DNA from: Bacteroidales bacterium | Lineage (GTDB): Bacteria; Bacteroidota; Bacteroidia; Bacteroidales; Tenuifilaceae | Length of the DNA: 24,000 nt | Reading direction: 5' to 3' | NCBI GenBank assembly: GCA_013376985.1 | Contig: JACABB010000021.1 | Coordinates: forward strand, 69,327 to 93,326 | Part shown: in pieces, positions 1-24,000 of the stretch | How positions within the stretch are numbered: position 1 is the first letter of the stretch | Layout of the letters: each line of letters starts with the position of its first letter | Position numbers and translations under genes: made by a program | Notes under the pieces: model-generated | Database searches by the model: none | What the model saw: the letters and a program-made list of their open reading frames with translations, nothing else | What the model was told of the DNA's origin: nothing

Positions 1-59
1 CATTTTTATATTGCAGCATAAGTTGATTTAAATATCTTTGCTGGTCAATTCGTAAGGTA

Positions 60-881
60 ATGGGAAATAGTACAGACACAAGAAAACCGGTTATTCTGGT
101 AACAAACGATGATGGATTTCGTGCAAAAGGAATAGAGGCATTAATCGAAATGGCTAAACCTTTTGGGCGAATCATAGCAGTTGCCCCCGATGAGGGCAAT
201 TCAGGGATGTCCCATGCCATTACAATTAAAACTCCGCTAAGATTAAAGAAACGTTCAAGGACTGATGATGTTGAACTATATTCGGTTAATGGAACACCCG
301 TTGATTGCGTAAAGCTGGCAATGAATCAGCTATTCACAAACCCACCCGATTTAATTCTTTCGGGAATCAACCATGGTTCAAACTCATCGGTAAGCATTAT
401 CTACTCAGGAACAATGGCTGCAACAATTGAGGGTAGCCTTTACAATGTGCCATCAATAGGCTTCTCACTGCTCGATTACGGTAGCAATCCCGATTTCTCT
501 GCCGCCGTGCATCATGGTAGACCAATAATTGAAGCTGTTCTTGAGAATGGATTATCCAACAGATCGTGCCTAAACGTTAACATTCCAGTATTGCCAATGG
601 ATAAGATCAAAGGGATAAAAATCTGCAGGCAGAATAACGGCATTTGGAGGGAAGAGTTTGAGAAACGAACCGATCCACGTGGTCAGGACTACTTCTGGCT
701 AACAGGTTTTTTTCATAATAACGAACCTGATGCAACCGATACTGACGAATGGGCGTTAGCAAACGGCTACATATCTATTGTGCCAATAACCACCGATTTT
801 ACAAACTATAAGGAGATAGATAGGTTAAATCAATGGAATTTTAATAATCAGGATCAAAAATATGCTGCAAAAAATCGATAA
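60..881 (+). CDS. surE: 5'/3'-nucleotidase SurE
   Basis: 273-aa ORF. It has the N-terminal ILVTNDDG motif followed by SGINHGSN, which are characteristic SurE family motifs, and typical length. Confidence 0.9.
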   Translation: MGNSTDTRKPVILVTNDDGFRAKGIEALIEMAKPFGRIIAVAPDEGNSGMSHAITIKTPLRLKKRSRTDDVELYSVNGTPVDCVKLAMNQLFTNPPDLILSGINHGSNSSVSIIYSGTMAATIEGSLYNVPSIGFSLLDYGSNPDFSAAVHHGRPIIEAVLENGLSNRSCLNVNIPVLPMDKIKGIKICRQNNGIWREEFEKRTDPRGQDYFWLTGFFHNNEPDATDTDEWALANGYISIVPITTDFTNYKEIDRLNQWNFNNQDQKYAAKNR

Positions 882-1155
882 ACAATGGATTGGCTTTGTT
901 TTGGGAATGATTGTACCCATAATAGCTTTCTTTGGAATCTACTTTTTTGGATTTAAATACAAAAGTTTGATTTCATTCTACGAGATGATTTTAGCAAGAG
1001 GATTTTTTTCGCAGATACTTAGCTTGGCGGTTATTCCCAATGTAGCAGTTTTTTTCATATTTATATGGCTAAATAAGCTTAGCGCAGCCAAGGGAGTACT
1101 TGCTGCAACAATTGTTATGGCTCTTTTAGTTTTTGGATTAAAGATATTTGCATAG
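862..1155 (+). CDS. small hydrophobic membrane protein, unknown function
   Basis: 97-aa ORF overlapping the surE 3' end by 20 nt. About three hydrophobic helices by eye; no motif recognised. Confidence 0.5.
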   Translation: MLQKIDKQWIGFVLGMIVPIIAFFGIYFFGFKYKSLISFYEMILARGFFSQILSLAVIPNVAVFFIFIWLNKLSAAKGVLAATIVMALLVFGLKIFA

Positions 1156-1172
1156 TTTTGATATCACAATAC

Positions 1173-1305
1173 TTCGGTAATTTTTAACCGATATTTTTGA
1201 ATTACTGATTTGGTGCAATTTGGTGCTTTTGAGTTTTGGTGGCTAAGAAATATTAAAAGCCACTAAATCACCAAGTCACAAAAACCCACCAAAAAGATTA
1301 CCGAA
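1173..1305. repeat. imperfect long inverted repeat (REP/MITE-like hairpin element)
   Basis: ttcggtaat... at the left end pairs with ...attaccgaa at the right end. Internal ttggtg/caccaa and tggtggc/gccac(t)a arms surround a central aagaaatattaaaa loop. Confidence 0.55.
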
Positions 1306-1368
1306 CCATTGGTGTTATAAAATTTAAAATATTTTGATGAGAAGAAGTTGTTTCTTATGGATTAATTA

Positions 1369-1467
1369 TTAACCGCGAAGTTCGCAAAGTAAAGAGCGCA
1401 GATGATTATTAAACAGTGTATTATTTCTTTGCGAACTTGGCGAAATCTTATAATACTTTGCGGTTAA
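1369..1467. repeat. inverted-repeat hairpin element upstream of lpxB
   Basis: ttaaccgc...gcggttaa outer arms. Inner arms are cgcgaagttcgcaaag and ctttgcgaacttggcg, with 1 mismatch. Confidence 0.55.
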
Positions 1468-1520
1468 TTGATTTTTTGAGCAGCCTTTTAAACAGAATAT
1501 GAATAGTAAAAAATTTTAGA

Positions 1521-2642
1521 ATGAAATACTACCTTGTTGCTGGTGAAGCCTCTGGCGATTTACACGCATCAAATCTAATGAGCGGAATTAAAAAGCAGGA
1601 TCCGAATGCTGAATTTCGTTTCTTTGGAGGCGATTTAATGAAGGCTCAGGGAGGAGATTTGGTAAAGCATTACCGCGAAATGGCATTTATGGGATTCGTT
1701 GAGGTGCTGATGAATCTCAAATCAATCTCTAAGAATCTTCGCCTTTGCAAGGAGGATATCATTGCATACAAACCCGATGTTGTAATTCTGGTTGATTACC
1801 CTGGTTTCAACCTTAGAATTGCAAAATTTGCCAAAGAATCAGGTCTTAAAGTATTTTACTATATCGCACCCAAGGTTTGGGCGTGGAAGGAATCAAGAGT
1901 AAAGATATTGAAGAACTACGTTGATCAACTTTTCATCATATTTCCTTTTGAAATAGAGTACTTTAGAAAGCATTCAATTGAACCAATTTTTGAGGGAAAC
2001 CCCTCAATTGATGCCATTGCCTTTAAGTTGGATAAAACACAACAATTTGATGATTTTATTAAGCAGAATAATCTTCCAAATAAACCTATAATTGCTCTAG
2101 TTGCAGGTAGTAGAAAGCAGGAAATAAAGTATAACCTTCCAGCTATGCTGCAAATGGTAGAAAAGTTTCCTGAATATCAATTTGTAATTGCTGGAGCACC
2201 ATCGCTTAGTAAGAGCGTATATGAACTTTACACTAATGGTAAAATGGTTTCTATTGTATTCGGGCAAACCTATCAGCTATTTAAACATAGTACTTTAGCA
2301 CTTGTAACATCTGGGACAGCAACTCTTGAATCGGCTCTGCTTGATACGCCAGAGGTGGTTTGCTATAAAGGAGGATTCTTCTCCATGCTCATTGCATGGA
2401 TTGTAATTAAAGTTAAATATATTTCACTGGTTAACCTGATTATGGATAGGGAAGTGGTAACGGAACTAAAACAATACGACCTTAATCCAACTCGACTCTA
2501 CAAAGAAGCATCCATTCTTCTTCCCGGATGTAAACAGCGAGATGATATGCTGAGAGATTTTGCTAAGCTAAAAGAGATTTTAGGTGGCGAGGGCTCTTCG
2601 GAACGGGTTGGGGCACGAGTGGTTAATCTTTTAAAACAATAA
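1521..2642 (+). CDS. lpxB: lipid-A-disaccharide synthase
   Basis: 373-aa ORF. The N-terminal VAGEASGDLHASNL motif and overall layout are typical of LpxB (GT19). Confidence 0.9.
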   Translation: MKYYLVAGEASGDLHASNLMSGIKKQDPNAEFRFFGGDLMKAQGGDLVKHYREMAFMGFVEVLMNLKSISKNLRLCKEDIIAYKPDVVILVDYPGFNLRIAKFAKESGLKVFYYIAPKVWAWKESRVKILKNYVDQLFIIFPFEIEYFRKHSIEPIFEGNPSIDAIAFKLDKTQQFDDFIKQNNLPNKPIIALVAGSRKQEIKYNLPAMLQMVEKFPEYQFVIAGAPSLSKSVYELYTNGKMVSIVFGQTYQLFKHSTLALVTSGTATLESALLDTPEVVCYKGGFFSMLIAWIVIKVKYISLVNLIMDREVVTELKQYDLNPTRLYKEASILLPGCKQRDDMLRDFAKLKEILGGEGSSERVGARVVNLLKQ

Positions 2643-2657
2643 ATTCAACTTTTGGCA

Positions 2658-3860
2658 ATGAATAGAACTTTATTGGTTACTTTAAGTCTTTTGCTCTGTA
2701 CAAGCCTTTACTCACAGAAGGTAAGTATCAGCCTTTTCAACGATTCCAACCTTAACACCATACTAGTTACACCCACCGAGGGTAGCTATAAGTTGATATT
2801 AGGCAATAGCGAGATTCGACTGGGGGTTGATCAGATTGTATATTTGAGCAGGGTAGGGGATTCCATTCTTGTACGCGATGCAAACTCCAACCTTGGTACA
2901 TGGTCGAGGGTATCTATTGTTGGGCAAACCGAGGAGGATGCCATTAGACTGAAACCAATACTACCATCGATTCCCGCCAGAGTGTATAGCGATAACATTA
3001 GCATTTATGTTGAATTTAACAGGTTGATGGCTATTAACATGATCGACCGAGAAAAATATATTGCATCTGTGGTTGAAGCGGAATCTGGGCCAAATAAAGA
3101 TGAGGAGTTCTACAAAGCCCAATCGCTAATTGCTCGAACATTCGCATTGGCTCATCTCGAAAAGCATAAAGGCGAAGGATTTAATCTTTGCGATGGAACG
3201 CATTGCCAGGCGTATAAAGGAAAAATGAATTTTGATAAAGATATTTATAAAGCAACAGTAGCTACAAAAGATTTGGTAATTGTTGATACCACTAAGCAAT
3301 TTATCACTGCCGCATTCCATTCAAATTGCGGTGGTTTTACGGCTAACTCACAGGATGTTTGGCTTACCCCAAAATCATATTTAGTATCAGTTGAGGATAG
3401 ATATTGTACCGGCGCACGAAATGCCAGCTGGGAGGTGAAAATTCCACTCGGAAAATGGAAGAAATTCCTTCAATCAAAAGGTGTTGATACTACAGCAATA
3501 ACCGACATTAAGCAGTACGATTTTAAACCCAAGGAGCGACCAGTTTACTATCCTATTGCAAACCAGAAAATACCTACAATTCAAATTCGAAGCAATTTTA
3601 AACTCCGTTCGGCGTTTTTTTCAGTAACTGCTGTTAAAAACATTATAAGAATTGATGGACGTGGCTATGGTCATGGTGTTGGCCTTTGTCAGGAGGGAGC
3701 AATGCAAATGGCATCAAGGGGTTGGAAGTACGATAAGATTATCAATTACTACTATAAGAAAGTAAAGATTGTAAATATCAGCGAGGTTGATCAAACTCGA
3801 TCCATTGATATTATTATTGAGAAGAAAGATTCAACCGTTGTGCAAACGGAGAAGAAATAG
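2658..3860 (+). CDS. SpoIID/LytB-domain protein, secreted
   Basis: Motifs AQSLIARTFA, CDGTHCQAY, FHSNCGG and GHGVGLCQEGA match the SpoIID/LytB amidase-enhancer domain. The track ORF begins at a TTG (2652); ATG at 2658 gives a clean signal peptide, MNRTLLVTLSLLLCTSLYSQ. Confidence 0.85.
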   Translation: MNRTLLVTLSLLLCTSLYSQKVSISLFNDSNLNTILVTPTEGSYKLILGNSEIRLGVDQIVYLSRVGDSILVRDANSNLGTWSRVSIVGQTEEDAIRLKPILPSIPARVYSDNISIYVEFNRLMAINMIDREKYIASVVEAESGPNKDEEFYKAQSLIARTFALAHLEKHKGEGFNLCDGTHCQAYKGKMNFDKDIYKATVATKDLVIVDTTKQFITAAFHSNCGGFTANSQDVWLTPKSYLVSVEDRYCTGARNASWEVKIPLGKWKKFLQSKGVDTTAITDIKQYDFKPKERPVYYPIANQKIPTIQIRSNFKLRSAFFSVTAVKNIIRIDGRGYGHGVGLCQEGAMQMASRGWKYDKIINYYYKKVKIVNISEVDQTRSIDIIIEKKDSTVVQTEKK

Positions 3861-3925
3861 TCAAGAGTTAGATTTTTAAAATATGCATATCTGCTATTAT
3901 ACCTAATGTAAAAAAGAAATTTGCT

Positions 3926-4043
3926 GTCATTGGCTCCGCCGAACTCGCAAGCTCGGTTCCGGGCGAAGTCCCGGAGTCTATTAAAAGAAATAGATTCTTG
4001 CATTATTCGCTTCGCTCATGAGCTAACGGTTCGCAGGAATGAC
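3926..4043. repeat. hairpin repeat element (gtcat...aatgac termini)
   Basis: The ends gtcattgg... and ...caggaatgac are inverted. Internal ccggga/tcccgg-type arms and the cgcttcgctca motif relate it to the gtcatgctgaacgaagtgaagc / cttcgcttcgctcaggatgac repeat family seen at 10.4, 20.2 and 23.6 kb. Confidence 0.55.
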
Positions 4044-4107
4044 AATTTGGGTTGTTTATTCTTTATTAGTTATTATTGCAGACAATAATAAAATTAAAAA
4101 GAAGGAA

Positions 4108-4839
4108 ATGTTCGCAATTTTTAAAAAAGAGGTCAGTGGATTTTTCTCTTCATTAACAGGATACATAGCCGCAACATTCTTCTTAGTGGTGAATGGTCTT
4201 ATAATGTGGGTATTTCCTGGCTCTTTAAACGTTCTCGATAGTGGGTACTCCACACTCGAAACTCTTTTTATCATAGCACCTTGGGTATTCCTTTTCCTTG
4301 TTCCCGCTATTACCATGAAAACCTTTGCCGAGGAGAAACGGAGTGGTACAATAGAGCTAATCCTAACCCGACCCATTAGCGATTTAAAACTTGTACTTGG
4401 AAAATACTTTGCCTCGGTTCTACTCGTTTTGCTTATACTCATACCTTCACTAATCTTTTTTATATCGATATTCTTCCTAGGAAGTCCAATTGGTAATATT
4501 GATACTGGTGGAACTTGGGGTTCGTTCATCGGGTTGTTTTTTCTGGCTTCGGCCTATGCCGCTATAGGAGTTTTTGCATCCAGCCTTACCGATAACCAAA
4601 TAGTATCATTTATCCTTGCAATTATTATATCTCTCTTTATTTTTAGCGGGTTCGACTCATTAGCTTCGCTTGGACTTTTCACCGATTTCAAATATTTATT
4701 AGTTCAACTTGGCATTAACGAGCATTACAGCTCGATGAGTCGTGGGGTGATCGATACTAGAGATGTTATCTACTTTGGATGCTTATCATCCATATTCATT
4801 ATCGCCACACGGGTTAGAATTCAAAGCAGAAAATGGTAA
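4108..4839 (+). CDS. gldF: gliding-motility-associated ABC transporter permease GldF
   Basis: The polytopic ABC-2-type permease begins MFAIFKKEVSGFFSSLTGYI, as GldF proteins do, and is directly followed by gldG. The track start at 4039 lies inside the upstream hairpin repeat, so ATG 4108 (243 aa) is preferred. Confidence 0.8.
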   Translation: MFAIFKKEVSGFFSSLTGYIAATFFLVVNGLIMWVFPGSLNVLDSGYSTLETLFIIAPWVFLFLVPAITMKTFAEEKRSGTIELILTRPISDLKLVLGKYFASVLLVLLILIPSLIFFISIFFLGSPIGNIDTGGTWGSFIGLFFLASAYAAIGVFASSLTDNQIVSFILAIIISLFIFSGFDSLASLGLFTDFKYLLVQLGINEHYSSMSRGVIDTRDVIYFGCLSSIFIIATRVRIQSRKW

Positions 4840-4857
4840 TATTTAACAGATAGGGTT

Positions 4858-6558
4858 ATGTCGAAATCCGTTAAGAATCGAAATATTGTTCAGCTCATAA
4901 TTGCGGTTGCTTCAGTTATTATTATCAGCTATATATCTAGTTTTATTTACTGGAGAATCGACCTTACATCCGAAAAAAGATATACTCTTTCTGAGGTATC
5001 AAAGAATACCCTAAAGGATTTAAAAGATGTTGTTTACGTTAAGGTTTACCTCGATGGGGATATGCCCATTGGTTTTAAACGGATGCAAAAATCTTTAAAG
5101 GAAACGTTGGATGAGTTTAGAATATATAGCGGAGAGAATATTCAGTACGAGTTCATTAACCCATCTGAGAGCACAAACCAAAAGGTTCGCGATGCAATTT
5201 TTAAAGATTTAATTGACAAAGGACTCGAACCAACAAACATTCAGGTTCGCGATAAAGAGGGTGGAAATACACAGAGAATGCTTTACCCCGGTGCAATCAT
5301 TTCATTTAAGGGGAAGGATATTCCTGTAAACCTTCTCCATAATAACCCTGCGCTCTCTGGCGATGAGAATATCAACCTATCCATTCAAAACTTTGAGTTC
5401 TATCTCATTGATGCCATCCTTAAGTTGAGTACCGAGAAACTTCCAAAACTTGCATTCATTCTGGGTCATGGCGAATTAGATCAGTATGAATCTGGCGATA
5501 TCGATAAAAAACTATCGGAATACTATGATACCTACAGGGTTGAAATTAATGGCGATTTCAAGGCTCTCGATCCATATAACGTAGTGATTATTGCTGGCCC
5601 TCAGCAACCAATGCCCGAAGCTGATAAACTGGTTGTAGATCAGTACATCATGCGGGGAGGAAAAGTTCTCTGGTTTGTTGATCCTGTTGCTGTTAACATC
5701 GATAGCCTTTCGCAAGGTGCATCAACATTGGCATACATTAATCAACACAACCTTGACGATCAGTTATTCAGATATGGAGTTCGCCTTAATCCTTCATTAA
5801 TTCAAGATGCACAATGTGCAATAATTCCTGTTAACACATCTTTACCTGGACAGAGTTCTCATTTTGTTGCATCACCTTGGGTATATTACCCATTAATGTC
5901 TGCATCAGGCAATAGCCCGATTACAAGGAATTTAAATATGATTAGGGCACAATTTATTAGCCCCATTGATACCGTTGGAGGAAACAGTAGCGTTAAAAAA
6001 GCCGTTCTACTTACAAGTTCAAGGTACTCTAGAACGCTTAATGTTCCATTACTAGTTAATTTGGCGGAGGTGAGCAGAAGACTCAATGAGAGGGAGTTTA
6101 ATCGCTCAAACATACCTGTGGCTGTTCTCTTAGAGGGAAATTTTGAATCAGTTTTTCAGAATCGACCTTTATCAAAGTACAACCACGAGCATCCTTTTGA
6201 GTTTAAGCCTTCCAGTGTTTTTACTAAGATGATTGTTGTTTCGGATGCCGATATTATTCGAAATGAGGTCAGGCGTAGACCCGATGGGGCTTATGTTTCG
6301 CCTCTAGGTTACGACCGTTACACTAAGCAAACCTTTGGAAATAAGGATTTAGTGATAAACATGGTAAAATATCTTGATGATAATATTGGGCTTATGAATC
6401 TTAGAACCCGTGATTTCAAGCTTCGTATGCTCGATAAGCAAAAAATTTCCGAATCGAGATTTGCTTGGCAGCTGTTTAATCTTGTTGTTCCTTCTGCACT
6501 ACTTATCTTTGGTGGCTTAATTTGGCTTTATTTTAGAAAGAGAAAATTTACACGGTAA
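4858..6558 (+). CDS. gldG: gliding-motility-associated ABC transporter substrate-binding/accessory protein GldG
   Basis: 566-aa ORF with N- and C-terminal membrane anchors and a large middle domain. Size and position after gldF match GldG. Confidence 0.8.
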   Translation: MSKSVKNRNIVQLIIAVASVIIISYISSFIYWRIDLTSEKRYTLSEVSKNTLKDLKDVVYVKVYLDGDMPIGFKRMQKSLKETLDEFRIYSGENIQYEFINPSESTNQKVRDAIFKDLIDKGLEPTNIQVRDKEGGNTQRMLYPGAIISFKGKDIPVNLLHNNPALSGDENINLSIQNFEFYLIDAILKLSTEKLPKLAFILGHGELDQYESGDIDKKLSEYYDTYRVEINGDFKALDPYNVVIIAGPQQPMPEADKLVVDQYIMRGGKVLWFVDPVAVNIDSLSQGASTLAYINQHNLDDQLFRYGVRLNPSLIQDAQCAIIPVNTSLPGQSSHFVASPWVYYPLMSASGNSPITRNLNMIRAQFISPIDTVGGNSSVKKAVLLTSSRYSRTLNVPLLVNLAEVSRRLNEREFNRSNIPVAVLLEGNFESVFQNRPLSKYNHEHPFEFKPSSVFTKMIVVSDADIIRNEVRRRPDGAYVSPLGYDRYTKQTFGNKDLVINMVKYLDDNIGLMNLRTRDFKLRMLDKQKISESRFAWQLFNLVVPSALLIFGGLIWLYFRKRKFTR

Positions 6559-6566
6559 TAACTGAA

Positions 6567-7571
6567 ATGATTAAAAAAAATTTAAAAAGATACGCTTGGC
6601 TATTCATCCTATGTTGTATTGCCCTTTATTTCTTTATTTTCCATTACAAATCGGGAACAATTAACCCTGCTAGCAAAAACTTTTCTATTGCCGATACATC
6701 TACAATCAATAAAATTGTACTCAGCAAAGATTCAATAACAGTCATATTAAACCGTACAGAAAAGGGATGGCTATTAAATAACACCACCTCCACGAGAACA
6801 GATGCCATAAAGGCTTTGATGAAGGTTTTAACGTTAATAGATACAGGATCCCCTCTTCCAAAATCTGTTTCCGATAGTTTATCGGAGCTGATTTCAACTA
6901 CTGGCTTAAATGTTGAACTATTTAATGACGATGAGATTGTAAAATCATACTCTGTACTATCAACAAAGACATTGAACTTGGGGGCTATTGGAAAAATAAA
7001 GAAATATCGAACGGCATATACCCTCAAATTACCGGGTTTCAAGGGCGATTTATCATCACTATTTGTAATAGATCCTGATTATTGGAAAAGTAATCGCCTA
7101 TTTATTGCTGATATTAAGCAGATATCGCATATTGATGTGGAAATACCGAATAGCCCCGAAAAATCATTTTCAGTTTCATTGGATGAAAAAGGCGTTCACC
7201 TAAAAGCCACCTATTTTGATGAGAATGTTAACAAGTTTGATACTTCTCGTGTTGTCAACTTTATTTTTGGTTTGAGTGATTTATCTTATGAAAGACTACT
7301 GAATAAATCTTCTGCAGAGGAAAAGGCTGCAATTGTTCTATCCCAACCCGAGCAAATATTTACAATTACCCTTACAAACAGAAACAAACTTGTTCTAAAA
7401 ACGTATCCGATCCCGGTTGACGAGTATAGGGATGAATTTGGACGAACAGTTAAGTTCGATCTTAATCGATTGTATATTTCTTTTAACAATGATGCAATCA
7501 TAGCCATTGCTAATTATGTGGCATTTGACCCTGTACTTAAGGACTTATCGTCATTTAGATTGAAAAACTAG
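6567..7571 (+). CDS. N-terminally anchored protein downstream of gldG (DUF4340-like by context)
   Basis: 334-aa ORF with one N-terminal TM helix, starting 8 nt after gldG. The family assignment comes from remembered gene context only, not from a motif. Confidence 0.5.
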   Translation: MIKKNLKRYAWLFILCCIALYFFIFHYKSGTINPASKNFSIADTSTINKIVLSKDSITVILNRTEKGWLLNNTTSTRTDAIKALMKVLTLIDTGSPLPKSVSDSLSELISTTGLNVELFNDDEIVKSYSVLSTKTLNLGAIGKIKKYRTAYTLKLPGFKGDLSSLFVIDPDYWKSNRLFIADIKQISHIDVEIPNSPEKSFSVSLDEKGVHLKATYFDENVNKFDTSRVVNFIFGLSDLSYERLLNKSSAEEKAAIVLSQPEQIFTITLTNRNKLVLKTYPIPVDEYRDEFGRTVKFDLNRLYISFNNDAIIAIANYVAFDPVLKDLSSFRLKN

Positions 7572-7880
7572 GTATACCTTTGCCCTTGTGCTTAAAAATT
7601 TGTATTATTGATTCGTGAATTCTGAGAGGTGATTTCTTTGATTATCAAAGATAAAGAAATTTGAAATTGGATATTTTAACTCAGAGTTAGAGCAAGTGTT
7701 TTGAAATAGGATTGAATGAACTGTATCTTTGTTGTATAAAATTGGATATACAAACTCTCTAAACTGATTAAATAAATTTTAGTTTGGATTTAGATACATA
7801 AGGTGAGTTAATAGCCGATTGGAAACTCTGCCAAAATGGCGAGAAACCTTTTACTATTGAACCACTTAAATAAAATAGTA

Positions 7881-8117
7881 ATGTATTTAGCTGTTAAAAA
7901 AGTAGAACCGATTAATAATTTTAAGCTTTTGCTTACTTTTGAAAATGGTGAAAAGCGAAAATTCGATATGAATCCATACTTAAATCAGGGTATATTCAAG
8001 GAACTTAGAAATGTAGATAAGTTTAATACTGTTCATTTAAGTTTTGATACTATTGAATGGGATAATGAAGCAGATTTTGACCCAGAAACTCTTTACGCTT
8101 TAAGTGAAAAGATATAA
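7881..8117 (+). CDS. DUF2442-like small protein
   Basis: 78 aa from ATG 7881. The pattern V..VEP...F.L.L.F.NGE.R.FD..PYL..GIF..L......F..V......IEW.N..DFDPE.LY resembles the DUF2442 family. The track's N-terminal extension to 7836 is unsupported. Confidence 0.6.
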   Translation: MYLAVKKVEPINNFKLLLTFENGEKRKFDMNPYLNQGIFKELRNVDKFNTVHLSFDTIEWDNEADFDPETLYALSEKI

Positions 8118-8179
8118 TTTGGGGTAAAATAAATTTCAAATAACATTTAACTTTAAATAATCATTTAAAAATATATCAG

Positions 8180-9310
8180 ATGAAATTTGTAGTTTCAAGT
8201 ACCGAACTGTTAAGTCATCTTAGCATTGTTAGTAGGGTAATTAGCAATAAAAACACCCTGCCTATCCTCGATAATTTTCTTTTCAAGCTCGAGGGGAATG
8301 AGCTTGAGATAACCGCATCGGATCTGGAAACAACCCTATCCACCCGGTTACATCTCGAAAATGTTATGGAAGATGGCTCAATCGCAATTCCTTTCCGTAT
8401 TCTTGTTGATACTCTTAAGGAATTCTCCGAGCAACCTCTAACTTTTGATATTAATCACACAAACCTTGCTGTTGTTGTTAACTCTGAGAATGGACAGTTT
8501 AATATTGTTGGACAACCTGCTGAAGACTTCCCAGTACGTGCTGAGCTTAAACCAGATCGTAAGGTTACAGTTAAAGTAGCAGCTGATCTTCTTTTAAGTG
8601 GAATATCAAAAACCATTTTTGCAACCGCCGATGATGAATTACGCCCTGTAATGAATGGTATTCTTATGGAATTAGCTACCGATAGCCTTTCTTTTGTAGC
8701 TTCCGATGCTCATAAGTTGGTTAGATACAGACGTAAAGATGTTCAATCCGAATCTGAGGCATCATTTATCCTTCCAAAAAAACCAGCAGCATTACTAAAG
8801 AATATTCTTGGAAAAGAATCAGGCGCAATTATCTTAGAATTTGATGATAAGAACGCTCTATTTACCATGTCGAACTACACATTAGTTTGCCGCTTGGTAG
8901 AAGGTTCGTATCCAAATTACAACTCAGTTATACCTGCTGATAACCCAAATAAACTTTCAATTGATAGGGTTGAGCTATACAACGGACTTCGTAGGGTTGC
9001 TGTTTATGCAAATCAGGCAAGTAACCTTATTAAGTTAAGCCTTGGTGGTAATCAGCTTACGGTTTCGGCACAGGATCTCGACTTCTCTATATCAGCTTAT
9101 GAAAGGCTTAAATGTCAATACGAAGGTGATGAGATGGAGATTGGATTTAAATCTGTTTTCCTAATTGAGATTTTAGCGAATATATCAACTTCTGATGTAG
9201 TTCTTTCTCTATCAGATCCTTCAAGAGCTGGCTTAATTTTCCCATTGGTTAATGAGAATGCAGATGAGGACATCTTGATGCTCTTAATGCCGATGATGAT
9301 TAGTGCATAA
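8180..9310 (+). CDS. dnaN: DNA polymerase III beta sliding clamp
   Basis: 376 aa starting MKFVVSSTELLSHLSIVSRVISNKNTLPILDNFLF and ending ...LLMPMMI. This is the canonical DnaN layout. Confidence 0.95.
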   Translation: MKFVVSSTELLSHLSIVSRVISNKNTLPILDNFLFKLEGNELEITASDLETTLSTRLHLENVMEDGSIAIPFRILVDTLKEFSEQPLTFDINHTNLAVVVNSENGQFNIVGQPAEDFPVRAELKPDRKVTVKVAADLLLSGISKTIFATADDELRPVMNGILMELATDSLSFVASDAHKLVRYRRKDVQSESEASFILPKKPAALLKNILGKESGAIILEFDDKNALFTMSNYTLVCRLVEGSYPNYNSVIPADNPNKLSIDRVELYNGLRRVAVYANQASNLIKLSLGGNQLTVSAQDLDFSISAYERLKCQYEGDEMEIGFKSVFLIEILANISTSDVVLSLSDPSRAGLIFPLVNENADEDILMLLMPMMISA

Positions 9311-9331
9311 TTTCTTTAACAAACATATTTT

Positions 9332-9446
9332 AAGGCTGTTTCAAAACTAAAATCGAATTGTCAATTTAAACGAAGTCATAAATTAACCTTTAAATGTTTC
9401 TTCGTTTTGCTGATAATCAATAATATTCAAGTTTTGAAACAGCCTT
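9332..9446. repeat. 16-bp perfect inverted repeat with nested hairpin, downstream of dnaN
   Basis: aaggctgtttcaaaac (9332-9347) and gttttgaaacagcctt (9431-9446) are exact reverse complements, followed by tttt. A nested pair lies inside: aaacgaag (9368-9375) and cttcgttt (9400-9407). May act as the dnaN terminator or be a small MITE. Confidence 0.6.
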
Positions 9447-9498
9447 TTATCATTATAAATTGAAACAAATTTCACCCTATTTAGTAAACTGTCCATCA

Positions 9499-10266
9499 AT
9501 GAAACTTAATATTAAAAATCCACTCGTTTTTGTTGACCTCGAAACCACTGGTATTGATGTAATAAAAGATAGAATTGTTGAAATTGCTGTGCTTAAAATT
9601 CATGTTGATGGGAGGGAGGAACTAAAAATTAAAAGGGTAAACCCTGGAGTGCCAATTCCACCTGAAACGACTGCCATTCACGGTATTACTGATGAGGATG
9701 TAAAGAATGAGCCTTTGTTTAAGGAGGTGGCGAAATCATTGGCGAATTTTATCGAAGGATGTGATTTTGCAGGATTTAACTCAAATAAATTTGATTTTCC
9801 ATTACTTGCAGAAGAATTTCTTCGTGCTGGAGTTGATTTAGATCTTAGAAAACGTAAATTTATTGATGTTCAAACCATCTTTCATAAGATGGAAAAGAGG
9901 ACTCTGGGTGCGGCGCTTAAATTTTACTGTGATAAGGAGATAGAAAATGCGCATAGCGCAGGTGCCGATTCCTATGCAACCTATGAGGTACTTATGGCTC
10001 AACTAGATAAGTATAGTGATATTAAAAATGATGTCGAATTCCTTGCCGAATTTAGCGCTCAAACAAAAAATGTTGATTTTTTAGGAAGAATAATACTTGA
10101 TGAAAAGGGCGTTGAAGTTTTCAACTTTGGAAAGCACAAAGGCAAGTCGGTTGTTGAAATACTAGAAAAAGAACCTAGCTACTACGCATGGATGATGAAT
10201 GGCGAGTTTCCCCTATATACAAAGAAGGTTCTTACCAATATTTATTTGAAGATGAAGCAGAAGTGA
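9499..10266 (+). CDS. DEDDh 3'-5' exonuclease (DnaQ/epsilon-like)
   Basis: Exo I motif VFVDLETTG, Exo II FAGFNSNKFDFPLL and Exo III HSAGADSYATYEV. The track start is a TTG at 9460; ATG 9499 (MKLNIKN) is preferred. Confidence 0.8.
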   Translation: MKLNIKNPLVFVDLETTGIDVIKDRIVEIAVLKIHVDGREELKIKRVNPGVPIPPETTAIHGITDEDVKNEPLFKEVAKSLANFIEGCDFAGFNSNKFDFPLLAEEFLRAGVDLDLRKRKFIDVQTIFHKMEKRTLGAALKFYCDKEIENAHSAGADSYATYEVLMAQLDKYSDIKNDVEFLAEFSAQTKNVDFLGRIILDEKGVEVFNFGKHKGKSVVEILEKEPSYYAWMMNGEFPLYTKKVLTNIYLKMKQK

Positions 10267-10323
10267 TATTCCAAAGTATAATATTCAAAACTACAAAACA
10301 TCATTACCTAACTAAATACATAT

Positions 10324-10358
10324 AAACAATCCCATCTTTTAAGAGATTGGGATTGTTT
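10324..10358 (+). terminator. stem-loop downstream of the exonuclease gene
   Basis: aaacaatccc...gggattgttt forms a 10-bp stem, with an extra atct/agat extension that includes a bulge. The trailing sequence is only weakly T-rich. Confidence 0.5.
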
Positions 10359-10517
10359 AATTAACGCGAGTTCGATGTAAGTATAACATACTGATCCTAA
10401 GCATGGTGTTAGATTGTTACTTTGTCATGCTGAACGAAGTGAAGCATCTAGTCTTTAGGCGATTAGATCCTTCACTTCGCTCAGGATGACACCTTACATC
10501 GAACTCACGTTAATTAA
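10357..10517. repeat. 161-bp MITE-like hairpin repeat, copy 1 (left flank of peptide island)
   Basis: About 25-bp terminal inverted repeats: ttaattaacgcgagttcgatgtaag / cttacatcgaactcacgttaattaa. An internal hairpin is gtcatgctgaacgaagtgaagcatc...gatccttcacttcgctcaggatgac. About 85% identical by eye to 20158-20318, in the same orientation. Confidence 0.8.
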
Positions 10518-10523
10518 TTACAA

Positions 10524-10724
10524 TTAGGTACTTTGAAACAAAGTTTTGCCACAAGTACATGAACCGCCTGTACAAGCACCACCAGTGCAAGCACCGCCTG
10601 TGCAATCACCACCCCAACACAAACCACCACTGCAATCACCACCTTTAATTTCACCCATTTCTTTAGCGTCCATTAACTGTGATAAGTTCAAGCTTTCACT
10701 TACAAAATCTTGAAGTTTTTTCAT
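10524..10724 (-). CDS. RiPP precursor A1: 29-aa GG leader plus 37-aa Cys/Gly-rich core (7 Cys, CxGGx pentads)
   Basis: MKKLQDFVSESLNLSQLMDAKEMGEIKGG | DCSGGLCWGGDCTGGACTGGACTGGSCTCGKTLFQST. It has a double-glycine leader, lies next to an rSAM/SPASM gene and shares a cluster with a C39-ABC exporter. Confidence 0.85.
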   Translation of the reverse strand: MKKLQDFVSESLNLSQLMDAKEMGEIKGGDCSGGLCWGGDCTGGACTGGACTGGSCTCGKTLFQST

Positions 10725-10750
10725 GATTAAAACATATTAAATTTATTTTT

Positions 10751-10810
10751 ACAGTAACCATTACCCATTACTGCTTGGATTTTCCTGAATCGAGGCACAG
10801 GAGAGCCATA
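10751..10810 (-). promoter_or_regulatory. conserved 5' leader element, copy 1 (upstream of precursor A1)
   Basis: About 60 nt, starting 26 nt upstream of the ATG and shared with three other precursors. It contains a CAGUAAU-GGGUAAUG-GUUACUG hairpin on the minus strand. Confidence 0.7.
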
Positions 10811-10852
10811 GAGTATGAAAATATTGATAGATATTAACTTCCTGAGAAAATA

Positions 10853-12376
10853 TTAAATTATTGGATTAATAAATGCTGGTGCTTTTTTGCAGCGAGGATC
10901 AGGGTAATCCCAATTTTCGTCGCCATATACTTTTAGCACATCTGCCCAACATTTGTTTGGATATTTATTGTAGCATTCATCTAGTAGTTCACAATTTTTG
11001 CAGGGGCTTTCATCCCTAAAATCATCTTTGGTAAAATTAACCCATTTCAGGGCTGCTGGGGAATTCCATATCTCTTCAATTGAATTTTCGAGGATGTTTC
11101 CGATAATAAACTTGTTTTTCCAGTACATCTGTTCGCAGATTGTCACATTTCCATCCGGTAGAATGTAAATATGCGAGCGATTTGCAGAGCAGGATGCTCC
11201 TGGAAAAGATTTACTTCCTTGTTCTGCAGTAAAAAATCCTCTATTAATGTAGGATTTATCGATCCCAATTTTAAGTGTATTTAGTTTATTCAACTCATCG
11301 AGATATATGAAAGCATCATCCCTACTTTGTTTGTCGAGTTTTATTTTTTCAAATTCGTTCGAAGTGTACAGCGAGCGATATGCAATGCGAACCTGCCACT
11401 CTTTAATTCTTTTCAAAGTTGACAAATAGTTGTACATCTCGCTTAGTTCTTCTTTGCCAGAATTTAAATTTGTTAGTACGCTGATTACATGGTAGGGTAG
11501 TTCATATTTATCCATCAACTCCAAGGTGTGCTTCATTTTATCGATATAACTTTTTTGTACACCTAGTAGTTGGTTTATTTTTTCCTTTGTTATTAAGTCG
11601 AAGGATATTTGGAAAGTTAAATTTGGGAATTGCTTCAATTTTTTAATATCATTTTCATTGATTGGAATTTTTGTGGATATTAAATTTCTATCGTAACCAG
11701 AGTTACTTAATTCACATAACAACTCGTACCATCTATTGTATAGGAAAAATTCCCCTCCTCCAAGATTTATATTTTTAATTCTTAGTTTTTTAGATTCACT
11801 AATAATTTCTTTAATTCTACTAAAGGGAATTGAACATATAATGTTTTTTTCTCTATCTGCATAACAATATAAACAGTTTGTAACGCATTGATTAGTTAAC
11901 ATAACTGTAATTGAAGAAGGGCAGTGGAATAATCTTTGTGTTTCAAAATCAAGTTCTTGAAAAACGAAATCTTCTGGCTTGTATTCATAATTAATTTTTA
12001 ATTTTTCGGAGTATTCTATTATTATTTTTTTCGGAAAACTAAAAACTACCCCATCATATTCAGTATGGATTATCTCCTCATTTTCAATATAAGGACTTAT
12101 AATCTTTTCTGCTTCAAGTTTACTTAGATCAAGAAATTCACTCAAATTTTCTAAAGCCTGCTCTAGGGTTGTGGGAGTGGAGAAAAAAGAAAGGAGCATT
12201 GCTTGAATAGGGTGGATTATAGAAAACCACCCTTTACTTGATGTTTCACATTGATTTATACTATTATATGTAATTAACGTTCGTTTAATATCATTTTTAT
12301 AATTATAATCTGGATTTAAAACATATTTTTTACCCATATAATTTCTGAAATTATTTTGTGAATAAGATCCTCGCAT
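10853..12376 (-). CDS. radical SAM / SPASM-domain peptide maturase, paralog 1
   Basis: CX3CX2C cluster in TNQCVTNCLYCYAD and GGGE SAM-binding motif (NLGGGEFFLY). A C-terminal Cys-rich SPASM-like region reads GASCSANR...ICEQ...CKNCELLDECYNKYPNKCW...DPRCKK. An N-terminal extension of about 150 aa is compatible with a peptide-recognition (RRE/PqqD-like) domain. An alternative start lies at 12337 (MGKKYVLNPDY). Confidence 0.9.
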   Translation of the reverse strand: MRGSYSQNNFRNYMGKKYVLNPDYNYKNDIKRTLITYNSINQCETSSKGWFSIIHPIQAMLLSFFSTPTTLEQALENLSEFLDLSKLEAEKIISPYIENEEIIHTEYDGVVFSFPKKIIIEYSEKLKINYEYKPEDFVFQELDFETQRLFHCPSSITVMLTNQCVTNCLYCYADREKNIICSIPFSRIKEIISESKKLRIKNINLGGGEFFLYNRWYELLCELSNSGYDRNLISTKIPINENDIKKLKQFPNLTFQISFDLITKEKINQLLGVQKSYIDKMKHTLELMDKYELPYHVISVLTNLNSGKEELSEMYNYLSTLKRIKEWQVRIAYRSLYTSNEFEKIKLDKQSRDDAFIYLDELNKLNTLKIGIDKSYINRGFFTAEQGSKSFPGASCSANRSHIYILPDGNVTICEQMYWKNKFIIGNILENSIEEIWNSPAALKWVNFTKDDFRDESPCKNCELLDECYNKYPNKCWADVLKVYGDENWDYPDPRCKKAPAFINPII

Positions 12377-12434
12377 TAGAAAGTCTTTGAGTTATTTAAA
12401 TTCCTAATCATTTAATAACTATTTTGAAATAAAA

Positions 12435-12467
12435 CTATTCCATACATTGAATTGTTGTATGGAATAG
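12435..12467 (-). terminator. stem-loop between precursor B and rSAM paralog 1 (terminator/attenuator)
   Basis: Perfect 12-bp stem ctattccataca / tgtatggaatag with a 9-nt loop, followed on the minus strand by UUUUAUUU. Confidence 0.65.
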
Positions 12468-12497
12468 CAATTTAGATGACAGTGAGATTGTTTGTTA

Positions 12498-12674
12498 TTA
12501 AATAATTCCACCTTCACATAAACCACCTGCACATATACCACCTTCGCAATAAACTCTGATTGTATCTTTACAATCCACAACTATTTTACCACCTGTGATT
12601 TCATCTAACTCTTTTGATTCCATTAAACTTGAAACATCAAGTTTTAATTTTGATAAATCTTTTAATTTTTTCAT
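12498..12674 (-). CDS. RiPP precursor B, absent from ORF track: 29-aa GG leader plus 29-aa core (4 Cys)
   Basis: Hand translation of the minus strand from ATG 12674 to TAA 12498 gives MKKLKDLSKLKLDVSSLMESKELDEITGG | KIVVDCKDTIRVYCEGGICAGGLCEGGII. At 58 aa it falls below the length of every ORF listed in the track. It is preceded by the conserved leader element. Confidence 0.78.
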   Translation of the reverse strand: MKKLKDLSKLKLDVSSLMESKELDEITGGKIVVDCKDTIRVYCEGGICAGGLCEGGII

Positions 12675-12699
12675 AAATAAGTTTTATTTAATTTGTTTT

Positions 12700-12757
12700 C
12701 AGTAACCTTTCCCCATTACTGTTTGGGGTTTCCTGATTTGAGGCGCAGGAGAGCCTT
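12700..12757 (-). promoter_or_regulatory. conserved 5' leader element, copy 2 (upstream of precursor B)
   Basis: Minus-strand sequence: UUAAGGCUCUCCUGCGCCUCAAAUCAGGAAACCCCAAACAGUAAUGGGGAAAGGUUACUG, 25 nt before the ATG. Confidence 0.7.
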
Positions 12758-12800
12758 AAAGTATATAAATATTGATAAATGTTCATTTTTTGACTAAATG

Positions 12801-14291
12801 CTAAATTATTGGATTAATAAATGCTGGTGCTTTTTTGCAGCGAGGATCAGGGTAATCCCAATTTTCGTCGCCATATACTTTTAGAACATCTGCCCAACAT
12901 TTATTTGGATATTTATTGTAGCATTCATCAAGTAGTTCGCAGTTTTTACAAGCACTTTCATCTCTGAAATCTTCTTTTTTCATATTTACCCATTTTAATG
13001 AGGCTGCTGAGTTCCATACTTCCTCGATTGAATTCTCAAGTATGTTACCAATGATAAACCTTTTTTTCCAGTACATTTGTTCGCAAATTGTTACATTCCC
13101 TTCGGGGAGAATATACATATGCGAACGATTTGCTGAGCATGATGAACCTAAAAATGATTTACTGCCATTCTCCGCTGTAAAATATCCTTTTTCAATAACA
13201 GATTTATCAATTGAAACTTTCAAGGTTTTAAGATTATTTAATTCCTCTAAATGCGCAAATACGTCTTGCCTGTCCTGTTCTTGAAGTTTTATACTTTCAA
13301 ATTCTGTAGAGCTATATAATGATCGATAGGCGATACGAGCCTGCCATTCTTTAATGTTTTTTAGCGTTGATAAATAGCTATGCATTTCGGTTAACTCTTC
13401 TTTGTTAGAGTTTAAGTTGGTGAGTACGCTTATTACATGATAAGAAAGACCATGCTTATCCATCAATTCCAAAGTGTGCTTCATCTTTTCAACATAACTC
13501 CCAGGTACATCCAATATCTTATTTATTTTTTGTTCTGAGAGAGAATCAAATGAGAATTGGTAGGTTAGATAAGGGAATTGTTTAAGTTTAATTATATCAT
13601 TTTCGCTTATGGGTACTTTTGTTGAAATAAAATTTTTATAAAATCCATACTTATACAACTCTGATAATAATTCGTACCAATTTTTATATAAAAAGAATTC
13701 ACCTCCACCAATCTGAATACTTTTAATTTTTAAATTTTTGGCTTCTTTAATTAATTCCTTTATTCGTTCGAACGGAATTGTGCATGTTACCTCTTGGCTT
13801 TTATCCGCATAGCAGTATATGCAATTTGTTACGCAGCGATTGGTTACCATAATGGTTATTACGGCGGGACTCTGGTTTAATCTTACCGAATCAAAATCCA
13901 ACTCTTTATAAACAAATTCATCAGGTTTGTAAGTATATAAAATCTTTAAATTTTCGTGATATTTAATAATGATTTGTTTTGGAAACTTGAAGTTATGTCC
14001 ATTATATTCGGTGAAAATAGCCTCTTTATTCTCTATAAAAGGTTTAATTATATTGAGAGTTTCCTCTTTACTTAAACTCAAAAATTCGCTCAAATCTTCA
14101 ACCGCTTTGTCAATACTAATAGGGTTAGAGAAAAATGAGAGAATCATTGCTTGAACAGGGTGAATAACGGATACCCACTCTGTATTGGTTTGCTCACATT
14201 GAGCATCTGAATTTGCAATGATTATACTTCTTTTTATGTCATTTTTGAAGTTATAATCTGGATTTAAAACATAAAGATCCTCGCTTATCAT
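12801..14291 (-). CDS. radical SAM / SPASM-domain peptide maturase, paralog 2
   Basis: Same architecture as paralog 1: TNRCVTNCIYCYAD, IGGGEFFLY and a SPASM-like Cys-rich C-terminus. The last 49 aa are identical to paralog 1. Confidence 0.9.
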   Translation of the reverse strand: MISEDLYVLNPDYNFKNDIKRSIIIANSDAQCEQTNTEWVSVIHPVQAMILSFFSNPISIDKAVEDLSEFLSLSKEETLNIIKPFIENKEAIFTEYNGHNFKFPKQIIIKYHENLKILYTYKPDEFVYKELDFDSVRLNQSPAVITIMVTNRCVTNCIYCYADKSQEVTCTIPFERIKELIKEAKNLKIKSIQIGGGEFFLYKNWYELLSELYKYGFYKNFISTKVPISENDIIKLKQFPYLTYQFSFDSLSEQKINKILDVPGSYVEKMKHTLELMDKHGLSYHVISVLTNLNSNKEELTEMHSYLSTLKNIKEWQARIAYRSLYSSTEFESIKLQEQDRQDVFAHLEELNNLKTLKVSIDKSVIEKGYFTAENGSKSFLGSSCSANRSHMYILPEGNVTICEQMYWKKRFIIGNILENSIEEVWNSAASLKWVNMKKEDFRDESACKNCELLDECYNKYPNKCWADVLKVYGDENWDYPDPRCKKAPAFINPII

Positions 14292-14370
14292 AAGTAGATT
14301 TATTAAAATAAATGTTGAAATAAAGAAGTTGATTATAAAAGTTTTAAAACAATTTGAAAAAAATAATAAA

Positions 14371-14402
14371 ACAATCCTATCCCTTGAAAGGAATAGGATT
14401 GT
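14371..14402 (-). terminator. stem-loop between precursor A2 and rSAM paralog 2 (terminator/attenuator)
   Basis: acaatcctat...ataggattgt forms a 10-bp stem, extendable with one bulge. On the minus strand it is followed by UUUAUUAUUUUUUU. Confidence 0.7.
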
Positions 14403-14425
14403 CTAATAACGATATCCAACAATGA

Positions 14426-14653
14426 TTAGTTGGCCATCTCTTCTTCGGCAAAAGTATTCTTGCCAAGAGTGCATTCGCCGCATGTGCATGAACCACATGT
14501 GCATGAACCACCTGTGCATGCACCACCTGTACAATCACCCCCCCAGCACAAACCACCACTACAATCACCACCTTTAATTTCGCTCATTTCTTTAGCGTTC
14601 ATTAACTGTGATAAGTTCAAGTCTTCGCTTACAAAATCTTGAAGTTTTTTCAT
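14426..14653 (-). CDS. RiPP precursor A2: 29-aa GG leader plus 46-aa Cys/Gly-rich core (9 Cys)
   Basis: MKKLQDFVSEDLNLSQLMNAKEMSEIKGG | DCSGGLCWGGDCTGGACTGGSCTCGSCTCGECTLGKNTFAEEEMAN. The leader is near-identical to A1. Confidence 0.85.
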   Translation of the reverse strand: MKKLQDFVSEDLNLSQLMNAKEMSEIKGGDCSGGLCWGGDCTGGACTGGSCTCGSCTCGECTLGKNTFAEEEMAN

Positions 14654-14678
14654 GGTTAAAACAGATTAATTTTTTTTT

Positions 14679-14738
14679 ACAGTAACCTTTCCCCATTACT
14701 GTTTGGAGTTTCCTGATTCGAGGCGCAGGAGAGCCTTA
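14679..14738 (-). promoter_or_regulatory. conserved 5' leader element, copy 3 (upstream of precursor A2)
   Basis: Minus-strand sequence: CUAAGGCUCUCCUGCGCCUCGAAUCAGGAAACUCCAAACAGUAAUGGGGAAAGGUUACUGU. Confidence 0.7.
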
Positions 14739-15343
14739 GATTATCCTGTAAAATATTATAGGGCTTTTGTTTTTTGCGCTAATAATTCTAATAATAGAAT
14801 TTAGAGCATGCAGTCCATGAAAATTTTTAGAGTTAGTTCAAGTATTAAATGTAAATGTTTTATATTCTGTTGCATTTTACCCTTTGATCATATTATTAAG
14901 AGTAAAACTAGTTGTGATTATTCAATAAACATCAATCATTCAAGGAACAGACAATGCCGTGATTTTTTAAACAAGTGTTTTTACACAGCAAGGCACTTAT
15001 ATTCACAGGTATTAAAAATAAAAATATAAAAAAATATTTGATAAATAAAAAAATAGTACAACTTAAATGGTTACTAAAATGTAAACGATATATACATTAT
15101 CGTGCATATGTCATTTACATTTTCTAAGTATAGGAAATTTCTATAATATTGATTTTTAAAAAATGTAGTTGTGATTTTTTATTTTCTTTAAAAGAGTTTA
15201 TTTAGCGGGTGTTAATCATATAAATTAGTTTTTTAAAATCAATAAATCTCCATTTTAAATTTTTATATACAGTTTAGATATTCATTGTTTAATCTGATAT
15301 TCAATGGATTTTTTATTCAAAAAAATATTTTAAGGACGATTAG

Positions 15344-15369
15344 CTACCCTGTCAATTTTGACAGGGTAG
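15344..15369 (-). terminator. perfect hairpin downstream of precursor C
   Basis: ctaccctgtcaa tt ttgacagggtag is a 12-bp palindrome. A T-run on the minus strand begins only about 15-20 nt later, so terminator function is uncertain. Confidence 0.45.
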
Positions 15370-15533
15370 AAAAACTAACTCAAAAAATTTTATTTTGTAT
15401 CCAAAGGAAAAATGAATTGAAGTCAAATAATGTTAAAGGACTTATTTCTTAAGAACTCCTATTTATGAATAAATAATTAAAACAAATATTAGAATTATTT
15501 AGATAAGGAATTTCCTTTGGGTATGAGGGATTA

Positions 15534-15743
15534 TTACCAAACAAAACGACCAAGACCATCTGTACACATTCCACCAACACAGCCCCAGAAACCATTATGA
15601 CAGTCATTAACATCTGTTGTTAATCCCTGATAGCATGAAAAAAATCCATTCTCACATCCACCTTGAATGTCTCTCATCTCCTTAGCATTCATTAATTGTG
15701 ATAAGTCCAAATTTTCACTTGTAAAATCTTTAAGTTTTTTCAT
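15534..15743 (-). CDS. RiPP precursor C: 29-aa GG leader plus 40-aa aromatic/Cys core (5 Cys)
   Basis: MKKLKDFTSENLDLSQLMNAKEMRDIQGG | CENGFFSCYQGLTTDVNDCHNGFWGCVGGMCTDGLGRFVW. It has the same leader family and the same upstream element but a different core. Confidence 0.8.
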   Translation of the reverse strand: MKKLKDFTSENLDLSQLMNAKEMRDIQGGCENGFFSCYQGLTTDVNDCHNGFWGCVGGMCTDGLGRFVW

Positions 15744-15769
15744 AAGTAAATCATATTAAATTTAGTTTT

Positions 15770-15829
15770 ACAGTAACCTTTCCCCGTTACTGTTTGGGGT
15801 TTCCTGATTTAAGGTACAGGTGAACCTTA
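15770..15829 (-). promoter_or_regulatory. conserved 5' leader element, copy 4 (upstream of precursor C)
   Basis: Minus-strand sequence: CUAAGGUUCACCUGUACCUUAAAUCAGGAAACCCCAAACAGUAACGGGGAAAGGUUACUGU. Confidence 0.7.
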
Positions 15830-16472
15830 GAGGATGCCGTAAAATTTTATTGAACATTTACTTTATGTGTTAACTATTACAATTTATTATGCAAACATAT
15901 GTAATAAGTTGCATGTCAATATGTAAAATATTGATTTAAATATATGTATATAAGCGTTTTGTGATTTTTTATAAATTTCGGTTTTAAAACAACTTCTAAT
16001 CATAAATTAATACCATGTAAAATAATGATTATGTTTTTTTAGTGAAATGTAATTCGCAACTATTCTATAAACTGAGTTATTCAATGAACAAGTGAAAATG
16101 GAGGATTGATGAAGATTTTTTTCAATCAATAAGTATTTTATTATACAGTAAAGCGCTCATTTTGTTAAAAATAAATATAAAAGTATAAAATATTTATGAT
16201 AAGTAAAATATGTAATGTGGCAAAAAGTAGCATAATTTATGTGATTTTCGAAATATGAATTATATATACGCAATAATATATGTGTAATTTGTATTTAATT
16301 GGCGTAGGCAATGTCTATAATATTGATTTTTAAAAGATGAGGTTATGAGACGATTTTAATATTTGGTATTTTAGCCTTGATTATTATCAATGATTAAAAT
16401 AATTCATATACATTGATTTTATCGATTTTGAAACTATCCTTCGTTTATTAATCTTGGATATAACACTTCTTT

Positions 16473-18572
16473 TTAAACCAATCGTGTTATCCCATTTTCA
16501 AGAGTGTAAATACGATCAAATTGCGTTAATAAATTGGAGCGGTGTGTAATTATAACAATCGCCATATTTTGTTTTTGTTGTTCTAATAGCTGCATAACAA
16601 AACCTTCTGTATGACGATCCATTGCTGCTGTGGGCTCATCTAATAGTAAGAGTTGAGGTTGCTTGTAAAGGGCACGTGCCAATGCAACTAATTGTTTCTG
16701 TCCACCTGAAATATTTACTCCTTCCTCACCAAGCAGAGTGTAATAGAATTGCGGAAAAGCTTTGAAGTACTTATCAAAACCAAAGTCCTCACAGAATTTA
16801 ATTATTTGTTTCGCTTCAGCTGCGGAGTCGGATAAGCAAATATTATCCAACAGAGTACCATTAAAAAGACTTATCTCCTGTGGAACAACGCTTGTCTTAC
16901 TCCTTAATTCGAAATTGTTTATATTATCAATATTGATATCGTTTATGGATATTGTTCCATTTTCCTGATGATACAATTTTTGAAGAATCTGTATTAATGT
17001 ACTTTTCCCACAACCACTTTCGCCTATAATGGCAATTGTTTCACCTTTTTTTACTTCAAAATTAACGTTGGTTAAAAGAGGTAAACTCCCTGGAAATCGA
17101 AAGGAAATTTGTGAAACTTTTAATTCATTGAAAGACAAATTAGCAGTATTGCTTTCTGTTTCGGGGTTATATTCGGGCGAGATGCTAACAAAATCATACA
17201 TTCTATCAAAGGCAATTTTTGCTCCCTGCACTTGTATGTTTAATAGTGCCAAACGACCAACTCCGGGTAAAAGACTTCCTGTCATTGAGAGTACGGCTAT
17301 CATTGCTCCAACAGTAAACGAACTGGTTATTACCAAATACGATGAGCTTGCTATAATTGCAGCAATTATAATTGTTGCGGCTGTATCGCCATACAAACTC
17401 AGATTGGTTTGGGTTTTACCTAATTGTTCTACCTTTTGTTGATAATGGCCGTAAATAGATTGATTTAATTTACTGAAAAAGGACTCTTTATTAAACGTTT
17501 TAATAGCGTATATCCCTTGAATTGTATTTATATAATTACTTTCGTTTTTTGCATAGGCAACCATCACCTCTCGTTGATCTTTAACAACTTTATGGTGAAA
17601 GCGATATACGATATAAAAAAAAATAGGAATACTAGTAAGTGATATGAATCCCAGAGTAATGGAATAGAGGAAGATAAATATAATTGATACCAGAACTACC
17701 ATTCCATCGATTAATACATTCCCAACCAAATAGCTTATTGTGTTTTGTATGCGTGAGGTATCGTTCATTCGCGCAATAAGCTCCCCTGTTTTACGATTAT
17801 CAAAAAAAGATTTTGGGAGAAATAGTAAACTACTATAGAAACTATTAATTATGCGAACGTTAAAGTTGCGACTCTGACCAACTAAAAATATTTGTCGTAT
17901 CCATGTTATTCCTCCTCGGAGTAGAAGTAGGATTGTTAAAATGGCCATCCCCGGTATAAGGCGATTTATAGTGTGATGCGGCAGAATATCATCAACTAGT
18001 TTTTGTGAGAAAAGTGCTGTGGTAGTTCCAAGAATAGCAATTAGAATGCCTATTCCAAGGCAAATGCTAAGTAAATTTATATCTTCTTTAACAAGATTAT
18101 ATATCCATCTCTTTTTTGCATTTTTAATGGTTTCGGATTTTATAAACTCTTTATTTGGCGTGAGTTGTAATAATGTTTTTGATACCCATATTTTATTCAA
18201 TTCTTCTTCATTTATGTACTTCATTCCTTCCGCTGGATCACCCACTAAAAAAAGGTTGTCGCAGAAATCGTAGCATACCATGTAGTGTTGCAGGCGGTTA
18301 TCAATAAAAACATGTATAATAAAAGGTTTTTTCAGATCCTTAATATGTGCCAAATCCGCTTGGCTTCCTACTGCATCAAACCCATTCTTTTGTGCTGCTT
18401 GGTACAGCCCCAAAAGAGTTGTTCCCTGTTTGGATGTGCCGCTTGTCTCTCTCAGATTCTCAAGAGGAACATGACCCCCGTAGTATTTTATTATTGAAGC
18501 AAGACATGCCACTCCGCAATCACTCTGATCTTGCTGTCTTACAAATGTTTTTGCTAATTTCTTAGAGATCAT
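16473..18572 (-). CDS. bacteriocin/RiPP ABC exporter with N-terminal C39 double-glycine peptidase domain
   Basis: N-terminal QQDQSDCGVACLASII carries the C39 catalytic Cys context. It also has a six-helix TMD, Walker A GESGCGKST, ABC signature ISGGQKQ and Walker B LLLLDEPT. Confidence 0.92.
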   Translation of the reverse strand: MISKKLAKTFVRQQDQSDCGVACLASIIKYYGGHVPLENLRETSGTSKQGTTLLGLYQAAQKNGFDAVGSQADLAHIKDLKKPFIIHVFIDNRLQHYMVCYDFCDNLFLVGDPAEGMKYINEEELNKIWVSKTLLQLTPNKEFIKSETIKNAKKRWIYNLVKEDINLLSICLGIGILIAILGTTTALFSQKLVDDILPHHTINRLIPGMAILTILLLLRGGITWIRQIFLVGQSRNFNVRIINSFYSSLLFLPKSFFDNRKTGELIARMNDTSRIQNTISYLVGNVLIDGMVVLVSIIFIFLYSITLGFISLTSIPIFFYIVYRFHHKVVKDQREVMVAYAKNESNYINTIQGIYAIKTFNKESFFSKLNQSIYGHYQQKVEQLGKTQTNLSLYGDTAATIIIAAIIASSSYLVITSSFTVGAMIAVLSMTGSLLPGVGRLALLNIQVQGAKIAFDRMYDFVSISPEYNPETESNTANLSFNELKVSQISFRFPGSLPLLTNVNFEVKKGETIAIIGESGCGKSTLIQILQKLYHQENGTISINDINIDNINNFELRSKTSVVPQEISLFNGTLLDNICLSDSAAEAKQIIKFCEDFGFDKYFKAFPQFYYTLLGEEGVNISGGQKQLVALARALYKQPQLLLLDEPTAAMDRHTEGFVMQLLEQQKQNMAIVIITHRSNLLTQFDRIYTLENGITRLV

Positions 18573-18581
18573 TTTAAATGA

Positions 18582-19088
18582 TTAAAAGTTTTGAATCGCA
18601 TCAATTTTTACTTCTCCTTTAAAATGTTTTGTTAGAAGATGTTTTTCATTGTATGCGAAAACGGATGGGATTGTCAATGTGCCGAACGTATTGTAGAAAT
18701 CATTATCATTTGTTTGGAGTACAGCTATGTTTGAGTAATTCTGAAGATTATTATTTTCTTTAAAAGCAATTATTTTATCAGTTGTTTCCGAAGAGGTTAG
18801 AATGATTTGATACGATGAAAATCGCTCTATGTTTTTGGTGATTTCCTTCACTTCGTATATGCAATGTTCACATTCGCTATTAAAATAGATTATGATTACT
18901 GGACTATTTTCGGCGATGTTTTTCTTTGAATAATCAACACCGTCCAAAGTTTTAAAATGGAAATTTGGTAACTTTTGAATGTTTGTAAGAGTCTGATTTT
19001 TTTTATCCAAACTTCTACAAATAAGGAAAATGAGAAGACCTATAACCAAAAGGCTTAAGCCCCCAAAGATTATTTTTATTTTACCCAT
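18582..19088 (-). CDS. membrane-anchored thioredoxin-fold thiol-disulfide oxidoreductase (TlpA/ResA-like)
   Basis: 168 aa with an N-terminal TM helix and a CEHC (CxxC) motif in the context IIIYFNSECEHCIYE. It overlaps the upstream gene by 8 nt, which suggests translational coupling. Confidence 0.75.
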   Translation of the reverse strand: MGKIKIIFGGLSLLVIGLLIFLICRSLDKKNQTLTNIQKLPNFHFKTLDGVDYSKKNIAENSPVIIIYFNSECEHCIYEVKEITKNIERFSSYQIILTSSETTDKIIAFKENNNLQNYSNIAVLQTNDNDFYNTFGTLTIPSVFAYNEKHLLTKHFKGEVKIDAIQNF

Positions 19089-19740
19089 TGCTTATAGTTA
19101 AAAACATGATGAGTAATAGCCATATAATTAACCCTACACCATAAGATGAGGCAACCATTTTAAGCATGGATGAGTAACCCTTATTTAAAACAGTTTTTAA
19201 TCCCAATGCCAACGCTAACCAGTAAAAAAACTCAAAAACATTAAATTGTTGCAATGGGTAAATAAGCCAACTTGCCACCTCCTTTATATTAAATAGGTTG
19301 ACAAGCGAAAGGGGATAGAAGTTGTTTATTTCCTGCAAAGTATGTGGGGGATACATTAAAAAGTATGCCATTTTAGATAAATCGGCAAGTAGAAATATTA
19401 CTTCGGCAATTACTGTAATTTTGAATAATTTGGCGAAACTAATATTATGCCCGAATACTAAAGCCCCTATATTGAGTGAAAAACTGACAAGGACCAATTT
19501 CAAAGCCACTAGTAGTGGCAAAATCACATAGTTAATCCACGAAAATTTTTCCCGAATCTCAAATATTCGTGAAATGCGTTCTGCGCTAAGTTGTTCCCCT
19601 AGAGCGTTATAATACAGATTATCCGTTATAACAAATACATTTAGTATAAAACTCGAAACGATATATAATAAACATACTATAAGGAAAAACCATTTTGCAT
19701 TTATCTTCTCAAAATGATTAGCAAGGGCTTGGGTTTTCAT
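19081..19740 (-). CDS. polytopic membrane protein, candidate immunity/accessory protein
   Basis: 219 aa with about 5 hydrophobic helices by eye. It sits between the bacteriocin-like peptide gene and the thioredoxin-like gene. No motif recognised. Confidence 0.55.
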   Translation of the reverse strand: MKTQALANHFEKINAKWFFLIVCLLYIVSSFILNVFVITDNLYYNALGEQLSAERISRIFEIREKFSWINYVILPLLVALKLVLVSFSLNIGALVFGHNISFAKLFKITVIAEVIFLLADLSKMAYFLMYPPHTLQEINNFYPLSLVNLFNIKEVASWLIYPLQQFNVFEFFYWLALALGLKTVLNKGYSSMLKMVASSYGVGLIIWLLLIMFLTISNG

Positions 19741-19816
19741 TCAATACTAAATAATTATAACGAATAAAATTATGATTTTGGAAAAATCACTTACGATTAG
19801 TTGATTTAAATAAATG

Positions 19817-19841
19817 CAGAGACGGAATTATTCCGCCTCTG
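19817..19841 (-). terminator. stem-loop immediately after the bacteriocin-like peptide gene
   Basis: Minus-strand CAGAGGCGGAA UAA UUCCGUCUCUG forms an 11-bp stem with one G-U pair, followed by CAUUUAUUU. Confidence 0.6.
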
Positions 19842-19853
19842 TATTATATTGTA

Positions 19854-20009
19854 TTAGCAAGCAGCAGCACCAACAGCAAAACCAATTAAAGCTGCAAATG
19901 GTCCCCAATGAGCACCTACAATAGTAGCAGCAGCTACACATGTCCAATAATCATCACCCTCAAGACCACCTTGAACTTTGCTCATTTCGTTAAAATCTAA
20001 AGTTTTCAT
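19854..20009 (-). CDS. class-II-bacteriocin-like peptide, absent from ORF track: 15-aa GG leader plus 36-aa hydrophobic core
   Basis: Hand translation of the minus strand from ATG 20009 to TAA 19854 gives MKTLDFNEMSKVQGG | LEGDDYWTCVAAATIVGAHWGPFAALIGFAVGAAAC. It has a short double-glycine leader, GxxxG-type motifs and two Cys residues. Confidence 0.65.
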   Translation of the reverse strand: MKTLDFNEMSKVQGGLEGDDYWTCVAAATIVGAHWGPFAALIGFAVGAAAC

Positions 20010-20157
20010 GTTAGTTTATTTTAGTTTGTTTCCCTACTCTATTTATAAAGGCTTTTCGGAATCCGCCTATTGTTTTTGCGCGCAAACAATATTTTGATTT
20101 AGATTATCCAATTTGCTTATTAGCATACTTACAAACAACTATTAATCCTAATACTTG

Positions 20158-20318
20158 TTAATTAACGTGAACTCGATCTAAGCATAACATCTTGATTGCT
20201 AGTATAGCATTAGATTGTTGCTTTGTCATGCTGAACGAAGTGAAGCATCTCGTCTTTAGATAACTAGATCCTTCGCTTCGCTCAGGATGACACCTTACAT
20301 TGAACTCACGTTAATTAA
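20158..20318. repeat. 161-bp MITE-like hairpin repeat, copy 2 (right flank of peptide island)
   Basis: Same length, same orientation and same ttaattaacg...cgttaattaa termini as 10357-10517. The internal gtcatgctgaacgaagtgaagcatc...cttcgcttcgctcaggatgac hairpin is present. Confidence 0.8.
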
Positions 20319-20485
20319 GAAATAGAATATCAAGTGTGAATTGTTAGCATGTTAAACATCAACAATATTAGGCCATTCAACTTTAATTGATTTTAACAGG
20401 TGTTCCATTTATTTGTACTATTATTCCATTGAATAGATATATTTGCATGTCAATTAACTACATAATCATTAAAATCTTTGAGAAT

Positions 20486-23434
20486 ATGAATCTGGTTAGG
20501 AAGAAACTACTAACAACTTTGTTATTAGCATTAATTGCTGTTGGCGCATTATCTCAGAATGCGATAGATTCACTTAAAAACGCTTTGGAAAAATCATCCA
20601 GCGATACTTCGAAAATTATTACAATGCTTAGTCTGGCTGAAAATTATTTCTATACAGATGAAAACAAGTCGCGAGAGTATTTTAATAACGCTAAAACATT
20701 GTTGGATAAGGTTCAATTTAAGAACGGAACTGCTTACTCTTATTATGTTAATGGTTATTTACTTAAAAATACACCTGCTGCGGCATTGGAGAGTTTTAAC
20801 AAATCTCTAATAATTTATACCGAGCTAAAGAATAATCCAGGAATAGCCAAAGCTAACTTAGCAATTGGTAGTACATATATTAATCAATCTAAATTGGATA
20901 AGGGAATGCCTTACTATTCTACTGCCTTGCAGATTTATCAATCATTAAATGATAGAAAAGGCATTGGAGTATGTTACTCTGCTTTAGGCAATATTTATGC
21001 TCATCAGGGAAAATTTAAAATGGCTCTTGATTATAACAAAAAAGCGTTGAAGTACCTTACATACCAAAGTTATGCATATTTTAATGAGCATGTAAGTATT
21101 GCAAATAATTATTCAGCTTTGGGTGAGGCGAAAATGGCTTTACTTTACTATGATAGTCTATTGAATACTTTAAAGAATAAGAATTATTTTGATATCCTTT
21201 CGAATGTTTATGCCAATTTAGGAGCTATTTACTCAGCATCTCAGAACTACAATAAAGCAAAGCAGTGCTATAAATCATCCATAGAATATGGGACAAAAGG
21301 AAAAAACGATTATTACTCCATTGTTGCATGTTTAACAATGTCGGATTTATATATTAACCTAAACCAGCCAGACTCAGTAATTAATTTACTTAAAAAGAAC
21401 TCGCCAACCATTATTCGGTATAAATCAAAAACTTTTTTGTCTTATTACTACCAATTTTTATCCTCAGCCTATGAAGTTAAAGGCGATATAAACTCTGCCC
21501 TTAAATATTATAAATCCTTTAAAAGCGCAGAAGATTCTTTGAATATCGAACAATCTAATCAACGTCTTTACGAGCTACAAACCTCATTGGATGTTGAGAA
21601 AAAGGATAAAGAGATTGACCTACTAAACAAGGAGAATCAATATAAATCACTTCAATTATCTAAACAGAGGATTATGATTTTACTTATTCTGCTGTCAACG
21701 GTATTATTCTTAGTTATGGCATTTGTTTTATACACTCGTTTCCGATTAAAGCACAAGCTGGTTGGTATGTTGGAAAATAAGAATAGAGAGATTGAGCAAC
21801 AGCAGCAGGAAATTATGGCAATGAACGATATGCTTGGAAAGCAGAATGAAAGTTTGCTGGAATTGGACGATATGAAATCCCGATTCTTTACCAACATATC
21901 ACATGAGTTCCGAACACCTTTATCGCTTATAATAGGACCTTTAACATCTATGTTGGAGGAATCCAACAACAAGGAAGCGCAAAATGAATTCCGACTCATG
22001 CTAAAACATGCAAATAGCCTATTAAATCTTATAAACCAATTGCTCGATTTATCTAAACTTCAAAAAGCAAGTCTTAATTTACAACTTTCGTATTACGATA
22101 TAAATACATTTTTAAATATACTTATTGATTCATTTTCTGGGCGTGCAAAAGATCTATCCATTGCACTTACCTATAATTCAAATCCTTTGCCTTTGTTTGT
22201 TTGGTTTGATAGAGATAAGGTGGGGACAATTGTATTTAATATCATTTCGAATGCATTAAAGCATACCGATAAAGGAGGTTTTGTAGAGGTTTCTTTGGCC
22301 AGAATAGGAGAGGATGATAATTATGTTGAAATTATGATTAGCGATAATGGAATAGGTATAGAATCGCATGAGCTAAAGAATATTTTTGAACCCTTTTATC
22401 AATCCAACGCAACAATAAATCGAAAGATTGAAGGCAGTGGTATTGGATTAGCTTTAGCTAAGGAGTTGGTTGAGCTACATGGAGGTGAAATTTCGGTGAA
22501 GAGCGAGGCAGGAAAAGGGGCTCAGTTTACAATAGTTTTAGCCGTGAATAAGCATCTTTTACCATTCGCAGAGATAATGTCCGATGAAGATCAGAAAGTT
22601 GATGAAATCGATAGATTTCCAAAACTTCATGAATTCGATTTAGGTGGCGAAGTCGAACCTAAAATAATAAAGGGAGAGACAACAATTCTTGTTGTTGAGG
22701 ATAATGATGATATGAGAGATTACATATCAAAATCGTTAGCGCAGGATTATCAAATTATAGTGGCAGTAAATGGTAGGGAAGGGTTTGATAAAGCAATGGA
22801 GGTATCGCCAGACCTTATAATTACGGATGTTATGATGCCCGAAATGAATGGGTATGAAATGACAAAGCTGATTAAAAACAATCAGCAAACAAGTCATATT
22901 CCTGTAATCATTCTTACTGCAAAAGCCTCCGAGGAGAGTAAGATTGAAGGACTTGAGGCCGCTGCTGATGATTATTTAGTTAAGCCCTTTAATAAAGCAG
23001 AGTTGCTGTTGAGGATTAGAAATACAATATCAAATCGACAAAAGCTAAGGGATAAGTTTCAGAAATCTATCACAGTAAACCCTTCGGAAGTAACAGCAAC
23101 ATCATTAGATGAACAGTTTTTAACAAAAGCACTTCAAATTATTGAAAATCATTTAGCAGATGCCGAGTTTTCCGTGAATGATTTTTGCGATGAAATTGGA
23201 ATGAGTAAGACCAACGTGTATAGAAAACTCAAGGCCTTAACCAATCAATCCTTTACAGAATTTATGCGTTGCATAAGGTTAAAACGGGCAGCATCATTGC
23301 TAGTAATGAAATCAGGCAACTTAACTGAAATTGCTTACGAAACAGGATTTTCCAACCTATCCTACTTCTCCAGAAGCTTTAAGGAACAGTTTGGGGTAAG
23401 TCCATCGGAGTATACAACAAAAGTAAAGAATTGA
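20486..23434 (+). CDS. hybrid two-component regulator: TPR sensor region, TM, histidine kinase, receiver, AraC-type HTH
   Basis: Signal/anchor MNLVRKKLLTTLLLALIAVGALS, TPR-like repeats and a TM helix (IMILLILLSTVLFLVMAFVLY). HisKA box FFTNISHEFRTPL, HATPase G-boxes (DNGIGI, GSGIGLA) and receiver (ILVVEDNDDM...DVMMPEMNG...KPF). The C-terminal AraC HTH reads GFSNLSYFSRSFKEQFGVSPSEY. The track start at 20387 is a TTG; ATG 20486 is preferred. Confidence 0.85.
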   Translation: MNLVRKKLLTTLLLALIAVGALSQNAIDSLKNALEKSSSDTSKIITMLSLAENYFYTDENKSREYFNNAKTLLDKVQFKNGTAYSYYVNGYLLKNTPAAALESFNKSLIIYTELKNNPGIAKANLAIGSTYINQSKLDKGMPYYSTALQIYQSLNDRKGIGVCYSALGNIYAHQGKFKMALDYNKKALKYLTYQSYAYFNEHVSIANNYSALGEAKMALLYYDSLLNTLKNKNYFDILSNVYANLGAIYSASQNYNKAKQCYKSSIEYGTKGKNDYYSIVACLTMSDLYINLNQPDSVINLLKKNSPTIIRYKSKTFLSYYYQFLSSAYEVKGDINSALKYYKSFKSAEDSLNIEQSNQRLYELQTSLDVEKKDKEIDLLNKENQYKSLQLSKQRIMILLILLSTVLFLVMAFVLYTRFRLKHKLVGMLENKNREIEQQQQEIMAMNDMLGKQNESLLELDDMKSRFFTNISHEFRTPLSLIIGPLTSMLEESNNKEAQNEFRLMLKHANSLLNLINQLLDLSKLQKASLNLQLSYYDINTFLNILIDSFSGRAKDLSIALTYNSNPLPLFVWFDRDKVGTIVFNIISNALKHTDKGGFVEVSLARIGEDDNYVEIMISDNGIGIESHELKNIFEPFYQSNATINRKIEGSGIGLALAKELVELHGGEISVKSEAGKGAQFTIVLAVNKHLLPFAEIMSDEDQKVDEIDRFPKLHEFDLGGEVEPKIIKGETTILVVEDNDDMRDYISKSLAQDYQIIVAVNGREGFDKAMEVSPDLIITDVMMPEMNGYEMTKLIKNNQQTSHIPVIILTAKASEESKIEGLEAAADDYLVKPFNKAELLLRIRNTISNRQKLRDKFQKSITVNPSEVTATSLDEQFLTKALQIIENHLADAEFSVNDFCDEIGMSKTNVYRKLKALTNQSFTEFMRCIRLKRAASLLVMKSGNLTEIAYETGFSNLSYFSRSFKEQFGVSPSEYTTKVKN

Positions 23435-23570
23435 ATAATGAACAAGGAATACCGATTTTAGATTTTAGAAGATTTCTGAAAACAGACTGATTACACAAAC
23501 ATCAAAAATCATAAACCGAGCGTTTTTTGCGAGCTCAGCGAAGCTAATCGTTGATCCTTGTTCTTAAATC

Positions 23571-23699
23571 TAACGCAAGTTTGATGTAAGTATAATATAT
23601 TGATCCTAAGTATAGCATTAGATTGTTGCTTGTCATGCTGAACGAAGTGAAGCATCTCGTCTTTAGATAACTAGATCCTTCGCTCCGCTCAGGATGACA
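23571..23699. repeat. partial third copy of the MITE-like hairpin repeat
   Basis: taacgcaagtttgatgtaagtataat...gtcatgctgaacgaagtgaagcatctcgtctttagataactagatccttcgctccgctcaggatgac. The right terminal inverted repeat is missing and is replaced by the 155-bp tandem array. Confidence 0.7.
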
Positions 23700-24000
23700 A
23701 TGGATTCATTATGGAATTCACCATTATTCAGGAAAGGGGTTGACGTTTCTAGAGCATACTGTTTCTTGTCATGCTGAACGGAGTGAAATCCGAAGGATTC
23801 GCTGAAAGCAACCATCTTGTCTTTAGAAGATCCTTCGCTTCGCTCAGGATGACAATGGATTCATTATGGAATTCACCATTATTCAGGAAAGGGGTTGACG
23901 TTTCTAGAGCATACTGTTTCTTGTCATGCTGAACGGAGTGAAATCCGAAGGATTCGCTGAAAGCAACCATCTTGTCTTTAGAAGATCCTTCGCTTCGCTC
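23700..24000. repeat. tandem repeat, 155-bp period, at least 1.9 units, truncated by window end
   Basis: The sequence from 23701 (tggattcattatggaattcacc...) recurs exactly from 23856. All 145 comparable bases are identical. Each unit contains a gtcatgctgaacggagtgaa...cttcgcttcgctcaggatgac hairpin. Confidence 0.85.

Follow-up and report, generated by a model that had tools for sequence, protein, structure and literature searches.

A probable two-module gene cluster for cross-linked, cysteine-rich peptides in a Bacteroidales bacterium

Gene content and borders of the island

The analysed window is a 24,000-nucleotide stretch of DNA from a Bacteroidales bacterium. The block at 10524-20009 encodes, on the minus strand throughout, five double-glycine (GG)-leader peptides, two paralogous radical-SAM/SPASM enzymes, one C39-peptidase ABC exporter (PCAT), a CxxC oxidoreductase and a polytopic membrane protein. 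This inventory had been drawn up by a sequence-only reading of the DNA and stands in full: each gene is found at the coordinates given below, and all the motifs listed with it (CX3CX2C, GGGE, SPASM-like Cys tails, C39 and ABC motifs, GG leaders) are seen. The block is divided into two parts. Module 1 (10524-15743) comprises precursors A-D and the two radical-SAM/SPASM enzymes. Module 2 (16473-20009) assembles peptide E, the membrane protein, the oxidoreductase and the PCAT, and is a bacteroidetocin-type four-gene set.

The island is bordered by two MITE-like palindromic repeats, a left one of ~160 nt (10357-10517) and a right one (20158-20318), which are 86% identical and share the same orientation. 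To the right, a gene for a TPR-containing hybrid sensor kinase/AraC protein (20387-23434) directly adjoins the island.

Precursors A-D and the radical-SAM/SPASM enzymes

Precursors A (10524-10724, 66 aa), B (12498-12674, 58 aa), C (14426-14653, 75 aa) and D (15534-15743, 69 aa), all on the minus strand, each possess a 29-residue GG leader. The 37-residue core of A, DCSGGLCWGGDCTGGACTGGACTGGSCTCGKTLFQST, harbors 7 Cys and 11 Gly in C-x-G-G-x pentads, and the 46-residue core of C has 9 Cys arranged in pentads; precursors A and C are 86% identical. The core of B, KIVVDCKDTIRVYCEGGICAGGLCEGGII, contains 4 Cys, and that of D, CENGFFSCYQGLTTDVNDCHNGFWGCVGGMCTDGLGRFVW, contains 5 Cys in C-x-x-G-x units. 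The sequence-only reading had counted five GG-leader precursors. The five leaders are indeed present, all with hydrophobic residues at -4, -7 and -12 (5/5), but the peptides fall into two groups: A-D, Cys-rich substrates with long leaders, and peptide E, a bacteriocin of the unmodified type with a short leader. A conserved 14-residue leader extension is found in A-D and is absent from the leader of E. Conservation among A-D extends over the long leaders and ~95 nt of DNA upstream, with a mean column identity of 80%. This conserved 5' leader/promoter region (repeat family D2) lies at 10725-10820 on the minus strand for precursor A, with copies at 12675-12770, 14654-14750 and 15744-15840.

Maturase 1 (rSAM1, 10853-12337, minus strand) is 494 aa long when read from the ATG at 12337; as called mechanically, the ORF runs on to 12376 (507 aa). 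Position 12337 is the likely true start, and an NCBI protein from the same contig (P0008) is also 494 aa long. Maturase 2 (rSAM2, 12801-14291, minus strand) is 496 aa long, is 70% identical to rSAM1, and is formed by an N-terminal beta3-alpha3 domain followed by Radical_SAM and SPASM domains. A hairpin precedes each enzyme gene, both on the minus strand: an attenuator/terminator-like one between precursor B and maturase 1 (12434-12468; 13 bp, then a U-rich run), contained in a 124-nt spacer with a z of -3.6, and an intrinsic-terminator-like attenuator between precursor C and maturase 2 (14369-14404; 16 bp and a T-run). Such hairpins may keep the precursor transcripts in excess.

In the Pfam search that the sequence-only reading had suggested, both enzymes exceed the gathering scores for Radical_SAM and SPASM (47.5 and 56.8 bits, respectively, for rSAM1). 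Both exhibit the CX3CX2C motif (C153/C157/C160), GGGE and seven SPASM cysteines; CX3CX2C and the SPASM cysteines are invariant among the 31 family members compared. The AlphaFold model of the enzyme has a pLDDT of 91, and its best PDB fold matches, aligned over the full length, are SuiB (E 4e-18), SkfB and CteB, while viperin, PqqE and anSME rank lower. When the family profile is compared with PDB sequences, the top match is the sactionine synthase SkfB. The N-terminal domain lacks a PqqD/RRE match at the sequence level; a peptide-binding role is proposed for it from the predicted fold and the full-length alignment with SuiB and CteB. None of the curated family models reaches its cut-off with either enzyme, the best being the mycofactocin maturase (72 bits for a cut-off of 265), and the sactipeptide and ranthipeptide models AlbA, SkfB, PapB and StsB also stay below theirs. 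The chemistry is therefore not transferable by homology.

It is scarcely credible that the radical-SAM proteins are non-peptide enzymes, for instance anaerobic sulfatase maturases, viperin-like defence enzymes that modify nucleotides, or enzymes of cofactor biosynthesis (MoaA, NirJ). The generic core-domain matches to viperin (PADLOC pVip, 49-53 bits; PDB), MoaA and NirJ2 that would speak for such a role are far under the curated cut-offs and confined to the radical-SAM core. Viperins possess no SPASM domain, whereas the seven SPASM Cys are invariant here; the neighbourhood contains no sulfatase or cofactor genes, and a conserved precursor adjoins the enzyme. Sulfatase maturation, which the sequence-only reading had named as the case that would count against it, was rejected as a function, SuiB, SkfB and CteB being the closest folds.

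The enzymes belong to a widespread Bacteroidales radical-SAM family without a characterised product, with more than 588 proteins and more than 532 metagenomic loci, and with hosts that include gut Bacteroides caccae and Prevotella as well as B. acidifaciens. A small ORF with a GG leader and multiple Cys adjoins 81 of 94 family enzyme genes. These ORFs represent 75 unique precursors whose cores are built of C-x4-C pentads: the Cys-to-Cys spacing is 5 in 144 of 282 cases (51%), position +3 is Gly or Asn in 49% of sites, and position +4 is Ala, Val or Ile in 48%. In the 75 cores, conservation is confined to Cys and to the Gly at +3; aromatic residues are sporadic and missing from many. The mutual conservation of the A-D leaders and upstream DNA, together with these recurring homologous precursor-enzyme pairs, constitutes evidence beyond chance.

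This pairing bears on whether A-D are modified at all. They could be disulfide-bonded class-II bacteriocins served by the oxidoreductase and PCAT only, the radical-SAM enzymes acting elsewhere: the island does contain a thiol oxidoreductase, its counterparts in bacteroidetocin regions are thought to form disulfides (PMC6671954), and no enzyme gene lies immediately downstream of precursors A and D. We consider this very unlikely, as none of the 81 loci in which a precursor adjoins the enzyme holds an oxidoreductase or membrane-protein homologue, the 14-residue leader extension is not present in the unmodified-type peptide E, and the enzyme shows the three-domain layout of peptide maturases.

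Under the favored reading, in which both enzymes act on A-D, the leader would be bipartite. Its N-terminal ~14 residues (MKKLxDFxSExLxL) would engage both enzymes at their N-terminal peptide-binding domain, and its C-terminal 15 residues would serve as a standard double-glycine export signal. The [4Fe-4S]/SAM site (CX3CX2C), together with two auxiliary SPASM clusters, would then take a hydrogen atom from the core, and the repeated C-x-x-G-x pentads would be cross-linked, with one or more links per peptide. Thioether cross-linking is the likeliest chemistry, the links being most likely Cys-derived and of the sactionine or ranthionine type.

It is possible, though we doubt it, that the enzymes modify A-D otherwise, through C-C or C-O links to the scattered aromatics (compare SuiB, DarE and the triceptide enzymes), a formylglycine-like conversion of Cys, or thio-oxazole-type heterocycles. 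SuiB, the top fold match, is a Lys-Trp cross-linker that forms a C-C and not a C-S bond, there are weak matches of comparable size to WgkB, DynA and SbtM, and the missed sactipeptide and ranthipeptide cut-offs point the same way. On the other side stand the restriction of core conservation to Cys and the +3 Gly, and the SkfB match of the family profile; thioethers thus remain the preferred proposal.

Module 2 and peptide export

All four genes of module 2 lie on the minus strand. The PCAT (16473-18572, 699 aa) is composed of Peptidase_C39 (119.9 bits), ABC_membrane and ABC_tran domains, with the QDQSDCG context of the catalytic Cys, Walker A, the ISGGQ signature and Walker B. It is followed in coordinate order by a thioredoxin-fold thiol-disulfide oxidoreductase (18582-19088, 168 aa; AhpC-TSA 34.9 bits, CEHC motif), whose single N-terminal hydrophobic segment is a membrane anchor, and by a polytopic Yip1-like membrane protein (19081-19740, 219 aa) with four to five hydrophobic segments, whose UniRef homologues are named "Yip1 domain-containing protein". 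Peptide E (19854-20009, 51 aa), of class-II bacteriocin type, has a 15-residue GG leader and a 36-residue Gly/Ala-rich, hydrophobic core with 2 Cys; it scores 22.4 bits against Pfam Bacteriocin_IIc, under the cut-off of 27.1. A terminator-like hairpin lies by its gene (19817-19841), and an Rfam DUF805b motif (20031-20069, minus strand; 45.1 bits for a gathering score of 35.6) is located ~20 nt upstream.

Module 2 is found without a radical-SAM gene in three loci of other Bacteroidota (L093, L094 and L095). The window PCAT is 49% identical to the exporters of L093 and L094, in which oxidoreductase homologues occupy the equivalent position, and only ~26% identical to the PCATs that usually accompany its radical-SAM family. 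Because module 2 occurs alone elsewhere and its PCAT is closer to those exporters, the island is seen as two joined modules, in agreement with the earlier proposal that a multi-precursor radical-SAM island is fused to the export module of a class-II bacteriocin. A co-directional PCAT is present in 60 of 92 related loci. The closest enzyme relatives (63-74% identity; L001, L008, L009 and L013) have none within the DNA examined, so the exporter link does not hold in all cases. In the island, the one PCAT may cleave each of the five peptides after its GG and export it. The block is probably a biosynthetic gene cluster, built from two modules, for peptides that are made ribosomally and modified post-translationally, its product being most likely cross-linked, Cys-rich secreted peptides. 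The earlier description of a complete, self-contained locus is plausible; the island contains neither a membrane-fusion protein nor an outer-membrane component, and an immunity gene is also absent.

The mature peptides may be antibacterial. A role as signals (pheromones) or metal-binding peptides instead of toxins is rather unlikely, even if several features fit it: LytTR/histidine-kinase or sigma-54 two-component genes adjoin the closest relatives, TPR regulators are present in 24 of 92 related loci, the TPR hybrid sensor kinase/AraC gene adjoins the island, and regularly spaced thiols could bind metal. Regulators, however, commonly flank bacteriocin loci and do not define the role of the product, Cys consumed in thioethers could not bind metal, and the exporter module in the island belongs to a type shown to deliver antibacterial bacteroidetocins (PMC6671954).

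Relationship to known peptide systems

The enzymes of sactipeptides and ranthipeptides (AlbA, SkfB, CteB/SCIFF, PapB/freyrasin) share with those of the island the N-terminal beta3-alpha3 domain, CX3CX2C core and seven-Cys SPASM, and likewise adjoin a leader-bearing, Cys-rich precursor; SkfB and CteB resemble the island enzymes by fold and profile matches. Freyrasin carries six CX3D/E units, which the repeated short Cys motif of the island recalls. The island differs in that the family models stay under cut-off, identity to the solved members is 13-16% in fold alignments, the C-x-x-G-x core unit has no conserved Asp/Glu/Thr/Asn acceptor, and the host is a Gram-negative Bacteroidales.

The GG-Bacteroidales system of Haft and Basu (TIGR04148 enzyme, TIGR04149 precursor, TIGR04150 pseudo-rSAM) has a Bacteroidales host, a GG-type leader, a radical-SAM/SPASM enzyme and an in-silico-only status in common with the island. 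The resemblance suggested in the sequence-only reading does not hold: the precursors reach at most 9.1 bits against TIGR04149 (cut-off 25), and TIGR04148 does not appear in the top 25 families of either enzyme. The pseudo-rSAM partner of that system has no counterpart in the island, where TIGR04150 scores 33.6 bits for a cut-off of 250 and there is no third rSAM-like gene. By these scores, the island enzymes and precursors form a separate family.

Module 2 is closest in architecture to the bacteroidetocin regions (proposed class IIf), which encode a GG-leader peptide, a five-transmembrane-region protein, an oxidoreductase and a PCAT and lack both a membrane-fusion protein and an immunity gene; this four-gene region suffices to produce the toxin in E. 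coli (Coyne et al. 2019, PMC6671954). The 15-residue GG leader, two Cys and four-gene content are shared. Module 2 differs by having the peptide gene first, by its junction to a radical-SAM cassette, and by a mature peptide of 36 Gly/Ala-rich residues instead of the 42-53 of published bacteroidetocins (PMC6671954); peptide E is likened to Bd-A to Bd-D by architecture.

The cluster type as such is already known from genome mining. "Sactipeptide-like" clusters of gut Bacteroides, described by Walsh et al. 2015 (PMC4573289) and in a 2023 survey of Bacteroidales (PMC10352776), combine a GG-leader peptide, a radical-SAM protein with a weak TIGR03962 best match and a C39/ABC exporter. The island enzymes display the same weak TIGR03962 match, the likeness to the published clusters being one of description. 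Whereas those clusters carry HlyD-type partners, the island has the oxidoreductase/membrane-protein module, and it is further distinguished by its two enzyme paralogues and four precursors.

Gene content, leaders and borders of the island

All genes between 10524 and 20009 lie on the minus strand. The content that the sequence-only reading had assigned to this block, five double-glycine (GG) leader peptides (A to E), two radical-SAM/SPASM enzymes (rSAM1 and rSAM2), a C39-peptidase ABC exporter (PCAT), a thioredoxin-fold protein and a membrane protein, is borne out by the ORFs and by Pfam. In transcription order, peptide E comes first (20009-19854), followed by the membrane protein (219 amino acids, 19740-19081), the thioredoxin-fold protein (168 amino acids, 19088-18582), which scores above the Pfam AhpC-TSA gathering threshold, and the PCAT (699 amino acids, 18572-16473), assigned from its Pfam domains and motifs. 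Peptides D (15743-15534) and C (14653-14426) are next, then rSAM2 (14291-12801), peptide B (12674-12498), rSAM1 (12376 or 12337 to 10853) and, lastly, peptide A (10724-10524). The reported motifs were likewise located: CX3CX2C, GGGE, the QDQSDCG context of the catalytic cysteine, Walker A, signature, Walker B, and the CEHC of the thioredoxin-fold protein.

Precursors A-D share a leader of 29 residues (MKKL[QK]D[FL]...GG), followed by Cys-rich (4-9 Cys) and Gly-rich cores. Pentads that begin with Cys are clear in A (CSGGL-CWGGD-CTGGA-CTGGA-CTGGS-CTCG), in B (CEGGI-CAGGL-CEGGI) and in D (CENGF, CYQGL, CHNGF, CVGGM, CTDGL). Peptide E has a leader of 15 residues and a hydrophobic, Gly/Ala-rich core of 36 residues with two Cys, which gives a sub-threshold match to Pfam Bacteriocin_IIc. 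C39 peptidase domains usually recognise leaders by hydrophobic residues at -4, -7 and -12. All five island leaders possess them, which gives the last 15 residues of the A-D leaders the look of a normal export signal. Ahead of these lies a 14-residue stretch that peptide E lacks and that, we infer, the maturases read.

About 95 nt are conserved 5' of each long-leader gene (10725-10820, 12675-12770, 14654-14750 and 15744-15840, minus strand). This sequence, TCTAAGGCTCTCCTGCGCCTCGAATCAGGAAACTCCAAACAGTAATGGGGAAAGGTTACTGTAAAA, displays 80% mean column identity in an alignment that includes the start of the coding sequences, and is preceded by a TAnnTTT-like element. It matches no Rfam family; short strings are shared with the Rfam motif DUF805b. 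A structured RNA was rejected, as the fold is no better than that of shuffled sequence (z -0.6 to -1.7); the conserved leader may act as an operator/promoter or as an RNA element recognised by its sequence. DUF805b itself (RF02914) is found above its gathering score directly upstream of GG-leader peptide genes of both the unmodified and the radical-SAM types, at 20031-20069 (minus) in the window and in three loci from other genomes or metagenomes (L004, 3187-3219; L013, 5498-5533; L035, 235-269 and 2419-2451). In 9 of 98 unique precursor genes, 20-26 nt separate the end of its tail, AGAGTAGG, from the ATG, as compared to ~0.006 expected per 70 nt. DUF805b may be a general 5' element of Bacteroidota GG-peptide genes, not specific to DUF805 genes.

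A strong hairpin followed by a U-rich run separates B from rSAM1 (13 bp) and C from rSAM2 (16 bp), and a terminator-like hairpin lies 3' of peptide E. Attenuators are common in peptide-pathway operons; acting as such, the two precursor-enzyme hairpins would favour precursor transcripts. To note, 14654-15533 and 15744-16472 are unusually long and very AT-rich non-coding stretches inside the island, with a GC content of 0.25-0.27. No gene remnants were detected in either by tblastn with 2,278 ORFs from 95 related loci and the window's own ORFs.

The island is bordered exactly, on both sides, by a MITE-like palindromic repeat of ~160 nt (10357-10517 and 20158-20318), the two copies having the same orientation and 86% identity. 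Its terminal inverted repeats measure 25 nt and begin TTAATTAACG, an inner hairpin is formed by GTCATGCTGAACGAAGTGAAGCATC, and as RNA the element folds at -83.5 kcal/mol (z -14). Further copies at ~23565-23730 and ~23741-23930 bring the count in the window to at least four, which makes it a multi-copy element. The GC content is 0.25-0.33 in the island and 0.35-0.39 in the flanks. The border repeats may mark an insertion or a recombination unit. Beyond the right copy, and divergent from the island, a gene at 20387-23434 (plus strand) encodes a 1015-amino-acid hybrid sensor with TPR repeats, HisKA/HATPase, a receiver and an AraC HTH. Homology of this sensor kinase to the TPR regulators that accompany the enzyme family elsewhere was rejected, the match being a generic TPR-repeat one.

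The radical-SAM enzymes and their precursors elsewhere

rSAM1 and rSAM2 are 70% identical over their full length. Both score above the Pfam gathering thresholds of Radical_SAM (PF04055) and SPASM (PF13186), and TIGR04085 gives 38.9-39.9 bits for a cut-off of 27. Cysteines 153, 157 and 160, together with SPASM cysteines 385, 403, 448, 451, 457, 465 and 485, are invariant among 31 aligned family members. This is the general make-up of a radical-SAM/SPASM maturase: a CX3CX2C Radical_SAM domain and a seven-cysteine SPASM domain.

Neither enzyme, nor any of 31 diverse family members, reaches the curated cut-off of an NCBIfam equivalog. The mycofactocin maturase comes closest (60-72 bits, cut-off 265), ahead of weak matches across many SPASM families. 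The models of sactipeptide and ranthipeptide enzymes are not reached either (AlbA, 45 bits versus 850; SkfB, 34.9-48.6 versus 300; StsB, 32.3 versus 625), and that of PapB is weakly matched in 19 of the 31 members. Searches of NCBIfam and Pfam assigned no specific family to the ten island proteins, to the 31 members or to the isolated N-terminal domain, and RefSeq names the members from cultured strains only 'radical SAM/SPASM domain-containing protein'.

A confident AlphaFold model built from the 31-sequence alignment (pLDDT 91, pTM 0.88) exhibits a strand-rich N-terminal segment (β strands 6-43), three helices (45-85), the radical-SAM barrel and the SPASM region. A Foldseek search of the PDB places the peptide maturases SuiB (E 4e-18, ~505 aligned columns), SkfB and CteB at the top, the alignments to SuiB and CteB being full-length. 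Lower ranks and shorter alignments fall to viperin, PqqE and anSMEcpe. The best match of the family profile among PDB sequences is SkfB. Residues 1-135 match neither PqqD nor any other Pfam family, and so the designation of the N-terminal domain as a candidate peptide-recognition element is based on the modelled fold and on analogy.

A rival reading is that the two proteins are non-peptide enzymes, such as the sulfatase maturases (anSMEs) that the sequence-only reading had named among the findings that would refute it. The fold search points the other way, with peptide maturases on top. An anSME was taken to match an anSME model, to lack an N-terminal peptide-binding domain and to have its sulfatase substrate nearby. 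No anSME family is among the listed matches of the two enzymes and the 31 members, anSMEcpe ranks 12th by fold with an alignment of ~370 columns versus ~505 for SuiB, and the window harbors no sulfatase gene; this identity was rejected. A defence-system reading was also rejected, PADLOC having returned generic viperin-core and ATPase matches only.

The cassette is tandemly duplicated with a period of 1,948 nt. The identity of the two paralogues is lowest in the N-terminal domain (61%) and highest in the SPASM region (89%), a pattern consistent with divergence in substrate recognition. At the DNA level, the last 300 nt of both genes with the following leader region (10748-11047 and 12696-12995) are 87% identical, and the remainder of the genes 66-69%. 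The C-terminal 49 residues are identical. Such a pattern may reflect a recent gene conversion or a SPASM tail under very strong constraint.

The family is large: at least 588 of the scored candidates pass E 1e-5, and more than 120 align at 39-74% identity over nearly their full length. Confirmed metagenome loci number more than 532, from human gut, rumen, termite gut and sediments, and members are present in Bacteroides caccae, B. acidifaciens, Prevotella and Xylanibacter. Precursors were sought in 95 loci as small ORFs that combine a GG or GA leader with two or more Cys. Such an ORF is found near the enzyme gene in 81 of 94 cases, mostly ending 100-200 nt before the enzyme start, and arrays of two to four are common. 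Among 75 unique cores, the Cys-to-Cys spacing is exactly 5 in 144 of 282 successive pairs. Cysteine is preferentially followed by Thr or Ser at +1, by Ser, Thr or Gly at +2, by Gly (36%) or Asn (13%) at +3, and by Ala, Val or Ile (48%) at +4. In most cases the enzyme gene is adjacent to a leader-bearing precursor gene whose leader is conserved and whose core is variable, as in radical-SAM/SPASM peptide maturases generally. In ribosomal peptide pathways, a conserved leader, a variable core and fixed adjacency are the standard enzyme-substrate signature.

The usual partners in 92 enzyme-family loci are the family's own PCAT (60 loci), a CarboxypepD_reg-domain protein of ~770 amino acids (36), a ~380-amino-acid protein without Pfam match (29), which we take to be of the membrane-fusion type, and a TPR regulator (24). 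In the DNA compared, the enzymes' closest relatives (63-74% identity) have no PCAT. In two such loci, L008 (enzyme at 10001-11497) and L009 (10001-11491), the cassette consists of a precursor and an enzyme gene, and no PCAT lies within 10 kb. These cassettes adjoin LytTR or sigma-54 two-component regulators and, in L008, also a MacB/FtsX permease, a methyltransferase and several thioredoxin-like proteins. In another compared locus, L011, a Flavoprotein gene (PF02441, 14354-14920) lies downstream of the enzyme, after two unknown proteins of 525 and 350 amino acids. The Flavoprotein family includes the cysteine decarboxylases of lanthipeptide pathways.

A bacteroidetocin-type export module

The PCAT exceeds the Pfam gathering scores of Peptidase_C39, ABC_membrane and ABC_tran. 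It possesses the elements that define the class, a C39 domain with its catalytic cysteine, a six-helix ABC membrane domain and a nucleotide-binding domain with Walker A, signature and Walker B, and it does not reach the narrower PCAT models (TIGR01193, 383.9 versus 523.85; TIGR03796, 395.3 versus 853.3). The 219-residue membrane protein has 56 homologous proteins across Bacteroidota, some of them called 'Yip1 domain-containing', and a simple hydropathy scan delineates four clear segments and a weaker one.

Two compared loci contain this set and no radical-SAM gene. L094, from a Tenacibaculum-type genome, encodes a small GG peptide, the membrane protein, the thioredoxin-fold protein and the PCAT. 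L093 keeps the order membrane protein-thioredoxin-PCAT, its GG peptide being located ~1.7 kb upstream with two other genes between. The window PCAT is 49% identical to those of L093 and L094, versus ~26% to the 60 usual PCATs of the enzyme family. Homologues of the membrane protein, the oxidoreductase or peptide E are absent from the 92 enzyme-family loci. Because the exporter set stands alone in L093 and L094, and its PCAT is closer to theirs than to the family's own, the island is a place where two modules meet. Locally, the five peptides have no exporter other than the bacteroidetocin-type PCAT, and the shared leader pattern suggests that it serves both the Cys-rich precursors and peptide E.

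A class IIf region comprises a GG peptide (leader of 15-16 residues, at least two Cys), a five-transmembrane protein, a thiol oxidoreductase and a PCAT (PMC6671954); judged against this description, the four-gene set is present in the island. Coyne et al. showed that this architecture is both required and sufficient for making bacteroidetocins; the disulfides of the peptide are presumed to be formed by the thiol oxidoreductase, and no immunity protein was found (PMC6671954). The reported mature length of bacteroidetocins is 42-53 residues, as compared to 36 for peptide E. Bacteroidetocins A-D are defined also by the sequence of the mature peptide and by anti-Bacteroidales activity through BamA; the island is likened to them on gene architecture. 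That likeness hints at antagonism; signalling or metal-binding roles of the mature peptides are the rival explanation, and regularly spaced thiols could bind metal.

Proposed chemistry and comparison with known systems

The island is probably a functional ribosomal-peptide cluster, in which the enzymes modify A-D in a leader-dependent manner and the PCAT cleaves after GG and exports the products. A much less likely rival is that A-D are unmodified disulfide peptides: an oxidoreductase is encoded in the same block, while the precursor-enzyme adjacency conserved across the family argues for modification. Within the cluster reading, thioether formation at the pentad cysteines is the most likely chemistry, at slightly better than even confidence, because Cys alone among the core residues is conserved throughout, and because SkfB and CteB are among the nearest relatives in sequence and fold. 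In sactipeptides and ranthipeptides, by definition, a Cys sulfur is bonded to an acceptor residue at its alpha, beta or gamma carbon. Another cross-link chemistry on A-D is the competing explanation, in line with scores far below the sactipeptide and ranthipeptide cut-offs; the conserved cysteines favor the thioether.

A joint reading of pentad chemistry, leader and exporter is more speculative and, taken as a whole, rather unlikely. The family would install a cross-link pattern not yet described, with one small ring per C-x-x-G-x pentad, e.g., from the Cys sulfur to the alpha carbon of the conserved +3 Gly or to the +4 residue, yielding ladder-like polycyclic peptides of up to nine rings. The leader would be bipartite, one part serving recognition and the export half fitting the cassette to unrelated PCAT modules, such as the bacteroidetocin exporter.

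The island unites four natural substrates with a pair of paralogous enzymes and a co-located exporter, which makes it a compact test set; it is a good experimental target, if unsurprising to a specialist. It could define the chemistry of a whole enzyme family that is abundant in gut, rumen and termite Bacteroidales, cultured strains included. A single bacteroidetocin-type exporter may serve GG-leader peptides both with and without modification, which bears on the modular assembly of Bacteroidales antagonism or signalling loci.

The resemblance to the in-silico GG-Bacteroidales system of Haft and Basu, suggested in the sequence-only reading, fails on every feature tested: precursor, enzyme and pseudo-rSAM partner. 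With TIGR04149 (cut-off 25 bits), B alone matches, at 9.1 bits (E 1.2), and A, C, D and E do not. TIGR04148 is outside the best 25 families of either enzyme, the 25th scoring ~30-34 bits, and outside the 25 families most often matched by the 31 members. TIGR04150 gives a generic 33.6 bits on rSAM1 for a cut-off of 250, and the ORFs of the island include no pseudo-rSAM or third rSAM-like gene. The island works likewise, yet it is a non-member.

A parallel is found in the Bacteroides dorei 'sactipeptide-like' clusters obtained by genome mining, which combine a GG peptide, a radical-SAM enzyme and a C39 exporter, and whose enzyme has a weak TIGR03962 as best conserved-domain match (PMC4573289). 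Likened by this published description, the island enzymes behave similarly in family searches, and the kind of cluster has therefore already been seen in silico. A 2023 survey of Bacteroidales entered clusters with both rSAM and PCAT as uncharacterised (PMC10352776), and the literature searched yielded no chemically characterised radical-SAM-modified peptide from this order. The island belongs to a known kind of radical-SAM/SPASM peptide cluster, in which GG leaders go together with a PCAT and of which similar examples have already been mined from Bacteroides. What differs here is an enzyme and precursor family without curated model or characterised product, the distinctive C-x4 pentad signature of its cores, and the physical joining of its cassette to a bacteroidetocin-type export module.

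Follow-up and report, generated by a model that had tools for sequence, protein, structure and literature searches.

We found that the four genes for antibiotic-like, GG-leader, Cys-rich peptide precursors in a Bacteroidales bacterium gene cluster are each preceded by a copy of a 5' leader that most likely consists of two small RNA pseudoknots, PK1 and PK2, and that appears to be a compacted and so far unrecognised relative of the Rfam motif DUF805b. A canonical DUF805b RNA precedes the remaining GG-leader gene, and all five GG-leader genes of the window thus carry a pseudoknot leader. The element is probably a transcribed, cis-acting leader that combines a compacted DUF805b-type pseudoknot with a second one and acts on precursor translation or mRNA stability. 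The window is the whole 24,000-nt stretch analysed (assembly GCA_013376985.1, contig JACABB010000021.1), and window coordinates are used throughout. In the following list R2 is a covariance model built from the four copies and R1 a DUF805b covariance model built in this analysis.

10524-10724, minus strand: precursor 1, 66 aa, GG leader and Cys-rich core
10725-10751, minus strand: spacer from leader copy 1 to the ATG (27 nt), A/U-rich, unstructured
10752-10810, minus strand: leader copy 1 (R2 93.7 bits and pair counts)
10808-10805 with 10796-10793, minus strand: copy 1 PK1 stem, UGGC with GCCU
10802-10798 with 10787-10783, minus strand: copy 1 PK1 knot, UCCUG with CAGGA
10780-10777 with 10766-10763, minus strand: copy 1 PK2, AUCC with GGGU
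10773-10767 with 10758-10752, minus strand: copy 1 PK2 hairpin, CAGUAAU with GUUACUG
10853-12376 and 12801-14291, minus strand: two radical SAM/SPASM maturase genes (NCBIfam and Pfam matches), interleaved with precursors 2 and 1
12498-12674, minus strand: precursor 2 (P0003), 58 aa
12675-12699, minus strand: spacer of copy 2 (25 nt), A/U-rich, unstructured
12700-12758, minus strand: leader copy 2 (R2 98.9 bits), PK1 12756-12731, PK2 12728-12700, four helices as in copy 1
14404-14369, minus strand: terminator-like hairpin after precursor 3
14426-14653, minus strand: precursor 3, 75 aa
14654-14679, minus strand: spacer of copy 3 (26 nt), A/U-rich, unstructured
14680-14738, minus strand: leader copy 3 (R2 98.7 bits and pair counts), PK1 14736-14711, PK2 14708-14680
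15534-15743, minus strand: precursor 4 (P0002), 69 aa
15744-15770, minus strand: spacer of copy 4 (27 nt), A/U-rich, unstructured
15771-15829, minus strand: leader copy 4 (R2 95.9 bits), PK1 15827-15802, PK2 15799-15771
20031-20069, minus strand: canonical DUF805b RNA (Rfam RF02914; 45.1 bits against a gathering score of 35.6; R1 47.9 bits)

The initial annotation had placed four minus-strand copies 25-27 nt before the ATGs of the four precursors and had suggested building a covariance model from them. The resulting model, R2, scored 94-99 bits at 10750-10821, 12698-12769, 14678-14749 and 15769-15840, with nothing comparable elsewhere in the window. Together with an alignment that is gap-free across 72 columns, this confirmed the four in-register copies, and the distance from the last paired base to the ATG is 27, 25, 26 and 27 nt in copies 1 to 4. 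That the element is better conserved than the core-coding DNA also held: mean pairwise identity among the four copies is 86.5% in the core of the element, 74.8% in the leader-coding DNA, 72.5% in the spacer, 59.8% upstream and 55.7% in the DNA coding for the core peptide.

Across the four helices and four copies pairing is kept in 78 of 80 cells (97.5%), and it falls to 31-49% when the helix partners are slid. The helices are the mini-stem, the hairpin, the UCCUG/CAGGA knot and a newly found YYCC/GGGK pairing. PK1 would start with the stem AGGC/GCCU, whose loop is made up of 2 nt, UCCUG and 1 nt, followed by a 5-nt A-rich linker and CAGGA; in PK2, YYCC would be followed by AAA and the hairpin CAGUAAY/GUUACUG, with GGGK in the hairpin loop pairing back to YYCC. 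The two would form adjacent H-type pseudoknots. The previously described hairpin, CAGUAAY-N8-GUUACUG, was recovered in all four copies with a closing U:G in copies 1-3 and C:G in copy 4, as was the change of the mini-stem from GGC/GCC in copies 1-3 to a compensatory GGU/ACC in copy 4. In full, copies 2 and 3 have the PK1 stem AGGC/GCCU, copy 1 has UGGC/GCCU, with the outer U:U as the sole unpaired cell of the stem, and copy 4 has AGGU/ACCU, where stem 1 can extend to UAAGGU/ACCUUA. This replacement of C:G by U:A (alignment columns 17-26) is one of two double compensations; the other is a change from C:G to A:U in PK2 stem 1 of copy 1 (columns 42-59). Three further changes in the helices are absorbed by G:U, a kind of pair that is possible only on the sense strand. 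The UCCUG/CAGGA knot, put forward earlier as speculative, is fully complementary in copies 1-3 and shortened to CCUG/CAGG in copy 4 (19 of 20 cells paired); it is nearly invariant and shows no covariation, and, like the other proposed helices, it accommodates every difference between the copies. A structured sense-strand leader, as originally proposed, therefore stands as the best-supported reading, although the second pseudoknot (YYCC/GGGK) had been missed. Each single helix is stable on its own (-1.7 to -8.8 kcal/mol), and the MFE z-scores of single copies are unremarkable (-0.65 to -1.36).

One could also suppose that the 60-nt block serves no dedicated function and is alike in all copies through cassette duplication and gene conversion, with incidental helices. 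The covariation of four copies from one genome is statistically weak (40 of 500 shuffles reach the observed values), the copies are confined to that genome, a search of 241 million metagenome records and 99 related loci returned no copy of the four-copy element, and at the related locus L018 the element is decayed and mostly lost, so that the fold appears dispensable in some lineages. However, the tract of high identity is exactly the folded segment: copies 2 and 3 are 95% identical in the core, whereas their leader-coding DNA and spacer have diverged to 62% and 56%. In addition, 6 of 8 variable paired columns preserve pairing, and relatives carry a conserved, covarying RNA motif at the same position. 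We consider an incidental origin very unlikely.

This motif is DUF805b (RF02914, clan CL00115), a candidate cis-regulatory motif of Bacteroidota and an orphan with no experimentally known function. The initial annotation regarded the element as absent upstream of the 51-aa gene, which needs correction, as a true DUF805b (45.1 bits) is located 21 nt before the ATG of this GG-leader bacteriocin-like ORF (19854-20009, peptide beginning MKTLDFNEMSKVQGG...) and agrees with the four copies in its stem (AGGC/GCCU), in the UCC core of its loop and in a tail ending in GGAAAC. At loci with a radical-SAM maturase 40-74% identical to those of the window, the orthologous precursors are likewise preceded by DUF805b. 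For maturases 60-74% identical, Rfam DUF805b scores above the gathering score at the precursors of L010, L011, L013 (twice) and L016, and R1 identified further DUF805b at L024, L025, L031, L036, L039, L021, L004, L019 and L028. Among 18 DUF805b copies, 17 lie before short ORFs for GG-leader or similar peptides and one before a 387-aa signal-peptide protein; the distance to the ATG is 15-24 nt from the end of the 41-position model and 20-29 nt from the knot.

DUF805b is a strongly covarying RNA pseudoknot. In the loop-tail pseudoknot, a feature derived in this analysis, the loop-tail helix is 96.3% paired across the 18 copies; one pair occurs as G:C 11 times, A:U 3, U:G 2, G:U once and U:A once, and another as C:G 13 times and U:A 3. 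Its covariation score is 0.57 versus 0.18 in shuffled alignments (0 of 500), and slid partners reach at most 0.13. The topology persists while the sequence turns over, as seen in the shortened DUF805b-type forms of L001, L008 and L020, where the stem AAGG/CCUU is replaced by ACGG/CCGU, in L022, which pairs GGCUA/UAGCC, and in UCCUG/CAGGA of the window.

The four copies resemble DUF805b in position, since DUF805b lies at the orthologous site directly before homologous GG-leader precursors and before the 51-aa gene of the window. They also have a 4-bp stem with the same consensus AGGC/GCCU and a loop part that could pair with a tail rich in purines, and the element as a whole likewise leaves roughly 20-27 nt of A/U-rich sequence before the ATG. 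They differ in the loop (8 nt, UCUCCUGC, against 12 nt, GGAAgCCGAAAA, in DUF805b), the linker (5 nt against 14-17 nt), the knot (5 bp against 3 bp) and the tail (AAUCAGGAAAC against AGAGUAGGcA, with the GG..AAAC end still common to the window's own DUF805b), and they add a second pseudoknot/hairpin of about 29 nt. This PK2 half has no counterpart in any relative, the closest ones included (L001, 74%). Taken as a whole, the element stops 25-27 nt short of the ATG, but the interposed PK2 moves PK1, its DUF805b-like part, to about 55 nt from it, with the end of PK1 put at about 58-60 nt. Comparison with Rfam gave no family for the four copies: DUF805b was found at 20031-20069, its model does not match the copies even at E<=10 (gathering threshold 35.6 bits), R1 does not detect them with filters off, and all of Rfam 15 yields chance-level matches only (E>0.7), none of them on the sense strand. 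The case for a common origin with DUF805b is thus one of position, stem sequence and topology rather than of score, and on these grounds we infer that PK1 derives from DUF805b. The loop would have shrunk from 12 to 8 nt and the linker from 14-17 to 5 nt, the knot would have grown from 3 to 5 bp, and PK2 would be a lineage-specific addition.

The primary-sigma promoter consensus of Bacteroidetes is TTTG at -33 and TAnnTTTG at -7 (PMC7366714). One candidate was predicted upstream of copy 4:

15892-15921, minus strand: candidate Bacteroidetes-type promoter, -7 box TATGTTTG at 15899-15892, TTG about 20 nt upstream

The -7 box lies 61 nt upstream of the core and is the only perfect intergenic TAnnTTTG on the minus strand between 10300 and 20400. 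Perfect -7 boxes are also present 26-51 nt upstream of DUF805b in L021, L039 and L011, which together with copy 4 places the motifs, by prediction, inside transcripts. No good -7 box was seen upstream of copies 1-3, and a promoter must be somewhere nearby. This leaves room for the element to act as DNA, namely as an operator or promoter module whose inverted repeats CCTG..CAGG and CAGTAAY..GTTACTG are bound by a transcription factor, for example the product of the hybrid histidine kinase/response regulator/AraC gene (20387-23434) that adjoins the cluster. Each precursor gene would then have a regulated promoter to itself. The hairpin arms form a 7-bp palindrome around an 8-bp spacer, complete in copy 4 and nearly so in the others. 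However, there is no TAnnTTTG within or after the core and no TTTG at a conserved position inside or just downstream of it, and the variation obeys base pairing, including G:U and compensation between the non-palindromic YYCC and GGGK, which is unexpected for a protein-DNA site. The homologous DUF805b, moreover, covaries and is found beside unrelated regulators (a sigma-54 activator in L010, LytTR in L011, HTH_3 in L021 and L022, the AraC hybrid in the window), and its linker varies in length by 6 nt, a poor fit to a two-box promoter. A role as DNA is thus improbable.

A further explanation is a ligand- or protein-responsive RNA, riboswitch-like or autoregulatory, that senses a metabolite, the mature peptide or an RNA-binding protein and switches the GG-leader genes together. 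A pseudoknot leader on 5 of 5 GG-leader genes of the window would suit such a device, and the unpaired DUF805b loop CCGAAAA and tail AGAGUA are nearly invariant across distant taxa, as is typical of aptamers and protein sites. Size and H-type topology are like those of small pseudoknot riboswitches: preQ1-I, SAM-II and guanidine-III aptamers comprise 30-60 nt with A-rich linkers and reside in the 5' UTR near the start codon. The element nevertheless matches none of them, nor any other riboswitch family, in Rfam, and in Bacteroidota such an aptamer would find no Shine-Dalgarno sequence to mask. A common, specific ligand is also hard to reconcile with the window variant, L022 and the short forms, in which those very unpaired nucleotides are replaced and the topology alone is kept. 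No competing pairing by which the start region might be sequestered was apparent, and no terminator follows the element; the terminator scan did not report the element hairpin, which has 2-3 G:C pairs and is followed by A-rich sequence. We regard a responsive RNA as distinctly unlikely, if somewhat less so than a DNA module.

To our knowledge, Bacteroidota do not use Shine-Dalgarno pairing, and the compact fold therefore probably serves precursor translation and mRNA stability. As the transcribed 5' leader of each precursor mRNA, the element would act in cis as a folded RNA. In all cases the fold stops 20-27 nt short of the AUG, and the A/U-rich stretch in between is left unstructured as a landing zone. 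The fold could insulate and present this ribosome-binding zone, possibly as a standby platform for 30S or bS1, and could shield the short precursor message at its upstream end. Precursors would then be made uniformly and in large amounts compared with the maturases. This would apply even to copies 1 and 2, which have a maturase stop codon only about 40 nt upstream. Bacteriocin and lantibiotic operons have 5'-terminal stabiliser stem-loops and processed, stable precursor transcripts; here, too, a structured element stands directly before a short precursor gene that would be highly expressed, and precursor and enzyme genes are separated by a leaky terminator. Those stabilisers are simple Firmicutes hairpins, whereas the element is a pseudoknot fold, is set at a constant distance from the AUG and is found between cistrons as well. 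A working model for ribosome standby is the tisB +42 mRNA of E. coli, where S1/30S standby binding and translation depend on a 5' pseudoknot (PMC7708055). The parallel would be a pseudoknot close to the 5' end of an mRNA for a small peptide and beside a single-stranded region, but tisB is unrelated in sequence, belongs to another phylum and acts about 100 nt from a sequestered RBS (PMC7708055).

A cis-acting leader of this kind would be a rare defined translation element in a phylum without Shine-Dalgarno pairing, if the fold controls translation or stability, and a practical part for RiPP precursor expression in Bacteroides hosts. More broadly, and on balance unlikely, the tandem-pseudoknot leader and DUF805b could together represent a ribosome-recruitment or regulatory device dedicated to Shine-Dalgarno-less Bacteroidota, in which short GG-leader peptide mRNAs, internal cistrons included, become competent for translation once bS1/30S or a signal-responsive factor is bound by a compact pseudoknot. 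This would provide a function for the orphan DUF805/DUF805b clan and a layer of post-transcriptional control for RiPP and bacteriocin production. Three findings make DUF805b more approachable experimentally: GG-leader peptide genes, for RiPP precursors as well as a bacteriocin-like peptide, have it as their standard leader, its pseudoknot covaries, and its topology outlasts a complete change of sequence, of which the double-pseudoknot variant is an example. The precursor family is almost absent from protein databases, with only 4 clusters among 5.8 billion sequences searched, and mining genomes for the motif might reveal short precursor ORFs that gene callers overlook.

The initial annotation had described four conserved leader copies on the minus strand, and these we could confirm: the four stretches (numbered 1 to 4 by rising coordinate) align over 72 columns with zero gaps, and R2, the covariance model that we derived from these stretches, reaches 94-99 bits at 10750-10821, 12698-12769, 14678-14749 and 15769-15840 (all minus strand), while its scan of the window gave nothing else of note. 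The peptides encoded downstream are all of the GG-leader, Cys-rich type. The conserved cores (columns 12-70) are placed as follows:

10752-10810, minus strand: copy 1, ends 27 nt before the ATG of the peptide at 10524-10724
12700-12758, minus strand: copy 2, ends 25 nt before the ATG of the peptide at 12498-12674
14680-14738, minus strand: copy 3, ends 26 nt before the ATG of the peptide at 14426-14653
15771-15829, minus strand: copy 4, ends 27 nt before the ATG of the peptide at 15534-15743

Mean pairwise identity among the four copies is 86.5% in the element core, 74.8% in the DNA coding for the leader peptide, 72.5% in the spacer, 59.8% in the upstream DNA and 55.7% in the core-peptide DNA. 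The contrast is sharpest between copies 2 and 3 (core 95%, leader-coding DNA 62%, spacer 56%), and the conserved block therefore coincides with the proposed fold. Read from the sequence, this block is more than a recently duplicated cassette.

Three helices had been proposed initially, the second of them as a speculative knot, and the follow-up added a fourth:

columns 14-17 with 26-29: mini-stem, AGGC/GCCU
columns 20-24 with 35-39: suspected knot, UCCUG/CAGGA
columns 49-55 with 64-70: hairpin, CAGUAAY/GUUACUG
columns 42-45 with 56-59: additional pairing, YYCC with GGGK of the hairpin loop

Combined, the four helices suggest a pair of neighbouring H-type pseudoknots, PK1 (mini-stem and UCCUG/CAGGA) and PK2 (hairpin and YYCC/GGGK), whose linkers are short and A-rich. 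The linkers L1, L2 and L3 measure 2, 1 and 5 nt in PK1 and 3, 0 and 4 nt in PK2, lengths that are sterically ordinary for pseudoknots. All three original helices proved compatible with the variation between copies. Over the four helices and four copies, 78 of 80 cells are paired. Both partners are exchanged in two pairs (copy 4: C:G to U:A; copy 1: C:G to A:U), G:U accommodates another three helix changes, and pairing is kept in 6 of the 8 variable helix columns; when partners are slid by 1-3 columns, pairing falls to 31-49%. Taken singly, all the helices are energetically favourable (-1.7 to -8.8 kcal/mol). Nested folding of single sequences gave unremarkable z-scores (-0.65 to -1.36), which are uninformative because such folding is blind to pseudoknots. 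The structured-RNA reading is the best supported of those considered; with only four sequences the covariation shuffle control is unimpressive (40/500), and from the window alone the fold is suggested, short of proof.

When the precursor family was searched as a profile against 5.8 billion proteins, no more than 4 clusters came up, and two of these belong to the window itself. The family is very rare, and relatives were therefore traced via the radical SAM/SPASM maturase, by whose similarity we gathered loci (L numbers) from genomes, assemblies and metagenomes. Before homologous precursors at L010, L011, L013 (two genes) and L016, the Rfam motif DUF805b was found above its gathering score (40-50 bits), and our own DUF805b model, R1, added L024, L025, L031, L036, L039 (two), L021, L004, L019 (two) and L028. 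The Rfam matches cover every locus that has a 60-71% identical maturase and upstream DNA present. The 18 DUF805b motifs are separated from an ATG by 15-24 nt. Behind 17 of them the ORF encodes a short peptide of GG-leader or similar type; behind the remaining one, in L011, it encodes a 387-aa signal-peptide protein. In the sampled loci DUF805b thus almost exclusively precedes GG-leader peptide genes, not its namesake DUF805 proteins. The window itself carries a canonical DUF805b at 20031-20069 (minus strand, 45.1 bits), 21 nt upstream of the 51-aa ORF (19854-20009, minus strand), which encodes a GG-leader, Gly/Ala-rich, bacteriocin-like peptide (MKTLDFNEMSKVQGG/LEGDDYWTC...). The initial statement that this gene lacks the element has to be corrected accordingly: its structured leader is the canonical form, and all five GG-leader genes of the window possess a structured leader of one form or the other.

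Immediately 5' of DUF805b an extra hairpin, ATTGTTT-N8-AAACAAT, was noted in the window (20069-20090, minus strand), in L011 (~9481-9505) and twice in L013 (~1011-1035 and ~1556-1580), one of the L013 copies having a U:G wobble. The TTTG within this hairpin allows two readings, a further RNA stem or a portion of a -7 promoter box. The Lentimicrobiaceae-like contig of L013 also shows an Acido-Lenti-1 RNA match (10100-10144, minus strand, 44 bits, gathering score 37) beside a Y1 transposase gene. Of the maturases, that of L017 (485-1976) is nearest to the window's own, with 77% identity across 70% of the query; it is broken into two ORFs and is likely a pseudogene; this contig ends before the precursor's upstream DNA, so that the leader region is cut off.

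Judged by its strong covariation, DUF805b is itself a pseudoknot. In an alignment of 18 sites (A6; L004-L039 and the window), the loop contributes three positions (gCC) and the tail another three (GGc) to a helix that is 96.3% paired. Pair 13-41 appears as G:C 11 times, A:U 3, U:G 2, G:U 1 and U:A 1 and is never unpaired; pair 15-39 is C:G in 13 sites and U:A in 3, with 2 mismatches. Covariation is also seen in the stem, at 3 of the 4 pairs, and the whole-structure covariation score is 0.57, compared with 0.18 for shuffled alignments (0/500) and at most 0.13 with slid partners. The linker between stem and tail has a length spread of 6 nt, a variation that a two-box promoter would not tolerate. 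The regulators next to DUF805b are unrelated to one another (a sigma-54 activator in L010, LytTR in L011, HTH_3 in L021 and L022, an AraC hybrid in the window), and the motif is therefore not a regulator-specific operator.

The four copies fail recognition by sequence models of DUF805b: R1 left them undetected with filters off, and Rfam returned no family for them, either at gathering threshold or at E≤10. A 'pan motif' match on their opposite strand (20 bits, E=6) was dismissed as chance. The sizes of loop, linker and knot form a graded series:

Dimensions of the canonical, shortened and window forms
Canonical DUF805b (18 sites): loop 12 nt, linker 14-17 nt, knot 3 bp
Shortened form (L001, L008, L020; maturases 60-74% identical): loop 9-10 nt, linker ~8 nt, knot GCU/AGC
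Window PK1 (four copies): loop 8 nt, linker 5 nt, knot 5 bp

In the shortened forms the stem is compensated from AAGG/CCUU to ACGG/CCGU, and L001 scores 14 bits with R1. Features common to the window's DUF805b and the four copies are AGGC/GCCU, the UCC loop core and the GGAAAC tail end. In more distant maturase clades (42-44% identity) the leaders also allow hairpin-loop to tail pairing: topology is kept in the sequence-unrelated leader of L022 (7560-7624, GGCUA/UAGCC) and upstream of the precursors in L042 and L043 (AUCGAAA/UUUCGAU, where an A:U pair has become G:U). In L018 (maturase 74% identical) the leader is decayed. The hairpin/PK2 half has no counterpart in the relatives searched and is missing from L001, L008 and L020; a scan of 241 million metagenome records with the strict long-variant pattern CCTGNNCCTNNANTCAGGAAANNCCAANCAG gave 0 matches, and none of 99 related loci matched R2. 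Two weak R2 matches, at 23699 and 23854, lie inside a 155-nt tandem repeat with the knot missing and were discarded. It is position, stem sequence and topology, not a score, that link the four copies to DUF805b. The element is best described as a relative of this known orphan family, a new variant that is compacted and has two pseudoknots.

Covariation, the YYCC/GGGK compensation and the placement of -7 boxes favour an RNA over a DNA element. The G:U pairs of the covarying helices work on the sense strand only, and the compensation joins two non-palindromic segments. The -7 box consensus TAnnTTTG (PMC7366714) does not occur inside or after the core of the copies. On the cluster's minus strand the sole perfect intergenic box, TATGTTTG at 15899-15892, has a TTG 20 nt further upstream and precedes copy 4 by 61 nt; in L021, L039 and L011, DUF805b has a perfect box 26-51 nt ahead of it. 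Certainty is limited by copies 1-3, for which no good -7 box was found. Copies 1 and 2 lie ~40 nt behind a maturase stop codon; they must be expressed either as part of a polycistronic message or by promoters too weak to be recognised. Interpreting the conserved boxes as ECF-sigma (GAAAC-N-GGT) or sigma-54 sites was rejected by eye, since relatives do not conserve them and their spacings are wrong or variable. A conserved uORF can be dismissed, since the hairpin-loop ATG reads ACG in copy 4, and a terminator reading of the hairpin fails for want of a U tract. A sigma-70 promoter scan, a model inappropriate for Bacteroidota, was unenriched relative to shuffles.

The window stems from a Bacteroidales MAG (names attached to protein clusters P0002, P0003 and P0005). 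The genes are arranged in this order:

20387-23434, divergent from the cluster: hybrid two-component AraC-type regulator
19854-20009, minus strand: 51-aa GG-leader bacteriocin-like ORF with its DUF805b motif, first in the cluster
minus-strand cluster order, following: membrane protein, thioredoxin-like protein
16473-18572, minus strand: C39-peptidase ABC exporter
minus strand, following: precursor 4, precursor 3, terminator-like hairpin
12801-14291, minus strand: radical SAM/SPASM gene, then precursor 2
10853-12376, minus strand: second radical SAM/SPASM gene, then precursor 1, the cluster's last gene

On the 3' side of each precursor gene lies a long A/U-rich hairpin with a T-rich run behind it (14369-14404, ~12430-12470 and ~10320-10355, minus strand), the first alone being flagged by a terminator scan; these hairpins suggest attenuated read-through into the maturase genes.

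Shine-Dalgarno sequences are absent from Bacteroidota mRNAs. Two things persist across leaders of divergent sequence: the pseudoknot is compact, and the A/U-rich stretch before the AUG has a fixed length of ~20-27 nt. This points to the fold itself, not particular nucleotides, as the functional unit. We infer that the leader is a cis-acting platform, our preferred model, which would insulate and present a ribosome landing zone and would shield the short precursor mRNA at its upstream end. It may act as a 30S/bS1 standby site, the role shown for the 5' pseudoknot of tisB (PMC7708055), on which the role we infer here is modelled. Combined with leaky terminators after each precursor, such a platform could provide high, uniform precursor output relative to the maturases. 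The main rival at the RNA level, a ligand- or protein-sensing switch, agrees with the invariance of the unpaired bases in canonical DUF805b; these same bases, however, are wholly replaced in the window variant, a point against such a switch.

The whole peptide cluster is bracketed by two direct copies (86% identical) of a 161-nt element at 10357-10517 and 20158-20318, exactly 9801 bp apart and each with a palindromic core (TTGTCATGCTGAACGAAGTGAAGCATC...GATCCTTC..CTCAGGATGACA). The element resembles a MITE or REP sequence, and the cluster may be a cassette that is mobile or prone to recombination. A third, partial copy (23571-23699) is followed by a 155-nt tandem duplication (23673-23982, 99% identical).

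Follow-up and report, generated by a model that had tools for sequence, protein, structure and literature searches.

The window analysed here, a 24,000-nt stretch of DNA from a Bacteroidales metagenome-assembled genome, encodes two paralogous radical SAM (rSAM) enzymes separated by a spacer, and raises the question of whether this spacer holds a precursor gene, here termed B, and whether each enzyme has its own peptide substrate encoded immediately upstream. The genes and elements in and around the spacer are as follows:

12498..12674, minus strand: precursor gene B, 58 aa, with leader MKKLKDLSKLKLDVSSLMESKELDEITGG and core KIVVDCKDTIRVYCEGGICAGGLCEGGII
12588..12674, minus strand: double-glycine leader of B, 29 codons, from alignments and a leader HMM (E = 1.4e-15)
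12501..12587, minus strand: core of B, 29 codons with four Cys; the C-terminal part consists of three CxGGx repeats with a 15-nt period
12700..12757, minus strand: 5' element of B, probably a 5' UTR or promoter-proximal element, with its end 25 nt ahead of the ATG
12434..12468, minus strand: hairpin between B and rSAM1, 13-bp stem and 9-nt loop, followed by UUUUAUUU
10853..12337, minus strand: rSAM1, 494 aa from MGKKYVL, a probable RRE-rSAM-SPASM maturase directly downstream of B
12801..14291, minus strand: rSAM2, 496 aa, 70% identical to rSAM1
14426..14653, minus strand: precursor A2, 75 aa, upstream of rSAM2
10524..10724, minus strand: precursor A1, 66 aa, downstream of rSAM1
15534..15743, minus strand: precursor C, 69 aa, with the same leader and 5' element and a different core

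The B frame is ATG-initiated and runs for 58 codons on the minus strand. Re-translation of 12498-12674 reproduces exactly the peptide quoted in the initial annotation, and ORF calling at a 30-aa minimum lists it. The gene was described there as unannotated, which holds for the ORF track then supplied, from which B is missing because its 58 aa fall below a 60-aa cut-off, but not for GenBank, where the exact protein is present as NVO10827.1 ('hypothetical protein HXX16_12745', MAG Bacteroidales bacterium). The gap between the two rSAM genes, first given as 424 bp, becomes 463 bp because rSAM1 starts at 12337 rather than at 12376. The start at 12337 (MGKKYVLNPDYN...) is the most likely one from alignment with rSAM2 and with the 494-aa NCBI product P0014, and the start at 12376 is probably too long.

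The leader of B aligns without gaps with those of A1, A2 and C, bearing out the earlier description of a 29-aa leader ending in GG as in its siblings; 14 leader positions are invariant across the four peptides, and every leader ends in GG. The consensus of GG leaders places conserved hydrophobic residues at positions -4, -7 and -12, with an acidic one at -8. The B leader, which ends in EITGG, agrees with it throughout (M at -12, E at -8, L at -7, I at -4, GG at -2/-1), and these positions are invariant or conservatively replaced in the peptide alignment. Its length and GG end also fall within the double-glycine class (about 15-30 aa, ending in GG or GA/GS). In the core, the 15-nt periodic repeat belongs to a repeat family (D2) common to A1 and A2.

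A word-indexed protein search with B returned B itself as the only match, and its relatives surfaced in an exhaustive HMMER search of 1.84 billion representative proteins, which found three short sequences (P0127, P0129 and P0131) that align over essentially the whole B peptide. P0127 has 63 aa and is 58% identical to B (E = 2e-10). The metagenomic loci L087 and L089 encode B-type peptides that are 57-60% identical to B over leader and core, with the Cys pattern kept, and B, P0127 and the L089 peptide have in common the core layout VV..DC....IR..CxGGxCxGGxCxGGhh (h = hydrophobic). None of the curated NCBIfam and Pfam precursor models recognises B. TIGR01847 (bacteriocin_sig), a model of 15 positions built from other leaders, gives no match to B at E <= 1, and A2 scores 11.7 bits against its cut-off of 15.7. 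TIGR04149 (GG_sam_targ_CFB), which likewise describes precursors of rSAM-modified peptides, gives a weak leader match to P0127 (15 bits, E = 0.018, below the cut-off of 25 bits) and no match to B at E <= 1.

The wider gene island, all of which is read along the minus strand, comprises the following further features:

16473..18572, minus strand: C39-peptidase-domain ABC transporter (PCAT), with Peptidase_C39 (PF03412, 8.8e-35), ABC_membrane and ABC_tran domains
18582-19088: thioredoxin-like protein
219-aa membrane protein, with a weak YknW-like match, encoded between the thioredoxin-like protein and the next peptide gene
19854-20009, minus strand: GG-leader peptide, 51 aa, unmodified-looking
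20031-20069: DUF805b RNA match, 45.1 bits
14369-14404, minus strand: hairpin after A2, 16-bp stem with a U run
about 10423-10491: terminal hairpin after A1, very stable (-47 kcal/mol)

The order is thus DUF805b, 51-aa peptide, 219-aa membrane protein, thioredoxin-like protein, PCAT, C, A2, rSAM2, B, rSAM1, A1 and terminal hairpin, and the island holds five GG-leader peptide genes, not four. The PCAT also matches NCBIfam bacteriocin ABC families, and is predicted to cleave leaders after GG and to export the product. VKOR genes are present in the related loci L004 and L006.

The initial annotation noted a conserved element upstream of B at 12700-12757. A 36-nt degenerate pattern derived for this element (CAGGAAN6AN2AGTAAN5AN2GGTTACTG) matches four times in the window and in none of 100 shuffles, and each of the four copies lies about 25 nt before the ATG of A1, A2, B or C. 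The copies are 83-90% identical to each other, compared with 52-67% for the adjoining leader codons. The element also precedes the precursor genes of L004, L005 and L006. A scan of the metagenome collection with the pattern, which was checked on the window and these loci, gave no further copies, and those seen in the window, L004, L005 and L006 are too few and too similar for a verdict on covariation. Among eight copies, two proposed pairs vary in a compensatory way: copy C has GGU/ACC in place of GGC/GCC, and three copies have A-U in place of C-G. Unpaired positions of the proposed structure occur only in a pseudogene copy and in the L004 downstream copy. The compensatory changes hint at an RNA structure in the 5' element, though they are far from proof of one.

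The four precursor elements match no Rfam family, DUF805b included, in a scan of 10300-20300 at E <= 10. The other sub-threshold Rfam matches in this region are far below gathering score and chance-like, several being miRNA models on hairpins. DUF805b (RF02914) does occur before the B-type genes of L087 and L089, scoring 44.4 and 49.7 bits (gathering threshold 35.6), and ends about 22 nt before the ATG of these genes and of many other GG-leader peptide genes. The window element and DUF805b both start with AAGGC...GCC at an equivalent position, the four elements of the window being about 20 nt longer. A literature search on DUF805b found nothing specific. A scan for sigma-70 promoters, with 40 sites where 36.7 are expected, is uninformative, and Bacteroidota use other promoter motifs.

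Downstream of B, the reported hairpin is real, with a slightly longer stem than first described (13 bp at 12434-12468, not 12 bp at 12435-12467). The region folds with z = -4.7, and none of 200 shuffles folds as well. Both 11-nt stem arms (CTATTCCATAC and GTATGGAATAG) are kept in L089 and, apart from a single G-U wobble change, in L087, within spacers that have otherwise diverged. The hairpin is a probable partial terminator or attenuator.

Both rSAM proteins contain Radical_SAM and SPASM domains above the Pfam cut-offs (for rSAM1, PF04055 at 2.9e-12 and PF13186 at 2.9e-15), and rSAM1 keeps every invariant column of the family alignment, including the CX3CX2C motif and the SPASM cysteines. In the AF2 model of rSAM2 (pLDDT 86), an N-terminal unit of three strands (residues 13-18, 21-26 and 40-43) and three helices (45-54, 60-71 and 75-85) precedes the rSAM and SPASM domains, and the modelled architecture resembles that of leader-guided RiPP maturases. 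The best full-length PDB matches of the model in Foldseek are SuiB (5v1s), SkfB (6efn) and CteB (5wgg), with E from 1e-17 to 1e-13; they have the three-domain architecture predicted for the window enzymes, as well as the CX3CX2C motif and SPASM cysteines, at only 13-16% identity to rSAM2. SuiB forms a Lys-Trp C-C bond, while SkfB and CteB form thioethers. Given this difference between SuiB on the one hand and SkfB and CteB on the other, the chemistry is not transferable from the nearest folds. The Cys-rich cores, with SkfB and CteB among the nearest folds of the model, suggest that B may be a sactipeptide or ranthipeptide.

Against NCBIfam, the rSAM proteins reach no family cut-off except that of the generic SPASM domain, and stay well short of the curated sactipeptide and ranthipeptide models (SkfB, 48.6 and 34.9 bits against a cut-off of 300; AlbA, 45 against 850; StsB, 32 against 625). 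B belongs to none of the curated precursor families tested (TIGR01847, TIGR04149), and the two enzymes to none of the curated maturase families tested (AlbA, SkfB, StsB). Their own family comprises at least 587 clusters at 90% identity (E <= 1e-20), and its carriers include the cultured gut Bacteroidales Segatella copri, Bacteroides cellulosilyticus, B. intestinalis and Phocaeicola. A leader HMM built from the window leaders matches only L001-L008 and L059, whose rSAM proteins are at least about 70% identical; more distant family members carry other GG leaders, and Cys is the sole core feature conserved across the family. In a mining study of Bacteroidales, rSAM loci were the commonest RiPP-like regions in the order (PMC10352776); our literature search on this Bacteroidales rSAM family found no paper characterising a member.

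The position of B relative to rSAM1 was compared with a survey of 80 homologous loci (one genome per species), in which 72 rSAM genes have enough upstream sequence. A GG-type, Cys-containing small ORF lies within 650 nt upstream of 57 of the 72, and downstream of 6, and B is therefore in the canonical substrate position for rSAM1. The reading of B as a precursor gene is borne out by its conserved orthologues, this position, the GG leader and the C39-peptidase exporter in the cluster. It is very probable, on these comparisons, that B is a RiPP precursor, yielding a secreted Cys-rich peptide of the GG-leader kind already known, and B is a probable substrate of the enzyme whose gene follows it.

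Each rSAM paralog does have its own upstream precursor, A2 upstream of rSAM2 and B directly upstream of rSAM1. The enzyme/substrate pairing that the initial annotation read from this order finds moderate support in a recurring gene module and in the N-terminal domain of rSAM1, and no corresponding signal in the catalytic core. The unit of B-type peptide, hairpin and rSAM gene recurs in L087 and L089, which come from unrelated samples (JGI 3300044712 and SRR29400112). In the N-terminal domain, the identity of rSAM1 to P0015, which is the enzyme of L089, is 67%, against 59% to rSAM2, and in a tree of this domain rSAM1 joins the L087/L089-type enzymes in about 60% of bootstraps. It never falls with the rSAM2 clade (0/200 bootstraps, over residues 1-140 as well as 1-430). 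Over residues 141-380 the relation is reversed, rSAM1 being 66.7% identical to rSAM2 and 59.2% to P0015. The B-type leaders share L7, S/P20 and L23, which A-type leaders lack. Shared leader residues together with an N-terminal clade form the pattern expected from co-inheritance of the leader with its recognition domain, for which the support is moderate. On balance we lean, if only slightly, towards B being preferentially processed by rSAM1.

The history of the enzymes is complicated by exchange at their 3' ends, where the following tract is found:

10866..11046, minus strand: gene-conversion or recombination tract at the rSAM1 3' end, 95-100% identical in nucleotide sequence to 12814-12994 (rSAM2 3' end)

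Outside this tract, the sliding nucleotide identity between the two genes is 60-75%, and the contrast with the last ~180 nt indicates that gene conversion acts between rSAM1 and rSAM2; at the protein level, the last 66 residues are 92% identical. The origin of rSAM1 as a recent local duplicate of rSAM2 was considered and rejected, since no bootstrap places it with the rSAM2 clade and only the last 180 nt show high identity. Direct repeats of ~300 nt (12696-12995 and 10748-11047) are 87% identical. If these repeats recombined, exactly B, the hairpin and the greater part of rSAM1 would be lost, leaving the arrangement of L006. L004 and L006 are syntenic with the window and have a single rSAM gene flanked by two precursors, so that the window differs from them by the segment of B, hairpin and rSAM1. 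The single-enzyme loci may have arisen by deletion, or else the window by insertion. The rSAM2 orthologues, in loci with a single rSAM gene, are 92-96% identical to it. L038 independently shows the order precursor-rSAM-precursor-rSAM. In L088 an rSAM2-like enzyme is followed by the B-like P0129, with no second rSAM gene in the remaining 500 nt past it.

These loci also bear on the strongest alternative, namely that B is a real precursor without a one-to-one partner, that either rSAM enzyme or a complex of both processes A1, A2, B and C, and that the gene order reflects recombination history. With one enzyme and two precursors each, L006 and L004 imply that a single enzyme can presumably serve several substrates. 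The 14 invariant positions common to the four leaders point the same way, as do the homogenisation of the 3' ends of the two rSAM genes and a catalytic-core phylogeny that does not part rSAM1 from the rSAM2 side. A1 and C, moreover, are not followed by enzyme genes of their own, and a tblastn search after C found no rSAM remnant.

Two characterised systems provide precedents for shared processing. The ruminococcin C locus of Ruminococcus gnavus encodes five RumC precursors and two rSAM/SPASM sactisynthases, RumMC1 and RumMC2 (PMC6779426), and thus resembles the window in combining several short Cys-containing precursors with two paralogous rSAM/SPASM enzymes in one operon. Duplication and rearrangement are invoked by its authors as the source of the arrangement. 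With more than 95% identity between RumMC1 and RumMC2, each of which modifies the same peptides, and 70-87% among the RumC peptides, the system is redundant (PMC6779426). In the window, by contrast, the enzymes are 70% identical, B differs from the A-type peptides in its whole core, the host is a Gram-negative Bacteroidales, and the precursors have GG leaders and a PCAT. No common family membership with RumC was found at the sequence level, the NCBIfam sactisynthase models scoring far below cut-off. The thuricin CD cluster, like the window, combines two different precursors with two diverged rSAM enzymes, and its TrnC and TrnD work only as a complex, on both precursors TrnA and TrnB (PMC12093266). 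The single-rSAM loci L006, L087 and L089 argue that each of the window enzyme types could work alone, unlike TrnC and TrnD.

We rate processing of B without a dedicated partner as the less probable course: against it stand the B-type peptide/hairpin/rSAM unit found again in L087 and L089, from samples unrelated to each other, the putative leader-binding domain of rSAM1, which is nearest to the L087/L089 enzymes, and the L7, S/P20 and L23 residues that set B-type leaders apart from A-type ones.

In the proposed mechanism, each precursor would have its own transcription start near its 5' element, that of B lying most likely inside the element or immediately before it. Judging from their anatomy, both the hairpin that follows B and the one that follows A2 would act as leaky terminators; the former would stop most transcripts and pass a fraction on into rSAM1, so that much precursor and little enzyme is made. 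The 29-aa leader of B would dock on the RRE-like N-terminal domain of one of the rSAM/SPASM enzymes, rSAM1 by preference, and that enzyme would then act on the CxGG-repeat core. The modification is proposed to consist most probably of Cys-derived thioether cross-links of the sactipeptide or ranthipeptide type, because of the closest characterised enzymes and because Cys is the sole universally conserved core residue. Finally, the PCAT would cut after Gly29 and export a 29-residue product.

It is improbable that B is instead exported unmodified, or at most disulfide-bonded, as a class II-type bacteriocin whose adjacency to rSAM1 is incidental. The GG leader and the PCAT would suit such a peptide, and the island contains both a thioredoxin-like protein (18582-19088) and an unmodified-looking GG-leader peptide (19854-20009), with VKOR genes present in L004 and L006. 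However, the order of peptide then rSAM gene in 57/72 family members, and in both B-type orthologous loci, speaks against incidental adjacency, and the CxGG repeat of B is common to the A-type peptides flanking rSAM2.

Whether B is maintained as a functional gene can be judged from its substitution pattern. The B-type genes of L087 and L089 differ by 18 synonymous and 7 non-synonymous changes (dN/dS = 0.05/0.65, about 0.08), and B differs from either with dN of 0.31-0.32 and a saturated dS of more than 1.5 (dN/dS about 0.15-0.2). These ratios, far below 1, imply that the frame is under purifying selection. The absence of a conserved ORF at homologous loci had been named in advance as evidence that would count against B; L087 and L089 keep intact orthologous ORFs under purifying selection. 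Within the window, the leader of B has a dN of 0.41-0.46 relative to its siblings, compared with 0.06-0.12 among the siblings themselves, which fits specialisation and would also fit relaxed constraint. This faster divergence, together with the visible decay of a sibling gene in L004, where the A2 orthologue is a pseudogene with a lost ATG, a frameshift and a degraded 5' element, could suggest that B arose by duplication of an A-type precursor and is decaying, its frame still open but no longer functional. This is very unlikely. B-type genes with dN/dS of about 0.08 are found elsewhere, so that B does not derive from A within the locus, and, unlike the L004 pseudogene, B retains its start and stop codons, its GG site, all four Cys, the 5' element and the hairpin intact. 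These comparisons indicate that B is a real, selectively conserved gene. Its origin as a chance open frame in an A+T-rich spacer, which the short length of 58 codons and the want of a matching curated family model might suggest, is practically refuted: B is homologous, in leader and core alike, to its siblings and orthologues, and at the composition of the spacer (A 0.40, T 0.32) a run of 58 codons free of stops has a probability of only 0.0034.

The best overall explanation, and in our view a likely one, is a functional B precursor gene followed by a leaky hairpin, with leader-guided rSAM/SPASM maturation preferentially by rSAM1 and C39 cleavage and export. A bolder version can be put forward only tentatively, and we do not expect it to hold in full: A-type peptides with rSAM2, and B-type peptides with rSAM1, would form two largely orthogonal modules of an uncharacterised Bacteroidales RiPP class, in which CxGG cores receive an undescribed cross-link pattern or chemistry, specificity resides in co-evolving leaders and RRE domains, the catalytic and C-terminal parts of the enzymes are homogenised by gene conversion, and DUF805b and the longer element of the window are dedicated 5' control elements of Bacteroidota GG-leader peptide genes.

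The components of the locus are of a known kind (GG-leader peptide, RRE-rSAM-SPASM maturase and C39 ABC exporter), and the cluster is an ordinary, uncharacterised one that is widespread in Bacteroidales. The finding of B is correct, useful for annotation and unsurprising to a RiPP specialist, and it provides a testable pairing hypothesis. A 60-aa ORF cut-off hides RiPP precursors, which is a lesson for routine annotation. Without B, rSAM1 seems to miss the upstream substrate gene usual in its family, and the cluster appears as a plain duplication. With B, the locus consists of two precursor-hairpin-maturase modules, two extra precursors and one exporter, and offers four peptides against two enzymes as a simple test of pairing. 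Because the family is large, occurs in cultured gut Bacteroidales, and has neither a curated assignment nor a characterising paper that we could find, an enzyme/substrate pair amenable to study would give access to a RiPP class so far unexplored, in a phylum of medical relevance.

The peptide island of the window contains a fifth GG-leader peptide gene, which is shorter than 60 aa and is therefore absent from default ORF lists, as is the 58-aa precursor gene B:

19854-20009, (-) strand: 51-aa GG-leader peptide, MKTLDFNEMSKVQGG/LEGDDYWTCVAAATIVGAHWGPFAALIGFAVGAAAC

The core of this peptide is hydrophobic and rich in Gly/Ala, and its score against the curated GG-leader model TIGR01847 (14.8 bits) is slightly below the cut-off. 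The peptide resembles an unmodified bacteriocin of class II. The gene is followed by a GC-rich hairpin, and further downstream lie genes for a 219-aa membrane protein, a thioredoxin-like protein and the PCAT (C39-peptidase-domain ABC transporter).

Matches to the Rfam RNA motif DUF805b (RF02914) precede GG-leader genes in the window and in homologous rSAM loci of other genomes and metagenomes (L-numbers):

window 20031-20069, (-) strand: match before GG-leader gene
L001 7563-7597: match before GG-leader gene
L002 7506-7540: match before GG-leader gene
L004 1030-1064 and 1516-1550: matches before GG-leader genes
L008 992-1026 and 1537-1571: matches before GG-leader genes
L087 199-234: match before GG-leader gene
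L089 2482-2517: match before GG-leader gene
L011 3618-3651: match before GG-leader gene
L059 3506-3540: match before GG-leader gene

Of 14 matches found in all, 12 were compared with the start codons that follow them, and these 12 end ∼22-25 nt 5' of the ATG of a small gene for a GG-leader peptide, either an rSAM precursor or a class II-like peptide; the other two lie at L002 13852-13886 and L013 1796-1829. The position of these 12 matches just before such start codons suggests that DUF805b may be a 5' element that belongs to the peptide genes and not to whichever annotated gene comes next. The small genes behind the motif are usually missed by annotation. A literature search found no publication on DUF805b function.

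Candidate regulators of the peptide genes include a hybrid two-component protein, transcribed divergently from the island, and LytTR-type regulators, found near the L001 and L002 rSAM loci instead of the hybrid protein:

20387-23434, (+) strand: hybrid two-component protein, 1015 aa (TPR, HisKA, HATPase, receiver, AraC HTH)

The whole 9.8-kb island is enclosed by two copies of a 161-nt direct repeat (10357-10517 and 20158-20318, 86% identical), each containing a long palindrome (-47 kcal/mol in the copy 3' of precursor gene A1). Possible identities of the repeat are a REP/MITE-like element and the edge of a cassette that is mobile or recombines. A further related copy is suspected near 23663-23908, on account of tblastn matches there that are weak and spurious and of an ORF with the C-terminus ...VILSGAKDLVI.

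Within the island, ∼780 nt (14750-15533, (-) strand) separate precursor gene C from the 5' element of precursor gene A2. This stretch contains no coding-strand ORF of at least 60 aa, and tblastn detected no remnant of an rSAM gene in it. The A2 orthologue in a closely related MAG (L004 7600-7897) is a pseudogene, lacking a start codon and frameshifted 3' of ...GGDCT, and the CCCC/GGGG stem proposed for its 5' element is disrupted by five changes. A B-like 67-aa ORF, whose leader has no GG site (KIYIG), is also present in this MAG (L004:229-432).

Among 80 species-representative loci (L007-L086), the sole other two-rSAM locus is L038 (1908-5503, Parabacteroides MAG), which independently shows the order precursor-rSAM-precursor-rSAM. 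Its precursors have unrelated, acidic leaders and CGLGC-type cores.

In the window, rSAM1 and rSAM2 are 95-100% identical in nucleotide sequence over their final ∼180 nt (10866-11046 and 12814-12994, respectively) and 60-75% identical elsewhere, a pattern that points to gene conversion between the paralogs or to a recombination junction. Recombination between the wider repeats of ∼300 nt could remove B and rSAM1, yielding a locus of the single-rSAM L006 type.

Follow-up and report, generated by a model that had tools for sequence, protein, structure and literature searches.

The peptide gene and its flanking elements

The window considered here, that is, the whole stretch of 24,000 nucleotides that was analysed, comes from a Bacteroidales metagenome-assembled genome (MAG; GCA_013376985.1, JACABB010000021.1:69327-93326). 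On its minus strand, at 19854..20009, it contains the gene of a precursor peptide of 51 amino acids. Translation of the ORF gives a 15-aa double-glycine leader (20009-19965, minus strand; MKTLDFNEMSKVQGG) followed by a 36-aa core (19964-19857, minus strand; LEGDDYWTCVAAATIVGAHWGPFAALIGFAVGAAAC), which has one cysteine at position 9 and another at the C-terminal position 36. The core is acidic (three D/E, no K/R) and very hydrophobic (GRAVY 1.0), and in an AlphaFold2 model of the precursor it forms a helix-turn-helix, with a pLDDT of about 85. On a profile built from 58 family leaders, which themselves score 16 to 41, the leader reaches 29.4. The initial annotation had claimed an ORF with a GG leader and a hydrophobic, two-Cys core, and this is indeed what is found at 20009..19854. 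It had also called the gene hidden, which is apt in so far as the ORF is shorter than the usual cut-off for ORF lists, but NCBI already annotates it, in the MAG Bacteroidales bacterium, as the hypothetical protein HXX16_12780 and gives it a precomputed Bacteriocin_IIc tag from Pfam. The match to Bacteriocin_IIc (PF10439) extends over residues 1-50 with a score of 22.4 bits (E 1.2e-4), below the gathering threshold of 27.1 bits, and is one of resemblance only.

The peptide subfamily is very rare, there being three clusters among 1.84 billion representatives in public data; these are found at 71-75% identity, and the leader, a YWTC motif and both cysteines are conserved in them. Moreover, comparison with a metagenomic relative (L081) gives a dN/dS of 0.12 for the 51-aa ORF, with synonymous sites near saturation (pS 0.64), a substitution pattern which indicates that purifying selection acts on the ORF. 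Given the conserved clusters and this ratio, the ORF is, as judged from the sequences, a real gene and not a chance occurrence. Its earlier designation as the gene of a bacteriocin-type precursor is also supported.

Upstream of the gene, a full-length match to the Rfam DUF805b RNA motif (RF02914), a candidate cis-regulatory element, lies at 20031..20069 on the minus strand and ends 21 nt before the ATG. It scores 45.1 bits, against a gathering score of 35.6, with an E value of 2.2e-10. The element includes a short hairpin, whose loop reads CCGAAAA, and a AGAGUAGG box downstream of this; in the L081 copies the stem is changed from GGC:GCC to GGU:ACC. DUF805b RNA, of clan CL00115, comes from the survey of Weinberg et al. 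(2017), in which it is a candidate cis-regulatory motif. Its presence here had been overlooked in the initial annotation. At gathering level the motif also precedes GG-leader peptide genes, at a distance of 13-22 nt, in the related loci L004, L019, L025, L028, L057 and L081 (three copies in the last), and it is present upstream of radical-SAM precursors in L083, L084 and L086. It occurs before other secreted-protein genes too, and hence is a 5' element of general occurrence and not a bacteriocin-specific one.

Adjoining this motif is an imperfect palindrome, TATTGTTT-N8-AAACAATA, with a GCGCGC centre (20068..20091), which could be an operator or a promoter-proximal element; its perfect 8-nt arms, at 20068-20075 and 20084-20091, are separated by an 8-nt spacer. 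The palindrome is kept in the single close relative L081, upstream of the first of its three peptide genes, where the centre has become ACGCGT, a compensating change that leaves it palindromic. The palindrome reported earlier is thus both present and conserved, but the operator role proposed for it is weak: nine inverted repeats of at least 7 nt occur within 651 AT-rich bases, the palindrome being one of them, such that it is statistically unremarkable on its own. DUF805b is the better-supported cis feature of the two.

On the other side of the gene, before the downstream genes, there is the hairpin that had been noted previously (19817..19841, minus strand); it is terminator-like, with an 11-bp stem containing six GC pairs and a T-rich tail after the stem. 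The L081/L082 relative has a different 12-bp hairpin at the same position. We infer that the hairpin is probably a partial terminator, which by attenuation would set the ratio of peptide to machinery.

The production machinery

Three further genes follow on the minus strand, and all three products had been correctly recognised and placed in the initial annotation. The first (19081..19740) encodes a 219-aa membrane protein of the bacteroidetocin 'TM protein' family, which is distantly Yip1/YknW-like and for which AlphaFold2 predicts five long helices (pLDDT 92). The likeness to Yip1 is weak and appears in 9 of 20 members of the family, that to YknW_fam (NCBIfam) is also weak (E 7e-5), and a PDB fold search with the 219-aa protein gave no match to a solved structure. 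The second gene (18582..19088), which overlaps the first by 8 nt, encodes a 168-aa thiol oxidoreductase of the AhpC/TSA thioredoxin fold (AhpC-TSA 1.7e-8) with a CEHC motif and one N-terminal membrane segment. It is homologous to the gene in the same position of other loci (E 1e-15 to 1e-32), the motif taking the form C[DE][FHY]C across 80 loci. In this regard, a histidine or aromatic residue before the second cysteine is associated with thioredoxin folds that oxidise, examples being DsbA (CPHC) and PDI (CGHC). The third gene (16473..18572) encodes a 699-aa C39-peptidase ABC exporter (PCAT) made up of Peptidase_C39 (8.8e-35), ABC_membrane and ABC_tran domains, the C39 cysteine lying within a QSDCG motif. 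The exporter matches the ABC genes of the 80 bacteroidetocin-type loci with phmmer E values of 1e-177 to 1e-237, as against only about 210-250 bits for radical-SAM-linked ABCs.

Relationship to the bacteroidetocins

Bacteroidetocins, which have been proposed as class IIf, comprise Bd-A to Bd-D and 15 further predicted peptides (PMC6671954, PMC8546649); the literature lists only 19, of which 4 have been tested. [quoted passage not shown] In the window, the leader has 15 residues and ends in GG, the peptide has 36 residues and two cysteines, which is close to the lower limit of the 2019 range and shorter than that of 2021 allows, and a five-TM protein, a thiol oxidoreductase and a C39-ABC are all adjacent.

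Searches with the 219-aa protein, which had been suggested as a check, returned 56 homologues, all from Bacteroidota, and a scan of species genomes gave 140 relatives. Amongst the latter are two loci, L027 (Tenacibaculum gallaicum DSM 18841) and L080 (HGW-Bacteroidetes-13), which are in the bacteroidetocin-like list of Coyne et al. 2019 and whose TM proteins are 42% and 36.6% similar, respectively, to the TM protein of bacteroidetocin A (PMC6671954). Identity between the 219-aa protein and the TM genes of these two loci is 35% (tblastn E 2e-38 for T. gallaicum, 8e-33 for HGW-Bacteroidetes-13), and it is via these two proteins that its link to the Bd-A TM protein runs. The window peptide itself matches that of L027 with a phmmer E value of 2.4e-5 in a 78-sequence database, mostly through the leader.

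Synteny and peptide counts were taken from 80 loci fetched out of the 140 relatives. In about 75 of the 80, TM protein, thioredoxin and C39-ABC genes follow one another in this order on one strand. These loci yield 78 strict GG-leader peptides, distributed over 53 of them, with cores in the 80 loci ranging from 20 to 68 aa; the leader has 15 residues in 62 of the 78 peptides, 65 have exactly two cysteines and 73 are encoded upstream of the TM gene. Gly/Ala-rich peptides of this kind stand immediately before the three genes in most loci. The median core position of the first cysteine is 6, and between the last cysteine and the C-terminus the median distance is 4 residues. The window peptide conforms to this, and in the close relative L081+L082 three tandem paralogues of it precede the same three genes. 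The resemblance to bacteroidetocins, which had been proposed in the initial annotation, is thus substantiated both by the homology of the TM protein to the Coyne-listed loci and by the synteny. From the genes present, their homology and synteny, the selection acting on the ORF and the RNA motif, the region 16473-20091 is very likely a complete locus for the production of a bacteroidetocin-type (proposed class IIf) bacteriocin in a Bacteroidales MAG. In other words, it is a four-gene cassette of a kind already described in Bacteroidota.

Like the window locus, known bacteroidetocins have a 15-aa GG leader, a small core with at least two cysteines, a 5-TM protein, a thiol oxidoreductase and a C39-ABC, and they are confined to the phylum Bacteroidota. 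The differences lie in the gene order, which is peptide, TM, oxidoreductase, ABC in the window and in most of the 80 loci but TM, peptide, oxidoreductase, ABC for Bd-A/B, and in the core, which is 36 aa, acidic and Gly/Ala-rich with two cysteines in the window but 42 aa and basic with four cysteines in Bd-A/B. Bd-A acts through BamA, and sensitivity to it depends on an Asp in loop 3 of that protein; since the window core differs in length, charge and cysteines, its target may be a different one, and BamA cannot be assumed.

A second likeness is to the class II microcins (such as microcin V) and the Gram-positive Bacteriocin_IIc peptides. These, too, have a 15-aa leader ending in GG, are exported by a PCAT and have a hydrophobic core which is rich in Gly/Ala and contains small-xxx-small motifs; in microcin V, a single disulfide also lies close to the C-terminus. 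Among 52 peptides from the related loci, 12 match Bacteriocin_IIc and 3 match MccV (E <= 0.01). Unlike these systems, the window locus is without a membrane-fusion protein, a TolC partner and an immunity gene, having instead a dedicated oxidoreductase and the Yip1-like protein.

The neighbouring radical-SAM cassettes

At 10524..15743, on the minus strand, the window also contains radical-SAM (rSAM) RiPP cassettes. These consist of four Cys-rich precursors with 29-aa GG leaders (15743-15534, 14653-14426, 12674-12498 and 10724-10524, all minus strand) and two rSAM/SPASM maturases (14291-12801 and 12376-10853, minus strand). Before each precursor stands a conserved 68-nt element (15833-15766, 14742-14675, 12762-12695 and 10814-10747), which is found only in this window. 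The two maturases match Radical_SAM (3e-18 and 2.9e-12) and SPASM (1e-13 and 2.9e-15), as befits a maturase system, and none of the curated NCBIfam equivalogs reached cut-off against them. [quoted passage not shown] No exporter was found among the genes of the cassettes, and the one beside them belongs with the bacteroidetocin-type exporters and not with those linked to rSAM genes. An enzyme-modified peptide cluster as neighbour, with no exporter of its own nearby, is the only unusual feature of the locus.

In this context, the initial annotation had suggested that the C39-ABC also cleaves and exports the four rSAM-modified peptides, in which case the 14 additional residues at the N-terminus of the longer leaders would be there for the maturases and the final 9-15 for the exporter. 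The 24-kb window contains no second exporter, housekeeping genes begin where the cassettes end, and the ABC of about 733 aa which more distant members of the rSAM family usually have of their own (50 of 83 loci) is absent from the window. The two leader classes share a cleavage-proximal motif, (N/K)E(M/L)xx(I/V)xGG, the NEMSKVQGG of the 51-aa peptide being nearly identical to the KEMSEIKGG, KEMRDIQGG, KEMGEIKGG and KELDEITGG of the four precursors. When the last 15 leader residues of the four precursors are scored on the 58-leader bacteroidetocin-type profile, they rank within the top 1-1.4% of 850 control 15-mers ending in GG, but they do not match the profile in its distal half (scores of -4 to -12, versus 16-41 for true leaders). 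Bacteroidetocin-type exporters do serve two or three different peptides in 15 of 51 loci with 2-Cys peptides, but the rSAM gene set is separated from the other by a gap of 730 bp and its 5' elements are different (the 68-nt element, as against DUF805b before the 51-aa peptide). Moreover, the closest rSAM relatives (L083-L086, 69-71% identity) are precursor and maturase pairs with no ABC within 10 kb, such that export in trans is normal for this subclade; and since rSAM genes occur in none of the 80 bacteroidetocin-type loci, and TM or thioredoxin genes in none of the 83 rSAM loci, the adjacency could be coincidence. One exporter for two leader classes is plausible, the balance as to whether this exporter serves the four peptides tilting slightly towards its not doing so. 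The fuller proposal is of a natural hybrid, in which one C39-ABC serves an unmodified, disulfide-stapled class II peptide and four Cys-rich rSAM RiPPs whose own exporter has been lost, the longer leaders placing a maturase-recognition segment before a common export signal. This is put forward tentatively and is somewhat less likely than not.

Immunity and signalling as alternative readings

Gram-positive class II bacteriocin loci usually carry a small membrane immunity protein beside the structural gene, and YknW, to which the 219-aa protein has its weak match, belongs to a system by which B. subtilis is protected from the SDP toxin. On such grounds the 219-aa protein could be seen as the immunity protein for the peptide, which is the role it was initially given. 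Published work on orthologous loci speaks against this: at the bacteroidetocin B locus toxin activity depends both on the TM protein and on the thiol oxidoreductase, and is lowered by deletion of the TM gene; neither protein protects a sensitive strain, as seen with sensitive Bacteroides expressing the orthologous TM protein; a peptide-gene deletion mutant in which the TM protein is still made is killed; and the producers are self-sensitive (PMC6671954). Furthermore, there is an overlap between the TM and oxidoreductase genes, and the TM gene is always linked to the exporter. An immunity function is thus improbable and the initial assignment is not sustained; by analogy with the orthologous loci, the 219-aa protein is probably an accessory of production or export.

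Divergent from the peptide locus, at 20387-23434, is the gene of a TPR-histidine kinase-receiver-AraC hybrid protein. GG-leader inducer peptides regulate Gram-positive class II bacteriocin loci, and the adjoining, divergently transcribed sensor gene would allow the peptide to be a secreted signal (an inducer pheromone) sensed by the hybrid protein and not a toxin, but this is highly improbable, as the 80 related loci have no homologue of the sensor as a neighbour (three have only isolated matches to a receiver or AraC domain) and the 36-aa core is hydrophobic, Gly/Ala-rich and two-Cys, like the toxin-type members of the family.

Proposed mechanism and significance

For a bacteroidetocin-type production locus, the following steps may be envisaged. 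The requirement for TM protein and oxidoreductase and the lack of immunity are taken from the published orthologous loci, and we infer how the cysteines are connected, that the hairpin attenuates, what the TM protein does, what the peptide targets and any use of the machinery by the neighbouring rSAM peptides. The transcript of the 51-aa precursor would be preceded by the DUF805b 5' element, and the hairpin after the stop codon would probably pass a part of transcription on to the three machinery genes. The C39-ABC would recognise the 15-aa double-glycine leader, cut after the GG and carry the 36-aa core across the inner membrane. In the periplasm, the membrane-anchored CEHC protein would oxidise Cys9 and Cys36, giving a helix-turn-helix hairpin stapled near both ends. 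The five-helix, Yip1-like protein would be an obligatory accessory of production, most likely as a partner of the exporter or of the oxidoreductase. On release, the peptide would most likely kill related Bacteroidota.

Few peptide toxins are known to act on Bacteroidota; bacteroidetocins belong to these and are being considered for microbiome editing. To the bacteroidetocins the locus adds a rare, short, acidic subtype with two cysteines, and the three-gene machinery with 15-aa-leader, two-Cys peptides proves to be widespread across Bacteroidota (140 species genomes). The occurrence of DUF805b before many of these peptide genes provides a concrete gene context for an orphan RNA motif. If the exporter is shared, the locus would be a simple system for studying how one C39 domain handles leaders of different length, and if the hybrid arrangement is true, it would document that bacteriocins of both class I and class II in a Gram-negative phylum have converged on a single PCAT.

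Gene content and relation to the bacteroidetocins

All parts that the initial annotation had described between 16473 and 20009 are present, on the minus strand. The series begins with a 51-amino-acid precursor peptide ORF (20009..19854), the translation of which comprises the leader MKTLDFNEMSKVQGG and the core LEGDDYWTCVAAATIVGAHWGPFAALIGFAVGAAAC. On its 3' side lie a hairpin with an 11-bp GC-rich stem and a T-rich tail (19841..19817), a 219-amino-acid membrane (TM) protein (19740..19081), a 168-amino-acid AhpC/TSA thioredoxin-fold protein with a CEHC motif and one N-terminal membrane segment (19088..18582), and a 699-amino-acid exporter with Peptidase_C39, ABC_membrane and ABC_tran domain matches (18572..16473), in which the C39 motif QSDCG is intact. 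The thioredoxin-fold gene and the preceding TM gene share an 8-nt overlap. A sigma-70 promoter scan, which is uninformative for Bacteroidota, returned 22 sites against 24.8 expected.

In the bacteroidetocins, a four-gene region coding for a five-TM protein, a small GG-leader peptide, a thiol oxidoreductase and a C39-ABC transporter suffices for toxin production in E. coli, and the wider family was delimited by a leader of 15-16 amino acids, similar peptide size, at least two Cys residues and ancillary genes nearby (Coyne et al. 2019, PMC6671954). The resemblance to these loci, noted initially, is now verified: homology of the TM protein and synteny link the window to two loci on the Coyne et al. 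list, L027 (Tenacibaculum gallaicum DSM 18841) and L080 (HGW-Bacteroidetes-13), both among the 80 related loci fetched here. Their TM proteins are, respectively, 42% and 36.6% similar to that of bacteroidetocin A (supplementary matrix, PMC6671954). Compared in sequence through these intermediate loci, the window locus is thus assigned to the bacteroidetocin type.

Homologues of the TM protein numbered 56 at E <= 1e-3, all of the source-named ones from Bacteroidota, and a profile-guided scan using one genome per species yielded 140 relatives, from which the 80 loci were fetched. In about 75 of these 80 the TM homologue is followed on one strand by a thioredoxin-fold gene and then by a C39-ABC gene, both strongly similar to those of the window (ABC E-values 1e-177 to 1e-237). 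With a strict search pattern, 78 genes for GG-leader peptides were identified across 53 of the 80 loci, 73 of them upstream of the TM gene. Of the encoded peptides, 62 have a 15-amino-acid leader and 65 exactly two Cys; the first Cys is at a median core position of 6, and the median distance of the last from the C-terminus is 4 residues. Core length runs from 20 to 68 amino acids (median 46.5), and Gly and Ala make up 16.5% and 15.7% of the residues. In all these respects the window peptide conforms, its size being at the short end of the range. Its nearest relative, represented by two overlapping contigs from one sample (L081 and L082), has three tandem peptide paralogues followed by the same three genes, and L082 carries a distinct 12-bp hairpin at the equivalent site after the peptide gene.

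Many bacteroidetocin-type loci (L002, L008, L011, L012, L026, L027, L045, L048 and L063) have two unlike tandem peptides upstream of the TM gene. The core of one starts (V/I)(E/D)C, that of the other GFWxGFC or DFxxGFC, a repeated combination reminiscent of two-peptide bacteriocins.

Role of the membrane protein

The 219-amino-acid protein had been labelled an immunity protein. Work on the bacteroidetocin B locus speaks otherwise: toxin activity drops when the TM or the oxidoreductase gene is deleted, a sensitive strain is not protected by expressing one or the other, a mutant in the peptide gene is killed although it continues to produce both proteins, and the producers are self-sensitive (PMC6671954). 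In other words, the orthologue is needed for activity and does not protect. Since these data contradict immunity, the TM protein is, by analogy, most likely a production accessory.

Its AlphaFold2 model contains five long helices (pLDDT 92) and has nothing similar among solved structures; there are no Pfam matches at E <= 0.1. Nine of 20 family members show weak, sub-threshold similarity to Yip1 (best E 3e-4), and there is an equally weak resemblance to YknW (E 7e-5); both are compatible with a five-helix transporter partner, which is only a hint. A DsbB-like re-oxidase was considered and rejected, there being no Cys among the invariant columns.

In L003, L005, L007, L015, L032, L039, L043, L072 and L078 the TM gene is immediately preceded by a small gene for an ABC-ATPase-like protein of about 211-252 amino acids. 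The window lacks this gene, which could be part of an immunity or efflux system.

Neighbouring radical-SAM cassettes and the exporter

Downstream of the exporter, at 10524-15743 on the minus strand, lie four Cys-rich precursors with 29-amino-acid GG leaders and two radical-SAM/SPASM (rSAM) maturases. Within the 24-kb window these cassettes show no exporter before the housekeeping genes are reached. It is plausible, as an extension of the bacteroidetocin-type reading, that one exporter serves both leader classes, an idea which we hold tentatively and with somewhat more doubt than confidence. In favour of sharing, the cleavage-proximal motifs are almost identical (NEMSKVQGG in the 51-amino-acid peptide; KEMSEIKGG and variants in the precursors), and when scored with a profile of bacteroidetocin leaders, the final 15 leader residues of the precursors come within the best 1-1.4% of 850 GG-ending control peptides. 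Against it, the distal half of that profile is unmatched by the 29-amino-acid leaders. Also in favour, remoter members of the maturase family mostly have an ABC protein of their own (50 of 83 loci), of about 733 amino acids and of another subfamily (its score with the window ABC is about 210-250 bits); the closest rSAM relatives (69-71% identity), however, are precursor and maturase pairs with no ABC within 10 kb. Against sharing, too, are the 730 bp gap behind the ABC gene, and the finding that no rSAM gene occurs in the 80 bacteroidetocin-type loci, nor TM or thioredoxin genes in the 83 rSAM loci.

The precursors also carry an upstream element of their own rather than the DUF805b RNA found at the 51-amino-acid peptide, which again argues against a common exporter. 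This 68-nt element (15766-15833, 14675-14742, 12695-12762 and 10747-10814, minus strand) has about 92% identity between copies and ends about 20 nt before each precursor ATG. It could fold into two hairpins (UCCUG/CAGGA and CAGUAAY/RUUACUG), and its GGGG loop might base-pair with a CCCC located upstream. The element has no Rfam match and no covariation, and its covariance model hits only the window, being absent from the 83 related rSAM loci.

The region upstream of the peptide gene

The palindrome proposed as a possible operator, TATTGTTT-N8-AAACAATA (20068-20091), is indeed present and is kept before the first of the three L081 peptide genes, where its centre changes from GCGCGC to ACGCGT with symmetry retained, a single compensating event between two sequences. 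However, a stretch of 651 nt contains nine inverted repeats of comparable quality, this one included, and its fold as an RNA does not surpass that of shuffled sequence (z -0.5).

Directly 3' of it, and missed initially, is a full-length match to the Rfam RNA motif DUF805b (20069..20031, minus strand; 45.1 bits against a gathering score of 35.6, E 2e-10). Matches at gathering level lie 13-22 nt upstream of GG-leader peptide genes in L004, L019, L025, L028, L057 and the three L081 genes, and the motif also stands upstream of radical-SAM precursors in L083, L084 and L086, which are close relatives of the window's cassettes. Because it also precedes at least two other secreted-protein genes, one lipoprotein-like (L019 3692) and one Ig-domain (L084 15852), DUF805b is better regarded as a general Bacteroidota 5' element than as a bacteriocin-specific switch; its distribution suggests an element for secreted products. 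A reading of it as a sigma-54 promoter (GG-N10-GC) was rejected, since the L081 copies do not preserve the 'GC' and the distance to the downstream box differs by up to 4 nt. In L083 (7956-9323) DUF805b and a precursor are immediately preceded by genes for a sigma-54-dependent response regulator and a histidine kinase.

Divergent from the peptide gene is a 1015-amino-acid hybrid sensor (20387-23434, plus strand) with TPR repeats, a membrane segment, histidine kinase, receiver and AraC-type HTH. It is discounted as a conserved regulator, no homologue adjoining any of the 80 related loci. Repeat copies with inverted arms (GTCATCCTGAGCGAAGCGAAGGATC ... CTTCACTTCGTTCAGCATGAC) occur between the sensor and peptide genes (20220-20300) and near the window end (23509-23970), where they create spurious small ORFs (MVAFSESFGFHSVQHDKKQ...); they look like REP/MITE-type intergenic repeats.

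The precursor peptide

That the 51-amino-acid ORF is a genuine gene is upheld by two relatives, of 75% and 71% identity, found in a search of 5.8 billion proteins, by its conserved Cys residues and by a dN/dS of 0.12 against the L081 relative (pN low at 0.15; pS 0.64, near saturation). It had been called hidden and does fall below the usual ORF-list length cut-off, but the same search found the identical peptide in the existing NCBI annotation, listed as a hypothetical protein, on a 93-kb contig of a Bacteroidales MAG. Invariant positions comprise the leader, a YWTC motif, several Gly residues and the two Cys.

In the AlphaFold2 model, precursor residues 16-33 and 37-50 are helical (pLDDT about 85 there, a moderate 74 overall), from which the core may form a helix-turn-helix hairpin. 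In orthologues, cleavage occurs after GG, reduced and non-reduced forms migrate differently, and all four genes are required. In the window, the CEHC protein would oxidise Cys9-Cys36; its motif reads C[DE][FHY]C across the family, and oxidising thioredoxin folds such as DsbA and PDI typically have His or an aromatic residue before the second Cys. The hairpin after the peptide gene would attenuate transcription into the machinery genes.

Bacteroidetocins A and B are basic peptides, whereas the window core has three acidic residues and no basic ones (GRAVY 1.0). Susceptibility to bacteroidetocin A requires an Asp in loop 3 of BamA, and the target of the window peptide may differ. Among 52 family peptides, 12 match Pfam Bacteriocin_IIc and 3 match microcin V, so a membrane-active mode is also possible. 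Only three peptide clusters of the window's type came out of an exhaustive profile search covering 1.84 billion cluster representatives; the peptide is a new, rare subtype inside the known bacteroidetocin-type kind.
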